Both the position numbers and the translations under genes were made by a program. Below, one piece after another: positions 1 to 56,970 of a DNA stretch of 56,970 nucleotides. The notes under the pieces are model-generated. The model was given only the letters and a program-made list of their open reading frames with translations, had not been told where the DNA came from and searched no databases. The DNA comes from Candidatus Enterousia sp. (lineage in GTDB: Bacteria; Pseudomonadota; Alphaproteobacteria; Rs-D84), in assembly GCA_045614665.1 (NCBI GenBank), contig JAZLDI010000026.1, forward strand, positions 1 to 56,970. Reading direction: 5' to 3'. Numbering within the stretch: the first letter of the stretch is position 1; every line of letters begins with the position of its first letter.

Positions 1-924
1 ACGTATGACGCAACAATCAAAGCCGGCAAAGTTACCAGTTGCCCGGCCCTTAGTCGTAAACTACGCTGCGATATCTCGAAATTACCACTTGAAATCGTAT
101 CGTATGACTTCGATCTGGATAATGCAGCATTCAAGACCGGCATTGCAAAGATTGCATTTAACTATGCATTGGCGATGAATGTTGACTTAAAGTTATTACA
201 GAACGGATTATCAATAACGGGTTTTGGCAATAATATTTCAAAAATTGAATATAACTATCCGCTGATTCCGTTCTGTCCAATGAATCCGGTGGATACGATT
301 CTGGAACTGGGGACGCCGGTCGAATTGTTTCATAATCTGATTCTGTTTTCACAAAGCAGTCAGTTGTGGTGTTATGTAGATTTGTTTAACACGTTTCAAT
401 ATTATGTGTTATTGTCTGATAAATTGCCCGTGGGCACAGATGTATACCACAACTATACCCAAACACTGCGCAAGATACCGCGTCCAGAAGACTTTGAAAT
501 ATTTAGCCCAAAAGACGCGATGATATACGCCCAGCAATATGGGGTTGAACCAACTATGAATCCCCAAGAATTGGCAATGCGTGTAAAGAGTGCGGATTTG
601 AACAAGCCAACACTGGAACGCTTAATATCAAAAAAGTCAGAATATCTGTCGCCGTTTAATCCGTCCCTGGGGCAATATGGACCAGAATTTGTGATTCAGA
701 TGATGCGGTCATTGTCCTGCTATTTTACAACGGACGAATATGACAACGAAGAATTTATCAAAGAAAACTTTCGCATATGGACACCGGCCCCCAATGGCGA
801 CGCCTTAATACCATATACAGATGCCATAATACAGGCAACCAACGCGAATCAGGATATGTTAAAACAATACACGACCGCCAAATTTAATAAACTGAACGCG
901 CATTTGATAAACAAGGTCAAATAA
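1..924 (+). CDS. 5'-truncated hypothetical protein, possibly the C-terminal part of an HNH_5-family endonuclease
   Basis: Frame 1 is open from base 1 (TYDATIKAGK...FKTGIAKIAFNYALAM...), so the ORF track start at 169 is internal. The KIAFNYA motif resembles the C-terminal region of HNH_5 proteins; the HNH core is not visible. Confidence 0.45.
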   Translation, partial: TYDATIKAGKVTSCPALSRKLRCDISKLPLEIVSYDFDLDNAAFKTGIAKIAFNYALAMNVDLKLLQNGLSITGFGNNISKIEYNYPLIPFCPMNPVDTILELGTPVELFHNLILFSQSSQLWCYVDLFNTFQYYVLLSDKLPVGTDVYHNYTQTLRKIPRPEDFEIFSPKDAMIYAQQYGVEPTMNPQELAMRVKSADLNKPTLERLISKKSEYLSPFNPSLGQYGPEFVIQMMRSLSCYFTTDEYDNEEFIKENFRIWTPAPNGDALIPYTDAIIQATNANQDMLKQYTTAKFNKLNAHLINKVK

Positions 925-931
925 TCGAAAC

Positions 932-959
932 AAAAAACGCCCACAACGGGGCGTTTTTT
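932..959. terminator. Bidirectional intrinsic terminator T2 (copy 1)
   Basis: AAAAAACGCCC-ACAACG-GGGCGTTTTTT; second copy at 2459-2479. Confidence 0.8.
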
Positions 960-964
960 ATTCC

Positions 965-1005
965 TGGCGGAGTATGAATATAACACGATATACACATACA
1001 AATTC
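965..1005 (-). repeat. att junction of mini-island: last 8 nt of tRNA-Ser (TGGCGGAG on +) plus element arm
   Basis: TGGCGGAG-TATGAATATAACACGATATACACATACAAATTC closely matches 2490-2531 TGGCGGAG-TATGAATACAATACGAATAACTACATACAAATTC. Confidence 0.75.
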
Positions 1006-1080
1006 TATTGCTTATAGATAATTATGTAGAAAAAGCCTCTTTTTATGGTATTATGAGTACGGCAAAGGAACTAATACATT

Positions 1081-2241
1081 ATGGCAAAAATAAAATCACA
1101 AGAAGAGATATTGGATTTAATTTATGATACGTACTATCGGATGAACATGCGCCGTAATGTTTTTGATAAAAATGTCAACAATGATCCAGAATATATAAAA
1201 AAAACAACCGGAATGGATATCGATACTTTCGAAAAAGTATTGAATGTTTACGAAACATATGTGCCAGCCAACATATCATTGGGCCTCTTTTTGACAATGC
1301 TTAAAGACGACCCGAAACTGTTGGACGATATCAAAGGGAATTTTTCTAGCTTTAATCCCGAGCTATCAAAAAAACACAGACTCTATAAAACCTATAAAAT
1401 TACGAGCGACCAATTCCGAAATGATGTACGTGGGGCAATCGACATAGGGGCTCGTATTGGTGTTGCAAAAAAATACGCAGACATATACACCAGTATCATT
1501 ACTGGTGACGATGAAATTTTGTGTGACGCATGGATTTTTGACACACTGGACAGAAAGCAACGCCAAGAACTGGCCATAAAAATAATTGATGGCATCAACC
1601 AACATTTGGGCATTGAACAGAAATTAAAAATCCGTTATACAGATGGCAAAAAGCGTTTTATGACCACACAGACCCTATTACAGGAATTGTTTGGAGAATT
1701 TATTGAAAAAGTGATTCTTCGAACAGAAGCAACCAAACCGACAGGACTATATAATAGGCAAGAAAACTCTATTCATATAATAAAATCTGAAAGCTTTTCA
1801 GAATTTATCAAAACACTAAGTCATGAATACGGACACTTTATTGACAACAATTATCCAAATTTAGGCATGCTTGGGGTGCAAATTGCTGAATACGGCGAAC
1901 AGGTTTATAATAGAACAGGCGCCCAGCATGATAAAAATGCCACAGAAAGCGCCTCTATAGATATTGCAGAAGCCGTAAGACAACAAGTTTTGTTGTTTTT
2001 ACATAAACAACTGGAAAGCAAACCAGATTTGTACAAAAAAGCCCTGACCAAGGCAGTTACTAACCTTGAACTAAAATTGGCTGCTATGCGTCTAAAATCG
2101 ACCAAGAAGACATCCGCACACGCAGAAACATCGGACGAATACATAGAAACAAAAAACGCACTTGCATTTTATAAAGTAATACTAAATCAATTTGACCAAA
2201 GTAAGAGTTTAGAAAAATTTACCCAACAAACAGAAAGATAA
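1081..2241 (+). CDS. Hypothetical protein with a zincin-like HEXXH metallopeptidase motif
   Basis: GLYNRQENSIHI...TLSHEYGHFID...E; AAAGGA RBS and TATTAT -10 upstream. Confidence 0.55.
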   Translation: MAKIKSQEEILDLIYDTYYRMNMRRNVFDKNVNNDPEYIKKTTGMDIDTFEKVLNVYETYVPANISLGLFLTMLKDDPKLLDDIKGNFSSFNPELSKKHRLYKTYKITSDQFRNDVRGAIDIGARIGVAKKYADIYTSIITGDDEILCDAWIFDTLDRKQRQELAIKIIDGINQHLGIEQKLKIRYTDGKKRFMTTQTLLQELFGEFIEKVILRTEATKPTGLYNRQENSIHIIKSESFSEFIKTLSHEYGHFIDNNYPNLGMLGVQIAEYGEQVYNRTGAQHDKNATESASIDIAEAVRQQVLLFLHKQLESKPDLYKKALTKAVTNLELKLAAMRLKSTKKTSAHAETSDEYIETKNALAFYKVILNQFDQSKSLEKFTQQTER

Positions 2242-2248
2242 AAAAACA

Positions 2249-2301
2249 CCCCGACAGATATTGTCGGGGTGTTGATTATTTCTGGCGGAGACGAAGGGAT
2301 T
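2249..2301 (-). repeat. 53-bp direct repeat: terminator T1 plus last 19 nt of tRNA-Ser
   Basis: Matches 17039-17091 with one mismatch (CCCCGACAGATATTGTCGGGGT.TTGATTATTTCTGGCGGAGACGAAGGGATT). Confidence 0.95.
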
Positions 2302-2458
2302 GTCTGATTCCCATTTGCGCCACGTTGGCGCAATGGGCCCCTTTCGCTGCGTAAGATTCAAACTTCGCCAAATGGCTTGTTTTCATCAACTGACGCCCCG
2401 AACCCAGCAATCACAGATTGCGAACGCTTTGTCCACACTGCAACACCAACACAAAAAT
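2302..2458 (-). repeat. tRNA-linked structured repeat module R (Ser copy)
   Basis: 2302-2405 aligns with 28621-28721; GC-rich hairpin CCCAT-T-TGCGCCA-CGT-TGGCGCA-ATGGG; core ends in CGAACCC. Confidence 0.85.
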
Positions 2459-2479
2459 AAAACGCCCACAACGGGGCGT
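2459..2479. terminator. Terminator T2 (copy 2)
   Basis: AAAACGCCCACAACGGGGCGT, as at 932-959. Confidence 0.65.
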
Positions 2480-2846
2480 GTGATTTTTGTGGCGGAGTAT
2501 GAATACAATACGAATAACTACATACAAATTCCGCTTTTACAGGGAATTTACAGGGATATTTGATATTTTCTTTATATTATCTGGGAGAAACATTAACTTT
2601 CTGGGAACTATCTGGGAAATCTCCTGATTAAGTGGCTCGTTGCAACCGTGGCGGGGTTGTTTTATATACCCTAATCAACCCATTTGAAAAAAATTTTGAA
2701 ATTTGCTATTAATAGTATGGGCGGCGAAATAATGGCGAAGTGTCCGGCCGAGGAATGGACAAATCAAGGGGATACACATATCCCGTTCGCCGTTAGGAGT
2801 AAGTAAAAAATGAAAAAAGTAATTAATCTAAATAAAAGGACCATTC

Positions 2847-3608
2847 ATGTCAAAAATGAATATTGCTTACTCCGCACTGGAGGACATACATGGATATGAA
2901 CGCAATGCGCGAAATCATCCTGAATCACAAATTAAACAAATTATAAAATCTATTACCGAGTTTGGCTTTAACAACCCAATACTGATTGATGAACGAGGCG
3001 AAATTATCGCTGGTCATGGTCGATATATTGCTGCAAAAGAAATGGGACTTAACACCGTTCCCACCATCACACTTTCGCACCTGAACGAAAGGCAAAAGCG
3101 CGCATATCGGCTGGCTGATAATAAAATTGCAGAAAATGGTGGTTGGAATCTGGAACTGTTGCAGATGGAAATCAAAGATCTGGAACAAATCTGTACAGGC
3201 GAATTAGACATACGAATAACCGGCTTTAACGATGCGGAATTGGATCAACTAATAAATCTGGACGGAATGCCATCCGCTGACCCAAAAGCCAACCATATAC
3301 CGTTTATACCCGAAGATGAAATAGTGTCTGTACTTGGCGACATTTGGCAAATTGGCCCGCACAGAATTATTTGTGGCAACAGTCTAGAAGAATCTACTTT
3401 TAATCAACTAATGGACGAAGTGGTGGCAAATACTGTTTTGCAAGATCCGCCATACAATGTAAAAATCAATGGGCATGTCTGCGGTTCGGGCGCAATACAC
3501 CACAAAGAGTTCGTAATGGCATCGGGCGAGATGTCAGCGGAAGAATTTATCAATTTCCTGAAACAAAACTTTTTTCTGGGGCAGAAGGGTGATAGCTCAA
3601 AAGTATAG
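2847..3608 (+). pseudogene. ParB N-terminal domain plus N6/N4 DNA methyltransferase, C-terminally truncated
   Basis: ParB-like SITEFGFNNPILID...AGHGR and catalytic DPPYN are present; the ORF ends about 50 aa later with no FxGxG SAM-binding motif. Confidence 0.8.
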
Positions 3609-3677
3609 TCGCACTTTTGTTACGCTATTGAAAAAAGAGGATGAAATTACTATAATATTTTAAAGCGAGGATATAAA

Positions 3678-5126
3678 ATGGTGCAGTCTATTGAAATTAA
3701 CCCGAATTTGTCTGGTTTTTTGTCTTCTTTTAGAGAAATTGGCTATAAATTGGAAACGGCTGTTGCTGATATTGTTGATAACAGTATTTCTGCAGGAGCT
3801 AAAAACGTTAGAATAAGTCTATTGCCGTCTCAGAATGCTTTAATGGTCTTTGATGATGGGTGTGGCATGTCTCCAGATGAGCTTGTAGAGGCCATGAGAC
3901 TTGGAACTGAAAAGGATTTTCGTGAAGCAGGCGATCTAGGAAAATTTGGTCTGGGGTTAAAAACAGCATCTTTTTCCCAAACAAAAAAGTTTTCGGTAAT
4001 TTCTAAAAAGAATGGCGTTGTTTCTGCTCTTCAATGGGATATTGATTTTGTTGAGCAAGAGAACAAGTGGCTGGCTAAGAAAATGTTGCTAGAAGATTTG
4101 ATTAGCACAATATCTGGCTTGGATCAAAATGTTGTTAAGTTTTTAGATTATGAAAAATCTTGGACGATAGTATTGTGGGAGAATTTAGATAAGTATGCAG
4201 AGTATCATCTAGAAGAGCTGGTTGATACTCTACGAAAACATTTGTCCTTGGTTTTTCACCGGTATATGGCCCCAGAAGGCTATAACAAGAAGCGAGTGGC
4301 TTTGTTTTACAATGGAACGCAAATTATTCCAGTCGATCCTTTTGCGGAAGGTATTCGAGCAACACAAAAAAACAAAGAAGAAGAAATAATAATAAGGGGA
4401 CATAAAATATATGTAAAAGCCTTTGATGTGCCTAATCATAATAAATTAACCCAGCAACAATATGAAGTTTTGGCGATGGGAGAAGGTTTTTCTAGAAACC
4501 AGGGATTTTATTTGTATCGAGAGGGGCGCTTGCTAAGCTGGGGCACATGGTTTGGATTGGCAAAAGCCTGCGATGCAACATCGTTAGCCAGAGTAAGAAT
4601 AGATGTTGATAACAAGCAAGATGATTTGTGGAGAATTGACGTTAAAAAATCTATGGCGGATCCTGTGCCAGAAGTAAAGGAAGCATTAAAACATTACGCA
4701 GGTAAGACGATGGTACGTTCTAAAGTAACTAAAAGCGCGCCGCATGTTCGTCGTGGCGACAAAGAAGATTGGTGGATGGAAGAACGTTTAGAAAACGGTA
4801 AGATTGTATTTCGTATTAACAGACAGCATTCTTTGTATAGGTCTATTCTGGAGTCTTTTGATAACATTAAACCATTGCTAGATGCAATGTTTAGTAAAAT
4901 AGAGGCGGATATTCCAATTAAGTCGATTGATGCTATTATGAACACAAATCCACATGACATACAAGTGGAAGATGGATTCAATGCAACTGAGATGAAAGAG
5001 TTTGCATTAATGTTGAAGGGGACAGGCAAAACAAAAGAACAAATTGCTGAACTTTTGACAGTTGATGACCCAAGTGGAGTTCATGCGAAAGATATTGAAA
5101 AAATATTACAGGAGGTGTTTGAATGA
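3678..5126 (+). CDS. mzaB: MORC/MutL-like GHKL ATPase (MzaB-like)
   Basis: DIVDNSISAGA, DDGCGM, LGKFGLGLKTAS; NQGFYLYREGRLL; RIDVKKS. Confidence 0.85.
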   Translation: MVQSIEINPNLSGFLSSFREIGYKLETAVADIVDNSISAGAKNVRISLLPSQNALMVFDDGCGMSPDELVEAMRLGTEKDFREAGDLGKFGLGLKTASFSQTKKFSVISKKNGVVSALQWDIDFVEQENKWLAKKMLLEDLISTISGLDQNVVKFLDYEKSWTIVLWENLDKYAEYHLEELVDTLRKHLSLVFHRYMAPEGYNKKRVALFYNGTQIIPVDPFAEGIRATQKNKEEEIIIRGHKIYVKAFDVPNHNKLTQQQYEVLAMGEGFSRNQGFYLYREGRLLSWGTWFGLAKACDATSLARVRIDVDNKQDDLWRIDVKKSMADPVPEVKEALKHYAGKTMVRSKVTKSAPHVRRGDKEDWWMEERLENGKIVFRINRQHSLYRSILESFDNIKPLLDAMFSKIEADIPIKSIDAIMNTNPHDIQVEDGFNATEMKEFALMLKGTGKTKEQIAELLTVDDPSGVHAKDIEKILQEVFE

Positions 5127-7888
5127 GTAAATTCATAGAACGTGGCACAGAAGAGTTTGATAAAATATCTGAGTTTGTTCAGACGGACTTATCTTATATA
5201 AAATCTCCAATTCCGTATAATCAAATGATTAAATCTATAAGCTTTTTTGAAAAACTTGTAGGTGCTAAAATGACACCGCCAGCTAAATTATCGGATGTTG
5301 CGAAATTGCAGCTTGTTCGCAGAATGGAAAGTTATTTTGCAATTCAGCCCTTAGTTGGAGAAGATGTAATTGTTGAATCTGAGGTGTCAAAAAACCGACC
5401 TAAGTGGTGGACTAACAAAGCCAATAGAGAAGATGGATATTATTTGAAAAGTTATTTGACGTATTTAAAAAAAGATCCTGCTACGGTCAATATGCGAAAT
5501 AAAGATGCTATAAATAGAGATATGGAGCGAACAGATCTTGTTTTAGACAAATTGTTTGACCCCCAGGATGCCTCAACACAAAGGGAAGATAGACGCGGTC
5601 TAGTTATGGGTAATGTTCAGTCTGGTAAAACATCAAATTATTCTTTGTTGATAAGCAAAGCTGCAGATGCAGGATTTAGATTCATAATAGTTTTAACAGG
5701 TACAATAGAGTTGTTACGTCAGCAAACACAGGGACGATTAGATGAAAGTTTTGTTGGCGAAAAATCGGAAGCAATAGATGGTGCAGATAATATTATAGGT
5801 GTTGGAAAATATCGTTCTCCAAATGATCTGAAAGAAAAACTCCCTATATCAATGACTTCTACTGATACAGATTTTAGAAGCAATCAAAGAAAAGCACTAA
5901 AACCTCTTAATTTAGCCAATACAAAAAGTCCGATTATTTTAGTGGTAAAGAAAAATTCTACTGCCCTAAAAGAAATACAAAAATGGCTGGATGGTAATGC
6001 AGAACAAACAAAACAATACCCTATATTGATGATTGATGACGAAGCAGATGCAGCTTCTGTTTCATCGAAGGGTTCTGAAGATCCGACGGTTATAAATAAA
6101 CTAATTAGGGAGATTTTAAATCGTTTTGATAAGAGTGCATATGTGGGGTACACGGCAACCCCTTTTGCAAATATATTTATTGATCCATTGTATAACACGC
6201 AGGGTATGAATGATTTATATCCAAGTGATTTTATGATTTCTTTGGCTGCGCCAGAAAACTACATTGGGGCAAAAAAGATTTTTGGTGGTTCTGAAGACGA
6301 ATATTCAGATTTCTTGGTCCCGATTGTGGATTGGAGTGATGAATTTCCGTGGAAGCAGAAAAATCCAGAGGTTCATATGTATGCCAATAGATTGCCAGAA
6401 TCATTACAGAATGCAATCCGGTTATTTATGCTAAACATATGTATCAGGGATTTGCGTGGTTATGATGACAAGCACAACAGTATGTTGGTTCATGTTAGTC
6501 GTTTAACAATGGTGCATAAAAAAGTACAAAATCTTATTAAGAAGTTTGTAGAAAAGATCGAAAATGATGTTTTGAATTATGCTGGTGCTCCACAAAACTC
6601 TCAGGAGTATAAAAACGCAATTTTACCATTCAAAACCCTTTTTGAAGATATGTCGGAATCAGGCTATGAGTGCGAGGGGGAATATTTTGGGCGTAATTGG
6701 GCTTCAAATAAGACGTATGGGGTATTTTCATGGGATAAAGTCCTTGAGCGGCTTAAGGATATAGTATCTTCAATATTTGTGGGGGGAGCTTTTTCTACAA
6801 AGAAAAAGGAAATTGTTTATCCAAAAGATAGTAGAGTAAATGTTATTGCTGTTGGCGGTAATACATTGGCTCGTGGATTTACGTTGGAAAACTTAAGTGT
6901 TAGCTATTTTACAAGAAATACAATTGCTTGTGACACATTGTTGCAAATGGGACGCTGGTTTGGCTATAGAACAGCGTACGACGACTTATGCAGAATATTC
7001 ATGCCAGAGGAATGTATTAGGAACTTTAAGTATGCAACAATCTCGTCAGAGGATTTGGTTGAAAATATTAATCAAATGAATAAGAAGGGCGCAGACCCGA
7101 AGGACTTCCTGATAACGATTGCGACCCATCCTGCATCACAGTTGGTGCTGACCGCAGTTAATAAGTCTCGCAATGCCGTTTACAGTAGTGGGGTTCGGTT
7201 AGATGGTAAGCTAGTAGAAAATCCAAATGTAAACGTATCGCATGGTATGAATTTAAATAACAAACAGGAATTATTAGACTGTGTGACCAACATGTCATCT
7301 GAACTAATATCAACATATGGTACTCCAACATTAGATAAAGATGGTTTTTTATGGAAAGATGTGGATGCAAAATTTATTATAGATTTCATCACAGGGTATC
7401 CGATTGATGTTCAGGTAGAATATAGTTCTGACTTCTTTAGAAGATATTTAAAGGAAAATTCCCATTTAAAGTGGGATGTCGCCATAATCAGCAGAGATTA
7501 TGTAAATAAAAATAATACTAAGCCAACAGTTACAATAAATAGTCTGGAGGTATACAAATCTCGTCGTTCATATCGTCAGGGGTCTGATGATAAAAAGATA
7601 AGCATGTCAATTAAAGACGATGAATGTATAGGCTTGGGGTATACGGCAGATAAAAAGCGTGCAGATGCACGAAGTGAAAGGGGTAAGCCTTTATTGCTGA
7701 TTAATATAGTTGATATCTATCTGAATAAAGAAAGTGATGAAAAAGCAATGGAGGATGTGCCGATTGTTACAGTGTCTTTCCCTGGGACATTCAATACACC
7801 CATTACAAAACCTGTATATGGTGCGGTATGGAACAAGAGGGTAGAAGATCACCTGAGGGAAGATTTTGAAGAAAGTGAAGACGAATAA
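5123..7888 (+). CDS. mzaC: Z1-domain SF2 helicase-like protein (MzaC-like)
   Basis: GNVQSGKT, IDDEADAAS, YTATPFAN, RGFTLENL, LLQMGRWFGYR; ATGA overlap with the upstream gene. Confidence 0.88.
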   Translation: MSKFIERGTEEFDKISEFVQTDLSYIKSPIPYNQMIKSISFFEKLVGAKMTPPAKLSDVAKLQLVRRMESYFAIQPLVGEDVIVESEVSKNRPKWWTNKANREDGYYLKSYLTYLKKDPATVNMRNKDAINRDMERTDLVLDKLFDPQDASTQREDRRGLVMGNVQSGKTSNYSLLISKAADAGFRFIIVLTGTIELLRQQTQGRLDESFVGEKSEAIDGADNIIGVGKYRSPNDLKEKLPISMTSTDTDFRSNQRKALKPLNLANTKSPIILVVKKNSTALKEIQKWLDGNAEQTKQYPILMIDDEADAASVSSKGSEDPTVINKLIREILNRFDKSAYVGYTATPFANIFIDPLYNTQGMNDLYPSDFMISLAAPENYIGAKKIFGGSEDEYSDFLVPIVDWSDEFPWKQKNPEVHMYANRLPESLQNAIRLFMLNICIRDLRGYDDKHNSMLVHVSRLTMVHKKVQNLIKKFVEKIENDVLNYAGAPQNSQEYKNAILPFKTLFEDMSESGYECEGEYFGRNWASNKTYGVFSWDKVLERLKDIVSSIFVGGAFSTKKKEIVYPKDSRVNVIAVGGNTLARGFTLENLSVSYFTRNTIACDTLLQMGRWFGYRTAYDDLCRIFMPEECIRNFKYATISSEDLVENINQMNKKGADPKDFLITIATHPASQLVLTAVNKSRNAVYSSGVRLDGKLVENPNVNVSHGMNLNNKQELLDCVTNMSSELISTYGTPTLDKDGFLWKDVDAKFIIDFITGYPIDVQVEYSSDFFRRYLKENSHLKWDVAIISRDYVNKNNTKPTVTINSLEVYKSRRSYRQGSDDKKISMSIKDDECIGLGYTADKKRADARSERGKPLLLINIVDIYLNKESDEKAMEDVPIVTVSFPGTFNTPITKPVYGAVWNKRVEDHLREDFEESEDE

Positions 7889-7898
7889 AGGGGATAAC

Positions 7899-8834
7899 AT
7901 GATAAACTTTTTAGATGTACAACCAGGAACATATAAGCGTTTGGGTGAAGATTCTTGTTTTTTGATAGAAAGGGATGCAGACAATAATTTAGCATTCGTA
8001 ATTGAATTACCAAAAAATGCAAAGTTCCTAGCCAAAACGCTGAAATTAGCAGGTGTTGCAATAACAGAAAGAGCAACAGGTTTGGCTGTGCAGTTTGTGC
8101 TGACACTAAAAAATGAATCAGATACAGAAATTTTTATAAAACTATGTAATGATTTACAAGAAATACCCGTGTCACAAGACGTACAAAAATATGCCGATGA
8201 TATTTCTTGCCGGTTAGAACAATGGGTGAGATTTCTTGCAATGGCACGGGCCAAGAATATCCCCCTAAGAACTCAGTTGGGGCTGATTGGCGAATTGACT
8301 TTTTTAAAAATGTTACTACAGACTGCCAAAGATCCAAAAGTAATTTTAGAGAAATGGCGTGGTCCAGAGGGAGAGGTGCATGATTTTATTTTGTCTAAGT
8401 CTGCATATGAAATAAAGAGTAAGCTGGCCGATGACAAAACTGTAACGATATCTAATGAAAATCAGTTGGAAGCTAATGAACAAGAAGAATTAGGCTTGAT
8501 TGTGTTTGAGCTAGCAGAAGCAGACGAAGGAAAAACGATTGTTGATTTGTCTGCAGAAATTATTTCTACATACTTCAAAGACGATATTGTGGCCCAGTCC
8601 ATTTTTGAGAAAAAATTGTTGGAATTGAATTTTAATATCATGGAAACATACGATAATCTTGGTACCTATGATGTTATTGGCATGAAAAAATATAGTGTCA
8701 CAGAAGAATTCCCTAAGCTTGTACCGTCTAGTTTGCCTTCTGGAATTCACACTGTACGCTACAAATTGGACTTAGAGAATATTTCTAATTTTATAGTTCC
8801 TTTTGATGGTTCGTTATTAACCCAGGAGATTTAA
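7899..8834 (+). CDS. mzaD: PD-(D/E)XK motif protein, DUF4420-like (MzaD-like)
   Basis: QLGLIGEL, WRGPEGEVHDF, YEIKS, ISNENQL, FPKL; GGGG RBS before ATG 7899. Confidence 0.85.
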   Translation: MINFLDVQPGTYKRLGEDSCFLIERDADNNLAFVIELPKNAKFLAKTLKLAGVAITERATGLAVQFVLTLKNESDTEIFIKLCNDLQEIPVSQDVQKYADDISCRLEQWVRFLAMARAKNIPLRTQLGLIGELTFLKMLLQTAKDPKVILEKWRGPEGEVHDFILSKSAYEIKSKLADDKTVTISNENQLEANEQEELGLIVFELAEADEGKTIVDLSAEIISTYFKDDIVAQSIFEKKLLELNFNIMETYDNLGTYDVIGMKKYSVTEEFPKLVPSSLPSGIHTVRYKLDLENISNFIVPFDGSLLTQEI

Positions 8835-8836
8835 AT

Positions 8837-10936
8837 ATGGCTACGTTGGCATTGCAAGATGTTTATAAAGACATTTTAGAAACTGTTCGAAGCACGGTGA
8901 CAGATACGACATTGTCTGACGAGTTTCTAAGAATGGTGTCCGAATATTTGGCGCAGGATGCAGAAATTACAGATCCTACATTTGGTTTTTGGGATGATAA
9001 GATTTCTGGTAAAAATTATGAGATTGCTGGGTGTGCATGGGATGATGAAAGAAAATTACTGACTTTTATAGGCTGTGAATTTTTTAATGATGATGAAATT
9101 CAAACAGTAACCAAAGATCTTTATACTCGCAAGTTTAAGGCCTTGATAAACTTTATGAAATTGGCTACAGATACAAAAAATCCTCTGTGGGCCCAGATGA
9201 CGGTTACCGATCCTGCATCAGAGGTTGCTAGAATAGTTTTTGATAACTATGCAAGCGCTCGTAATATTGAGTTTATATTGATTACTAATGGCCAAAGACC
9301 CAAAACTTTATCTAAGGCAGACGCTAAAATTACTATGCCAGGCATGGATGAGTCAAAGTTTTCGTTTAAAATGTTTGATATTACTAGAATATATCAATTA
9401 AGAACTTCTGAAACCTCCTTTGAAGACCTAGAAATAGATTTTTGCGATAAAACACCTGACCGTAAGGGGGTGAAGTGTTTGCCCGCTATTTGTGAAAATT
9501 GTGCAGATTATAGATCATATCTGGCTATTATGCCCGCAGAAACATTAGCCATGATATACGATGAATTTGGACAGAAATTGTTGGAACAAAATGTGCGAAC
9601 GTTTTTACAATTAAAGTCTAAACCAAACAAAGGAATGTCTATTACCATAGATCAGGCTCCAGAACGTTTCTTTGCCTACAATAATGGGTTGACGTGTACT
9701 GCTGCAGAACCAGAGTTCGAAGTGGATGGTGATGTTTTGTATTTGAAATCAGCCAAGGGCTTTCAAATCGTGAATGGCGGCCAAACTACCAATGTAATAT
9801 ATGGTGCATATAAAGCCAAAAAGGATTTATCCAACGTGTCCGTTCAAATGAAGCTATCTGTTGTTGAAGATAGGGAGATGTACTCAGACTTTGTTGAAAA
9901 AGTCGCTAGATATGCGAATACACAAAACCCTGTTAAGGAATCAGACTTCTTCTCGAATAGTGAATTTCATAAGCGATTCAAGGAAATTTCCCAGACGTTA
10001 TGGGCGCCAGCACTAAATGGAAAACAAAATAAAACAAAATGGTATTACGAGCGTACTCGTGGTCAGTATTTAGCAGAATATGCAGGAAAAGGAGATCGTG
10101 TTAAAAATGATTTTTTAGCCATATATCCAAAAGAGCAAATGATAGACAAGATTATTCTTGCCAAAACAGAAGCCATTTTCTGTGATGGACCACATATTGC
10201 TAATAAGCAACAAAAAGCATTTACACATTTTGTTGATACAATAGAAAAAAAGCTGGATAAGGATAATAACTCTATTAATGAAAATTATTTTAAAGAAGCA
10301 ATTGCAAAGGTTTTATTGGCAAAAAAGACGGATTCTATCATAGCAAAAAGTGATTGGTATCAGGCAAACAAATCAGTCAAATCAGAATTTAAGGCGTATG
10401 CCTTGGGCTTGTTGAATTCTTATGTTACTAACAAAAATAAGTTTATTGACTTCGGCCAGATTTGGAATTTGCAGGATGTACCAGAAACTTTTGTAAAAAT
10501 AGTAGAAAAAACCATATTAAAAGTTCGTGAGTATATGTTGCGAGAATATCCTGATTTAGCAGACTGGCGTGAAAAATTTAAGCTGAAATATGTGTGGACA
10601 GAAGTTTCTAAGATAGATTTGGAGCTGTCAGATGATGAGCTAGAGGATATTACTGTTTCAGAAGAGGTACAGAAAACAGTCGCCAGAGCAGCTAAGAAAG
10701 AAGCGAAACAAAATACGGCTATGAATGCCGTGGTGTTTTGTGTGGAAAAACCAAAACAACATTGGGGGATTTTGTTAGATTTCTTTGCAAATCATCCAGG
10801 AATGTTGCAGCACACAGAGTCCGGGGTTTTACAGTCGATGGCATATGGGAAAATTTCTGTCCCTTCGGATAAGCAAGCTCAGATACTACAAAAAATCTAT
10901 TGCTTGGCACAGCAACATGATGTAAAGTTCTCTTAA
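8837..10936 (+). CDS. mzaE: AIPR family protein (MzaE-like)
   Basis: LLEQNVRTFL, FFAYNNGLT, QIVNGGQTT, YANTQNPV, WYYERTRGQY. Confidence 0.9.
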   Translation: MATLALQDVYKDILETVRSTVTDTTLSDEFLRMVSEYLAQDAEITDPTFGFWDDKISGKNYEIAGCAWDDERKLLTFIGCEFFNDDEIQTVTKDLYTRKFKALINFMKLATDTKNPLWAQMTVTDPASEVARIVFDNYASARNIEFILITNGQRPKTLSKADAKITMPGMDESKFSFKMFDITRIYQLRTSETSFEDLEIDFCDKTPDRKGVKCLPAICENCADYRSYLAIMPAETLAMIYDEFGQKLLEQNVRTFLQLKSKPNKGMSITIDQAPERFFAYNNGLTCTAAEPEFEVDGDVLYLKSAKGFQIVNGGQTTNVIYGAYKAKKDLSNVSVQMKLSVVEDREMYSDFVEKVARYANTQNPVKESDFFSNSEFHKRFKEISQTLWAPALNGKQNKTKWYYERTRGQYLAEYAGKGDRVKNDFLAIYPKEQMIDKIILAKTEAIFCDGPHIANKQQKAFTHFVDTIEKKLDKDNNSINENYFKEAIAKVLLAKKTDSIIAKSDWYQANKSVKSEFKAYALGLLNSYVTNKNKFIDFGQIWNLQDVPETFVKIVEKTILKVREYMLREYPDLADWREKFKLKYVWTEVSKIDLELSDDELEDITVSEEVQKTVARAAKKEAKQNTAMNAVVFCVEKPKQHWGILLDFFANHPGMLQHTESGVLQSMAYGKISVPSDKQAQILQKIYCLAQQHDVKFS

Positions 10937-10952
10937 GTACAAGGGGATATTC

Positions 10953-12083
10953 ATGACAGACTTTACAATGATGGATCTATGCGCTGGCATAGGTGGAATT
11001 CGGCGTGGTTTTGAATTAACAGGCCGATTTCGTAACGTTTTATCTGCCGAAATAGAACCCAATGCGTGTGCGGCATATAAGCATTTGTATGGTGATGACC
11101 CCACAAACGATTTAACGTCAGAAGAGTTCAAAAAGAAAACTCGTAATCTGTCTTGTGATGTTTTGGCAGCGGGGTTTCCTTGTCAGACTTTTAGCCGGGC
11201 TGGGAAAAAGGCTGGATTTCAGGATGAAGAAAAAGGAATTATATTCTTTGCTATTCGCGACATTATTTTAGGGATGAAGCGCCGTCCAAAGGTTCTTGTT
11301 TTAGAGAATGTTGACAACCTATTGACGCATGATAAGGGCAGAACATTTAAGAAAATATTAGATGTTTTAATAAATGATCTTGATTACCACGTAGTGGGTG
11401 CAAAGCAGGATGCAAAAACTGGAGAAATTACATTTTGTGCCAAAGATTTTATTCGTAATTCCAGAAATTTTGGTGTCCCTCAAAACAGACCTCGCGTGTA
11501 CATTATTGCGTTTGATAAGAAGCGATATAAAAAGGGGTTAAAAAATATTCCTGTGGCAACCCCAGAGAAAAACGATGCTTGTTTATACGAGTCATTGAAC
11601 GACTTGTTGGACAATGATGTAGATGCAAAGTTTTTCTTGTCCGAGGGATATTTAGAAACTTTGGAAAAACATGCGATTAGAGAAAAAAGTAAGGGCAATG
11701 GTTTTGGGTATAAAATTGTTAATTTACCAGAGATAGTAAAACCAATTGCGAATACAATACTAGCTACTGGTGGCTCTGGACGTGAAAGGAATCTTGTATT
11801 AGACAAGAAGAATGGACGAAAATATGCTGGTAAGATAGTTCCGCTTAAAAAAAGTCCAGTTAACAACAAAAATGTTAGAAGCATGACACCGAATGAGTGG
11901 GGTAAGCTACAGGGCTTTGTAAATTATGGATTTAAAACAGGCGAGGTGGACGAATTTTCTTTGCCAGAAAATATGTCTGACGTGGCAAAATACAAGTTGT
12001 TTGGAAATGCAGTAACAGTTCCTGTTGCGCAAACAATGGCAGAGTTCGTTTTAGATTGTTTAGAGATTCTTGGTGAATTATAA
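10953..12083 (+). CDS. dcm: DNA cytosine-5 methyltransferase
   Basis: DLCAGIGG, GFPCQTFS, ENV, PQNRPRVYI, FGNAV. Confidence 0.95.
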   Translation: MTDFTMMDLCAGIGGIRRGFELTGRFRNVLSAEIEPNACAAYKHLYGDDPTNDLTSEEFKKKTRNLSCDVLAAGFPCQTFSRAGKKAGFQDEEKGIIFFAIRDIILGMKRRPKVLVLENVDNLLTHDKGRTFKKILDVLINDLDYHVVGAKQDAKTGEITFCAKDFIRNSRNFGVPQNRPRVYIIAFDKKRYKKGLKNIPVATPEKNDACLYESLNDLLDNDVDAKFFLSEGYLETLEKHAIREKSKGNGFGYKIVNLPEIVKPIANTILATGGSGRERNLVLDKKNGRKYAGKIVPLKKSPVNNKNVRSMTPNEWGKLQGFVNYGFKTGEVDEFSLPENMSDVAKYKLFGNAVTVPVAQTMAEFVLDCLEILGEL

Positions 12084-12089
12084 CGTTCC

Positions 12090-12245
12090 TTATTCATCAT
12101 AGTAATACGTCCAGCATGGGCGTAACATCATGCGTGCCGTCCCGTAATCATCGCCCCAGATGTATTTGTCCAGGTAATCGCGTGCGTCCATGGCGTGAAT
12201 GTCACATATCGCACTATTTATTCCTGCGAGGCTCAATCCTTTCAT
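12090..12245 (-). CDS. Small 51-aa hypothetical protein (below ORF-track cutoff)
   Basis: GAGGA RBS then MKGLSLAGINSAICDIHAMDARDYLDKYIWGDDYGTARMMLRPCWTYYYDE*. Confidence 0.5.
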   Translation of the reverse strand: MKGLSLAGINSAICDIHAMDARDYLDKYIWGDDYGTARMMLRPCWTYYYDE

Positions 12246-12296
12246 ATTTATCCTCATTTTATGTCAACGCAATTATTGTAATAAGTCTGTAATTTT

Positions 12297-13292
12297 CTAT
12301 TTTTCACCCTCTTTCAAAATTTCCTTGAGCATATCTAGATCACCAGGATCGTCCAAACGGTGTATCATCGCATGACAATTCGGACACAAAATAAGGAAAT
12401 CCGAAGGTTTCATTGATCGCTCTTCGTGCTCTCTCAGATATGAATATGGTATTTTATGATGACATTCTATAAACTCGTCATCAAGACCAGGATACCTTCC
12501 TTTGAAAGTCATATCACACGCCTCACATTTATACCCGCGAGAAGCCTTGATTTTTTTTATATCAGATGTACTCAATCTGCCTTCATAAACAAAGTGTAAT
12601 TTTTTTTGTTTCCTTTCCACACCCTTTAATTGAACCATATCCTGATTTATAACATTGTTTAAATCTGCTCGTTCTTTATTCAAAATAGCCTTGAACACAT
12701 CGGGATTTTCTTGATAAATTTTCACAATTCTTTTGAAATTATTGCCTGCTTTATTCATTCCCTGACTGCCGTCTGTTAATAGATATTCCATACAAGACAT
12801 TTGTAGGGAAACACCCCCAACATTTCGGTACTTTTCATCAATAACGTCACCATTACCAATGGCGATTTGACGTAATTTTCCAGACAGTTCGTGAATTGCA
12901 TCCATTCGGTTGATTTTTCCCGCAAGTACTAGTTGGGTATACTCCAGCAACAACGCACATTCATGTGGTGACCATAATGGTTGTCCCTTGTGTTTATATT
13001 TTATTAAAAGACTTTTCGCCTCTTCGATGACATCGTCTGGTATATTGATTGCTTTTGCGCAAATCTCCAAGGCCTCTATTTCCTTGTTTTCTTTAAAAAT
13101 TTGAATCGCAAAACTGGCGATACGAGGAACTGTACTATCTCCATTGTTCGTTTGTAACATTGGGTTGTACGTTGGCATTATTTTCGCCATTTCGTAGCGA
13201 TTTAATTTGTTATAGTTTTCACGAAAAAATTCGAAACATTTCACAAAAGTTTGTTTTCCAACACTATGTAATAGCCTTTCTGTTGCTGCCAT
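12297..13292 (-). CDS. HNH endonuclease, McrA-like (possible modification-dependent nuclease)
   Basis: CEAC...FIECHHKIP...LCPNCHAMIH; central YRNVGGVSLQM segment. Confidence 0.75.
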   Translation of the reverse strand: MAATERLLHSVGKQTFVKCFEFFRENYNKLNRYEMAKIMPTYNPMLQTNNGDSTVPRIASFAIQIFKENKEIEALEICAKAINIPDDVIEEAKSLLIKYKHKGQPLWSPHECALLLEYTQLVLAGKINRMDAIHELSGKLRQIAIGNGDVIDEKYRNVGGVSLQMSCMEYLLTDGSQGMNKAGNNFKRIVKIYQENPDVFKAILNKERADLNNVINQDMVQLKGVERKQKKLHFVYEGRLSTSDIKKIKASRGYKCEACDMTFKGRYPGLDDEFIECHHKIPYSYLREHEERSMKPSDFLILCPNCHAMIHRLDDPGDLDMLKEILKEGEK

Positions 13293-13562
13293 TTTATATC
13301 TCGTTGTTTTATAATTATTTTATGTACAAATCATAGTAAGAAAACACTATCTTTTCAATACAAATAACACTTAAATCAATTCTTACCTACAGGCGAATAC
13401 TCTTTCCTTTACCAGAAATCTACTCATGATATTTTTTGTTCTCAATGTTATGGCTTCATCCTATGCGAGATCAAACAAAATCCACATACACTTCAATTAT
13501 ATAACTTGACTAATGCCGCTTTGTAAGCAGTAATTGCATGATGTTATACAAAGGAGTAAAAC

Positions 13563-13760
13563 ATGCCAAAACATCCTGAAATTACTATTAAAATCAAAGA
13601 TCCGACTGACAATACCCGCTTGGTTTTACAGTGTCTTGATATGTTCTGGAAATACGAAATTCAGGCCGAAGCCGAAGTGTTTATAAACGACATCGCACAG
13701 ATGGGCTTAGTGCCGGCTGTGCAGGCTTGGTTTAATGTTGAAATAGAGGCACAAAAATGA
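13563..13760 (+). CDS. Small hypothetical island-backbone protein
   Basis: AAGGAG RBS; coupled to the DUF2924 gene by an ATGA overlap; TTGACT upstream. Confidence 0.6.
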   Translation: MPKHPEITIKIKDPTDNTRLVLQCLDMFWKYEIQAEAEVFINDIAQMGLVPAVQAWFNVEIEAQK

Positions 13761-14194
13761 GAAAAAGGGAATTACCCAAAACCATTGATGTATTAAAGGC
13801 ATTACCTTATTCAGAACGGGCAAAGTTATGGGCGAGGTATTCGCCCTACCCGTTCAAACGCCAGAACCGTTCGTTATGGTACTATATTCAATGCGACTGG
13901 TTGGGATTGAGAATAGAGAAAAAGCACTTGGTCAAAATCAAACGATACAAAGACAATCCATCAGAGTGTGTGACACGTGCGGCACGGACTAAATATAACC
14001 TGACACCGGGGGCAATTATACGCAAAGAGTTCCGTGGAATCGTTCATGAAATCATTGTAAATAACGACAATACGTTCACGTATAATGGCGAAAAATATCG
14101 CACTTTATCCGCAATAGCCAAAGATATATCAGGCATCAAGATTTCGGGGCCGGATTTCTTTGGGCTGAGCCAAAGGAAAAGCCATGACAGTTAG
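13757..14194 (+). CDS. DUF2924 domain protein
   Basis: PGAIIRKEFRG...YNGEKYRTLSAIAKDISGIKISGPDFFGL, directly upstream of the recombinase. Confidence 0.85.
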   Translation: MRKRELPKTIDVLKALPYSERAKLWARYSPYPFKRQNRSLWYYIQCDWLGLRIEKKHLVKIKRYKDNPSECVTRAARTKYNLTPGAIIRKEFRGIVHEIIVNNDNTFTYNGEKYRTLSAIAKDISGIKISGPDFFGLSQRKSHDS

Positions 14195-15777
14195 ATGTGC
14201 GATTTATACACGAAAGTCAACCGAGCATGGGTTGGATATGGAGTTTAATTCCCTGCAAAACCAAGAAGAGGCATGTAAGGCGTATATCGCATCCCAATCA
14301 TTCAATGGCTGGCAATATTGCAAAACATACAGCGATGCGGCGATTTCTGGTGGAACTATGGAACGGCCTGCCCTGAAACAAATGTTGGAAGATATGGCAC
14401 ATGGTTTGGTCAATACGGTTGTGGTTTATAAGGTTGACCGACTATCGCGTTCCATTTTAGACTTTCATAAAATGATGCAATATTTCAACAAGTATAATGC
14501 GAACTTTGTGTCCATAACCCAATCGTTTGATACCAGCACATCCATGGGCAAATTGACGCTGAATATGTTGCTGTCGTTTGCCCAGTTTGAACGTGAAGTT
14601 TCATCCGAACGCGTGCGTGATAAAATCCGTGCCAGTAAAGCAAAAGGGATATGGATGGGCGGCGTACCACGCTTAGGTTATGATGTTATAAATAAGAAAC
14701 TAATTGTAAATCCAGCCGAAGCCAAGCAAGTTAGACAACTGTTTGATAAATACTTGGAGCTGCAATCTGTGAACGACCTGACCCTGTGGGCCGAAAGCAA
14801 CGGTATTCGCGCCAAAGCATGGACAACCGCCAAGGGGATGCTGCGTGGTGGCAAACCCATTACCCCAAACAGCATGCACAAGATTTTACGAGACAAAATC
14901 TATATCGGGATGATTGAAAACAAAGTTAGCAATAATGTTGCCCGTGGCGAGCATCAGGCGATCGTGTCGCCAGACATTTTTCAGCGTGTACAAGATGCAC
15001 TGAGGTCGAATTCTAATAATACCAATCATCGCAGGCGGTCACCAAACCTGCTGTCACGAAAACTGTACAATGACAAAGGTGTACGCTTTGCCAATCAACA
15101 CGCATGTCCAAAAGACAAGGCGGGACCATATTACTATGCAACACGGGGATTCTATCTGCCGGCGGCACAGGTGGACGAAATAGCCATGTCTGTTGTGGCC
15201 GAATTTCTGGACAGCGATATGAGTGCCCTGTCCCAAAATGTGGTATTGGCATTGAAACGGATTGTGTGGGATGACCTGTCATACCTGCAAAGACGAGAAT
15301 TGGTTCGCGTTATGATTGAACGAGCAATGTATTCGCAAGAACAACTGATATTCTATATCAACATCAACCCACAGTTGTATAACTCATTTTTATCTACATA
15401 TCACATCAATCATAATAACAGTCCAATGGAATATACGGCAAATGGCGATAATGTGACGATTGTGCGGCCGGTTGTGCTGCGCCGATATGCCAACACCAGA
15501 TTTAGCGGTGGATGCAACGGCACGCTGAGCATTACAGAAAACAACCACCTGCTATTGAAGGCGTTCGCCACCGCGTGGCGATGTAGATTCAATTGGCCGA
15601 GCCGAACATGTCGCCCTGCGCCATGTTTATAAACATCTGTCGCTGGCATATCTGAACCCAGAAGTCGTAAATCATATATTGAGTAATCAATGTCATATAT
15701 CTGTTCGTGATATGTTGGACAAGGCATCACGTAGCAATGAATTTACCGAACAGAAAAAGTTATTTGATTTTCAATAA
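14184..15777 (+). CDS. Large serine recombinase with a frameshifted C-terminus (ORF stops at 15632; native tail runs to 15777 in another frame)
   Basis: RCAIYTRKST, YKVDRLSRS, FAQFEREVSSER. After ~15590 another frame reads AEHVALRHVYKHLSLAYLNPEVVNHIL...EQKKLFDFQ*, a typical tail for this family. Confidence 0.85.
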
Positions 15778-15800
15778 GATTTGTTATAAAATGTACTTAT

Positions 15801-15953
15801 GCCTGTTGGAAGGCTATCTCATCCGTGTAAAGATCTCATCATCCAACAAATAACATAAACCTTTAACCTGGGTTTTATTGTCTAAACTACAGATTACGGA
15901 TGCATATTTTCTAGATAATAATCCCCACAAAGACAATAAAGGAGTATGTTATG
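15801..15953 (+). promoter_or_regulatory. Candidate structured 5' leader RNA
   Basis: Complementary pairs TGTTGGA/TCCAACA, CATCCGT/ACGGATG, TTTATTGTCT/AGACAATAAA, TAACATA/TATGTTA enclose the RBS and start codon. Confidence 0.5.
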
Positions 15954-16631
15954 ACACATATTGAATATTTTAAATTACAAGCTAAAAATCTGTTAAAAGA
16001 CTATCAAACGCGTCACTTGTCAGAAACAGGCGACATCTACGAGTACAATCCAAAGTTTTTTGATATCGTTGGTATATTCTTAGACTACGATATAATGGAT
16101 GATGTTCCAGACTTTGAATTTAAGTTAGGCAATGCCCAGCACCTAATTGCACAGATAACAGGTTTTGATAAATGGGCAGAGCTTATAGGTGCCACAGAAG
16201 AAGAACATGCCGAAGCACATCGTATACTGGAAACTTATAAATATAACGAATATGGTTCCACTGGATTTATATCGCACAATTTTACGCCTGACGGTCGTGA
16301 TGTGACAGAATTTTCTCATGAGCAAAAAGGAAGTGATGTCCCCTATCATGAAGAACTATCTGGAGAGGATTGGCAAGATGGTATTGATGAATGCTTAAAA
16401 CATGGTATGGGATTTGATCCAGACACGCTGGTGGAGTGCATACATTGTGGCAAACAGTTCGCATTCAAAGAAGTCAAGGTTAGATGCCTAAAACCAGAAT
16501 ATAACTATGGTCAAGTGGATGATTTTAAGGAAATTATGTGCAAACACTATCCTAATTGTGATGGCAACTTGATTGATTTGATGCCCGTAGAAATACAGAA
16601 CGACAATGGGGGTGATGAAGATGAAAAATAA
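15951..16631 (+). CDS. Hypothetical protein: N-terminal helical KLQAKNL...AQHLIAQ..GF..WAEL domain and C-terminal Cys zinc-ribbon
   Basis: AAGGAG RBS; CIHCG...CKHYPNCDG. Confidence 0.6.
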   Translation: MTHIEYFKLQAKNLLKDYQTRHLSETGDIYEYNPKFFDIVGIFLDYDIMDDVPDFEFKLGNAQHLIAQITGFDKWAELIGATEEEHAEAHRILETYKYNEYGSTGFISHNFTPDGRDVTEFSHEQKGSDVPYHEELSGEDWQDGIDECLKHGMGFDPDTLVECIHCGKQFAFKEVKVRCLKPEYNYGQVDDFKEIMCKHYPNCDGNLIDLMPVEIQNDNGGDEDEK

Positions 16632-16914
16632 ACATTTCTCATATCCTCGCAATCAAACAAAATCATACACAAATACCAATGGATATAGAGTGTATAAAGA
16701 TACGGGTACATTGGTTCATCGACATATGGCAGAGTTGAAACTTGGGAGACCTTTAAAATCTGGTGAAGTTGTACATCATATAAACAGAAATAAACAAGAT
16801 AACAGACCGTCAAACCTGTTTATATTCCCCAACCAGCAAGCACACTGGAACGCCCACAAACAAGACGCAAGAGACTTTGGCACTGATTATAGTTTTAGAG
16901 GTAAGAAAAACTAA
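16621..16914 (+). CDS. Small HNH endonuclease (HNH_3-like)
   Basis: VHRHMAELKLGRPL..GEVVHHINRNKQDNRPSNL. Confidence 0.85.
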   Translation: MKNKHFSYPRNQTKSYTNTNGYRVYKDTGTLVHRHMAELKLGRPLKSGEVVHHINRNKQDNRPSNLFIFPNQQAHWNAHKQDARDFGTDYSFRGKKN

Positions 16915-17038
16915 AATTGCCACGGTGGTTTTGGGGATTGTATGTAAACAGTGATAAAATTGGGTTATTTTGGGTTTTAATTATACATACTGGTAACTTC
17001 GTGGCGAAAAAGTGGCTGGAATCCGCCTAAAAACAAAG

Positions 17039-17060
17039 CCCCGACAGATATTGTCGGGGT
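17039..17060. terminator. Terminator T1 downstream of tRNA-Ser
   Basis: CCCCGACA-GATAT-TGTCGGGG hairpin. Confidence 0.7.
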
Positions 17061-17072
17061 TTTGATTATTTC

Positions 17073-17163
17073 TGGCGGAGACGAAGGGATTCGAACCCTT
17101 GATACCCTTGCGAGTATACTACATTTCCAATGTAGCGCACTAGACCAACTATGCGACGTCTCC
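17073..17163 (-). tRNA. tRNA-Ser(GGA)
   Basis: GGAGACG...CTACA-TTGGAAA-TGTAG, long variable arm, GGTTCGAATCC, CGTCTCC-G-CCA. Confidence 0.97.
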
Positions 17164-17171
17164 GTATTCGT

Positions 17172-17564
17172 TTATTCTTCGTCAATGAACGCGTCGTCAG
17201 CCATTACTTCGTCCATAACGTCCGAGGCATCCGCAATCGGCGCATCATCTGCCAAGGCATTTTCCAATTCTGCATCAATTTCACGCAGTAATGGATCCTC
17301 GGTTCCGATTTCCAAAGATTCTTCGCCATCTGCCAACGCAGGTGTTTCTTTGTAAGACTGAACAAATTCGTGACGAACGGCGTTCACATCTAATTTACCG
17401 CTGGCAATTTCGCGCAGGGCAACAACCGTCAATTTGTCATTTTCTTTGTCCACAACCGCTTCCGCACCACCGTTCAAATCACGAACACGCTGAGACGCCA
17501 ACATCCCCAGTTCATAACGGCTTTCTACATATGGTAATGTATCAGAATTTGTTGTACGGGCCAA
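17172..17564 (-). CDS. rpoZ: RNA polymerase omega subunit
   Basis: SRYELGMLASQRVR...DKLTVVALREIA; acidic tail typical of alphaproteobacteria; TTG start. Confidence 0.9.
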   Translation of the reverse strand: MARTTNSDTLPYVESRYELGMLASQRVRDLNGGAEAVVDKENDKLTVVALREIASGKLDVNAVRHEFVQSYKETPALADGEESLEIGTEDPLLREIDAELENALADDAPIADASDVMDEVMADDAFIDEE

Positions 17565-17645
17565 TTTAAATCCTTTGTTGGAATCATTTTTAGCCTGGTT
17601 ATAATGCCTTATAGATAGTAAAAATGCAAGCAGAAAAATAAAAAA

Positions 17646-18875
17646 ATGAGTATTAAAACATTATCTTTTGGTTGTAGGCTGAACGCATTGGAATCTGAAA
17701 AGATTCAAAGTATGCTGAAAAACATCCTGGAAACCGCAATTGTAGTGAATACTTGCGCCGTCACAGGCGAAGCCGAACGACAATCAGGACAATCCGTCCG
17801 ACGTATCGCACGCGAGAATAAAAATACCCCTATATTCGTTACCGGATGCGCGGCAACACGTAACAGGGAGCTGTTTTGCGATATACCAAATGTCATTGTG
17901 GTTGATAATTTTCAGAAAAGAAATCTGAACGCTTATATTGATGCAATGGCGCGAACCCCGTGCAATATTGTTGGAGGCGCAACCATTGACAAATTCCATG
18001 ATACAGATGAGAAGTTATCAAAAAAGTTCGTTCAAATACAAAACGGCTGTAATCACGATTGCACATATTGTGTGACACGCCTGTTGCGTGGGACGGGTGT
18101 TTCATTTGAATACGACGAAATCTTGGCTGACGTGCGTGCGGCAGTAGACGCCGGGTTTGGCGAAATCGTCCTGACGGGGGTTGATATTGCATCCTATGCA
18201 CGGGTGTATGAAGGGCGGGCATTTTTAATTTCTGATTTGTGCAAAAAGTTATTGGCTGATGTTCCGGGGATACGGCGATTGCGCCTGTCATCAATGGATC
18301 CAGCGGTGCCAGAGGTTGGGAAAATAATAGATCTGATAAAATCTGATGCGCGTATGATGCCACACATGCACTTTTCAATGCAGTCGGGATCAGATACAAT
18401 TTTAAAATCTATGCGCCGTCGGCATACCGCGGACATGGTTCGCAAATGGGTACAAATGGCGGGTAAAAATATCACTTTTAGTTGGGATATAATCTGTGGT
18501 TTCCCAGGCGAAACAGAAGAGCTGTTTAGCGAAACACTGAATTTGGTTCATGAATTAAAACCGATTAAAATTCATGCATTTCCGTTCTCGCCCCGGCCCG
18601 ATACGGTTGCCGCAAATATACCGAACCAGGTTAGCCGCGCAATTTCCAAGCAACGTGTAAAAATAATCAATGACATCGCAAATGAAAATCGTAGCAATTT
18701 TATGCGCTCGCAATTGTGGCAAACCGTTCAGGTACTGGTCGAGGAAAACAATATCGCGCGTTGTCCGCATGATATTTCCGTAAAAATCATAGGCGATGTA
18801 ATTGCACCCCGCACAATTTGCAATATTGTTTTAACTGATATTCAAGGCGATATGTTTATCGGCAAAACAGAATAA
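17646..18875 (+). CDS. mtaB: tRNA threonylcarbamoyladenosine methylthiotransferase (radical SAM)
   Basis: FGCRLNALES, NTCAVT, GCNHDCTYC, HAFPFSPRP. Confidence 0.88.
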   Translation: MSIKTLSFGCRLNALESEKIQSMLKNILETAIVVNTCAVTGEAERQSGQSVRRIARENKNTPIFVTGCAATRNRELFCDIPNVIVVDNFQKRNLNAYIDAMARTPCNIVGGATIDKFHDTDEKLSKKFVQIQNGCNHDCTYCVTRLLRGTGVSFEYDEILADVRAAVDAGFGEIVLTGVDIASYARVYEGRAFLISDLCKKLLADVPGIRRLRLSSMDPAVPEVGKIIDLIKSDARMMPHMHFSMQSGSDTILKSMRRRHTADMVRKWVQMAGKNITFSWDIICGFPGETEELFSETLNLVHELKPIKIHAFPFSPRPDTVAANIPNQVSRAISKQRVKIINDIANENRSNFMRSQLWQTVQVLVEENNIARCPHDISVKIIGDVIAPRTICNIVLTDIQGDMFIGKTE

Positions 18876-18919
18876 AAAATATATTTGAAATGGTGTTTGA
18901 TATTGCTATTATCAGATCT

Positions 18920-20095
18920 ATGAAAAAGAAATTATTTGCATTATTGTTAACGCTTATTTGTGGGGTGGCAAATGCCGCTGAGTTTAAGACCAAGGCAAAA
19001 TCTGCATTCCTGATTGACTATGATTCTGGGGTGGCAATTGTTGCAAAAAACGCTGATAAACTAATGCCGCCGTCATCAATGATAAAACTGATGACGTTGG
19101 CCGTATTGTTTGATGAAATTAAGGCCGGCAATATCACATTAGACACGCGTTTTCCGGTCAGCGAAAATGCAGATTACAATCGTCCAGAATGGTATCCGGC
19201 AAGCAAGATTTGCCTTAGTGCCGGTCAAACAATTTCCGTACGCGATTTGATTTTGGGTCTTATTGTGCAATCGGGCGGTGATGCATCCGTTGTGGTGGCG
19301 GAAAAACTGGCCGGATCCGAAAATGCGTTTACACAAATGATGGAACAAAAGGCACGCAGTCTTGGCATGGAACAATCTACGTTCGGAAATGCCAGCGGTT
19401 TGCCAAATCCGAACAATTTAATGACCAGTCGCGAATTGGCCACGTTGGCGGTTCATCTGATTGAAGAACACCCAAAACTGTATCCTATGTTTGCGACAAA
19501 ACGGTTTGAGTTTAGTGAACATCAGACAGACTGGTGTCGCGAGTGGGGACGCACACATACTGTGAATTATAATAAATTACTGTTTATTATGCCGGGGGCG
19601 GATGGTCTTAAAACAGGACACACAAACGATGGCGGATATGGTATGGTCGCCAGCGCAAAGGTTGGTGGGCGACGCTTGGTAGCGGTGATAAATGGATTCA
19701 ACGGCAAGGGGCACGACGCACTGGCGAACGAGATGAAAAAGTTATTAAATCACGGTTTTTCAACCACAATGAACAAGGTTTTTTATCGCCCCGGCGACAA
19801 GGTCGTCGATATTCCAGTTTGGTATGGAAAACAAGACACCGTTGTCGCAACGGTCGCAAAGCCATTCGCAATTACAGTTGATAAAAAAGATGGGTACAAA
19901 GATGTACGCGTCTTGGCCAGGTTTGACGAACCTATTGCCGCACCAATTGAAGTAAGCGCACCAATCGGCGAACTGATTGCAGAAAAGAATGGTCGCGTTA
20001 TCGCGCGAGCACCACTGGTCGCAAAAGAACGCGTGCGCAAGATTCAATTCATGGGTCGCGTTATCAAAAATATTCGGGTAATATTTGGAATTTAA
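18920..20095 (+). CDS. dacA: D-alanyl-D-alanine carboxypeptidase (PBP5/6 family)
   Basis: Signal peptide; SMIK, SGG (SxN variant), KTG; PBP5 C-terminal domain. Confidence 0.88.
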   Translation: MKKKLFALLLTLICGVANAAEFKTKAKSAFLIDYDSGVAIVAKNADKLMPPSSMIKLMTLAVLFDEIKAGNITLDTRFPVSENADYNRPEWYPASKICLSAGQTISVRDLILGLIVQSGGDASVVVAEKLAGSENAFTQMMEQKARSLGMEQSTFGNASGLPNPNNLMTSRELATLAVHLIEEHPKLYPMFATKRFEFSEHQTDWCREWGRTHTVNYNKLLFIMPGADGLKTGHTNDGGYGMVASAKVGGRRLVAVINGFNGKGHDALANEMKKLLNHGFSTTMNKVFYRPGDKVVDIPVWYGKQDTVVATVAKPFAITVDKKDGYKDVRVLARFDEPIAAPIEVSAPIGELIAEKNGRVIARAPLVAKERVRKIQFMGRVIKNIRVIFGI

Positions 20096-20097
20096 AA

Positions 20098-21003
20098 ATG
20101 GCACCACGTAAAAAGAAAAGTTCAGAATATATTTTTCCCCACCCAATGGAAAATGAAGCCATGGTGGGGCACGGGGATACACTGCGTACGTTTATGAACG
20201 CGTGGGAAAATCGTGACACACACCCCATTCACCCGGTATGGATGCTGACCGGCCCACGCGGAATTGGCAAGGCAACACTGGCATACAAAATCGCAAAAAT
20301 GGTTTATGGAAATGTCGGGGATTTCTTTATCATAGACCAAGACAGGAACATTGATAAAAACGGAAATATAAAATCAGACGGCAAGGTTATATCGGTGTAC
20401 ACCGTACGCGCGATGATTGATAAAATGCAGATGTCGTCTATGTCGGGCGGATGGCGGGTTGTACTGATTGATTCCGTGGATGAATTAAATACGGCGGCAT
20501 CAAATGCAATATTGAAATTATTAGAGGAGCCACCAGCGCAAACACTGTTCCTGTTGGTGGTGCACCAATTATCAAATGTGCTACCTACGGTGCGTTCACG
20601 TGCACGTGTGGAAAAAATGCGGCCGCTGACCATATCCCAGATGCGGGAACTGTGCGCGCGGTTTATGCCCGAAGATGACATCAGCACAGATACATTACGT
20701 CTGGCGAATGGTTGTTTTGGAAAAATTGCAAACCTTAAATCATCAGGCGGGGATGAAATTTATGAACACCTGATTGATATACTCAGTAACCCACGGGCAA
20801 ACGCGGGCGATATGATGGCCATCGCAAAAAAGATTGCACCAAACCCAGAAATATATCCAATACTGTTGGACGCAATTGCACATTTTGGCCTGGCGGATTT
20901 GTACCCAATGGCAACACACGCAATCGCGGATGTGAATCGTATTTATCTGGAACCAGAAATTGCAATATTTAAAATAATAAGCGAAATAAAAAAATGTTTA
21001 TAG
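20098..21003 (+). CDS. holB: DNA polymerase III delta' subunit
   Basis: GPRGIGKAT, ASNAILKLLEEPP, LPTVRSR. Confidence 0.85.
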   Translation: MAPRKKKSSEYIFPHPMENEAMVGHGDTLRTFMNAWENRDTHPIHPVWMLTGPRGIGKATLAYKIAKMVYGNVGDFFIIDQDRNIDKNGNIKSDGKVISVYTVRAMIDKMQMSSMSGGWRVVLIDSVDELNTAASNAILKLLEEPPAQTLFLLVVHQLSNVLPTVRSRARVEKMRPLTISQMRELCARFMPEDDISTDTLRLANGCFGKIANLKSSGGDEIYEHLIDILSNPRANAGDMMAIAKKIAPNPEIYPILLDAIAHFGLADLYPMATHAIADVNRIYLEPEIAIFKIISEIKKCL

Positions 21004-21752
21004 ATACACACTGTCATTTAACTGACCGGCATTGCGGCGACGGGGACGTTGACCGCGCAATCGCAAATGCAATGTCTGCGGGTGTTGGCGTTATGATTTG
21101 CCCCACCGCTGACCCAGACGATATTCCCGGCGCGTTGCACATCGCGCATATGCATGATAATGTTTTTTGCACAATCGGAATTCACCCAGAATACGTTACC
21201 GCAAATCCAGACGAATATTTAACCGAAGACATACTAAACGACCCTCGGGTTGTTGGCATTGGCGAAATCGGATTAGATTACCACTATAACGCGGACACAC
21301 GCACGCAACAGATTGAATTATTTGAACGACAATTGGCAATCGCAAAGAAATACGCCCTGCCCGTGGCAATTCATACCCGTGAAGCCGAAACAGATACCGC
21401 CAACATATTAACCGGTGATGTATGTGGGGTTATGCACTGTTATACAAGTTCGTGGGATTTGGCAAAAAAAATGTTGGACCGCGGATTTATGTTTTCGGCC
21501 AGCGGCATTTTAACATTTAAAAATTCTGCCGACATTCGCGAAACTTTTTCGAAAATTCCAATCGACCGAATTGTTATTGAAACCGATGCCCCATATTGCG
21601 CACCGGTTCCATATCGTGGCAAAACGTGCGAGCCCGCAATGGTGATTGAGACCGCACGCGTTTTGGCGGATATCAAGGACGTAAACATATCAGAACTGGA
21701 ACATATTCTGGAACAAAACACAAAGAAACTGTATCCAAAAATTCATTTTTAA
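20994..21752 (+). CDS. tatD: TatD family hydrolase
   Basis: DTHCHL, GIHP, GEIGLDY, IHTREA, ETDAPY. Confidence 0.92.
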   Translation: MFIDTHCHLTDRHCGDGDVDRAIANAMSAGVGVMICPTADPDDIPGALHIAHMHDNVFCTIGIHPEYVTANPDEYLTEDILNDPRVVGIGEIGLDYHYNADTRTQQIELFERQLAIAKKYALPVAIHTREAETDTANILTGDVCGVMHCYTSSWDLAKKMLDRGFMFSASGILTFKNSADIRETFSKIPIDRIVIETDAPYCAPVPYRGKTCEPAMVIETARVLADIKDVNISELEHILEQNTKKLYPKIHF

Positions 21753-21812
21753 GTTCGGCACACATGCATAAAATTTGCAATCATGTAATTATTGGTGTAA
21801 AATACGCGCATT

Positions 21813-22283
21813 ATGGCACGTCAGATTATAAAATTTGGTCAGGTTTCTGAAAACCGCAAAGCGCGGTTTAATTATTCTATTGAAGATACAATAGAAGCCG
21901 GCATTTCATTAACCGGCGCAGAAATTAAATCTATTCGATATGGTTTGGTGACCATTGTTGACGGGTTCGTTCAACGGCGCGGCGACAATTTATTCTTGGC
22001 GGGGGTGGAAGTTCAAAAATTACCAACCGCGGCACGCATCGTAAACTTTGACGAGCGTCGCAGCCGCCAGTTATTATTACACCGCAATCAAATAAACCGA
22101 CTGATTGGAAAATTACAAGAAAAAGGTGCAACGATTGTGCCCCTGAAACTGTATTTTAATAATCGTGGTAAATTAAAAGTCTTGCTGGGCATCGGATATG
22201 GTAAAAACAAGGTCGACAAACGCGAAACAATAAAACAACGCGAATGGGATAAAAACAAAGCCCGCATTTTAAAAGGAAATTAA
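21813..22283 (+). CDS. smpB: SsrA-binding protein
   Basis: ENRKARFNY, EAGISLTGAEIKSIR, DKRETIKQREW. Confidence 0.95.
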   Translation: MARQIIKFGQVSENRKARFNYSIEDTIEAGISLTGAEIKSIRYGLVTIVDGFVQRRGDNLFLAGVEVQKLPTAARIVNFDERRSRQLLLHRNQINRLIGKLQEKGATIVPLKLYFNNRGKLKVLLGIGYGKNKVDKRETIKQREWDKNKARILKGN

Positions 22284-22309
22284 AAAATCCCCCGATTGGG
22301 GGATTTTTA
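22284..22309. terminator. Intrinsic terminator after smpB
   Basis: AAAAATCCCC-CGATT-GGGGATTTTT. Confidence 0.75.
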
Positions 22310-22455
22310 TTTGTAATAACACACATCTCGTGTCAATTTGATTATTTAACAATTTAAATGCGGTTTCAATACAGAAAAATAATCTTTTGTTAAAACGACA
22401 CACCAACGAAAAAGTCCCCACACGGGGGACCTTTAATCTAGCAATCAAACAAGGT

Positions 22456-22728
22456 TTAGTTCAAAGCTTCTTTCAATGCTTTACCTGGTTTGAATTTAGG
22501 CTGAATAGAAGCTGCAATTTTGATGGCTTCGCCAGTCTGAGGATTACGGCCAGTTGTTGCTTTGCGTTTTGCAGTTGCAAATGTACCGTAACCAACCAAG
22601 CGAACTTCGCCTTTCTTTTTCAGAACTTTTGTTACGTTGTTGATGAATGCGTCTACGCATGCAGCCGCAGCAGCCTTTGTAATATCAACATCATTTGCGA
22701 TTGCTTCAATCAATTGAGCTTTGTTCAT
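22456..22728 (-). CDS. hup: DNA-binding protein HU
   Basis: MNKAQLIEAIA...GRNPQTGEAIKI...KFKPGKALK. Confidence 0.95.
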   Translation of the reverse strand: MNKAQLIEAIANDVDITKAAAAACVDAFINNVTKVLKKKGEVRLVGYGTFATAKRKATTGRNPQTGEAIKIAASIQPKFKPGKALKEALN

Positions 22729-22758
22729 ATGTTTCTCCTTTCATAGATTTTATAATAA

Positions 22759-22881
22759 GGTGTCCCGCAAGGTTCCCCAGGCAATGTCGATATAATCAAA
22801 GGCGCATATTTGTGCGATTTTTCAGAACCACACCGCCCCAATGTCTTGGATTATATGGACATTGCCTGACCTGCTTACCCG
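22759..22881 (-). ncRNA. Candidate rod-shaped RNA or structured leader upstream of hup
   Basis: CAGGCAATGTC/GACATTGCCTG, ATATAATC/GATTATAT and GTGTGGTT/AATCGCAC nested stems directly after a promoter. Confidence 0.45.
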
Positions 22882-22882
22882 A

Positions 22883-22911
22883 ATCGTAGAGAAATCCGCG
22901 CTTTAAGTCAA
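22883..22911 (-). promoter_or_regulatory. Sigma70-type promoter for the hup leader
   Basis: TTGACT-17 nt-TACGAT on the minus strand. Confidence 0.65.
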
Positions 22912-22962
22912 GTCCATATTTTAAAATTCGTGTTTTTTTTGACTGCTGACAAATTTACGCAT

Positions 22963-23442
22963 TTAATGCGATACGATATCCGCACGTACAGGACGTGCGC
23001 CTTCGTCGCCAAATTCACACAGTATATAATCACGATTCACGCCGTTAACGTGCACACTTCTGAAATAATTAGGTGTCATCATCAACATAAATATTATGAC
23101 AACCGCCCAGAATAACATCTTGGTCAATCCCCATGGCTGTTTATATTTGTCGCCATCAAATTTATCTTTTAATAAATTTTGATACAGTGCCCACCCCCAT
23201 GAAAATGACAAAACAATCAAACATGCCGCAAGTAATATTTTAAAGAATTTTGAAAACTGACTAAAACCCGTGGCAATGGGATCCCAAATCGTACTGGTCG
23301 CGGGGCATACATATAAAACATTTGCAGAAACCGTGTCCGGAATTTTTGTTGCAACATCAACCGGGTCTAATTGCAGACCGAATGACGACACAATTATTAT
23401 CGCCGTCAACAAACAAATCGCCGTGACCATTGTTGGTTTCAT
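22963..23442 (-). CDS. Hypothetical membrane protein
   Basis: Three hydrophobic segments; GGGG RBS before MKPTM. Confidence 0.6.
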   Translation of the reverse strand: MKPTMVTAICLLTAIIIVSSFGLQLDPVDVATKIPDTVSANVLYVCPATSTIWDPIATGFSQFSKFFKILLAACLIVLSFSWGWALYQNLLKDKFDGDKYKQPWGLTKMLFWAVVIIFMLMMTPNYFRSVHVNGVNRDYILCEFGDEGARPVRADIVSH

Positions 23443-23526
23443 TTCTTTTCCCCCGTACTTAGGTATTATTATATCATAAAACACTAATCCATTGCAATTT
23501 CAGAAACTTTTATTTAATATTTTTAT

Positions 23527-24303
23527 ATGGCGCGACAAAAATATAATCTTGTTATCGGGTTAACCACGTTCAGCCACGAATTTTTGAAAATTTCTGGGGC
23601 TGGTTTGGCACGCATGCCCAGGAACAGTGTATTAGTTATATATAATGATAATCCGTGCAGACTGTTAAAGCATCGCACAATCCGTAAACTGGGGTTTCGT
23701 GGACAATTGCATATTATAAACACGGATGAAAATATTGGCATCATTCGGGCGCGCACAGCGATACTAAATTATATCAGCAAAAACAAAATTGATGCGGCGT
23801 GGCTATTGTTCGCAAATGATGATGATATCGTTATGAACGGTGACGTACCACAAGTTGATGAAAGCATATTCGCAGTTATTGGGAATGCGGTTGTTATACG
23901 GCAACGCGTACTGGATATTCTGCGCGTGATGAATAATCCAGACGACTATACGGTTGATGGAGTTGACACACAACTGTATGCACCACATATCTCAATGGCG
24001 GGCACATTTGTGCGTACAAAGTACATTCTGGAATTTGGTGCATTTTTATCAAACGTAATGCCAAACATAACAGAGATTACATCAAATCTGCCATTTGTAA
24101 TACCAGCGGATGCAATACTGTGGAATATGTTTGTTGAATACATGAGCAAACATCATCCAGAAATGTCACCCATTTATATGAATCAAATTAACTATTTGAT
24201 GACAAAACTAAATAACAGTTGCCACCCATCGGACAGTCAGCGCAACGGACTGATTACGCGGGCGGTTGCAATTGCTGCGGCCATACAAGGCGACGACGAA
24301 TAA
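23527..24303 (+). CDS. GT-A/GT2-like glycosyltransferase-fold protein
   Basis: VIYNDN, ENIGIIRAR, LLFANDDDIV (DXD). Confidence 0.55.
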   Translation: MARQKYNLVIGLTTFSHEFLKISGAGLARMPRNSVLVIYNDNPCRLLKHRTIRKLGFRGQLHIINTDENIGIIRARTAILNYISKNKIDAAWLLFANDDDIVMNGDVPQVDESIFAVIGNAVVIRQRVLDILRVMNNPDDYTVDGVDTQLYAPHISMAGTFVRTKYILEFGAFLSNVMPNITEITSNLPFVIPADAILWNMFVEYMSKHHPEMSPIYMNQINYLMTKLNNSCHPSDSQRNGLITRAVAIAAAIQGDDE

Positions 24304-24388
24304 AATAATTTCTAAATTTTAAAATATATGATTGAAACAGGCGTTGAATGTTTATACAATGCCCCCTGAAAATAAAAGGATATATAAC

Positions 24389-26467
24389 ATGACGTATAAT
24401 GATATAAGAAAAGCTTTCTTGCAATATTTTGAATCACGGGGACATACAATTGTTCCATCTGCGTCGTTGATACCAAACGATCCAACATTATTGTTTACGG
24501 TTGCAGGCATGGTTCCGTGGAAAGGGATTTTACAAGGGACCGAGCCAGCATTTGCACCACGTGTTGCCGACGTTCAAAAATGTATTCGTGCCGGCGGTAA
24601 ACACAATGACCTGGAAGATGTTGGTTTTGACGGTCGTCACCATACGTTTTTTGAAATGTTAGGCAACTGGTCTTTTGGTGATTATTTCAAGGCGGGCGCA
24701 ATTGAAATGTCTTGGGAGTTATTAACCAAGGTTTTCGGCCTGGATCCGGAACGCATTGTTGTCACCACGCATTATAGCGATGACGAGGCTGTAAAAATCT
24801 GGAAACAGGTTGCTGGGAAAGATGCGATTTTGTTAGGTGACAAAGATAACTGGTGGTCAGCAGGCGATACAGGTCCATGTGGCCCGTGCACAGAAATGCA
24901 CTATGATATGGGTGCTGGTTTGCCGGGGGGCTTGCCGGGGTCGGCTGATGAAGACGGTGGTCGCTGGGTCGAAATTTGGAACGATGTGTTTATGCAATAT
25001 GATCGTGACGCCAATGGTAATTTAACGCCACTGCCAAAACAAAATGTTGATACGGGCGCGGGCCTGGAACGTTTTGCTTCCATTTTACAGGGAAAAACGG
25101 ATAATTACGACACAGATTTGTTCGTAAACCTGAAACGCGCGGTGTCTGATGTAACGGGCGTTGCCGAAACGGCGGAAAACGTTTCTAGTTTCAAGGTTAT
25201 CACGGACCACTTGCGCTCGGTCGGATTTGCAATCGCAGATGGCGTTATCCCATCAAACACAGACCGTGGCTATGTAATCCGCCGTATATTACGTCGTGCA
25301 ATGCGTCATGGACAAATCCTGGGACACAAGGGGGCATTATTGTCTAAACTGTATCCGGCGTTAATTACCGAAATGGGTGATGCATATCCAGAGTTGGCAG
25401 AAAACCAGGCACGCGTCGTTGAAATTATTCAGAACGAGGAAAACGCATTCGCAGATATGCTGCAAAATGGAATGAAATTATTGGAAAGCGAATTGCCAAA
25501 ACTGAACAACAAGGTTTTGCCAGGTGACGTTGCATTTAAATTGTTCGACACATATGGTTTCCCGCTTGATTTAACCCAGATGATTTTACGCGACAGAAAC
25601 ATTGACGTGGATGTAGCTGGCTTTGAAAAATCAATGACCGAACAGAAGGAGCGCTCACGCGCCAACACCAAGGGCACACGTATATTCTGGGAATCCCAGA
25701 CGGATTTGGCCGCAACTGATGACGTGGCAAAATACGCACCGGTGGAAATGGAATCGCGCGTTCTGTCCATCTTGCGTAATGGGGAATTTGTAAAATCCGC
25801 CACCGCCGGGGACGAGGTTGAAATCGCCCTGGATAAAACCACATTCTATGGCACCCAAGGGGGTCAGGTCGGCGACAGTGGTGAATTAAAACGCGGTGAC
25901 GAGGTTGTCTTGGCCGTGACCGAGGCCGCACGCGTTGACAACGTCGTTATCCACAAAGGTGTTTTGAAATCTGATATTGCCGTTGGTGACATTGTAACAC
26001 CGGTACTGAATGCCGCGGTGCGTCAACAGACGGCACGCGCCCATACGGCAACACACTTGCTTCAGGCGGCGTTACGTCACGTCTTGAACGAAGATGTTGA
26101 ACAGCGCGGTTCCAAGGTTTCGCCGGATTCGGTTCGTTTTGACTTTTCGTTTGGTCGTGCGATGACGGCCGAAGAAAAGACGGCGGTTGAAAACCTGATT
26201 AACGAATGGATTGCGGCCGATATGCCGGTTGCCCATGAACAGATGTCAATGGACGATGCGGTTAAGCGTGGTGCGATGGCACTGTTCGGTGAAAAATATG
26301 GCGACACCGTTCGTGTGATTACCGCCAGCGATGTGTCGTGTGAATTATGTGGCGGAACACACATTCATCACACGGGCGAAATTATCAAGGCTAAAATAAA
26401 CAAAGAAAAATCTATCAGCAGTGGTATTCGCCGCATAACAATGTCGGTTGGAACATTGGCAGAATAA
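24389..26467 (+). CDS. alaS: Alanine--tRNA ligase lacking the C-terminal C-Ala domain
   Basis: DPTLLFTVAGM, HHTFFEMLGN, GPCGPC, HTATHLL, ELCGGTH; ends just after SSGIRRI. Confidence 0.95.
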   Translation: MTYNDIRKAFLQYFESRGHTIVPSASLIPNDPTLLFTVAGMVPWKGILQGTEPAFAPRVADVQKCIRAGGKHNDLEDVGFDGRHHTFFEMLGNWSFGDYFKAGAIEMSWELLTKVFGLDPERIVVTTHYSDDEAVKIWKQVAGKDAILLGDKDNWWSAGDTGPCGPCTEMHYDMGAGLPGGLPGSADEDGGRWVEIWNDVFMQYDRDANGNLTPLPKQNVDTGAGLERFASILQGKTDNYDTDLFVNLKRAVSDVTGVAETAENVSSFKVITDHLRSVGFAIADGVIPSNTDRGYVIRRILRRAMRHGQILGHKGALLSKLYPALITEMGDAYPELAENQARVVEIIQNEENAFADMLQNGMKLLESELPKLNNKVLPGDVAFKLFDTYGFPLDLTQMILRDRNIDVDVAGFEKSMTEQKERSRANTKGTRIFWESQTDLAATDDVAKYAPVEMESRVLSILRNGEFVKSATAGDEVEIALDKTTFYGTQGGQVGDSGELKRGDEVVLAVTEAARVDNVVIHKGVLKSDIAVGDIVTPVLNAAVRQQTARAHTATHLLQAALRHVLNEDVEQRGSKVSPDSVRFDFSFGRAMTAEEKTAVENLINEWIAADMPVAHEQMSMDDAVKRGAMALFGEKYGDTVRVITASDVSCELCGGTHIHHTGEIIKAKINKEKSISSGIRRITMSVGTLAE

Positions 26468-26605
26468 AAAAACCGCCAAACGGCGGTTTCTTTTTTCTAT
26501 AATGCCGTCCATAGCAAATACATAGCAAAAACTTTGCGTATATTGTTCGGCGACATCAAAATTTGATGCCGCCAAACAATACCTGGAACAACTGATTCAA
26601 ATAAA

Positions 26606-27142
26606 TCAATAACCACTATAGTCTGCATTATTGTATAGCCGCCATTCTGCATCACGTCGCCCATCCAAGATTCCTCCATTTCTAAATGCACGCCACGCAT
26701 CTTCTAAATTTGGGTAAATATTGCTTTTATATTTATTGTCATTCAAATATTTTCTAACCGTTGATTGGTATAGCCCACGATTTCTATTTTGTGGTGCAGC
26801 AGACCCGGCCCCAATATTAAATACCAGCGACACCAATGCATCATATTGGCTTTGTGTCATATTTGATATGGCATCAGCAGATATTTGTTCGTTTATTGTG
26901 TTATAGGTTGCTTGCAGGTCTTGCTGCAACAGTTTTGTCGTCTGTTGTTCCGTTAAACCAGCACTAAAATCTTCACCTGGCTTTACCAAATGCCCATAGC
27001 CAATTGTTGCACCCACTGGCAATGGAACTCCTGCAGGTACAGGTTTGCCCGTGGCATCATCGTATATAACGTGTTTTCCATTAACCTTGACCGAACCTTC
27101 TAACCCTTTTAACCACTCGATACCTTTATCACTCATTTTCAT
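26606..27142 (-). CDS. Lysozyme, GH24/phage-type
   Basis: MSDKGIEWLKGLEG...YDD...TIGYGH...TQSQYDALVSLVFNIG...GRRDAE. Confidence 0.85.
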   Translation of the reverse strand: MKMSDKGIEWLKGLEGSVKVNGKHVIYDDATGKPVPAGVPLPVGATIGYGHLVKPGEDFSAGLTEQQTTKLLQQDLQATYNTINEQISADAISNMTQSQYDALVSLVFNIGAGSAAPQNRNRGLYQSTVRKYLNDNKYKSNIYPNLEDAWRAFRNGGILDGRRDAEWRLYNNADYSGY

Positions 27143-27157
27143 ATCAGACACCTTTTG

Positions 27158-27192
27158 TAAATAAAAAACGCCCACATATGTGGGCAACAAAA
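27158..27192 (-). repeat. Hairpin/T-tract leader motif upstream of the lysozyme gene; homologous to 28465-28500
   Basis: TTGCCCACATATGTGGGCGTTTTTTATTTA vs TTGCCCGCATATACGGGCGTTTTTTTATTTA (compensatory stem change). Confidence 0.7.
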
Positions 27193-27320
27193 TTATCCAT
27201 ATTTGATGTTAAACCAATACAGCCGGCAGAACCGAAAGCAACGCCACCATGTATAGAAAATTTGTCTCTCCCGAATGTGTTAGTTTCTTTTGCAGGTTCT
27301 AACCATACTCTGTGGTCACA
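27178..27320 (-). pseudogene. Orphan C-terminal fragment of a second Tlde1/DUF2778 toxin
   Basis: HRVWLEPAKETNTFGRDKFSIHGGVAFGSAGCIGLTSNMDNF aligns with SRIALEASTSTNTYGRGGFYVHGGWTAGSNGCIDLTENMADF of 27615-28448. Confidence 0.8.
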
Positions 27321-27666
27321 TAAAAAACGCATCTATAACCAGAATGTATGCCAATGTTAAAATAGGCCACACAATCATTCCTAATATTGGAACAAACAGG
27401 AATTTCCATTTATATCGTTTGATTGTGTGACTAGCAATCAGCACAAACGTTATACCGAATAAGATTATACAAATCTGGTCGATAAGTATTAAACAGCTTT
27501 GATTACAAAGAAAATATAGCAAGCCATCCCATTTGCTGACACTTAAAAGCCCACGCAAATCATTCATAAAGAATAATAGTATACTAAAAGATAAAACGCT
27601 TGCTATGAAACTCATCATCTGTATGATACTTTGACAATCAAATCTTGTCCATGTTTTTTTAGCCAC
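27316..27666 (-). CDS. Membrane protein, putative immunity protein
   Basis: Three TM segments; overlaps the toxin 3' end. Confidence 0.5.
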   Translation of the reverse strand: MAKKTWTRFDCQSIIQMMSFIASVLSFSILLFFMNDLRGLLSVSKWDGLLYFLCNQSCLILIDQICIILFGITFVLIASHTIKRYKWKFLFVPILGMIVWPILTLAYILVIDAFFM

Positions 27667-28448
27667 TGTGTAAAATCTGCCATATTTTCTGTCAAATCAA
27701 TACAACCATTAGAACCAGCGGTCCAACCACCGTGTACATAAAATCCTCCTCTGCCGTACGTATTGGTTGATGTAGATGCCTCTAACGCTATTCTTGATTT
27801 GCCCCATGATGGCTGACCGCCAGGCCAGGTCCCAACACCAACAAGTCCCATTGTTGACCCGTATATTGTTATTCCTTGTAAGCTTTGTTGTCTTGCGACG
27901 TATGTTCCCTCTGGGATTGTTCCTTTGTCTTTCATAGATTGAAATTCTGGTGTTTGATAGCCTTTGTTTCCAGATACTGCGTCCCACGACATAATTGGCT
28001 TGTTGTTTTCATAAATGCTTAATGTTTTTCCATCAAACACTGCAACTTGATTTTTGTTTGTATTGACCGGATATTCAAATTTTGCACCATGTGATTCAAA
28101 CTTCGTATTCAACACGCGTTCTGTTTCGTCACCCGATGATATGCGCCCAGTTATGGGTAAATTGTTATCGCGTTGAAAATCCTTAATCGCTGTAATCAGT
28201 TCTGTGTTTGTGTATTTGTGAAATTGTCCGTTATAGTGATATGGGCAAATGCGCTCGTATGGGGCGACCTCGGTGCCATCGGCACGTGTGTATCCGGACA
28301 CTTGAATAATTCCGTCACATTGCTCGGTGGAATCACGACCATTATTTGCACCTTGTTGTCCTTTTAATTTTGCGTATATATTGGCCAGTGTGCCTGCGGC
28401 CTGAACCCAATCTTTGGTTCGCATAGACGTGTACTCTTTAAGTGCCAT
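27615..28448 (-). CDS. Tlde1/DUF2778-like L,D-transpeptidase-fold protein with a PG-binding-like domain
   Basis: AIKDFQRDNNLPITG (PG_binding_1-like); FDGKTL...AVSG...GTIPEGTY...HGG....GSNGCIDL; AAAGGAG RBS. Confidence 0.75.
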   Translation of the reverse strand: MALKEYTSMRTKDWVQAAGTLANIYAKLKGQQGANNGRDSTEQCDGIIQVSGYTRADGTEVAPYERICPYHYNGQFHKYTNTELITAIKDFQRDNNLPITGRISSGDETERVLNTKFESHGAKFEYPVNTNKNQVAVFDGKTLSIYENNKPIMSWDAVSGNKGYQTPEFQSMKDKGTIPEGTYVARQQSLQGITIYGSTMGLVGVGTWPGGQPSWGKSRIALEASTSTNTYGRGGFYVHGGWTAGSNGCIDLTENMADFTQWLKKHGQDLIVKVSYR

Positions 28449-28569
28449 ATTTTTCTCCTTTGGCTAAATAAAAAAACGCCCGTATATGCGGGCAATAAAA
28501 AAAGACGACCAAATGTCGTCCGCAGAATGCATTTATTATATCACAAAACACGATTTTTTTCAAGATAAA

Positions 28570-28620
28570 ACAAAACGACCGGCAAGCGGTCGTTGATTTT
28601 CTGGTGGGGACACAGGGACT
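28570..28620 (-). repeat. Duplicate of the tRNA-Lys last 19 nt plus terminator
   Basis: 28602-28620 TGGTGGGGACACAGGGACT = 28786-28804; the terminator AACGACCGGCA.GCGGTCGTT is duplicated too. Confidence 0.95.
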
Positions 28621-28753
28621 GTAAATCCCCATCTGCGCCGCGTCGGCGCGATGGGCCCCATTCACTACGTAAGGTTCAAACTTCGTTTGCACTTGTTTTC
28701 ACCAACTGGCGTTCCGAACCCTTTTTGGGTTCTCGTCCGCGCCCCATACAAAA
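28621..28753 (-). repeat. tRNA-linked structured repeat module R (Lys copy)
   Basis: Homologous to 2302-2405; followed by a GAACCC-TTTTT-GGGTTC hairpin. Confidence 0.85.
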
Positions 28754-28785
28754 ACAAAACGACCGGCATGCGGTCGTTAATTTTC

Positions 28786-28861
28786 TGGTGGGGACACAGG
28801 GACTCGAACCCTGGACCCAATGATTAAAAGTCATTTGCTCTACCAACTGAGCTATGTCCCC
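28786..28861 (-). tRNA. tRNA-Lys(TTT)
   Basis: GGGGACA...AATGA-CTTTTAA-TCATT...GGTTCGAGTCC-TGTCCCC-A-CCA. Confidence 0.97.
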
Positions 28862-28964
28862 AAAACCGGACCTGGAAAGGGAGAACACTGGGTTCTGTTT
28901 CCAAGGTACGGGGGCAATTTTGACACATTTAAAATTAAAAATCAAGAAAAAATAACAAAAATTC

Positions 28965-29651
28965 TTATTTTTTATTTTTTGCCCCCTGCCCTGGAACTGA
29001 TTCTGGGGGCATCAAATGATGCGCCAGGTTAAGGGCAGCCACACTGTCTGCGTCCAACCAGTCCAAAATATACCCCATTATATTTTCAATATATTTCGCA
29101 GAAACTTGCCGATTTTTATGAAATTTTGTTTCGTTTATCAAATGTCCCATAGCGCGCGCAATGGATGATAAAATTTGAACTTGGTCTGGGGTCAGGGTGT
29201 TGGTTTGACTGTTCCGAAATAACAGTGTATCCAAATCATTATGACACGAATGCAATGCATCCAGGACGCGTGGTGTTATATTCAATCGGCGCGCTATTTC
29301 GGGCGCATGCCACACCAGCATTCGGTTTAAATTTTCCAGGCTTAATTTGTTACGCACCTCCATCGCGTCACGCAGCATCATTATCGTATTTACCAGAACA
29401 CTGTTTAGCTTATCGGTCATACTGTGGATAACAGACTTCTTCATTTGACGCGCGACACGAGAATTTGTGTAATCATACAGCAAGAACACCAACGGTATCG
29501 ACAACAGGGATGCCGAAACATTTATAACCAGATCCCGAATATTTGGATTTGGTGCATTATCAATAGCGCCTGTGTATAAAATAATACCACCGGCAATGGA
29601 CATCAAATACGGTAATGATTTTAATAAAAAAGTGCGGACATTTAGTTTCAT
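28965..29651 (-). CDS. Hypothetical membrane protein (2 N-terminal TM)
   Basis: Long ORF with hydrophobic N-terminus. Confidence 0.6.
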   Translation of the reverse strand: MKLNVRTFLLKSLPYLMSIAGGIILYTGAIDNAPNPNIRDLVINVSASLLSIPLVFLLYDYTNSRVARQMKKSVIHSMTDKLNSVLVNTIMMLRDAMEVRNKLSLENLNRMLVWHAPEIARRLNITPRVLDALHSCHNDLDTLLFRNSQTNTLTPDQVQILSSIARAMGHLINETKFHKNRQVSAKYIENIMGYILDWLDADSVAALNLAHHLMPPESVPGQGAKNKK

Positions 29652-29702
29652 ATCCGCATTGTATATTTTTTTATCTGGCAATATGTACAAGAACATAATC
29701 CC

Positions 29703-30944
29703 TTAGACAATATCATCACCGGCGGGACGCGTTGTTTTAAGAACACGAATATTTGGATTGTATTGCGCAGCACATCTGTTTTTGATAAACAACAAAGCCC
29801 ACATTCCTATAAGCACAATTATCGCGCCAAGTATGAATATACTGTAACGCCAACTGCCCATTGTGCCGCCCATACCAATAAGCAGGCATGTAATAACATA
29901 AATAACATTATCGCCGATGCTGTACAACGATAAAATTACAGAACGATAGCCAGATGGCAAGAAATCTTGGAACCGCGAATAAAGCAAAATATAGATTGCC
30001 GCAAACAATGCATACGCCGCCCCCAATGCCCATAGCCCCGCAACATTATAAAACACAGAAAACACCATATAAAGTCCACCCGCCATACATATCGCAGAAT
30101 ATAAAACCCAATCCGGTACAAATTTAAAACGGTGCGCAAAGGTTTGCCCCAGAACACTGCACCCAAGTGCAAAAAACTGAACCAATCCTACATAAACCAC
30201 CGGCAGTCCAATTTCAACACCTATCGGGCTTAGATAATCATCCAAATAGCAAATATTACTGACCAGCAGAGTCAACATCAGCATCAAAAATATGCACGGT
30301 GTTTGAATACAAATGCGGGTTCCCGTACGAAATAATTTTATAAAATTTGTCTTGCGGACACGCTTTGGCGCGATACGTGGATGTGCACGTAACTGAATAC
30401 GATTAATACAAATCATAGAAATCGCGATCGAAAGCAAAGATGCCAGTGTTATCCATTCATATCCTACAAACATTAACAGCGACCCAAATGCAGACAACGC
30501 CGCCGCAACCGCAGATACATTATAACGCGTTCCCAAAACACGCGCATAAATATCGTGATGACGTCGGGCACGCAATTCATCGTACAGCATGCCTTCGTAT
30601 GCAACGTTATAAAACGCTGTCATCGTCCCCCACAGGAACATTCCAATTGCGAACCCCCAATAAGTCGGCCAAATCAGCCATAAAACGAAAGCGATTGCCT
30701 TTAATATCTGGCCTAGATTTATCGCATTTTTTACCCCCAGGTTATTGGTTATCCAAGTAACTGGAATTTGTGTCATAAAAGTCCCCACAGACAAGATAAT
30801 AAACAGCGAGGATAACTGCATATCAGACATGCCGTGATTCTGCATAAATACGGCATATACAGGTGTTAGCAATATCAATTTATTAAAAAATGCGTAAGCA
30901 TAAACATTCGTCAAAAAGCGACGTAAAGATGTCTTCTTTTTCAT
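29703..30944 (-). CDS. MFS transporter
   Basis: About 12 hydrophobic helices; QIPVTWITNNLGVK motif-A-like; EGMLYDEL. Confidence 0.85.
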   Translation of the reverse strand: MKKKTSLRRFLTNVYAYAFFNKLILLTPVYAVFMQNHGMSDMQLSSLFIILSVGTFMTQIPVTWITNNLGVKNAINLGQILKAIAFVLWLIWPTYWGFAIGMFLWGTMTAFYNVAYEGMLYDELRARRHHDIYARVLGTRYNVSAVAAALSAFGSLLMFVGYEWITLASLLSIAISMICINRIQLRAHPRIAPKRVRKTNFIKLFRTGTRICIQTPCIFLMLMLTLLVSNICYLDDYLSPIGVEIGLPVVYVGLVQFFALGCSVLGQTFAHRFKFVPDWVLYSAICMAGGLYMVFSVFYNVAGLWALGAAYALFAAIYILLYSRFQDFLPSGYRSVILSLYSIGDNVIYVITCLLIGMGGTMGSWRYSIFILGAIIVLIGMWALLFIKNRCAAQYNPNIRVLKTTRPAGDDIV

Positions 30945-31089
30945 AATTCCATTCCATTATTGATGGAATTATAACCCATTTCGAGGACAAAATGTATAAA
31001 TTTTAATTTTAAATCAAAATTTCCCAAAAATATTGAATTTTTGTCAAATTTACACTATAATAAGTGAGATAAGAACAAAGGCGGCACAG

Positions 31090-33471
31090 ATGGCTAATAT
31101 GAAAGATTTTTTAACAGCATATTACAACAGACTGATATTTCGTGAAATGTCGCACGAACAGTTTGTTCAATTCTGTGGATATATCAAGGATAAAAAGGCA
31201 ACAGACAATCAAAAAATCTGGGCTGAAGAGTTATTAAAAAAAGATCCTGTTACTGGTGAATTTGAAACCATTCCTGGGACAAATATATACGTAAAAAAGG
31301 AAATACCAGATCCACTGGATCCAGCAGACGAGTTATATTTAGGTGCAGACGACAAAGAATGGAAAAAACTGTTCAAGGCATTTCAAACGGCCTTTCAGTC
31401 TATGGATGGTGCAAAAAGCAGTTTTAAATATAACGATAAAGCCAACAAGTTCTTAGAGAAATACTTTGGTTCCCATACAACTGGAACAACAACGATTCAG
31501 CACCTGTTCCAATATACAAAAGCGACCCCAGCGGCCAAGACCAAGATTGGACCCGCACCAGCCGGCTCAACAACCGTTACATTGCATGGTTTTTTAACGA
31601 AGTACAGAAATCGATTAGAATTACAATTAAAAAACTGGGGTGTGTTAAATGATGATTTTTCGTACGACGATTTATTAAGCGGAATCGCATCTGAAAAATA
31701 TAATAAAAACCCAAAGTTCAGAAAACAGATGGAAAATGTCGCCCAGGTAATTGATGGGTACATTGCCGGCGACACAACAATGCAGGCCAGACTGGGGATT
31801 TCAAATCCGAACGATATTCCAGATTGTGGGGATGTTTCACAATGGTTTGATGATGACAATATTCCTACATTTCGTCTGCAACAATTTAAAAATGAATACC
31901 CTGTACTGTTAAATACATTGCGCAAAGAATCGAAAGTGCGCGAGGTTTTTGAAAAATATGACGAAGGCAAGATATCGGGGCCATTAAATAAAGCCTTGGC
32001 CAATCAGTCTTACGACAATCCAAACAGCGATGATTATGTTCAACCAAAGCGCGAAGATACCCTTACAATCCCAGAACGACTTTCCGAATGGTGGGGTGAC
32101 ACGTATTCAGATTGTCTGGAAAAATATATTAAATTAAGTGGGGACAGATTATACTTTTCCCCCCAGGCCAAAGCAATTGCGGGAAAATTCCCCAAGGATT
32201 TAAAAAAGACAGACGGACTGGACGGAGTGTTAAAACATACCAGTTCTATACAAAACAAGTTAAAGGAAGCACGTGATTTTGAATCTGCCAAGCACGTCGA
32301 ATGGTTTGGGAAAATATTGACCACATTGAAAAACGATAAAAAGTTATCCAAGGTTTGGGCCGGCGCACTAAAAAACGGCACACATATGCAAGCACTGGTT
32401 AAAGAAATAATGATTCGCGCTATAAAAGAAGGCAAAGTCAAAGAAGCTAAAACCGCACTGGAATTGATTTCTGTATTGCACTATGGATATACCACCAGCA
32501 AGGTAATGGACACATTGGCAAAAACAGATTTTACCGTATTTTCTGATAAAAGTTTGTCTTTTAATAAAACTGACGGGGTAAAATTTGTAACAAATGCGCT
32601 GGACAAGGGGATTAAAACCGCTTTTATGGGAATTGGATATGGCATTACAATGATCGGAAATGCAGTCAAATTATCTGGACGTAAAATAAACAAGTTCTCT
32701 GATAAAAATGGCAATTTTAAATCCGAACACGACCAATATTTACAGCAACAACAAAATGATAGACTGTCGCTGGAAAATCTGCTGACAAATGAACGTACGC
32801 AAAGAACGAATACAGAAGCAACCATCAACACGATTACAGCCGGTCGAACCGTTGCACAAGCACAAACCGATCTGACAAATGACATTACCAACCTGGAAAC
32901 CCTTATCAACAATTTCTGTACCACCGAGATTCAAGCATTGAGACACGCAATCAATCAAACCGTGTACAATGTTAGTTCAACCGGCACATGGGCACCAATC
33001 GCAAATGATACGGAATTAACCGCACTGGATACTTTTCTGAATTCAATATCGGGGGATACATTGGCGGCGATGCCAACTCTGACTGGTACAGACCCAAGTA
33101 TTCCAGTATTACAAAACCACCTGAACACGATTGCGGCACAACACGCAACCTTGGTTGCCAACAGAGGACAATTGGCAACTAAACAACAAAATTTAGACGA
33201 TCTGGTGAATGGAACGGAATTACTGACGCAATTAACCGCCCAAATTACAGAGCACGAAAATGAAGTTAACAACTGGGACGCAAATCATATAGACGAACTG
33301 GAAGAACTGGTTAAATATTGGAATATGCTGGAAACTGGTCGTAACACACATATGGGACCAATGTACAATTGGTTACGCAACCTTAAAAAGAAAAATGCAC
33401 AAAAACGTTTTGACCGCGAGGTTCCAAACATAATATCCGCATATAATCAATCTCATACCATTGCGGCTTGA
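31090..33471 (+). CDS. Large hypothetical protein with C-terminal coiled coil
   Basis: ~790-aa ORF; heptad-rich Q/T/N/L C-terminal third; no recognisable motif. Confidence 0.6.
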   Translation: MANMKDFLTAYYNRLIFREMSHEQFVQFCGYIKDKKATDNQKIWAEELLKKDPVTGEFETIPGTNIYVKKEIPDPLDPADELYLGADDKEWKKLFKAFQTAFQSMDGAKSSFKYNDKANKFLEKYFGSHTTGTTTIQHLFQYTKATPAAKTKIGPAPAGSTTVTLHGFLTKYRNRLELQLKNWGVLNDDFSYDDLLSGIASEKYNKNPKFRKQMENVAQVIDGYIAGDTTMQARLGISNPNDIPDCGDVSQWFDDDNIPTFRLQQFKNEYPVLLNTLRKESKVREVFEKYDEGKISGPLNKALANQSYDNPNSDDYVQPKREDTLTIPERLSEWWGDTYSDCLEKYIKLSGDRLYFSPQAKAIAGKFPKDLKKTDGLDGVLKHTSSIQNKLKEARDFESAKHVEWFGKILTTLKNDKKLSKVWAGALKNGTHMQALVKEIMIRAIKEGKVKEAKTALELISVLHYGYTTSKVMDTLAKTDFTVFSDKSLSFNKTDGVKFVTNALDKGIKTAFMGIGYGITMIGNAVKLSGRKINKFSDKNGNFKSEHDQYLQQQQNDRLSLENLLTNERTQRTNTEATINTITAGRTVAQAQTDLTNDITNLETLINNFCTTEIQALRHAINQTVYNVSSTGTWAPIANDTELTALDTFLNSISGDTLAAMPTLTGTDPSIPVLQNHLNTIAAQHATLVANRGQLATKQQNLDDLVNGTELLTQLTAQITEHENEVNNWDANHIDELEELVKYWNMLETGRNTHMGPMYNWLRNLKKKNAQKRFDREVPNIISAYNQSHTIAA

Positions 33472-33567
33472 TTTTTTTGTCTTTTTGTGATATAATATAA
33501 GCATTCACACCGTCATTTGTGGCGGTGTTTTTTTATTAACAATCTTTTACAAATTTAAGGAATAAAT

Positions 33568-34161
33568 ATGTCTAAAATTCTGCAAGTGCGACGCGGAACA
33601 GCTGATGCACATAATAATTTTACGGGTATGCCGGGCGAACTGTCCTTTGATACGGATGCAAAAACATTGCGGGTACACGACGGGGAAACACTGGGGGGAT
33701 TTGCGTTGGCGCGTGCTGATCAAATCCCCACCCCGGGCGATGGTGTTGGTGCGGATGGCCAATTCGACATCACAAATATTTCTGATGATTTTTGGCGCGA
33801 AACAATCACACGATGTGCCCCCGCCCCATTCACAATCACAGACAGCCCGAAAATGAAACTTAACAGTTTAATTCCATATACCGAATGCATATTGGGAAAT
33901 ATAAATACAATTCCGGCAATTGTTAATATTTCATTGGAATGCCAGAGTCCGGACGCAGGATACGCCATTGGTGATATGGTTGCCGCATTTGGCATCGGCG
34001 ACAGAACAAGTCCTGCACCAAATGTTTGGGTGGATATAAACGGCCTGCACATCCGATTTATGATTGCCAATGAACAATTCTGGGTCAGTCACAAGACAAG
34101 TGGCATTCGTACAAATGTCACACCAGAAAATTGGATGATGATATGCCGAGTTTACTGTTGA
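33568..34161 (+). CDS. Protein with phage tail-fibre/Mtd-like (hyaluronidase-N) N-terminal domain
   Basis: LQVRRGTADAHNNFTGMPGELSFDTDAKTLRVHDGETLGG. Confidence 0.7.
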   Translation: MSKILQVRRGTADAHNNFTGMPGELSFDTDAKTLRVHDGETLGGFALARADQIPTPGDGVGADGQFDITNISDDFWRETITRCAPAPFTITDSPKMKLNSLIPYTECILGNINTIPAIVNISLECQSPDAGYAIGDMVAAFGIGDRTSPAPNVWVDINGLHIRFMIANEQFWVSHKTSGIRTNVTPENWMMICRVYC

Positions 34162-34215
34162 AAAAAATAAAAACGTTTGCTATGCTGACCCCGTCAATTA
34201 ATCAAAGGGGATAAA

Positions 34216-35457
34216 ATGTACATACTTGCACTGAACTGTGGTTCATCTTCATTAAAATATCAGGTTTTTGACGCTGATTCCAAACAGGCGATTGTTGGCG
34301 GAAACGTCGAAAAAATCGGTCTGCCGGATTCTTTCGTCACACAAAAATACCCAGATGGCACAAAACAGAAAAAAGAAACATCTATGCAAAATCATAACGA
34401 AGCATTAAATGTTGTTCTGTTTATGCTGCGCGAGGCATCCATTGACCTGAATGAAATCAAAGGTGTTGGACATCGCGTTGTTATGGGTGGTGATAAGTTC
34501 GCATCATCTGTTGAAATCAATGACGAAGTGATTAAAACAATTGATGAATTGTCGGCAATTGCACCGTTGCATAACCCGTCTGCATTGATGGGTATTGTCA
34601 CCGCAAAGCAATTATTGCCAAACGCAACCCAGGTTGCCGTATTTGATACCGCATTTCACCAGACAATGCCGGATTATGCGTATCGCTATGCGGTGCCCAG
34701 TGCGTGGTATCGTGAATTGGGCGTTCGTCGCTATGGTTTCCACGGGACCAGCCATCTGTACGTATCCAAACGTGCGGCAACAATGCTGGGCAAACCTGCT
34801 AATGAATGCAATTTAATCACATTGCATATCGGGTCAGGCGCATCAGCCACGGCAATTCGCAACGGTGTATCGGTTGACACATCATTGGGCATGACGCCTC
34901 TGGCGGGGTTAACAATGGGAACTCGTCCAGGCGATTTGGATCCGGGTGTGGTCTTGTATGTAATGCAACGTTTGGGGCTTAGTGCAGACCAGATGCAAAA
35001 ACACTTGAACAAGGATTCTGGATTGATGGGTATCACAGAATGCTTTGCGGACCGTCGCGATGTCGAAGGGAACAAAGATGAAAATGATTTGTGTCGTTTA
35101 GCCATTGATATGGAGGCACACAATGTAAAAAAATACATTGGTGCATTTATGGCAGAATTGGGACATGTTGATGCGCTGGTATTTACCGCAGGTGTTGGTG
35201 AAAATGATGATTATCTGCGTGAAAAGTTCTGTTCAGGATTGGAAGAACTGGGGATTAAGCTGGATACGGAAAAGAATGCAGTGGCCCTGGCGCGTAAGGG
35301 TGTCGACCAAGCCATCATCAGCACAGACGACAGTCGTGTTAAAATCCTTATGATTGCGACAAATGAAGAGTTGGTAATTGTTGAAGACACACTGGCAATT
35401 ATGAATGGTACATATAATCCAAACCATCTGGAAATGGATTATTCATTTGTAAAATAA
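34216..35457 (+). CDS. ackA: Acetate kinase
   Basis: LNCGSSSLKYQ, GHRVV, APLHNP, FDTAFH, YGFHGTSH, TNEE. Confidence 0.95.
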   Translation: MYILALNCGSSSLKYQVFDADSKQAIVGGNVEKIGLPDSFVTQKYPDGTKQKKETSMQNHNEALNVVLFMLREASIDLNEIKGVGHRVVMGGDKFASSVEINDEVIKTIDELSAIAPLHNPSALMGIVTAKQLLPNATQVAVFDTAFHQTMPDYAYRYAVPSAWYRELGVRRYGFHGTSHLYVSKRAATMLGKPANECNLITLHIGSGASATAIRNGVSVDTSLGMTPLAGLTMGTRPGDLDPGVVLYVMQRLGLSADQMQKHLNKDSGLMGITECFADRRDVEGNKDENDLCRLAIDMEAHNVKKYIGAFMAELGHVDALVFTAGVGENDDYLREKFCSGLEELGIKLDTEKNAVALARKGVDQAIISTDDSRVKILMIATNEELVIVEDTLAIMNGTYNPNHLEMDYSFVK

Positions 35458-35483
35458 AAAATCCCCCAAATGGGGGATTTTTT

Positions 35484-35633
35484 TTAACAACCGCCGGTCA
35501 TATTGCCGATGATTTTCGAAACTGAAATATCTTTGTGTAACAAGAAATCATATTCACAATTACCAGATTTATAAGAACCGGTACACGCGGCCAATGTCAT
35601 AACGGCAAATAATGCCAATAATGCTTTTTTCAT
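35484..35633 (-). CDS. Small lipoprotein, YhfL/DUF4223-like (below ORF-track cutoff)
   Basis: MKKALLALFAVMTLAAC-TGSYKSGNCEYDFLLHKDISVSKIIGNMTGGC*; AAGGAG RBS; lipobox. Confidence 0.7.
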   Translation of the reverse strand: MKKALLALFAVMTLAACTGSYKSGNCEYDFLLHKDISVSKIIGNMTGGC

Positions 35634-35701
35634 AGTGTCTCCTTTTGTGTTTTTGTGAAAACATTCTTATTATAAATTATCCATATGCAATATGCAAATT
35701 T

Positions 35702-36055
35702 TTATATTGCATTCTTGAACCAGATGAGACGCCAACCACACACCGCAATCACATCAAATCTGGCATCGCCCATCCAGCCCCGCTGAATCAGGTACGTATC
35801 CGCCGCCGCACGCAGACGTCGTGCCTGGGGCGTGGAGATGGCATCACAGGCGGTGCGTATATCTGGGCGTGATTTTACCTCTATAAAAACAATTAAATTA
35901 CCGCGTTGCGCAATTATATCAATTTCGGCACGGTTCGTATGACGACCCGTTACATAGCGATTATGCAAAATGCGAAACCCGTGCAGCCGCAAATACATCC
36001 GCGCAATAAATTCCGCACGCAATCCCCGGCGATATGAGTTTACATTAGAACGCAT
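35702..36055 (-). CDS. yraN: YraN family (UPF0102) protein
   Basis: GLRAEFIA, EIDIIA, FIEVKSR, RFDVIAV. Confidence 0.88.
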   Translation of the reverse strand: MRSNVNSYRRGLRAEFIARMYLRLHGFRILHNRYVTGRHTNRAEIDIIAQRGNLIVFIEVKSRPDIRTACDAISTPQARRLRAAADTYLIQRGWMGDARFDVIAVCGWRLIWFKNAI

Positions 36056-36815
36056 ATGATTTTGCTTTGAAGTTTTCACGGGCTTGTTGAATATTTCTGG
36101 ATTCGTCCGCGGCGCGACGTCCATTGTCAACCAAATCCAGTGCACCATAATATGCCGTCATTACCGGATCATATGCATTGTCAGACGATACCCATTTATC
36201 CGTACCAGAATTTGGTGCACCATATTTATCCAGCACACTTTGCCAGAACGCCATAATTTTCTTTTCGCGCTGGTTTTCGAATTTTTCAGATTCACCCTCT
36301 AATTCGTTAACATCATTGTTATATACAACACGCCATACGACGTTATCAGTCGCATTACTGGTAAAATAAACATCCAATGTTTCGCCGGTATTTTCACGCA
36401 CCAGATGCATTTCAGATGCGTACAGCAAACCACGATTTTTTGCCAATGTACGCACACAATGTTCTAATTTTTCAGGGATAAATATGCCATCTTGGCGACA
36501 CTCGTAATCCAGGTTATATTTCCAATCTTTGTGTATGGAATAAATGATACTGTTTTTCTTGCGCGGGGCATATAGCCCTTTGGTCTTGTAAAACAGATTT
36601 TCCACATCATCAAATCCCATCCCCAGCATCACACCCGCAATGTCAAACCCCGATACACCTGTACCGGTCGCATTATCATTTAATGTTATAGCATCTAACA
36701 TAAAATCTGCATCCGCACCATCGGTTATCGCAAATTCATCAAAATCAAAATCATCCGCGTACGCACCACCGATTACGCATAAAAACAATAAAAAAATACT
36801 TAATTTTTTAATCAT
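36045..36815 (-). CDS. Exported hypothetical protein
   Basis: Signal peptide; FDIAGVMLGM...DKYGAP. Confidence 0.6.
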   Translation of the reverse strand: MIKKLSIFLLFLCVIGGAYADDFDFDEFAITDGADADFMLDAITLNDNATGTGVSGFDIAGVMLGMGFDDVENLFYKTKGLYAPRKKNSIIYSIHKDWKYNLDYECRQDGIFIPEKLEHCVRTLAKNRGLLYASEMHLVRENTGETLDVYFTSNATDNVVWRVVYNNDVNELEGESEKFENQREKKIMAFWQSVLDKYGAPNSGTDKWVSSDNAYDPVMTAYYGALDLVDNGRRAADESRNIQQARENFKAKSYAF

Positions 36816-36829
36816 ATTTTCGTGTTTCC

Positions 36830-37471
36830 TTACTCTATGTCATCGACCCGAAACCTGAATATAAGCGATGGATCACCACCGTTCTCTAAGAATTTTCCTA
36901 AATCAAATTTTTCAAGATTCATTGTGGGGCGGATACCTGGCTCATACGCCAATTTTATATACATTGTGCCACGTGTAACCACCGGGGCATGCGATAAATC
37001 GTTCGGTTTTTCCCAGGTTGTTAATTCATACGTTACCGTCCACCAATTATCACTGTCGATTGGTAATTCCATATCAAGCATCCGGGCCATACGCATCTGG
37101 TGCATGTCCGCCATTGTCGTAATCTCTGTTCCAATCGTCTGGGCCCATTCGTTGAATACATCCGGCGTCACCATACGACGCAATCCAATGGATCCGTCCA
37201 GACGCGCCGCCACATTTTTGGCATCTGGAATAACATAGAAATACTCAGTTATAAATTTATCAACAAGCATTTCACGAATTTTGTCAGCACTTAAATCGTT
37301 CAAGGACGCCGGCACACCAATTCGACGCGATGATAAATCCGCCGGCTGAAAAAAGAATGTGTCAATTGTCTGTTGCGATGCAGTATCATAGATTGCGCCA
37401 CCAACAACCACCATTCCAACCGTCAGGCACATCAAAACCAATCCCGAAAAAAACATAATTAGTTTTTTCAT
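36830..37471 (-). CDS. VirB8-like bitopic membrane protein (divergent)
   Basis: N-terminal TM; periplasmic helix then beta-strand pattern; coupled to a clearer VirB8 homologue. Confidence 0.45.
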   Translation of the reverse strand: MKKLIMFFSGLVLMCLTVGMVVVGGAIYDTASQQTIDTFFFQPADLSSRRIGVPASLNDLSADKIREMLVDKFITEYFYVIPDAKNVAARLDGSIGLRRMVTPDVFNEWAQTIGTEITTMADMHQMRMARMLDMELPIDSDNWWTVTYELTTWEKPNDLSHAPVVTRGTMYIKLAYEPGIRPTMNLEKFDLGKFLENGGDPSLIFRFRVDDIE

Positions 37472-38163
37472 CTGTTACCTATGTTATATGCGTTAAAATC
37501 CATTACGTAAAAACCCAATGTGTTGGGGTAATTGCCCATATCGCGCCCCAGTTTAATGTATGCCATAACCTGGATTGGACCATATACACCGGAATCAATC
37601 TGGGTCAGAATACGCCACGTTCCACCATTGTCTGTTACATCGGCCGTTTCATTCAAATATATGTTATCGACATCCACAGACCACGTTTCGCCCGCGGCAA
37701 TGCGTTCCTGGTATTCTGGGACAATATTGTATATGAAATAGTTATATAATTCATCACCCGCGTTACAAAATATTTGTGCATTATTCGAACGATTATCGGC
37801 GTTACATTCGGCCCTATCTGCGAAGCCATACCATATATCTTCGTTTTCAGATCGAATACCGGAAATTGTATACCAATTTTGGGTGAATCTTGCGATTACA
37901 GATTCTTGCATTGCACGATTTGCAGATATCGAACGTTCCCCGTGATCGTGACCAACAACGGCCCACGCACCCGTTACATCATCAACAGAAACCAAAAATG
38001 GGTGAATTTGTTGAGAACGTGATGCCCATAAAATCATCCCGCCCGTCACAATAATCAATACAAAAATAACCATTATCACAATCGCCATCACTCGTGACAG
38101 CGCAATCCGCGGCCCCGCGGGAAATGTTGGCGTATCAAAACTGTCCGGATATCTCAAAATCAT
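37468..38163 (-). CDS. VirB8-like type IV secretion protein
   Basis: TM then PFLVSVDDVTG; C-terminal NTLGFYVMDF (VirB8 NPLGF motif). Confidence 0.65.
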   Translation of the reverse strand: MILRYPDSFDTPTFPAGPRIALSRVMAIVIMVIFVLIIVTGGMILWASRSQQIHPFLVSVDDVTGAWAVVGHDHGERSISANRAMQESVIARFTQNWYTISGIRSENEDIWYGFADRAECNADNRSNNAQIFCNAGDELYNYFIYNIVPEYQERIAAGETWSVDVDNIYLNETADVTDNGGTWRILTQIDSGVYGPIQVMAYIKLGRDMGNYPNTLGFYVMDFNAYNIGNR

Positions 38164-38193
38164 CCCCCCGTATGCAGTCCGGTGTAAAATAAA

Positions 38194-38340
38194 CTAGGCC
38201 TGGTATACCATAATGCAAGCGCACGGACTTAATTTCAATTCATTGTTGTCGTATCCAACACCAACCGGTTCACGATCATAAACCTGGCCACAGCCGGCAA
38301 GACACAGCGCAACAAACAATCCCAATAATACTTTTTTCAC
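38194..38340 (-). CDS. Small lipoprotein, VirB7-like by size and position (below ORF-track cutoff)
   Basis: GTG start, AAGGAG RBS; MKKVLLGLFVALCLAGC-GQVYDREPVGVGYDNNELKLSPCACIMVYQA*. Confidence 0.6.
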   Translation of the reverse strand: MKKVLLGLFVALCLAGCGQVYDREPVGVGYDNNELKLSPCACIMVYQA

Positions 38341-38397
38341 GGCTTACTCCTTTCCCTTTTACCGAATTATAAGAAAAATTCACGCATATCGTCAAGA

Positions 38398-40665
38398 CTA
38401 AAACTGGGTCTCGAACGACAGCAAGAATCTTTGTTCGCGATCATACTCGTTTATTTTCAATGGCCAACCCCAACTGAAATTCATTGGCCCCATTGGTGTG
38501 TTCCAATAAATACCAAAACCAACCGACGTACGCCAATCTTGGTCGATATCATTCGGAACGCCCATAAATTTATATTCCTGTTTTGGCGGTTTGCCCAAAA
38601 TACCATAGTCTGCGAACACAAACCCTTTGACCTGATATTCATCGGGGATAAAGATTGGGAAATTTAATTGGGTTGAACCGTTAATTTTCCATAATCCACC
38701 AAGTGCATAGGTGCTGTACCACCAATTGCGCGAACCAACACCAGCAACATCAAACCCACGCAATGATTCACCACCCAGGAAGTAACGATAAACACGTGAC
38801 ACGTAATCACCGTCCAGTGGCTGAATATATCCGAAATTCAGCGACGAACGAATTTGCCAGCGATCATCCCAGAACTTATACATACCGATAACATCACCGC
38901 TGTAACGCATAAATGTTTCGGTACCGCCAAAGCCGGTATATGCCAATCCCAAATTTGCAACAACACCGGTATGCGTGTTTTGTTCAAAATTTGTATCCAG
39001 GTTGTGATAACGCAAATTTGTCCCCAACGTGTACAAGTTTGCATCCTGCCATCCATCTTCGGCCTGGATATCATAATTCTGGTCAAATGCCGCGGACAGG
39101 CGCAAACTCTGTGTCCAGTGGTCCGTCAATCGCCACCCCAGACGTCCCGCCACCGTCAAAGAATCACGGTCATAACCAAATCCACCCAGATTTGAATAAT
39201 CATACATTGTGTATGACACATCAAATCCGCCCGATAATTGACGCCCAAACAGGTATGGTTCGGTAAAACTGAATAATGCCTGCTTCTGATACTCTGCAAT
39301 TGATGCGCGTAACTGTACAATCTGGCCACGGCCCATGAAATTATTTTCAGTTATACCAGCATCAACCATAAAGCCATTGATATTCGACCAACCAAACCCA
39401 CCAGACAATTCGCCCGTCGGTTGTTCATCAACACGAATATCTAGATTCATCAGATTTTCGCCCGCCACACGTGTGGGTACCATTTGAACATCTTTGAAAT
39501 AACGTGTGCGCATTAACTTCTGGCGGCCTTCTTCAATGGTTTGTAAGGAAAATGGATCGCCCGCACGCATCGGCAACAATTGTTCAATCACAGAATCAAA
39601 TGTACGCACATTACCCAAAATGTTAATTGTATTCAGATAAATACGATTTGTTTTCTGAATCTTGAATTTTAAATCTATTGTTTTGTCGTCTGTGTTCTTG
39701 GTCGGAACCGGTTCAACATTAATAAACGCATATCCATAGTCCGCAACACGACTGCGCAATTTGGCCAGGGTTTCTTCAACCGCATCAACATTATAAACGT
39801 CGCCGGATTTTACCACCAAAACATCCGTTAATTCATCATTGGGGATATCATCGAACGGATTATCAATGCTGACATTGCCATATTTATATCGTGGCCCCTC
39901 GTTCACGGTAAATGTCACAGAATAATATTCGCGGTCGGGGGTAAAGACACCATTGGTGTCCGTCACCGCAAAATCAACATAGCCATTACGCAAATAAAAC
40001 TGGCGCAACATTTGTGCATCGTATTGGATGCGATCTTCGTCAAATGTATCAAATTGCGTCATAAACCGCCACCAGGCATGTTCACGTGATAAAATTTCCC
40101 CACGCAGTGTACGATCACTAAATTTTTTATTTCCATCAAATTTAATATCGGTAATCCAGGTTGGATGCCCTTCGCTAATCTCGTAAACAACATTAACACG
40201 ATTGTCATCCAGTTCAATTTTTTGCGGTTCGATTTTTGTACCAAAGAACCCCTTGCGCTGGTATATGGTAAGCATGCGCTGAACATCGGCACCAATGGTG
40301 GATTCATCATATGATGCGCGTTCTTTGGTTTTGATTTCTTTCTTTAAATCATCGGTTGAAATTTCATCATTACCCTCGACCGTTACCATGTTGATGGTCG
40401 GCGCCTCTGCAATATCAATTTTCAAGACGTTGCCCGACATACGAACGTTAATCTTGGAAAAATAGCCCGACGTCTGCAAGCGCTTTGCAATTTCATTCGC
40501 ACGATGTGTGCCAACATTGTCACCAACCTTGACATCGGCCAGAATACGAACAGATTCCGCATCCATACGCTGATTTCCCGTCACATCAATACGCGATACG
40601 GTCGCACCATATGCCGGCGCAACCGATAACAACGACGCAATTAAAATACCATTTTTATATTTCAT
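38398..40665 (-). CDS. bamA: Outer membrane protein assembly factor BamA
   Basis: POTRA repeats; LRGF motif; terminal Phe; rseP-bamA synteny. Confidence 0.93.
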   Translation of the reverse strand: MKYKNGILIASLLSVAPAYGATVSRIDVTGNQRMDAESVRILADVKVGDNVGTHRANEIAKRLQTSGYFSKINVRMSGNVLKIDIAEAPTINMVTVEGNDEISTDDLKKEIKTKERASYDESTIGADVQRMLTIYQRKGFFGTKIEPQKIELDDNRVNVVYEISEGHPTWITDIKFDGNKKFSDRTLRGEILSREHAWWRFMTQFDTFDEDRIQYDAQMLRQFYLRNGYVDFAVTDTNGVFTPDREYYSVTFTVNEGPRYKYGNVSIDNPFDDIPNDELTDVLVVKSGDVYNVDAVEETLAKLRSRVADYGYAFINVEPVPTKNTDDKTIDLKFKIQKTNRIYLNTINILGNVRTFDSVIEQLLPMRAGDPFSLQTIEEGRQKLMRTRYFKDVQMVPTRVAGENLMNLDIRVDEQPTGELSGGFGWSNINGFMVDAGITENNFMGRGQIVQLRASIAEYQKQALFSFTEPYLFGRQLSGGFDVSYTMYDYSNLGGFGYDRDSLTVAGRLGWRLTDHWTQSLRLSAAFDQNYDIQAEDGWQDANLYTLGTNLRYHNLDTNFEQNTHTGVVANLGLAYTGFGGTETFMRYSGDVIGMYKFWDDRWQIRSSLNFGYIQPLDGDYVSRVYRYFLGGESLRGFDVAGVGSRNWWYSTYALGGLWKINGSTQLNFPIFIPDEYQVKGFVFADYGILGKPPKQEYKFMGVPNDIDQDWRTSVGFGIYWNTPMGPMNFSWGWPLKINEYDREQRFLLSFETQF

Positions 40666-41735
40666 CAATACCACCCAAATACACGTGCCAAATCATTCCA
40701 CATCGTTAATATAAACAGACCCAATATCAACAACCATCCGCACATAATTGCAATTTCCATTCCACGCCCTTGTAACTTGCGACGGGTGATGGCTTCGATT
40801 ATCAAAATCATTAAATATCCGCCATCCAGTACCGGCAACGGCAACAGATTTATTACCCCCAGATTTACCGACAGCAATGCAATCAGTGACAGGAATGCAA
40901 AGAATCCCGCCAGCATAGCCGCCCCAGAATACTGGGCAATTGTGATAAACGACCCCAGTTGTTTTGAAGAACGCTCGCCAGTGATAATTTGTTTTAAAAC
41001 GACAACCAATGTCTTGGATTCATAGTATGTTTTACGTGCCCCCGAATACATCGCACGGAACAGATTTTGACGTGCAGGATCGGCGCGCTTGGCCCCGTCT
41101 GCCACCATCCCCCAGCGTTCCGCCGGACTTAATGTCACGTTGACCAACGTGTCACCACGGGCAATTACAACATTTGCATCACGATTTGTTGCCAATTCTT
41201 TGGCCAGAATTAAATCCCCCCAATTCGATATATTTTCATCATCGATTTTTACAATCGTATCACCGGGTTTGACCCCTGCATTAAAGGCAACAGATTCCTG
41301 AATAACCTGGCCCACAACAGGTAATTGGGAATTTCCGACAAGTCGCGGCTGGAACATAAACAGCGATGTATAAATTATCCACGCCAGGATAAAGTTCATC
41401 GTGACACCGGCGGCGATAATTATAAACTGTTTCCAGGCCGGAACAGACAGATAATGTCCCTTTTTTTGTTGGTCATCTAATTCCGCATATTTTTTGCGGT
41501 TGAACATATCTTCTTGGCCATAAATGGAAACATATCCCCCCAAAGGCAGGCACGCAATTTTCCACACTGTGCCACGTTTGTCGGTCCACTTAATCAATGC
41601 TGGTCCAAAACCAATCGAAAATGCGTCAACACGAACCCCCGCCCAACGTGCGGCCAAAAAATGCCCCAATTCGTGAACGAAAACCACGACACCTAAAACA
41701 ACCAATAACGCAACAATGGTTAAAATCGTCTGCAT
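40665..41735 (-). CDS. rseP: RIP metalloprotease RseP
   Basis: HELGH, PDZ, NLLPLPVLDGG. Confidence 0.93.
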   Translation of the reverse strand: MQTILTIVALLVVLGVVVFVHELGHFLAARWAGVRVDAFSIGFGPALIKWTDKRGTVWKIACLPLGGYVSIYGQEDMFNRKKYAELDDQQKKGHYLSVPAWKQFIIIAAGVTMNFILAWIIYTSLFMFQPRLVGNSQLPVVGQVIQESVAFNAGVKPGDTIVKIDDENISNWGDLILAKELATNRDANVVIARGDTLVNVTLSPAERWGMVADGAKRADPARQNLFRAMYSGARKTYYESKTLVVVLKQIITGERSSKQLGSFITIAQYSGAAMLAGFFAFLSLIALLSVNLGVINLLPLPVLDGGYLMILIIEAITRRKLQGRGMEIAIMCGWLLILGLFILTMWNDLARVFGWY

Positions 41736-41769
41736 ACCCGTCTTCCTTTACCTTTCACGTACTTTTACA

Positions 41770-42432
41770 TCACAGCATTGTCAGCCATACCAATGGCAGC
41801 GCATAAATCCAACCATCAAATCTATCCAGCATACCACCGTGTCCCGGCAAGATATTACCAAAATCTTTGATACCCATTTTACGCTTAATCCAACTGGCGG
41901 TTAAATCCCCGTATTGGGATAACAACGCAACACTTATCCCCGTCCAAATCATACCCATTGCCATACTAAATGGTACACCACGCAACAGACCATATGCAAC
42001 ATATACAACCGTGCCACATATAATGCCCGCGATTTGCCCGGCCCATGTTTTGTTGGCCGAAATGCGTTCCCACATTTTGTCGCCCCCAATCATGCGACCA
42101 AACAGCCACGCACCAATATCCGCCGCACAGATAACAAGCAATAACTGTAAAATAATCTGTGATCGTGCGCCAACGGCGTTAATTGCCCCAAGCATCACAA
42201 ATAACCAGCCCAAAAATAAACAAAACACAAGTCCGTCTTTTTTCAAGCAACTTTGATTTGTCTTTTTCATACACAATATCATTTCTACAATCATCATCAA
42301 TACGATGATAATCCCCAGTACGCGCACCGCCGGAAAACCAAAATATTCCATAACCGCCGCAATACCAGCAACCAGGGCCATTATTGCACCGGCCAGAATT
42401 CGTAATGTTGTATTTTTGGACATATGATTCAC
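41770..42432 (-). CDS. cdsA: Phosphatidate cytidylyltransferase
   Basis: ISANKTWAG, GDLTASWIKR..GIKDFGNILPGHGGMLDRFD. Confidence 0.92.
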   Translation of the reverse strand: MNHMSKNTTLRILAGAIMALVAGIAAVMEYFGFPAVRVLGIIIVLMMIVEMILCMKKTNQSCLKKDGLVFCLFLGWLFVMLGAINAVGARSQIILQLLLVICAADIGAWLFGRMIGGDKMWERISANKTWAGQIAGIICGTVVYVAYGLLRGVPFSMAMGMIWTGISVALLSQYGDLTASWIKRKMGIKDFGNILPGHGGMLDRFDGWIYALPLVWLTML

Positions 42433-42435
42433 CCT

Positions 42436-43188
42436 TTATTTTTTTCCAGAATAATTTGCCTTTTTCCCACCGCCAAAACGACGATTACGTTTTGCAAATT
42501 CGTCCAATGTGTATTGCCACAGTTTTTCACTTTTTACAAAATCGGGCCAGTGTTCCGGCACAAACAGTAATTCTGCGTACGCCAATTTCCATAACATAAA
42601 ATTGGAAATACGATATTCATTACTGGTTCGAACCATCAAATCCACCGGCAACAGATCGCCCGTATCCATAAAGGTTTCAAACGTTTCCTTGGTGACCGGT
42701 TCGCCGTTTTCAATTGCCGCATTTACCGCATCGATAATCTCATCTTTGCCACCATAATTCAATGCAAACACAACCGTGCCACCGGTATGATCGGCCGATT
42801 TTTCTTCCAGTTCATCGCATAGTTTGGCCAGTTTCGCCGGCAACCGATCGCGCGATCCAATTACACGATAGCGCAGGTTTTTATCAATCGCATTTTTAAG
42901 ATTCTTCTTCAATTCCGTATAGAACAAGTCCATAAGGAAATCAATTTCTTCCTGGGACCGATTCCAATTTTCCGTAGAAAACAGCCAGAACGAGACCGTT
43001 GAAACACCGCGCTTTAAAAACCAGTCCACCAGATTTTCAAAGTTTGCAATGCCAGCCTGGTGCCCCATTAATGGTGGCAAGCCACGATTTTCCGCCCAAC
43101 GGCGATTGCCATCACAAATAAATGCGATGTGTTGTGGAATTTTCCCGGTCGCAACCGGTGTGCATTTTGATTTGAATAGTTTAAACAT
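42436..43188 (-). CDS. uppS: Undecaprenyl diphosphate synthase
   Basis: HIAFICDGNRRWA, FSTENWNRS, RTSNEYRISNF, RRFGG. Confidence 0.93.
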   Translation of the reverse strand: MFKLFKSKCTPVATGKIPQHIAFICDGNRRWAENRGLPPLMGHQAGIANFENLVDWFLKRGVSTVSFWLFSTENWNRSQEEIDFLMDLFYTELKKNLKNAIDKNLRYRVIGSRDRLPAKLAKLCDELEEKSADHTGGTVVFALNYGGKDEIIDAVNAAIENGEPVTKETFETFMDTGDLLPVDLMVRTSNEYRISNFMLWKLAYAELLFVPEHWPDFVKSEKLWQYTLDEFAKRNRRFGGGKKANYSGKK

Positions 43189-43222
43189 TTTATATTCCCG
43201 ATTTTATGTTGATGCAAATGAT

Positions 43223-43783
43223 TCAGACCGCCATAATATCTGTTTCTTTTTCTTTGGCGATGGCATCAACCTCTGCCCCACGTTTATCAAAGACCTTTTG
43301 AATATCGTCCTCGAATTTGCGTTGGTCGTCTTCGGAAATTTCTTTATCTGTAACGGCACGTTTAATTTTACCCATTGCATCCTGGCGAATGTTGCGCATA
43401 GAAATCTTAGCTTCTTCGGCGTATTTACCGGCAACCTTGACCAATTCGCGACGGCGTTCTTCGGTAAGCGGTGGCATATTTAGGCGAATTACACCGCCCG
43501 CCGTCATTGGGTTCAGGCCCAACCCAGAATCACGAATAGCCTTTTCCACGGCTGGTGCATTGGTAATATCCCAAACGGTCACCGAAAGTGTCTGGTTATC
43601 AGGTGTTGAAACAGTTGCAACCTGGTTAATTGGCATTTCAGAACCATAAACCGGCACACGAATTGCATCCAGCAAATGAACCGATGCACGCCCCGTGCGC
43701 AAACCAGCATATTCATTACGCAAAACATCCAGTGTTTGTGCGGTTTTTTGTTCAACTTCTGACTTTAAAATTGGATAATCCAT
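43223..43783 (-). CDS. frr: Ribosome recycling factor
   Basis: LRTGRAS, PPLTEERRRELVK, KETDIMAV. Confidence 0.95.
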   Translation of the reverse strand: MDYPILKSEVEQKTAQTLDVLRNEYAGLRTGRASVHLLDAIRVPVYGSEMPINQVATVSTPDNQTLSVTVWDITNAPAVEKAIRDSGLGLNPMTAGGVIRLNMPPLTEERRRELVKVAGKYAEEAKISMRNIRQDAMGKIKRAVTDKEISEDDQRKFEDDIQKVFDKRGAEVDAIAKEKETDIMAV

Positions 43784-43865
43784 ATATAACTCCTTAAAAC
43801 ATACAAAAAGATTAGCAAATTGATTTGACATTTGGCAAGAAGAAATATAAAATAAGATTCCGCAT

Positions 43866-43941
43866 GGGGTTGTAGCTCAGTTGGTAGAGCACTTGCATGG
43901 CATGGAAGGGGTCGTCGGTTCGAGTCCGATCAGCTCCACCA
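43866..43941 (+). tRNA. tRNA-Ala(GGC)
   Basis: G3:U70 pair; CTTGC-ATGGCAT-GGAAG (one G.G mismatch); GGTTCGAGTCC; CCA. Confidence 0.92.
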
Positions 43942-44019
43942 GGAATATGTGGTTCTGGTTGGGACACTTGATAGCATGCAACACGCATCTCGTCGGTTCG
44001 AGTCCGATCAGCTCCACCA
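43942..44019 (+). pseudogene. Decayed tandem copy of tRNA-Ala with an intact 30-nt 3' end
   Basis: 43990-44019 TCGTCGGTTCGAGTCCGATCAGCTCCACCA identical to the tRNA 3' end; upstream CACTTGATAGCATGCAA resembles the anticodon arm. Confidence 0.7.
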
Positions 44020-44033
44020 TAAAAATTCAGTAT

Positions 44034-44111
44034 GGCGGATATAGCTCAGTTGGTTAGAGCGTTGGTTTGTGGTACCAAATGTCGCCGGTTCGAGTCCGGT
44101 TATCCGCCCCA
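44034..44111 (+). tRNA. tRNA-His(GTG) with encoded G-1
   Basis: G-GCGGATA...TTGGT-TTGTGGT-ACCAA...TATCCGC-C-CCA. Confidence 0.97.
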
Positions 44112-45560
44112 TATTTGACGACACCCCTTCTGGACCATGTCTACGAAGGGGTATCTTATTGAAATAACTGCGTTTTTATTGTTCAGAAAAAGGTTCGAAC
44201 TTATCAATTTCAAAATTAGTCGTTTTAGGCAAAAGTTCGAACTTTTGAATAAGAAATGGCTGATTTCTGCGATTTTTGCACATTTTATCAAGTTGGCATA
44301 GAATGCACCAATCCGGTCATCCGTTCTAACCATTTGGTCACGAATTTCTTGTTGCTGTTTGCTGATATCGTTGATGATTGTATCGTATTCATCACGACTT
44401 ATTCCTTGGTCCAGATATAGTTCCGTCAAACGACTTTTCTTTATGGCTAGCTTACTTAGGGTTTCATTCTGCGTTGCAATATATCTGTCTTTTTCCAATA
44501 TCGCCTTGGTCTGTTTTTCTTGTAGACCTTTTATCATTTGCCCCGAACATGATGGTCCAAAGTGCAATGCAGACAGTATTTCATTAATCTGCTTCATGAA
44601 TGGTGCAGCGGACACGTGATAATGCCGGCACGTATCACTTTTAGGTGGTTTCAGGAATACATAACGCCCTTTGGCCAGATATGGACTGTATGATTTGCCA
44701 CAGTGCACACAATGAACAAAGCCCGACAATAACATGTCCTTTTTCTTCCTGCGTGACACATTGTTATACTTGCCGGACCTTATTTTATCGCACAGGTCAA
44801 AAATTTCTTTGGTTATAAGTCTGTCATGGCAATGCGGGTACAGTTTGCCTTTGATTTTCATTTCTCCATAATAGAAAGGATTACATAAAATCAGATGCAT
44901 TTGACTGGGGCTGATTGGCTTATTTCTTCTGGTTTTTAGCCCGATTTCTGTTGCATAATCGGCCAGTTGACGTATGGATATGTTGCCTGTGGCGTATTTT
45001 TCAAATAACATCCGAACCTTGTGCCCACGTTCTGGGTCAATAATGGCTGTACGTGCACCATTAATTGTTGTATTCAAGTATCCAATCGGGGCACAGGTCA
45101 ATATCGTGCCTTCACGTATTTTCTTTTCAAAAGACCTTTTTACATTATCACTGATGCAGTTTGTGTAATTTTCTGCCATCATAACAAAAATCTGATAGGC
45201 CATTATTTGCGAGTTGTTTGCCCCAGAATCCAATATCTGATTTTCGCTTACAAAGTGCAGTACCAACTTATTTGATTTACGCAGTTGTTCCAAAATCGGC
45301 ACTTCCCGAAAAGAACGCTGCAACCTGTCTACCTTATCACAGACCAGTGCCACCTTGCCGGATTGTTTCTTGATGTACGCAATCATTTTTTGAAATTCGG
45401 GCCGTTCCCCACGCGTTGAGCTTTCGACCAGTGTAAATTCTTGGATAATATCCAGATTCTTGCGTAAACAATATGCATGAAGACGGTCCAGCTGTGCTAC
45501 CAAACTGTGACCGTCCTCTTGTTCTTTACTGCTAACTCTGGCTAATAAAACAGCCTGCAT
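44100..45560 (-). CDS. Large serine recombinase 1 (C-terminus read through the att site into tRNA-His)
   Basis: LARVSSKEQ, DKVDRLQR, APIGY, NPFYYG, Zn ribbon CVHCG; ends QIWGG*. Confidence 0.92.
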   Translation of the reverse strand: MQAVLLARVSSKEQEDGHSLVAQLDRLHAYCLRKNLDIIQEFTLVESSTRGERPEFQKMIAYIKKQSGKVALVCDKVDRLQRSFREVPILEQLRKSNKLVLHFVSENQILDSGANNSQIMAYQIFVMMAENYTNCISDNVKRSFEKKIREGTILTCAPIGYLNTTINGARTAIIDPERGHKVRMLFEKYATGNISIRQLADYATEIGLKTRRNKPISPSQMHLILCNPFYYGEMKIKGKLYPHCHDRLITKEIFDLCDKIRSGKYNNVSRRKKKDMLLSGFVHCVHCGKSYSPYLAKGRYVFLKPPKSDTCRHYHVSAAPFMKQINEILSALHFGPSCSGQMIKGLQEKQTKAILEKDRYIATQNETLSKLAIKKSRLTELYLDQGISRDEYDTIINDISKQQQEIRDQMVRTDDRIGAFYANLIKCAKIAEISHFLFKSSNFCLKRLILKLISSNLFLNNKNAVISIRYPFVDMVQKGCRQIWGG

Positions 45561-45613
45561 TTCAAACCCCTTTTTGAGAAGTTTGAAATCTTTAATACAT
45601 TAAATCAATTTAA

Positions 45614-47038
45614 TTATTCCATAATGCATTTGATTGGCTTTATGCCTAAACCGTCCTGAAAATAGCATGTAATGGAATTGTTATGATATATTATGTTCTT
45701 AAACAGTATTTTCAACATGTTATGTTTGCTTTCTATCCCCATATTGTTGAAGCTTTGTAATATGTCCATCGTTATTATAACTGTATCTTGCTTGATTTCT
45801 TTTTCTCTGCTTTGATATTGTTGTAAAAATCCACGATGGGTTGATAGCTGTTTGTTTAGTTTTTCAATTGATGCGGCAATCATATCGGGGGTGGCACCAT
45901 AGGCATTGCCGGTCAACAAATTTTGAATCCGTTCTTCAAAGCGTTTTATTTCTTTTTTTTCATTGGCGATGCATTTTGAAATATTTGCCAGTTCAGTTAT
46001 GTTGTCGGTATTAATCTGTGCATCCAGCAATGCTACAACATCTGTTCTGTCATTTAATTGTTTCAGGACCTTTGAAAGAGCATTGATAACATCACTTTCT
46101 TTTAGGTTTCTTGTTCCGCTTACTTTAGTTTTTAGATAATTGACCGTTTTATGGCGACTAACATACGGCGTGAACAGGGCTTTGGTTTCTTTATCACGAA
46201 CAAGACCACGCAATGGCGACAACAGTTGTTTTTTTGGTTTCTTACTTACTGTGCGTTTACCGTTCAGAATTTCCAGACATTTGTTGAATACCGCTTCGTC
46301 AATAATTGTTTTGTAAATGTGCTTATATTTAACTGTTTCATAGTATGCATACCCGATATAAAAATTGTTGCGTAATATGCAATCAATCCGTTGTTTGCTT
46401 AAATGTATCCCATATTTACGTTGCACGTGTTTGCTCAACATTTCTAACGAGAAATTCCCGCTTGAATACAACTGGAATAATTCTTTTAATATTATTGAGT
46501 TCGCTTCATGTAACCTGATTCCCGTTTCCGAACCTTCTGTATAATTTATATATCCAAATGGGGCCCGATATGGTGCTTTGCCCATTTCCCGGCATATTCT
46601 AAGACAGTCGATTGTTCTCTCGCTGATTTGGATTGATTCACGTTCTGCATGTGCTATCAGGACCATAATAGTGTTTTCAACATCTCGACCAGAATCTTTG
46701 TTCCAAACAATACCTTCTCGGATAATGTGAAATGTTATATTGTGTTCCCGTACCATTTTCGCAAACACATAAAAATCATTAATGTTGCGTGTTAATCGGT
46801 CAACCTTGGATATGATGATTGCAAAATTATCTTTTGTTTTCCCGATAATGTCATCCAAATCACCCGCTTTTAAGCAATAAGCAGATTCCTTTAGCTTGTG
46901 AATATTAACAATTTCTAATTCCGGATGATTTTCACAGTATGCGTTGATTGCCTGCATCTGAACTTCCAGTGAATCGCATTGACTTTTTGTTGACACTCGG
47001 GTTATTGCAATCGCTTTTATTTTCTTATCAATTAGCAT
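45614..47038 (-). CDS. Large serine recombinase 2
   Basis: ITRVSTKSQ, SKVDRLTRN, AERESIQISER, APFGY, NNFYIG; coiled coil; Zn-ribbon cysteines absent. Confidence 0.9.
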   Translation of the reverse strand: MLIDKKIKAIAITRVSTKSQCDSLEVQMQAINAYCENHPELEIVNIHKLKESAYCLKAGDLDDIIGKTKDNFAIIISKVDRLTRNINDFYVFAKMVREHNITFHIIREGIVWNKDSGRDVENTIMVLIAHAERESIQISERTIDCLRICREMGKAPYRAPFGYINYTEGSETGIRLHEANSIILKELFQLYSSGNFSLEMLSKHVQRKYGIHLSKQRIDCILRNNFYIGYAYYETVKYKHIYKTIIDEAVFNKCLEILNGKRTVSKKPKKQLLSPLRGLVRDKETKALFTPYVSRHKTVNYLKTKVSGTRNLKESDVINALSKVLKQLNDRTDVVALLDAQINTDNITELANISKCIANEKKEIKRFEERIQNLLTGNAYGATPDMIAASIEKLNKQLSTHRGFLQQYQSREKEIKQDTVIITMDILQSFNNMGIESKHNMLKILFKNIIYHNNSITCYFQDGLGIKPIKCIME

Positions 47039-47215
47039 GATTTTACTTCTTTTTCTACTAGTGATAGAAGCTCGACCGTCTTGCTTCTTGATTTGTAGAA
47101 CTCATGCGAGAAGGTGGTTTTGGAAAAATTTGAAAAAAATTTTTTATTTTTGGATTTTTTTGTGTATTTGGGCCGTACCAACAGTTCTATTTATATGTAA
47201 CCAAGGGGGTTAATT

Positions 47216-47431
47216 ATGTGCAGAAGGTGCAGTGAAACAGAAGAAGTCCGCGAAGTTATGGGATTGGGTACAGAATATTGGGAAAACTTGGTATTAATGG
47301 CCAAGGTTGCAGGTATGTATGTGCACCCTGCGGTAGTTAATATTACAGAACAGATGTGTTGTGGCTATCCAATTTCACGCAAACAGGCAAATGTCCTGCT
47401 GCGCTTCAAAGCAGAAATCTCATTGCAATAA
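47216..47431 (+). CDS. Small hypothetical protein
   Basis: AAGGGGG RBS; terminator-like hairpin AGCCC-TTTAA-GGGCT-TTTTT follows. Confidence 0.55.
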   Translation: MCRRCSETEEVREVMGLGTEYWENLVLMAKVAGMYVHPAVVNITEQMCCGYPISRKQANVLLRFKAEISLQ

Positions 47432-47675
47432 TTTCTTAAGCAATTTTTCTTTGATGAGCCCTTTAAGGGCTTTTTTGTTGGGTGCACGCATGCATTTGCA
47501 ATAAATAATCAAACATTTCCATTTTTATCCAAAACAGCAGTTCTATTCAATTGACTGCGTGGGGTGAATGGGATTGCTTATCGGTTCACACTTATGCTGC
47601 GTGGGTCTTTTTACAATATTGCCGTCCAAGTGCTTGCCAGACGGGGTCTATCACTACACCATAAAGGTATCAACT

Positions 47676-48545
47676 ATGAGCAACACAGAACCAACAACTA
47701 ACTTTTTCAAAAATACAGAAACATTAACTAGGCATGCAAATACGATAAAACGAAGAACGTGGTACAAAGATGCAACTCAAGACAAAATATCCCGCAGAAC
47801 AGTCACAGATATATTGGATATGTTCAACAATGAATGTTATGTCGAAGACCAAGGAATATACAGAAACCATAAATACAGCATGACCCCAGAACAACAAGCA
47901 TGGTATCTGGACCTTATTAAATCCGAATACTTAGCACTGTTATCGATTAAATTGCCCCATATAAACCAATCAGGATACCGCAGAACCAAGAATCAACAAG
48001 AAGCAAAAGAAATGTACCGTAATATCATCCGTACAATAGAAAGACTTTTTACATGCAGCGAACATAATTGGAAACGTAATCCATTGCCTTTTGTGGGTGT
48101 GTTTGAACGTGGTAAAAGCGGTTTCTGGCACGTTCACTTAGCTATTAAACACTGTGGTGAACCGATGGATGTACTAAGACGATTGATAATAGCTATTGAT
48201 AAAACAAGGGAGTATTTTGGATTTTTTAGTACAGTGATAAACCTAAGATACATATATGACAAGGAAGGTGTTTGTGCATATATGGTAAAGGAATTAAACA
48301 AATATACTAACAGTCCAAATGCAAGATATATCCAAGATGAAGGTGCTTATCTATTCTACTTGAAAACATGGTTCGGTAATAAGGTACAAGAAAAAATATA
48401 CCCATACACTCCTTCGTCACTATCAACGTTGAAGTTATGGGTGGGGTTTGGTGTGATATTAAAAAGAAATAACTGTCTGAATATACCCAATCCGATAAAT
48501 AAATTAAGGCGTATCTATATTCAAAAATGGTTGCAACGAAGATAG
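47676..48545 (+). CDS. HUH endonuclease / rolling-circle Rep-like protein
   Basis: GVFERGKSGFWHVHLAI (HUH) and downstream AYMVKE (YxxK). Confidence 0.65.
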   Translation: MSNTEPTTNFFKNTETLTRHANTIKRRTWYKDATQDKISRRTVTDILDMFNNECYVEDQGIYRNHKYSMTPEQQAWYLDLIKSEYLALLSIKLPHINQSGYRRTKNQQEAKEMYRNIIRTIERLFTCSEHNWKRNPLPFVGVFERGKSGFWHVHLAIKHCGEPMDVLRRLIIAIDKTREYFGFFSTVINLRYIYDKEGVCAYMVKELNKYTNSPNARYIQDEGAYLFYLKTWFGNKVQEKIYPYTPSSLSTLKLWVGFGVILKRNNCLNIPNPINKLRRIYIQKWLQRR

Positions 48546-48704
48546 TTTGAAATAAACTTTTCCCGCAATCTTTACTCTTTTGATTTCGGGATAAGCTTTG
48601 CGAAGATGCCAATGATAGATAGTGTCTGGTTTTATTTTCAGCAAATTGGCTAATTCATGAACAGTCAGTAATGTTTCATGAGTAAGTGGTTGTGTGTATG
48701 TCAT
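48504..48704 (-). CDS. HTH_17/excisionase-like DNA-binding protein
   Basis: LLTVHELANLLKIKPDTIYHW...RVKIAGKVYF; AAGGAG RBS. Confidence 0.8.
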   Translation of the reverse strand: MTYTQPLTHETLLTVHELANLLKIKPDTIYHWHLRKAYPEIKRVKIAGKVYFKLSSLQPFLNIDTP

Positions 48705-48768
48705 TTGTATTCTCCTTGATATATAGAACATCAAAAACATCCATAAAGAACAGTATGTTTCCTAAAAA

Positions 48769-48854
48769 GCCCCAGATGGGTTCGTAGTCCGAGTCGAATA
48801 GAAGCCCCCAAAGGCGGAGATTCGCAACGAGGCGCACGAAGAACCTATCGGGGC
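48769..48854. other. Long imperfect GC-rich hairpin (candidate origin/sso or RNA)
   Basis: GCCCC-A-GATGGGTTC/GAACCTATC-GGGGC; inner CGAAT/ATTCG and GCC/GGC. Confidence 0.5.
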
Positions 48855-48980
48855 GTATGCGGTTAGATTAAACGTTATTTTCTCATCAAAAAAATTACGT
48901 ATAATTAAAACGCTTTGATTGTACTTGAAGTTGATTAATCTAATTGATATCATATGAAATGAATCCATAGGGATATGTGT

Positions 48981-49197
48981 TCGGGGCTATCTCAAGCCTA
49001 CGTCATTCGGTGCAAAATTGCTGTGGCATCGTTATACGATGTCATTCCTGTGGTTTTGTGTCGTCATTTATCCCTGACTGTATAAGTCTGGGAGCTGCTT
49101 GCTATACAACAGGGGTTACCCGAAAGCAACAGAATCAATAATGACGTGATTTGAGAACTCCCCGACCGCCTAGCATCCTATGGCGGTCTGTTTTTTT
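48981..49197 (+). ncRNA. Candidate ~185-nt structured RNA followed by its own terminator
   Basis: End pairing TCGGGG/CCCCGA, TCTCAA/TTGAGA, ACGTCATT/AATGACGT; internal hairpins; terminator GACCGCC...GGCGGTC-TGTTTTTTT. Confidence 0.55.
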
Positions 49198-49213
49198 AGC
49201 AGGGGGATACAAA

Positions 49214-49753
49214 ATGAAGAAAATGTTTAAAGTATTTTTATTGATATTCACTACCCTTTTACTTATAGCAACAATGGCTGTATGGGCATGGTGGAATTTT
49301 ATTGAAAACCCTAGAATATCACATTATAAGAATAAATCTTATGCAGAAATAAAGGAATCTACTTATGAAACATGTGTTTTTAATAAAGTAGACGATTCTA
49401 CCATGGTGTTACATGAAGCTTATTGCGAGTGTCTTGCTTCATTCGTAGCAACAGAATTAAAAGACAAATTACCCAGAAAAAAAGAATTTATAAAAAAATA
49501 TGTTGATGCAGAATATGCTTGTAAAGAACAGATAACATTCGTTAATTTGCCTGTTAACAAATTAAAATCATTTTTTTACGAAAGTTGTATAGAGAGCTTC
49601 GGAAAGAAAAATATTAGGTATTGTGAGTGCCATTCCAACAATGTTGTATATTTTATAAAACAGTATAATGATGAAGACATTGTGCGGGCTCTTCTTTTTA
49701 CGAAAATAACAAAAAAAGCAACCGAATTATGTGTCGGATATTATAAACACTAA
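49214..49753 (+). CDS. Membrane-anchored Cys-rich protein with two C...YCEC repeats
   Basis: N-terminal TM; YETC...AYCECLA and YESC...RYCECHS. Confidence 0.7.
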   Translation: MKKMFKVFLLIFTTLLLIATMAVWAWWNFIENPRISHYKNKSYAEIKESTYETCVFNKVDDSTMVLHEAYCECLASFVATELKDKLPRKKEFIKKYVDAEYACKEQITFVNLPVNKLKSFFYESCIESFGKKNIRYCECHSNNVVYFIKQYNDEDIVRALLFTKITKKATELCVGYYKH

Positions 49754-49767
49754 TAAAAGGGGATTTT

Positions 49768-50133
49768 ATGAAAAAATTATTGGCTTTGTTTTTTTGTATA
49801 TTGCTAGGTGCTTGTGCCGACAATGAAGTATCTCTAGATTGCAAACGAGCAGCTCTAGTAAATCTTGGCATAAAGAAGTTTGATGAGAGTTCTAATATTA
49901 CAATGAATGATGCAGCATCCTGTTCTGTAGCTTTTTTATTCTCTCTAGATGAAAATGACATTCTAAGACTTTTTGATGGAGGAATAGCAACTGTTAGTGC
50001 GTATGCAGACGAAGCGTTTGCTTTATGTTACACATTTGTTCAAAAAGCCGATTCCAATGCGATAAAAAACATATTTGAACAGGCGCAGATAGCAATAAGT
50101 TATGCAAAATCACACAGAAAGTGTTTTGAATAA
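49768..50133 (+). CDS. Small Cys-containing lipoprotein
   Basis: Lipobox LLGAC. Confidence 0.7.
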   Translation: MKKLLALFFCILLGACADNEVSLDCKRAALVNLGIKKFDESSNITMNDAASCSVAFLFSLDENDILRLFDGGIATVSAYADEAFALCYTFVQKADSNAIKNIFEQAQIAISYAKSHRKCFE

Positions 50134-50149
50134 AAAGAAGGAGATAAAC

Positions 50150-50593
50150 TTGAGCAAAAAACTTTATATATTATCGGCAGTTATTCTATTTACCGCATTT
50201 ATCACAGGAGGCTTTTATGGTGTTAAGGCACACAAAAAGTCAAAAATAATATCTTCGGTTATCGAAGCTGTTGGAGGAAACAAAACTATAAAGAAAAAGT
50301 GTCTCAAAGATATGTCAGGTCCTATACATATGGAAAGTGGAGAAGTACACGAAAGGTATTTGACGGTTGCTGATATTGTAAGAACTGACAAGATATGTGA
50401 TTGTGTTGTCGCAAAACTACATAAGGAAATGTCCAAAAAGGCTATTTTTGAATTTTTGCCAACAATGATGAATATGCCTAATAATGTTGCTGAACCTGTA
50501 ATAGATATGCTGATAACTGTAAGCCGGACAACATGTGAAACAGAGTTGAATGAATGGCTAGAAAATCAATACAAAAGTATAAGTTTGGAGTAA
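50150..50593 (+). CDS. Membrane-anchored Cys-rich protein (C...ICDC...C)
   Basis: AAGGAG RBS plus TTG start; N-terminal TM. Confidence 0.65.
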   Translation: MSKKLYILSAVILFTAFITGGFYGVKAHKKSKIISSVIEAVGGNKTIKKKCLKDMSGPIHMESGEVHERYLTVADIVRTDKICDCVVAKLHKEMSKKAIFEFLPTMMNMPNNVAEPVIDMLITVSRTTCETELNEWLENQYKSISLE

Positions 50594-50654
50594 TTATTAA
50601 TATAAATAAGATATTATTACTTGATGTTGAATTTTAGGAAATAAGGAATTAGAT

Positions 50655-51329
50655 ATGTATGCCGTGAAAAAAGTTGGTCCGTTGAGCCTTTGTTTATTGG
50701 TGATTGGGTGCGTAATGGAACCTTGTGTTGATAGGTGTTTTGAAGGCAATGATTACGATTATGAAAACACACATAAAATTGAAGATTTTTTGAATGTGCA
50801 TGATTCCTGTATTGTATTTGATGAAACACAATTTCAAACCGGGTTTAAGGAACTGAACGAAAATCCATTTTATAGCAACGACCCTTTTGAAAAAAATCTT
50901 GGATATGGTCGTTCTGATATCAAAATGACAAAACGCGAATATGACAAAGAGATAAATAACTACAAATGCACTAATCCTATAAAAGTTAGACGAGAAATAA
51001 ATATATACAGTATTTCTATACCAGACGTTTGTGAAAAGGCAAGCTATGCGGGCTCCGTTTATACGGGTTCAACATCGTATATTGGGTATGGACGAGTGAA
51101 TACATTTAATAATTCGTTCCCTGTTTATAATAAAGAACTGGTTCCTTGTAGAAAGACCACTTTTCTTACAGAAATAAAGTTTTACAAAGATAAAATATAT
51201 TTAGGCCACATTTCTGATAAATACTGGAATTATAATAACTTGTATCATGATAAAATTTTTACATATACATATCAATTTAGAGATATTTTAGAGTTAGAAA
51301 GAAAAAGAGAAAATGTAGTGTCTAAGTAG
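50655..51329 (+). CDS. Putative lipoprotein
   Basis: LVIGC lipobox-like; AAGGA RBS. Confidence 0.6.
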   Translation: MYAVKKVGPLSLCLLVIGCVMEPCVDRCFEGNDYDYENTHKIEDFLNVHDSCIVFDETQFQTGFKELNENPFYSNDPFEKNLGYGRSDIKMTKREYDKEINNYKCTNPIKVRREINIYSISIPDVCEKASYAGSVYTGSTSYIGYGRVNTFNNSFPVYNKELVPCRKTTFLTEIKFYKDKIYLGHISDKYWNYNNLYHDKIFTYTYQFRDILELERKRENVVSK

Positions 51330-51377
51330 GAGGTAATGATATGAAAAATATAATGCGCTCCAATGATTTGTCTTGAA

Positions 51378-51506
51378 ATGTAACAAAAGGTACATTTTGT
51401 AACATTAACGCGGAAAGCCCCAGAAAACCAAGAGTGGCAAACCGCGTTAATAACTTGACAGCAGCAAAATGTTACAATATAATAACATACAAATAAAGTG
51501 TAACAT
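51378..51506 (+). promoter_or_regulatory. Consensus sigma70 promoter within a repeat array (putative recombinase binding/res site)
   Basis: TTGACA(51455)-17-TATAAT(51478); four TGTAACA/TGTTACA motifs; ATTAACGCGG/CCGCGTTAAT inverted repeat. Confidence 0.7.
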
Positions 51507-51523
51507 TATACTAAGGAAATAAA

Positions 51524-52108
51524 ATGGTAAACAAAGAGTTCGTAAAAGATTCAAAACTGAAAGACATCTTGGCCTACATCAAGGGTATCAATCACAGTGA
51601 ACAAATCCGCATGATGTTTTTCTGCTCACTGAATGGTCTTCGCTGCATCAATTTCAGATGTTTGCAGGTCAAGGATGTATTTAATGCCGATGGTACTGCC
51701 AAAGATGTCATAGATTTGAGCTGTGACAAGAATAAGGGTAAATTTTCGGCCAAATACTACATCAACAATCAATTTAGGAGAGAATTAGAAAATTACTTCA
51801 AGTATTTGACGGCTAAGTATGGAGAAAAACTGGATAGTAACACATACCTGTTCACGTCACAAAAGCAAAACAAGCCATTTAATCGAGTGTCCATTTGCCG
51901 TATTTTCAGCATGATATACCAAAAATTCGGAATTCATGGGGCCTCACACTTAGGCAGACACATGTTCATAACTAAAATGATTAACAACGGCATCAATCCA
52001 TTTTTGGTAAAACAGTTAGTCAATCACCGAAACATCCAGACTACCCAACGTTATTACAACACCAATCCGGTACAGTTGTTAAATGCCGTAGAAACAGCCA
52101 GAATATAG
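51524..52108 (+). CDS. Tyrosine recombinase, catalytic domain only
   Basis: GLRCIN (R), KGK, HLGRH (HxxR), VNHRNIQTTQRY (H,Y). Confidence 0.88.
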   Translation: MVNKEFVKDSKLKDILAYIKGINHSEQIRMMFFCSLNGLRCINFRCLQVKDVFNADGTAKDVIDLSCDKNKGKFSAKYYINNQFRRELENYFKYLTAKYGEKLDSNTYLFTSQKQNKPFNRVSICRIFSMIYQKFGIHGASHLGRHMFITKMINNGINPFLVKQLVNHRNIQTTQRYYNTNPVQLLNAVETARI

Positions 52109-52181
52109 ATAAAATTCCAATAAAGACCATATCATCCCCCTTGCGAGTTCTATTGATTACATAGAAACCAAGGGGTAAAAT

Positions 52182-52370
52182 ATGGCAGTAAAAAGTGACA
52201 TACATTATCGCTGGGAAGATGACTGCGTAGTTGTAAAAAAGAACAAAGGCAACAAGCTCAAATTCCAAAACGCCAAAGCTGCGTACCACAAAGACGGCAA
52301 TATATTCGTCATATCTTCACTAGGCCGAAAAATACGGGTAGACAAGTTCGGCATCAGGCATTGGGAATAA
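52182..52370 (+). CDS. Small basic hypothetical protein
   Basis: AAGGGG RBS; 62 aa. Confidence 0.5.
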   Translation: MAVKSDIHYRWEDDCVVVKKNKGNKLKFQNAKAAYHKDGNIFVISSLGRKIRVDKFGIRHWE

Positions 52371-52483
52371 CCAGACCACTATTTTTTATTTCCGCTAATA
52401 TTTCATTCAACAATGGGCCTAAATCAAGCACTTGTTGTACATCTTCGGGTAGAACTGTGTCAAATTCGGGGCCCCATTATAAA

Positions 52484-52508
52484 ATGCCCCAAATGGGGCA
52501 ATTTTTAT
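52484..52508. terminator. Terminator displaced from tRNA-His by island insertion
   Basis: TGCCCC-AAAT-GGGGCA-ATTTTT immediately after the att repeat. Confidence 0.7.
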
Positions 52509-52556
52509 ATTCAGAATGCCGCGATGATATCTATCCTGGTGCGCGACACGGATTGG

Positions 52557-54401
52557 TTATTCCTTAACCATATATTTTACAGTGCCAGCATATATTGGCA
52601 GGGAAAAAGAAGAAATATTATCCGTGAATTGTGTCTCTGAACTGATATAGCAATCGGCTATGGCTGTGGCACCGGGAATATCTGCATCCCCGCCATCACT
52701 GGTTGTGCCGACGGGACAGTTGCTTCCTTTCGAGGCATTTGCCAAACAATAATACCCCGCCTCACACGGTGTCGGTGTATCGGCACCACCATCTTCCTTC
52801 ACCGGGCAATAATACCCGGCGGGACAACTTTCCTGAGAGTCGCTGGCGCGGGGACAATAGTACCCTGGATCACACGGTATTGGCTTCTCTGTCGTTCCCG
52901 GACAATAATATCCGGCGGGACATATCGTCGTCGTCGACGACCCCTCGGGACAATAAGTCTTGGGGCTGCATGGTTCCGGCTCACTGGTTTGAGGATAAGA
53001 ACAAACATATCCGCCCGGACATATCTCTTTTACACCATCAACACAATAATATCCGGTACCACAGTCCGTATAAGCGGGGTTAAGTTCTATTGCATTACTG
53101 CTAAATTCACTGGATTGCGATTGTTCGATGGTCTTGATATTATCGCCAACGTTTATCGCACGACTGGAATAAAGCCAATTTACAAACAACTGACCGTCTG
53201 GAACGGTGGTTGTTGGGTTATAATCAATCACACAGTCTGAATTATATGTACACGTTTTGGTTTTGTTGGACCCGTCACTGTATTTTACCGTATAATTTTT
53301 CCAAGACCACCATTTGTATAAATTTATTGTGTCGTATTCGTCTATGCTGCACCCAATGGAATCTGTATTTTTTTTACAGGTATCAACTATATTATCGCTG
53401 TTGTTGAATGTATTGGACGTCCACATTGGTGCATCACAAGCGCATCCCGTACCCTGGGCGCAACCACAAAAATACCAACCTTTAAAATTTTTCTTGGGCG
53501 TTGTAACGGATACGACAGAATCTAAACTGGTCCCATCATCGCCGTATACACCATCTAAGTCCAAATCGTATCCCGTACCGGGCCGATATTTTATGTACTT
53601 ACTGTCACTGGATGCGGTGGATCCAGTGTTCAAATATATTTTATATGTTCGTGGCACACAATTATTTTCCCCGACATTTGTAGTACTTACCCGACCGGCA
53701 TAATCATAATATCCATATCCATCGTCACAGTCACAACTATTGCCCGCGGTATTTACATGAGCATTGGCCCCACACGTACCACAACCGTATAATTCAGAAT
53801 CTCTTATATTGGTTTCCACTACATAAATACTATTTCCATCAAAATCTGTGCGCTCGCCGCTAACATAAAACATCCCACCATCATTACTGTTGCCGGCCGC
53901 ATATAAGCGCACAAATCTGGTTTCACGATCAAATGTTCCCATTCCACATTTTTCGCAACTAACATAATAACGACAATCTGATTGGGTGCTTGAAGAATTA
54001 CATAGTAGATTTGTATACAACTTTAATCCATAGCCAGCGGGACAAGAAACCAAAATAGGACAAAAGCCATCTGTGTTACCCAAGGCATAATAATTGCCAT
54101 TAACTATACGTTCTGTTTTAGCGGTTAGCAAAGAAATGTCTGGTTGGGTTTCTGATCGACTGTCCACAAGCATATGATCAGTCAATGGCAAATTGGTACA
54201 CTCATAACACTTGTACGATACCGGTCCATTTGCATAATCACGCGTATATCCCCAATAGCACATCAAAGCATCCGATGAGCTGTTGCAATACGACATGGTG
54301 TCATACCCCGTACAAGCGACCGCGGAGCCAGGCCCACCAACAACACCAAATGCACGAGATGTCGCAACGCACAGAAAAGCCAGCAAAACTATCTTTTTCA
54401 T
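52557..54401 (-). CDS. Exported Cys-rich protein with CPAGYYCP (GCC2/GCC3-like) repeats
   Basis: Signal peptide; about seven tandem CxxGYYCP units near the C-terminus; FKGWY/FVNW Flg_new-like segments. Confidence 0.75.
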   Translation of the reverse strand: MKKIVLLAFLCVATSRAFGVVGGPGSAVACTGYDTMSYCNSSSDALMCYWGYTRDYANGPVSYKCYECTNLPLTDHMLVDSRSETQPDISLLTAKTERIVNGNYYALGNTDGFCPILVSCPAGYGLKLYTNLLCNSSSTQSDCRYYVSCEKCGMGTFDRETRFVRLYAAGNSNDGGMFYVSGERTDFDGNSIYVVETNIRDSELYGCGTCGANAHVNTAGNSCDCDDGYGYYDYAGRVSTTNVGENNCVPRTYKIYLNTGSTASSDSKYIKYRPGTGYDLDLDGVYGDDGTSLDSVVSVTTPKKNFKGWYFCGCAQGTGCACDAPMWTSNTFNNSDNIVDTCKKNTDSIGCSIDEYDTINLYKWWSWKNYTVKYSDGSNKTKTCTYNSDCVIDYNPTTTVPDGQLFVNWLYSSRAINVGDNIKTIEQSQSSEFSSNAIELNPAYTDCGTGYYCVDGVKEICPGGYVCSYPQTSEPEPCSPKTYCPEGSSTTTICPAGYYCPGTTEKPIPCDPGYYCPRASDSQESCPAGYYCPVKEDGGADTPTPCEAGYYCLANASKGSNCPVGTTSDGGDADIPGATAIADCYISSETQFTDNISSFSLPIYAGTVKYMVKE

Positions 54402-54535
54402 ACAATCCCCCCGAATACCATCAATATGGATTCTTATACTGGAATCTTAGAACAACGGCCGATTAAATACAAGGGGAAAACACGAACGTTTTTTATTATT
54501 GAATATTCGGGGATTTTTCACTAAATTTATGGTAT

Positions 54536-56593
54536 ATGAAACGTGAACTGATTGATTTTTTAAATACAGACCTGCAATTCATCAAAGGGGTGGGACCGGT
54601 TCTGGCGGCGCGCTTTGATGATGTGTTGGGGGGGCGACGCGTGCTGGATTTCTTGTTACATCGTCCGGCATATGTGCGCGCACGCGACATAACCGATAAT
54701 GTTATGGACGCAACCCCGGGGGATGTGATAACAATCCCATTATTGGTTAAAAGCCACAAGTCCGGCGGTGTTTTTCGTGGACGTCGTCGTCCAACCCAGA
54801 TACTGTGCAACGATAAAATGGGCAACGCGGTTGTGATTCAGTTCTTTAACGTAAACTATCTGGATTATTGGTTGAAAAAGTTGCCAATCGGTGGATGGCG
54901 TATGATTTCGGGCAAACTGGAACGTGGTGCCCGCCCAACAATCAGTCACCCCGATTTTATCGAAGAAATGCAAAACGCATCCAAGATACCGTCTATTCAG
55001 GCAATTTATCCAGCGGGCGAAGGGCTGACCCAGAAAGTGTTTGCCAACGTGCGTGACAAGATATTTGAAATATTGCCAGATAAATTACGTAGCGAGGACG
55101 AAGAACGTGTCTTGGAATTTTTTGATGCATTGCAACATATTCATTTTCCAACGTCCGCCGATGATTTGATGCCAAATGCAACGCATATGGCAAAATTAGC
55201 ATACTGTGAATTATTCGCGCACCAATCTGCGATTGTAATCAGTCGTCGCAATCGTGCCGACATCAAGAATCGTCGCATCGTGCGTTCAAAAAAATATGAT
55301 TTGATGGAAAAATTTTATGCGGCCCTGCCCTTTGAAATGACGAGCGCACAAAGTCGTACGTGCGACGAGATTTTCGATGACCTGCAAAAGAATATACCGA
55401 TGATGCGCCTGGTCCAGGGGGATGTGGGGTCGGGGAAAACGATTGTTGCCCTGGCGGCGGCGGTTAAAATGGCGGAAACGGGCGCAGCCACGGCTTTATT
55501 GGCACCAACCGATACCCTGGCCCAACAGCACTTTGCCAAGTTAAAACCAATGTGCGATAAAATTGGGATTGTGTGTGATATTCTGACTGGACGTGACAAG
55601 GGTGTGATGCGTCGTGAAAAATTAATATCGTTAAAATCGGGGCGGACACGCCTGGTTGTCGGGACGCATGCATTATTTTCGTCGGATGTTGAATACCGTG
55701 ATTTGGGCCTGGTTATTATTGATGAACAACACCGATTTGGCGTGGCCCAGCGCGAAGCCCTGCGACAAAAAGGGAACAACCCAGATCTGCTGGCGCTGTC
55801 TGCAACACCGATTCCGCGAACGCTGTCTATGACGATGTATGGCGATATGGATGTGTCGATTATTAACGAAAAGCCCGCTGGGCGTAAACCTATTAAGACG
55901 ACCAAGTTACCAATGATGCGAATAAATGAATTGGTGGGGCGGCTACAGATGCAAATTGCCACCGGCGCCAAGGTTTTTTGGGTATGCCCCCTGGTCGAAG
56001 AATCCGAAAATGGCGATACCAATATGACGGCAGTGGTTGAACGGCACAAGATGTTGACCCAATATTTTCCAACAGCTGGCCTGGTTCATGGGCAAATGGA
56101 CAAGAAACAGCGCGACACAGTTATGGAAAAATTTGCCGATAATGATTCTGATATGCGCATCCTGGTCGCGACCACGGTCATAGAGGTTGGAATTGATGTT
56201 CCACGTGCCTCTATTATCGTTATCGAAAACGCTGAACGGTTTGGTTTGGCAGCCTTGCACCAGTTACGCGGGCGTGTAGGACGCGGCAACACACAATCGT
56301 ATTGCGTTTTAATATTTGGCAATAACCTGTCTGATGACGGAATAAAGCGTTTAGACGTCCTGTGCGAGACGGATGACGGTTTTGTAATTGCGGAACAGGA
56401 CCTTATGATGCGCGGCGTTGGTGAATTGATGGGGACACGACAAAGCGGTTGGATACAATATCATTTTGTAGATTACCGCGAGCATCGTGACTTATTTAAA
56501 CTGGCTGCGAATGCAGCACGCGATAATGATGCCGACGAATGGACACGCGATTTAATGTACATATTTGACCGTGGGGTGATTCAAGGTGCGTAA
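54536..56593 (+). CDS. recG: ATP-dependent DNA helicase RecG
   Basis: QGDVGSGKT, DEQHRFG, SATPIPRT, LHQLRGRVGRG. Confidence 0.96.
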   Translation: MKRELIDFLNTDLQFIKGVGPVLAARFDDVLGGRRVLDFLLHRPAYVRARDITDNVMDATPGDVITIPLLVKSHKSGGVFRGRRRPTQILCNDKMGNAVVIQFFNVNYLDYWLKKLPIGGWRMISGKLERGARPTISHPDFIEEMQNASKIPSIQAIYPAGEGLTQKVFANVRDKIFEILPDKLRSEDEERVLEFFDALQHIHFPTSADDLMPNATHMAKLAYCELFAHQSAIVISRRNRADIKNRRIVRSKKYDLMEKFYAALPFEMTSAQSRTCDEIFDDLQKNIPMMRLVQGDVGSGKTIVALAAAVKMAETGAATALLAPTDTLAQQHFAKLKPMCDKIGIVCDILTGRDKGVMRREKLISLKSGRTRLVVGTHALFSSDVEYRDLGLVIIDEQHRFGVAQREALRQKGNNPDLLALSATPIPRTLSMTMYGDMDVSIINEKPAGRKPIKTTKLPMMRINELVGRLQMQIATGAKVFWVCPLVEESENGDTNMTAVVERHKMLTQYFPTAGLVHGQMDKKQRDTVMEKFADNDSDMRILVATTVIEVGIDVPRASIIVIENAERFGLAALHQLRGRVGRGNTQSYCVLIFGNNLSDDGIKRLDVLCETDDGFVIAEQDLMMRGVGELMGTRQSGWIQYHFVDYREHRDLFKLAANAARDNDADEWTRDLMYIFDRGVIQGA

Positions 56594-56941
56594 AATATTT
56601 GCATTTTTGTTATCTGTTTTTATGGTGATGCCAACATTTGGGGCAACACTTATTAATGATACAGAGACCGAGCGTTTTTTGTCTGAACTGGTGGCACCAC
56701 TGGGGGTGGCGGCCGACATTGGTACAGGACGGTTAAATGTACATATCATAGATGATGATGATTTTAACGCGTTTGTGCGCGGCGGTGAAGATGTCTATGT
56801 TTACACAGGCCTGCTTAAGCAAATAAAAAATCCAGATGCGTTGGTGGCGGTAATTGCGCACGAATTGGGACATACAATTGGTGGGCACGTGGCGCAATTA
56901 TCGGCACGGTCGGACGCAGAAATGAAACGTACAATGCTGAT
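56586..56941 (+). CDS. M48 metalloprotease (BepA/YfgC-like), 3'-truncated
   Basis: GTG start; LINDTETE...FNAFV...YTGLL...AVIAHELGH. Confidence 0.85.
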
Positions 56942-56970
56942 AAGTCGGATCGTAGCCATGTCGTTCTGTG
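56942..56970 (+). other. MGI/BGI sequencing adapter (artefact)
   Basis: AAGTCGGATCGTAGCCATGTCGTTCTGTG is the start of the DNBSEQ adapter. Confidence 0.93.

Follow-up and report, generated by a model that had tools for sequence, protein, structure and literature searches.

Positions 965-2290 of the window (the whole 56,970-nt stretch of Candidatus Enterousia DNA that was analyzed) probably constitute a non-autonomous integrative cassette. This mini-unit would carry one gene, be bounded by attP half-sites of a large serine recombinase (LSR) family, and have been integrated by an LSR of that family encoded elsewhere. Judged by sequence comparison, the mini-unit is a discrete element that lacks a recombinase and has undergone recent horizontal spread. 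It stands in tandem with a large island that belongs to an LSR island family of Candidatus Enterousia, whose members use the terminal 8 bp (CTCCGCCA) of tRNA genes as their integration site.

Read in the sense of the tRNA, the locus begins with tRNA-Ser(GGA), followed by the 14.5-kb island with the terminator T1 at its near end and an arm at its far end. A core copy, the terminator T2, the R module and a 19-nt copy of the tRNA 3' end come next, and behind these lie the terminator T1', one gene and an arm, with a further core copy and the terminator T2'' closing the locus. The tRNA-Ser(GGA) gene was located with ARAGORN at 17073-17163 on the minus strand; it is the presumed primary attB and ends in the core, its last 8 nt. 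T1 (17030-17072, minus strand), delimited by repeat comparison, is an element-borne terminator and the putative P' half-site of the large island. The cargo of the island (2536-17029) includes a ParB_N fragment, HATPase_c_3, Z1, DUF4420, AIPR, a C5 methylase, HNH, DUF2924, the LSR, and HNH_3. Its arm, the putative P half-site (2498-2535, minus strand), is 94% identical in genome G118 and is followed by a core copy, found by pattern matching, at the right junction of the island (2490-2497, minus strand). Behind that junction is T2 (2453-2489, minus strand), a terminator-like hairpin found immediately after tRNA-Ser in genomes whose primary site is unoccupied. The R(A) module (2302-2452, minus strand) comprises a structured core (2302-2405) and a degenerate inverted copy of the tRNA end (2406-2452), with a match to the R1 model over 2283-2405. 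The 19-nt copy of the tRNA-Ser 3' end (2283-2301, minus strand) is a candidate secondary attB half-site and contains the core at 2283-2290.

The mini-unit itself, made up of T1', a gene for a 386-aa protein and an arm, is 1.3 kb long and has a single open reading frame, no recombinase domain and no transfer functions. T1' (2240-2282, minus strand) is terminator-like on both strands and would be the element-borne P' half-site. The arm, or putative P half-site (973-1010, minus strand), contains GAATTTGTATG ... TTCATA and is of a type that recurs in relatives. The att sites of an autonomous element thus delimit the mini-unit: T1' and the arm match the corresponding ends of the neighboring LSR island at 94 and 82% identity, respectively. 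Its right, attR-type junction is the left core copy (TGGCGGAG on the plus strand) at 965-972, minus strand, and on the chromosomal (B') side lies the terminator-like hairpin T2'' (927-964, minus strand; stem 964-927), the hairpin core of which is identical to that of T2. Pairwise comparison found in the window all of the repeats described in the earlier note (T1, T2, core, arm, and tRNA 3' copy), and the left core, which the note had placed at 964-971, was moved by one position. Specifically, T1 with the 19-nt tRNA 3' end is repeated over 62 nt at 94% identity (2240-2301 versus 17030-17091), and T2 with core and arm over 61 nt at 84% (928-988 versus 2453-2513), with an extended match of 79 nt at 82% (E 4e-16). 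A scan for terminator-like hairpins between 800 and 2900 gave 11 sites versus 2.0 +/- 1.8 in shuffled sequences, and T1', T2, and T2'' all scored. The arm-core 13-mer TCWTACTCCGCCA is present in 33 of 256 genomes of the genus, where a reversed control pattern had 0 matches.

The single cargo gene (1081-2241, plus strand; taken from the open reading frame list) has a promoter-like site at 1027-1054, as judged by a sequence scan, and encodes a zincin-like HExxH protein. This assignment is suggested by sub-threshold matches to MPTase-PolyVal, DUF3920, and phrog_87 (Pfam and PHROGs); residues His-248, Glu-249, His-252, and Glu-289 are invariant. An AlphaFold model of the protein (pLDDT 84.9) had no Foldseek match in the PDB at E <= 0.001. 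In a wide VIA search the sole matching part was the C-terminal helical hairpin, a generic feature.

An LSR homologue was detected in 33 of 100 other genomes of the genus. All eight of the LSR loci fetched adjoin tRNA-Ser. At 28 of 41 LSR loci a tRNA gene (Ser GGA, TGA, or CGA; Tyr; Pro; and one Lys(CTT)) lies within the 4-kb flank, the Lys(CTT) locus being a partial match of 49% identity whose side relative to the tRNA was unchecked. A terminator-first left end of one kind is common to 27 of these 28 tRNA-flanked loci. T1 and about 95 nt of the island interior are conserved in G014, G054, G088, G103, and G019; in the first four of these genomes they follow a tRNA, and the far end of the island consists of the arm, CTCCGCCA, and another terminator. 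The att sites of the family thus have the 8-bp core in common, with junctions of tRNA to T1 and of arm to T2 or another terminator, and with empty sites in which the tRNA is joined to T2. G134 and G188 also have junctions of an arm with T1 within chromosomal contigs, and these may be tandem islands.

The LSR gene of the window (14184-15632, plus strand) is frameshifted. Relative to a 93%-identical orthologue of 540 aa, a 29-bp gap after about position 15580 shifts the frame, owing to which the window LSR is without its last ~70 residues. Pfam recognizes the resolvase catalytic domain (PF00239, 3e-39) and the recombinase domain (PF07508, 5e-13), and the 540-aa orthologue matches the solved serine integrases of TP901-1 (6e-24), A118 (4e-6), SPbeta, and phiC31. 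In the last ~260 residues of this intact orthologue Pfam detected no family, zinc-ribbon or coiled-coil. Broken or partial LSR genes are frequent in the genus, and the units of G019 and G118 have a clearly truncated interior. A tyrosine integrase was considered as the catalyst and rejected, there being none among the island open reading frames; the tyrosine integrases of the genome lie elsewhere.

The mini-unit was found in 3 of 256 genomes of the genus (that of the window, G000, together with G192 and G195) at about 91% identity. In G000 and G192 it stands behind R and the 19-nt copy, and G192 has an unoccupied primary site. In G195 the unit immediately follows an intact tRNA-Ser, without R and with CACCGCCA as the attR core; a single weak R1 match was the only one in that genome. 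Searches of G192 (94% complete) and G195 (97% complete) at E <= 1e-10 yielded no LSR homologue. The distal flank of the mini-unit differs among the three genomes and one contig of sequencing run X2. In G192 the arm is followed by CGCTGTTA in place of the core, so this copy looks decayed or rearranged.

Within identical residues, the third-position identity of the cassette gene was 0.92, 0.97, and 0.89 for the three genome pairs. The corresponding values were 0.64, 0.74, and 0.63 for rpoZ and 0.51, 0.48, and 0.44 for a MiaB-like gene. The synonymous divergence of the cassette gene (dS 0.07-0.21) is thus far below that of flanking core genes, indicating horizontal spread; its dN/dS of 0.38-1.13 reflects weak constraint. 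A block of 90-91% identity between G000 and G192 covers the cassette, R, and T2 and continues up to the tRNA, and a larger composite of R plus the unit may therefore have moved together. Because it has the same ends as the LSR island, occupies a spare tRNA-end site, and recurs as the same unit at other such sites in relatives, the mini-unit behaves as a hitch-hiking mobile cassette.

Other single-gene units are present at equivalent positions. In G129 a single gene for an ABC-F ATPase lies between T1 and an arm, in the slot between R with its 19-nt copy and T2'' with a homologue of ORF 1-924. Two units with the same ends, one with a Fic gene and one with an ABC-F gene, occur in G107, and over 1659 nt the ABC-F units of the two genomes share 96% identity. 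Behind T1 these ABC-F units retain the 95-nt extension of the island, which would be expected of deletion derivatives of full islands. A census yielded 8 distinct junctions between the 19-nt copy and T1, from which it follows that the 19-nt copy behind R serves as an attachment site.

Several expectations of the earlier note are borne out in these genomes. The empty layout that it predicted, with the tRNA joined to T2, R, and the 19-nt copy, is present at tRNA-Ser in G072, G066, G165, G206, and G192. It had expected different single genes between the same arms in relatives, as the ABC-F (G129 and G107) and Fic (G107) units now illustrate, and it had taken the mini-unit for a discrete insert, in agreement with the identical unit at the primary site of G195 and the secondary site of G000 and G192. 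Its proposal that a duplication of R had created a second attB holds for the use of the 19-nt copy behind R, seen in the 8 junctions, but not for the duplication, R being a genus-wide module rather than a local duplicate. A direct joining of R plus 19 nt to T2'' was absent from the 6 other genomes that share the distal flank of the window (T2'' and ORF 1-924). In G108, one of these flank-sharing genomes, the slot contains a different small gene, and R is truncated.

R is a structured, multi-copy module that is undescribed. Of 63 genomes sampled from the genus, 55 contain R modules, with up to 11 copies each, and R(A) retains 90-97% identity across many species. A second copy in the window stands behind tRNA-Lys (28567-28861, minus strand) as an R unit without an island, in the order tRNA-Lys, terminator, R, 19-nt copy of the tRNA-Lys 3' end, and terminator. 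The repeats that flank this unit are 54 nt long and 96% identical, and its R (28625-28721) is 85-87% identical to that at 2307-2405. No match at E <= 1 was obtained in Rfam 15 for 2283-2453 or 28600-28770. A protein-coding role for R was rejected because the reading frame in which the conserved nucleotides lie changes from locus to locus, and a hammerhead-like motif because the UGAUGA-like positions vary. G016 shows that the terminator carried by an R unit may differ from the one that follows the unit.

Sequencing runs and metagenomes were also searched. At most 17% of the sampled words were present in any one run, and the runs consisted entirely of Logan contigs of relatives from animal-gut samples. 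The cargo gene was present in 4 of the 4 runs compared, which come from four studies, at 85-97% likeness. Clean evidence of excision, a circular junction or an empty site for the mini-unit was not found in the contigs of four animal-gut runs. One contig of run X3 joins T1, core, and arm, a weak observation given a short side of only 29 nt. Joints in run X1 that skip 1531 and 1525 nt were rejected as excision products because they stem from the two similar repeats of T2, core, and arm. A metagenome scan with a 17-mer across T1 and the core gave 119 stretches, of which 80 were fetched. These comprised 1 genuine junction of T1, core, 19-nt copy, and R, 78 chance matches, and 1 tRNA-like stretch without T1; none held an attP-type junction.

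We propose the following mechanism. The arm and T1' would be the P and P' half-sites of the cassette, the gene between them having its own promoter-like site, and recombination would take place inside the 8-bp core, the last 8 nt of tRNA-Ser. An incoming element would give the tRNA a new terminator, T1, and the old terminator, T2, would shift to a position behind the arm. The cassette would occupy not the tRNA itself but a pseudo-attB, namely the 19-nt tRNA 3' copy that closes the R module. Because the cassette has no recombinase, its integration would depend on an LSR of the family from elsewhere, acting in trans or while the cassette was joined to an autonomous island. The primary site may have been taken by the 14.5-kb island later or independently. 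We infer the LSR as catalyst, the position of the crossover, the order of events, and the continued mobility of the unit.

The locus might instead be an assembly artifact arising from its 60-80-nt repeats. G000 is a metagenome bin of 26 contigs and 76.5% completeness, and the window is a whole contig. However, the repeats are shorter than ordinary reads, and the two critical junctions are seen again in independently assembled genomes (G192, G195, and G118). Specifically, the junction of R and the 19-nt copy with T1' and the gene is found again in G192, and that of the large-island arm, core, T2, and R in G118 at 94%. We therefore regard an artifact as extremely improbable. It is also rather improbable that the mini-unit is a fixed, immobile deletion relic of a full LSR island at the 19-nt copy, spread among the three genomes by homologous recombination. 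The frequency of broken LSR genes in the genus, the truncated units of G019 and G118, and the degenerate attR of the G192 copy all fit such an origin, which the window's unit may share with the ABC-F units that keep the T1 extension. On the other hand, exactly the same two boundaries are found behind a full tRNA in G195 and behind R plus 19 nt in G000 and G192, and at least three unrelated distal flanks leave no homology for recombination on the distal side. Moreover, a deletion origin is compatible with later site-specific movement.

Events could also have followed another order, or a different unit could have been transferred. The cassette may have arrived first behind the tRNA with R inserted later, or a composite of T2, R, 19-nt copy, T1', gene, and arm may have moved into the primary site. 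The identity block between G000 and G192, which takes in T2, R, and the cassette together, would fit such alternatives, as would the R unit with an unlike rear terminator in G016, but R(A) is highly conserved across species in any case, so that the identity of R to that of G192 tells little. G195, furthermore, has the cassette without R. The relative order of R and the unit is read from one feature, the identical hairpin variant (ACGCCCCGTTGTGGGCGTTTT) that T2 and T2'' have in common; it is the usual signature of a terminator pair around R before insertion, and it suggests that R came before the unit. We consider these other courses improbable, and prefer integration of a recombinase-less cassette at the 19-nt copy behind a resident R.

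The host genomes are reduced, at roughly 0.9 Mb. Recombinase-less single-gene units appear to move from one species to another, as well as between primary and spare sites, which would let such genomes swap defence and conflict genes. The short, well-defined attB/attP pairs of this new LSR family are of practical interest for engineering. A bolder reading, which we hold to be unlikely, is that the tRNA genes of Enterousia harbor a serine-recombinase counterpart of the integron. R would then be a portable landing pad that adds a new attB, functional as RNA or folded DNA and no scar, and the LSRs of resident islands would shuffle single-gene cassettes among pads and species. The ends of the units differ from those of integron cassettes in being the arm and T1 rather than attC, and IntI is absent from the island.

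Staphylococcal cassettes (SCC) accumulate in tandem, recombinase-less cassettes (psiSCC) with the same repeats exist, and the Ccr recombinases, which are LSRs, insert SCC at the 3' end of the conserved gene rlmH. The enterococcal cassette chromosomes (ECC) likewise integrate at rlmH (PMC6222049). The Enterousia elements are set apart by their target, the 3' ends of tRNA-Ser, tRNA-Tyr, and tRNA-Pro genes in place of rlmH, and by the extra sites arising from R modules with a tRNA-end copy. CIMEs have been defined for tyrosine-recombinase ICEs (ICESt1-type accretion). Like a CIME, a concept treated in PMC3146451, the mini-unit is flanked by the att sites of an autonomous element, lacks recombination and transfer genes, and stands in tandem with that element. 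Unlike in CIMEs, the recombinase is of the serine type, and the carriers G192 and G195 are without an autonomous partner in their assemblies.

Islands in tRNA genes are classically the work of tyrosine integrases. The order of tRNA and island, the displaced tRNA 3' copy, and the tandem arrays are as described for such islands (PMC4383910), but the Enterousia island contains no tyrosine integrase and the core in common is only 8 bp. The Dehalococcoides tmRNA gene provides a published exception to the rule for targets of the tRNA type (PMC3146451). There too a serine recombinase gene for roughly 540 aa adjoins a tRNA-like gene, and tandem islands with variable cargo lie downstream, bounded by short copies of the 3' end of that gene (PMC3146451). 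Fifteen of the ssrA islands are without an integration module, and their authors suggest that they are cis-mobilizable elements (PMC3146451). The Dehalococcoides islands differ, however, in targeting the tmRNA gene with a crossover in the T-loop and a 20-bp repeat, and the parts of that account consulted mention neither a module resembling R nor a single-gene unit that occupies two kinds of site (PMC3146451). In Enterousia the targets are true tRNA genes, the core is their last 8 bp, and the element brings a replacement terminator. Here an entire LSR family, including clades for tRNA-Ser, tRNA-Tyr, and tRNA-Pro, targets the very end of the tRNA gene and swaps its terminator.

The repeat layout described at the tRNA-Ser gene was borne out by ARAGORN, repeat matches and terminator-like hairpins. 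Read in tRNA sense, the locus starts with tRNA-Ser(GGA) (17073-17163, minus strand), which ends in the 8-bp core CTCCGCCA, and continues with the terminator T1 (17072-17030), 14.5 kb of large-island cargo (17029-2536), the large-island arm (2535-2498), a core copy at the island junction (2497-2490), the terminator T2 (2489-2453), the structured module R (2452-2302) and a 19-nt copy of the tRNA 3' end, core included (2301-2283). The recombinase-less mini-unit follows: T1' (2282-2240), a single cargo gene on the strand opposite to the tRNA (1081-2241) and an arm (1010-973), with a core copy at its junction (972-965) and the terminator T2'' beyond (964-927). The layout given for this unit in the earlier note stands; what changes is the left core copy, which lies at 965-972. 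The two blocks of T1 plus tRNA end are 94% identical across 62 nt and the two T2-core-arm blocks 82-84% identical across 61-79 nt, and T1', T2 and T2'' all scored positive as terminator-like hairpins in a terminator scan. The Lys locus has the order tRNA-Lys, T, R, 19-nt tRNA-Lys copy, T. Beyond T2'' lies the 3' part of an unannotated, 5'-open ORF (1-924) with no Pfam or PHROG match. Its homologues occur in only 6 of the 255 other genus genomes, again adjoining arm-core or R remnants, and it may be island cargo instead of core genome. The window is one entire contig (C26) of a 0.91-Mb bin of 26 contigs, 76.5% complete; the genus, of order Rs-D84, is described as having reduced genomes of roughly 0.75-1.0 Mb and living in animal guts (PMC12306168).

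A DNA search found the mini-unit in 3 of 256 genus genomes at 91% identity: the window genome (G000), G192 and G195. In G192 it lies behind R(A), a variant of R, and the 19-nt copy, as in the window, with the primary site empty; its arm is followed by CGCTGTTA and decayed T2-like sequence. In G195, which has a single weak match to the R model, it lies directly behind an intact tRNA-Ser with no R, in the order tRNA ending in CTCCGCCA, T1', gene, arm, CACCGCCA and a different terminator. A contig of one sequencing run (X2) supplied a fourth context, with the same arm-core and yet another flank. For the large serine recombinase (LSR), neither G192 (94% complete) nor G195 (97% complete) yielded a homologue at E <= 1e-10.

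Divergence was measured as third-codon-position identity within identical residues. This was 0.92 for the cassette gene between G000 and G192 (rpoZ, 0.64; a MiaB-like gene, 0.51), 0.97 between G000 and G195 (0.74 and 0.48) and 0.89 between G192 and G195 (0.63 and 0.44). Nei-Gojobori dS values for the cassette gene were 0.17, 0.07 and 0.21 for the same pairs, with dN/dS of 0.38, 1.13 and 0.52. Because of these third-position identities and dS values, set against rpoZ and the MiaB-like gene, the mini-unit is judged much younger in the three genomes than the split of the genomes themselves. A young unit with an identical pair of boundaries at two kinds of site speaks for site-specific movement of the unit itself. 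It may move as its own minicircle or ride with a neighboring island; the sequencing runs, which were contigs of relatives, yielded neither a circle nor an empty-site read, and a metagenome scan (80 loci examined, 1 genuine match) contained no attP-type junction.

LSR homologues were present in 33 of 100 other genus genomes. All 8 fetched loci had a tRNA-Ser (GGA, n = 6; TGA, n = 2). A tRNA gene lay inside the 4-kb flank at 28 of 41 LSR-homologue loci; many of the other 13 are cut by contig ends or hold distant homologues. The tRNA species at the 28 were Ser (GGA/TGA/CGA), Tyr (a clade at ~60%), Pro (a clade at ~56%) and one Lys(CTT), the last lying on one side or the other of a partial 49%-identity match. 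At 27 of the 28, two successive hairpins, the first of them a terminator, stood right behind the tRNA (the T1/Tz layout). Four genomes (G014, G054, G088 and G103) have the tRNA, then T1 with ~95 nt of island interior, and in G019 the same T1 and interior follow an R module and 19-nt tRNA-end copy. The far island end in G014 and G054 is arm, CTCCGCCA and an unlike terminator. With T1 conserved together with the interior and the far end differing in its terminator, T1 belongs to the element, and these junctions would place the crossover inside or adjoining the 8-bp core.

Two arm types occur, both with TTGTATG at a distance of ~25 nt and TCATA or TCTTA directly beside the core. The arm-core 13-mer is present in 33 of 256 genus genomes, and its reversed control had 0 matches. 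Core contexts in the sequences examined, 142 of them distinct, were sorted by regex into classes that are approximate and include a few "arm" rows that are clearly non-arm; this census gave 11 tRNA/T1, 9 tRNA/T2, 8 19-nt/T1, 19 arm/T2, 19 arm/other-terminator and 2 arm/T1 junctions. Arm-core-T1 junctions lie inside chromosomal contigs at L222 (G134 C9), with no tRNA-Ser within 20 kb, and L223 (G188 C29); these would be either directly adjacent tandem islands or a site of attP type.

The window LSR (482 aa, with Resolvase and Recombinase domains) is preceded by a DUF2924 gene. Compared with a 540-aa orthologue of 93% identity it has a 29-bp gap after ~15580, a frameshift that removes its last ~70 residues. 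Among solved serine integrases, the orthologue matches TP901-1 (6e-24) as well as A118, SPbeta and phiC31; no Pfam family was found in its last ~260 residues. The other large-island ORFs comprise a Z1/AIPR/DUF4420/HATPase_c_3/C5-methylase cluster and HNH genes, with no tyrosine integrase among them. A ParB_N-domain ORF adjoining the arm (2847-3608; 253 aa) may be truncated, since the relative G188 has an ORF of 434 aa with a similar start. Elsewhere in the window, two more large serine recombinase genes lie directly downstream of tRNA-His at 44035-47014 (Resolvase-domain matches at 45108-45554 and 46577-47014, both minus strand), which points to a possible second LSR island, one with two recombinases, and 51545-52066 holds a tyrosine integrase gene.

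The earlier note spoke of an R duplication, but this is no local duplication. Modules like R(A) stand behind tRNA-Ser, Lys, His, Leu, Gly, Glu and another tRNA. R lies behind at least seven tRNA species (loci L189-L216), with window copies at 2302-2452 and 28621-28750. The unit reads T, a degenerate copy of the tRNA 3' end in inverted orientation, a small hairpin, a conserved ~105-nt core, 19 nt that are always the last ones of the upstream tRNA, and T. The R core starts with GGGTTCG and stops before AATCCC or AGTCC, so that it takes the place of the T-loop in a truncated copy of a tRNA. For 28 units, RNAalifold predicted 29 pairs, 9 with compensatory changes (0-3 such pairs in slid controls); 98.6% of cells paired versus 92.6% in shuffles, and 0 of 500 shuffles reached the observed score. 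Rfam had no match to R, and a coding role was rejected, the conserved stretch lying in differing reading frames among loci. A covariance model, some of whose ~75-nt matches may be tRNAs, hit 55 of the 63 genus genomes sampled (at most 11 matches per genome) and two other genera of the family but 0 of 19 genomes of a neighboring family. A second module type, "S" (L042 (G006) 1-230, L050 (G020) 1-290, L051 (G007) 1-230 and L189 (G072)), has behind tRNA-Ser a terminator that is a long palindrome and runs on into the last 18 nt of the tRNA, perfectly copied in inverted orientation, then an AT-rich stretch and another tRNA-end copy. For the cassette, R is relevant as a source of extra 19-nt B half-site copies.

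The layout predicted on removal of both units, tRNA-T2-R-tRNA 3' copy, does exist: in G072, G066, G165, G206 and G192 T2, R(A) and the 19 nt come straight after a full tRNA-Ser, the primary site being empty. T2 and T2'' of the window have one hairpin variant in common (ACGCCCCGTTGTGGGCGTTTT), and a matching terminator pair is usual on the two sides of an R unit, the Lys locus being an example. R could instead have been inserted after the cassette, or R and cassette could have moved as a single piece; the hairpin variant common to T2 and T2'' favors the order R unit, cassette, large island. On this order tRNA, T2-R-19 nt and T2'' would have been in place, the cassette would have entered the second site (the 19-nt copy) and the large island would then have entered the first (the tRNA). 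G192 resembles the stage preceding the large island's arrival.

Other small units occupy comparable places. In G129, the slot between R(B), a further R variant, plus 19 nt and T2'' plus a homologue of ORF 1-924 holds T1, which keeps its 95-nt extension, one ABC-F ATPase gene and an arm. G107 has a single-gene Fic-domain unit ending in an arm, then Tg-R(A)-19 nt and an ABC-F unit ending in an arm, and G118 has a 3-kb unit whose end is an ABC-F gene fragment and arm. The truncated interiors and retained T1 extensions show many small units to be deletion derivatives of full islands. The ABC-F units of G129 (L177) and G107 (L176) are 96% identical across 1659 nt but not over the initial ~60 nt behind the core, where they carry unlike terminator modules; the P' end of units is apparently exchangeable.

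The cargo protein (1081-2241) belongs to a small family of 34 proteins at E <= 0.001 in a 5.8-billion-protein collection, none with an informative name. His-248, Glu-249, His-252 and Glu-289 (an HExxH...E motif) are invariant in a 30-sequence alignment, and sub-threshold matches were to zincin-like metallopeptidases of polyvalent proteins. An AlphaFold model (pLDDT 84.9) had no significant PDB neighbor. Relatives with 38% identity lie downstream of tRNA-His in G081, G075 and G092, in the first two behind R-like modules. The frame is open in all 3 carriers, with dN/dS of 0.38-1.13, which fits a conflict gene or weak constraint.

SCC, SCC composite islands included, and ECC elements follow the logic of the Enterousia islands at rlmH (for ECC, PMC6222049). 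The nearest described system is the Dehalococcoides ssrA islands as reported in PMC3146451: a ~540-aa CcrB-like serine recombinase beside the tmRNA gene, a ParB-domain gene, tandem islands whose boundaries are 20-bp copies of the 3' end of that gene, and 15 islands that have no integration module and were proposed to be cis-mobilizable. According to the Islander paper (PMC4383910), no serine integrase is known to target a tRNA gene, and searches of open-access titles and abstracts listed no paper on an LSR family specific for tRNA 3' ends.

Follow-up and report, generated by a model that had tools for sequence, protein, structure and literature searches.

The window analysed here is a stretch of 56,970 nucleotides from Candidatus Enterousia sp. 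(assembly GCA_045614665.1, contig JAZLDI010000026.1, positions 1 to 56,970). ARAGORN and the Rfam tRNA/tmRNA models recognise only four true tRNAs in it and call none of the units described below. Rfam at gathering thresholds likewise matched only the four tRNAs across the window, and permissive Rfam scans gave chance-level matches only. Two of these tRNAs, for serine and lysine, are associated with gene-less units of about 150 nt, which lie on the tRNA strand between two intrinsic terminators. In sense order such a unit consists of a 5' segment, seven bases copied from tRNA positions 51-57, a conserved core of some 93 nt, and a copy of tRNA positions 58-76 including the CCA. We are confident that both sites belong by their design to the class of repeats named TLRs in E. 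coli, and they are here called TLR A and TLR B, or units A and B.

Unit B lies behind tRNA-Lys(UUU) (28786-28861, minus strand; found by ARAGORN and the Rfam tRNA model), and all its parts are on the same strand as the tRNA. In the sense direction, the tRNA is followed by its terminator (28750-28785, hairpin 28758-28778), the 28-nt 5' segment of the unit (28722-28749), the 101-nt type-1 core (28621-28721), the tail (28602-28620), and a second terminator (28568-28601, hairpin 28574-28594), to which the first is 89% alike. The core begins with GGGTTCG (28715-28721) and matches our covariance model R1 with 122.8 bits (E = 1.6e-31). The tail is identical to positions 58-76 of tRNA-Lys(UUU) at 19 of 19 bases; the first-pass annotation had set its coordinate at this junction, 28621, one base off. 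From the tRNA it is 36 nt to the start of the unit and 65 nt to its core. Within the 5' segment, GAACCC (28727-28732) forms with GGGTTC a hairpin that we call H2, and GGGGCGCGG (28737-28745) is able to pair with the tail in a duplex of -18 kcal/mol. The MFE fold of the whole unit is multi-branched and contains both H2 and the helix that joins the 5' segment to the tail (-57.7 kcal/mol, z = -2.56).

No promoter-like site was found between the tRNA-Lys terminator and unit B. A strong promoter-like site is present directly 3' of the TLR B terminator, at 28535-28563 on the minus strand (TTGAAA, a 17-nt spacer and TATAAT with TG; 11/12 matches), and presumably drives the downstream gene at 27615-28448.

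Unit A is also on the minus strand. Its type-1 core (2302-2405; R1 118 bits, E = 2.8e-30) contains the helices Hc, Hd, Ha and He. The first seven bases, GGGTTCG (2399-2405), repeat tRNA positions 51-57, and at its other end the core runs into a tail (2283-2301) that equals positions 58-76 of tRNA-Ser(GGA), CCA included, with 0 mismatches in 19. In the sequence a terminator follows (2240-2282), with a hairpin at about 2249-2269 and then a run of T; the same terminator stands 3' of the orthologous unit in relative L070, and a near-identical copy is found at 17033-17072 behind tRNA-Ser. The 5' segment (2406-2454) holds a small hairpin, GCAATC / GATTGC, which is kept in the Ser-linked orthologues. 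This segment pairs weakly with the tail and is just a degenerate relic of the inverted tRNA 3' half. The fold of the whole unit is less distinctive than that of unit B (z = -1.30).

The tRNA that owns unit A, tRNA-Ser(GGA) (17073-17163, minus strand; ARAGORN, and 59 bits with the Rfam tRNA model), now lies 14.7 kb upstream, while the gap in relatives is about 84 nt. The gene order in four relatives is tRNA-Ser, terminator, unit, tail, terminator. In the window the native tRNA-Ser terminator (2455-2489, minus strand), which stands directly 3' of tRNA-Ser in L059, L060, L062 and L070, is set apart from the tRNA and is preceded by an 8-base leftover of tRNA-Ser, its last bases up to and including CCA, at the far junction of an island (2490-2497, minus strand). 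It follows that the site of insertion was in the final 8 nt of tRNA-Ser and that the island displaced unit A, which belongs to tRNA-Ser(GGA). The island occupies 14.6 kb between tRNA-Ser and TLR A (2498 to about 17030), and carries a Mza-type defence system (PADLOC models MzaB, MzaC, MzaD and MzaE), two methyltransferases, an HNH protein and a large serine recombinase (14184-15632). In the present arrangement, tRNA-Ser precedes a near-copy of the terminator that normally comes after the TLR tail. The first-pass annotation had both modules downstream of their tRNAs, which is correct as it stands for unit B, but for unit A the tRNA is 14.7 kb off, across the island.

The presence of a 14.6-kb island in the 3' end of tRNA-Ser lends something to the explanation that the units are scars of integrative elements, the tail being a displaced half of an attachment site and the module a decayed island end. 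Integrases often target tRNA genes from the T-loop to the 3' end. However, the end of the present island beside the tail remnant is unlike the module, and the island junction uses the last 8 nt of the tRNA and not position 58. We return to this explanation below.

The two modules are homologous, as originally proposed from inspection of the window: module A (2283-2412, minus strand) and 28602-28721 are 77% identical over query positions 8-130 (E = 1.2e-19). The further proposal that each joins the exact last 19 nt, A58 to CCA, of tRNA-Ser(GGA) or tRNA-Lys(UUU) also holds, with 0 mismatches; by simple arithmetic, one given 19-mer should recur in a 0.9-Mb genome with a chance of about 1e-5. Each window locus duplicates its own terminator (28574-28594 resembles 28758-28778, and 2240-2282 resembles 17033-17072). 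This duplication, which the annotation had noted at both sites, is not general: the two terminators are at least 80% alike in only 12 of 35 related loci.

The window also has a unit without a module (43942-44019), in the spacer between tRNA-Ala and tRNA-His. Here positions 43990-44019 are an exact 30-nt copy of the tRNA-Ala 3' end (whole T-arm, acceptor strand and CCA), which follows 48 nt after the gene with no intervening terminator.

A module family at a fixed tRNA position

Related copies were fetched, 20 of them were aligned with MAFFT (alignment A2), and the covariance model R1 was then built. R1 matches 141 of the 151 sampled genomes of the genus, giving 673 matches at E <= 0.001 and between 1 and 13 per genome, so that the family of tRNA-linked modules suspected from two copies is indeed a family. 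The window's own genome has six matches. In a sample of the order, an R1 match is present in 111 of 120 genomes belonging to the same taxonomic family, six other genera included; the matches are weaker in two other families (8/19 and 2/3 genomes), and there are none in the seven genomes from the remaining three families. Genomes carrying type-1 modules are of about 0.9 Mb. Many of the R1 matches are found close to a contig end, at a distance of up to about 250 nt (for example G108:C9:8-127, G074:C1:110-229 and G119:C20:10-126), and the repeats thus seem to break metagenome assemblies. This is of practical importance, as is the fact that the units can pass for integration scars.

The fetched loci contain 56 distinct type-1 copies, 52 of them full length and 43 with at least 350 nt of upstream context. 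A tRNA on the same strand is found within 300 nt in 36 of these 43, and in 34 of the 36 the distance is 44-85 nt. With 46 tRNAs in 911 kb, the arithmetical chance of such linkage is below 1% per site. The seven tRNA-less copies belong to arrays, stand in loci cut short by the contig, or represent unit A. Eleven tRNA species are linked: Lys-UUU, Lys-CUU, Ser-GGA, Glu-UUC, Asp, Gly-CCC, His, Arg-UCU, Arg-CCU, Met and Leu-CAA. A 19-mer scan of the window's genome revealed exact tail copies also for tRNA-Arg(ACG), tRNA-Pro(GGG), tRNA-Ala(GGC), tRNA-Leu(CAA) and tRNA-Asn. In genome G000, exact tail copies of tRNA-Asn, tRNA-Leu(CAA) and tRNA-Leu(CAG) occur on other contigs.

The tail is exactly the last 19 nt of the linked tRNA in 28 of 36 copies. 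The remaining eight have diverged, four by 1-5 mismatches and four by 8 mismatches in 19 (Asp three times, Arg-CCU once). All exact tails begin at A58, right behind the last bases of the core, and the constant T-loop junction noticed in the window is therefore a property of the family, always falling between positions 57 and 58. Where the tail of a tRNA differs between species, as in tRNA-Ser (three variants), tRNA-His and tRNA-Arg(UCU), the TLR tails mirror the difference. Most copies are thus linked to tRNAs, the junction is fixed, and the window modules find no Rfam match at gathering thresholds; unlinked copies, randomly placed junctions or a match to a described family had been named at the outset as what would speak against a tRNA-linked family.

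The left edge of the module was likewise read correctly as the other half of the T-arm. GGGTTCG opens both window modules, and across the family 27 of 35 loci have a core that opens with the cognate tRNA positions 51-57; among these are the Met-linked units, whose GGGTCCG is the unusual sequence of their own tRNA. Since the left edge copies positions 51-57 and the tail positions 58-76, the unit comprises positions 51-76 of the local tRNA, split at 57/58 by the core. In 37 of 48 copies the first six bases have a complementary stretch of 5 nt or more upstream, with which they form hairpin H2. The Ser-linked group, to which unit A belongs, has no H2 and has another small hairpin instead.

Such a precise position is also what would be expected of a miniature IS200/IS605-type element (PATE), or of an orphan guide-RNA-like scaffold, inserted after the T-loop TTCG. 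The insertion is exact and adds no target duplication, 7-9 nt before the right junction there is a hairpin, and the layout, scaffold followed by about 19 nt of flank, is like that of a transposon-end RNA with a 3' guide. However, searches for the Y1 transposase (PF01797) and the TnpB zinc ribbon (PF07282) in five genomes (G000, G108, G054, G023 and G150), including four of the most copy-rich, gave 0/5 for each, with positive controls. Moreover, a guide of this kind would hit the intact cognate tRNA gene, and the sequence before the junction varies, being TAC, GAC or AAC. We consider this origin very improbable. In the same five genomes, the recombinase or RAYT-like gene that the first-pass annotation had suggested looking for did not materialise, neither Y1 transposase nor TnpB being present.

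Besides type 1, at least two further module types occur at the same 57/58 position, in loci L013, L014, L017, L020, L026, L037 and L062 and at G000:C13 ~73767-73896 and G000:C20 ~6940-7119. The type-2 module opens with GGGTTCGACAATGAG, and the third type is found behind tRNA-Lys in L026. Tandem arrays are present in L013, L014, L017, L037, L038 and L042, and the further types alternate with type 1 in tandem arrays. An arm like Hd of type 1 is present in some type-2 copies, and the modules are therefore mosaic.

With this, the explanation by island scars can be weighed in full. A decayed island end would have to account for a conserved, covarying and gene-less module of 100 nt, found in 141 of 151 genomes and at 11 tRNA species, as well as for tandem arrays of alternating module types. 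Together with the mismatch between the window's island and the module, this makes it a very remote explanation.

Three observations made on these loci may be added. In L014 (G004:C11:127786-130891), a 3.1-kb locus with no tRNA within it, a type-1 core of the Lys kind carries a tail of the tRNA-His type and comes directly after Lys-tailed units; this mixture of core and tail may be a rearrangement by recombination between units. In L013, positions 1267-1345 (a terminator and the 5' part of a type-2 unit) weakly match the Rfam family Aggregatibacter sRNA 82 (RF02900; 23 bits, E = 0.22, threshold 51), which raises the possibility that this sRNA, too, belongs to a TLR-like unit. Finally, ARAGORN finds at G000:C13:70283-70637 a permuted (two-piece) tmRNA with the tag AANDNVRLAMAA. 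A permuted tmRNA fits the Alphaproteobacteria.

Folding and history of the core

The type-1 core is characterised by a long arm, which has a tandem G.A motif inside it, and by a variable GC-rich hairpin. It has four helices: a short helix Hc, Hd with 9 positions and the internal tandem G.A, the capping stem Ha, and the GC-rich hairpin He. The covariation of the GC-rich hairpin, first seen in the window, is confirmed, the two window modules differing there by one compensatory pair.

The helices were examined in two alignments. In A2, with 20 sequences, 94.7% of cells are paired, as against 25-44% when the partner is slid by 1-3 columns; 45 cells are changed on both sides, compared with 15.6 +/- 4.3 in shuffles, and 0 of 500 shuffles reach the observed number. 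In the model-fitted alignment A3, with 53 distinct copies, 98.0% are paired (23-42% with the partner slid by 1-3 columns) and 105 cells are changed on both sides (35.8 +/- 7.2 in shuffles, 0 of 500 reaching the observed number). A3 is fitted to the structure of the model and so favours the pairing counts, but in the hand-independent A2 pairing is still 94.7%. Helix Hd is 100% paired in A3, with three covarying pairs. A3 further contains 69 G.U cells, at which the opposite strand would have mismatches, and the folded strand is therefore the tRNA-sense strand. Indels between copies are not multiples of three.

Two other readings of parts of the core were tried and rejected. An internal GTTTGAA was considered as a T-arm-like element, but its bases are one strand of Hd, with perfect covariation. 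A UGAUGA-like stretch was considered as a hammerhead or K-turn and dropped on inspection, there being no CUGA and the tandem G.A lacking a flanking 3-nt bulge.

The pairing of the 5' segment with the tail, seen in unit B, is another matter. In calculated duplex energies, the cognate combination has a clear advantage over non-cognate ones in no more than about 5 of 17 units, site A not being among them. By DNA identity, the antisense-tail signal is weak for type 1 (5.5 versus 4.7; permutation 2/2000), and in this test it is absent from the Ser, Lys-CUU and Met groups; a near-perfect antisense tail occurs only in some units of the other module types. An acceptor-like closing helix is thus not general, and it is weak or absent at site A.

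Among orthologous loci (groups of 3-7), core identity is 0.76-0.94, compared with 0.50-0.65 upstream of the tRNA and 0.31-0.41 in the distal downstream region. A quick tree of 52 cores, which with some 100 columns is a weak one, groups most copies by tRNA locus, and places five or six tRNA types in more than one position. Presence is variable: of six loci taken for tRNA-Lys only, four have no unit, one has other module types, and one is at a contig end. From the tree and the variable presence, the units give the picture of an old family that is passed on mainly by descent and now and then exchanges, loses or tandemly multiplies its members. The clustering of cores by tRNA locus across species points to old, largely vertical inheritance, as far as sequences of this length can tell. 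The first-pass annotation had pictured an element spreading between tRNA genes through the conserved T-loop, which is not demonstrated by these data, given that cores mostly cluster by locus.

These results bear on the explanation that the units are a selfish or neutral DNA repeat, generated by template switching or recombination at the near-palindromic T-arm, with no RNA function and with tail identity as a by-product. Much of the anatomy described above would suit it. In 27 of 35 loci the left edge reproduces tRNA positions 51-57, and in the Met-linked units GGGTCCG is accompanied by a compensating upstream GGACCC; 37 of 48 copies are preceded by an inverted T-arm copy; the 57/58 position is shared by at least three unrelated module types; and a module-less 30-nt tail copy stands behind tRNA-Ala in the window. 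The absence of a unit at four of the six tRNA-Lys-only loci and the polyphyly of several tRNA types in the core tree can be read in the same way. However, the compensatory changes and G.U pairs mean selection on the folded sense strand, and the core is conserved well above its flanks across many species of a genome-reduced lineage. Nor were the usual companions of a mobile repeat found: a transposase or integrase partner is missing (Y1 and TnpB, five genomes), and unit B has no match in phage and plasmid collections at E <= 1e-3. That the TLRs are kept in nearly all genomes of a lineage shedding most of its non-essential DNA argues for function and not junk. On balance we think a selfish or neutral repeat unlikely.

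Expression, proposed role and known relatives

The region 28440-28960 is covered by four RNA-library runs, all of them represented only by assembled contigs from the metatranscriptomes of one study, and two of the four covered the tRNA alone. The contigs over unit B have a coverage of about 30-50, like the flanks, and their ends coincide with repeat boundaries.

On the basis of the fold, the conservation and the tails, we hypothesise that the TLRs give rise to read-through trailer RNA with a selected folded core and a tRNA-identical tail, and put the probability of this overall reading at roughly 60%. An RNA polymerase that passes the tRNA terminator would transcribe the TLR unit. The RNA would then fold, and its tRNA-identical tail would bring cleavage, trimming and CCA upkeep of the kind applied to tRNA 3' ends. 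This would yield a small RNA that is stable, ends in CCA and would act in trans. For read-through and processing as the mechanism, we would give even odds; a CCA-ending transcript from the units is plausible from this analysis. Read-through may be rare, given how strong the terminators in front of the units look. Gene conversion with the tRNA gene probably keeps the tail the same as in the neighbouring tRNA, and the units are probably gained, lost and tandemly multiplied via recombination between the repeated tails.

One feature is left unexplained by the read-through reading. The left edge and the tail both copy the local tRNA, which points to a copying process at the level of DNA. It is conceivable, though we regard it as doubtful, that TLR-type units are a widespread, unrecognised and tRNA-matched class well beyond the enterobacteria, in which the frame arises by templated, T-arm-driven copying of the 3' half of the cognate tRNA on both strands, the cores are inserted site-specifically at 57/58, and the CCA-ending RNA is a tRNA-specific mimic. 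Such a mimic, if it exists, might divert or sense those enzymes, toxins or integrases for which the acceptor/T-arm end of that tRNA is the recognition site. Its functional part would be the type-1 core, which about 93% of the genomes have retained in this lineage of roughly 0.9-Mb genomes.

Returning to the read-through reading and to the class as a whole, the closest known system is that of the E. coli TLRs, and the comparison with tyrT/rtT made in the first-pass annotation was the right one, since the same design is that of this named E. coli class. TLRs were described by Egan and Landy in 1978 and by Rudd in 1999, and in E. coli there are 22 at ten loci, with a 3' end of 18-19 nt identical to the upstream tRNA or 5S rRNA (PMC8144298, in the sections available). 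In these sections TLRs are treated as an enterobacterial feature and have 'no known function' save three rRNA-linked ones. They have been without an explanation since 1978, and the same design now appears with an unrelated and strongly covarying core.

The Enterousia units share the position of the E. coli TLRs/RtT RNA (the 178-bp tyrT-tyrV repeats, rttR, RF00391), behind tRNA genes on the same strand (36 nt from the tRNA for unit B, and in 36 of 43 copies overall). Like the E. coli tyrT unit, they have an exact 19-nt tRNA tail from A58 (19/19 in the window, 28 of 36 related copies), where the class has a last 18-19 nt equal to the tRNA 3' end. As in the tyrT unit, too, there is a sense copy of the 5' half of the T-arm and an antisense-like 5' segment, the latter paired with the tail by Rfam in E. 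coli. Tandem arrays and several loci per genome are common to both, as far as the E. coli TLRs are covered by the source, and the Enterousia loci have one to several units each, with 1-13 copies per genome.

The cores are different. The core sequence and fold of RtT are unrelated to those of type 1: the RtT model (RF00391) gives 12.3 bits at unit B (E = 9), where the gathering score is 45 bits and the E. coli control reaches 133-137 bits, and it has no matches in 20 related loci or in a type-2 unit; conversely, R1 has no match on the E. coli tyrT locus. The type-1 sequence is thus a new family, unrelated to the Rfam RtT core. The host differs as well, Enterousia being a gut bacterium with a tiny genome and no enterobacterium, and each Enterousia unit has its own terminator. 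With hundreds of copies at 11 tRNA species the family provides a comparative data set, and its anatomy is testable, with a fixed 57/58 junction, a split T-arm copy, and a tail that tracks its tRNA across species.

Among E. coli TLRs, RrA, RrB and RrF lie behind the 5S rRNA genes of rrnA, rrnB and rrnD. According to the sections of PMC8144298 available, they are read-through transcripts that are processed and that bind Hfq and CsrA in vitro via GGA motifs. They resemble the Enterousia units in lying between two terminators and in repeating the 3' end of the upstream stable RNA, for which the authors of that work propose a role in processing; they differ in being linked to 5S rRNA, whereas the Enterousia units are linked to tRNA. 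The 3'ETS-leuZ RNA of E. coli, as described in the same sections, is similar in that a functional small RNA is cut from a tRNA 3' trailer, but it comes without a copy of the tRNA tail, a multi-copy family or a conserved multi-helix core.

Lastly, the attachment sites of tRNA-targeting islands, one of which is present in the window, also create direct repeats of tRNA 3' ends. The TLR units differ from these in their junction, which is unlike that of the window island, and in being gene-less units with a conserved folded core, present at many tRNAs in nearly all genomes of the genus.
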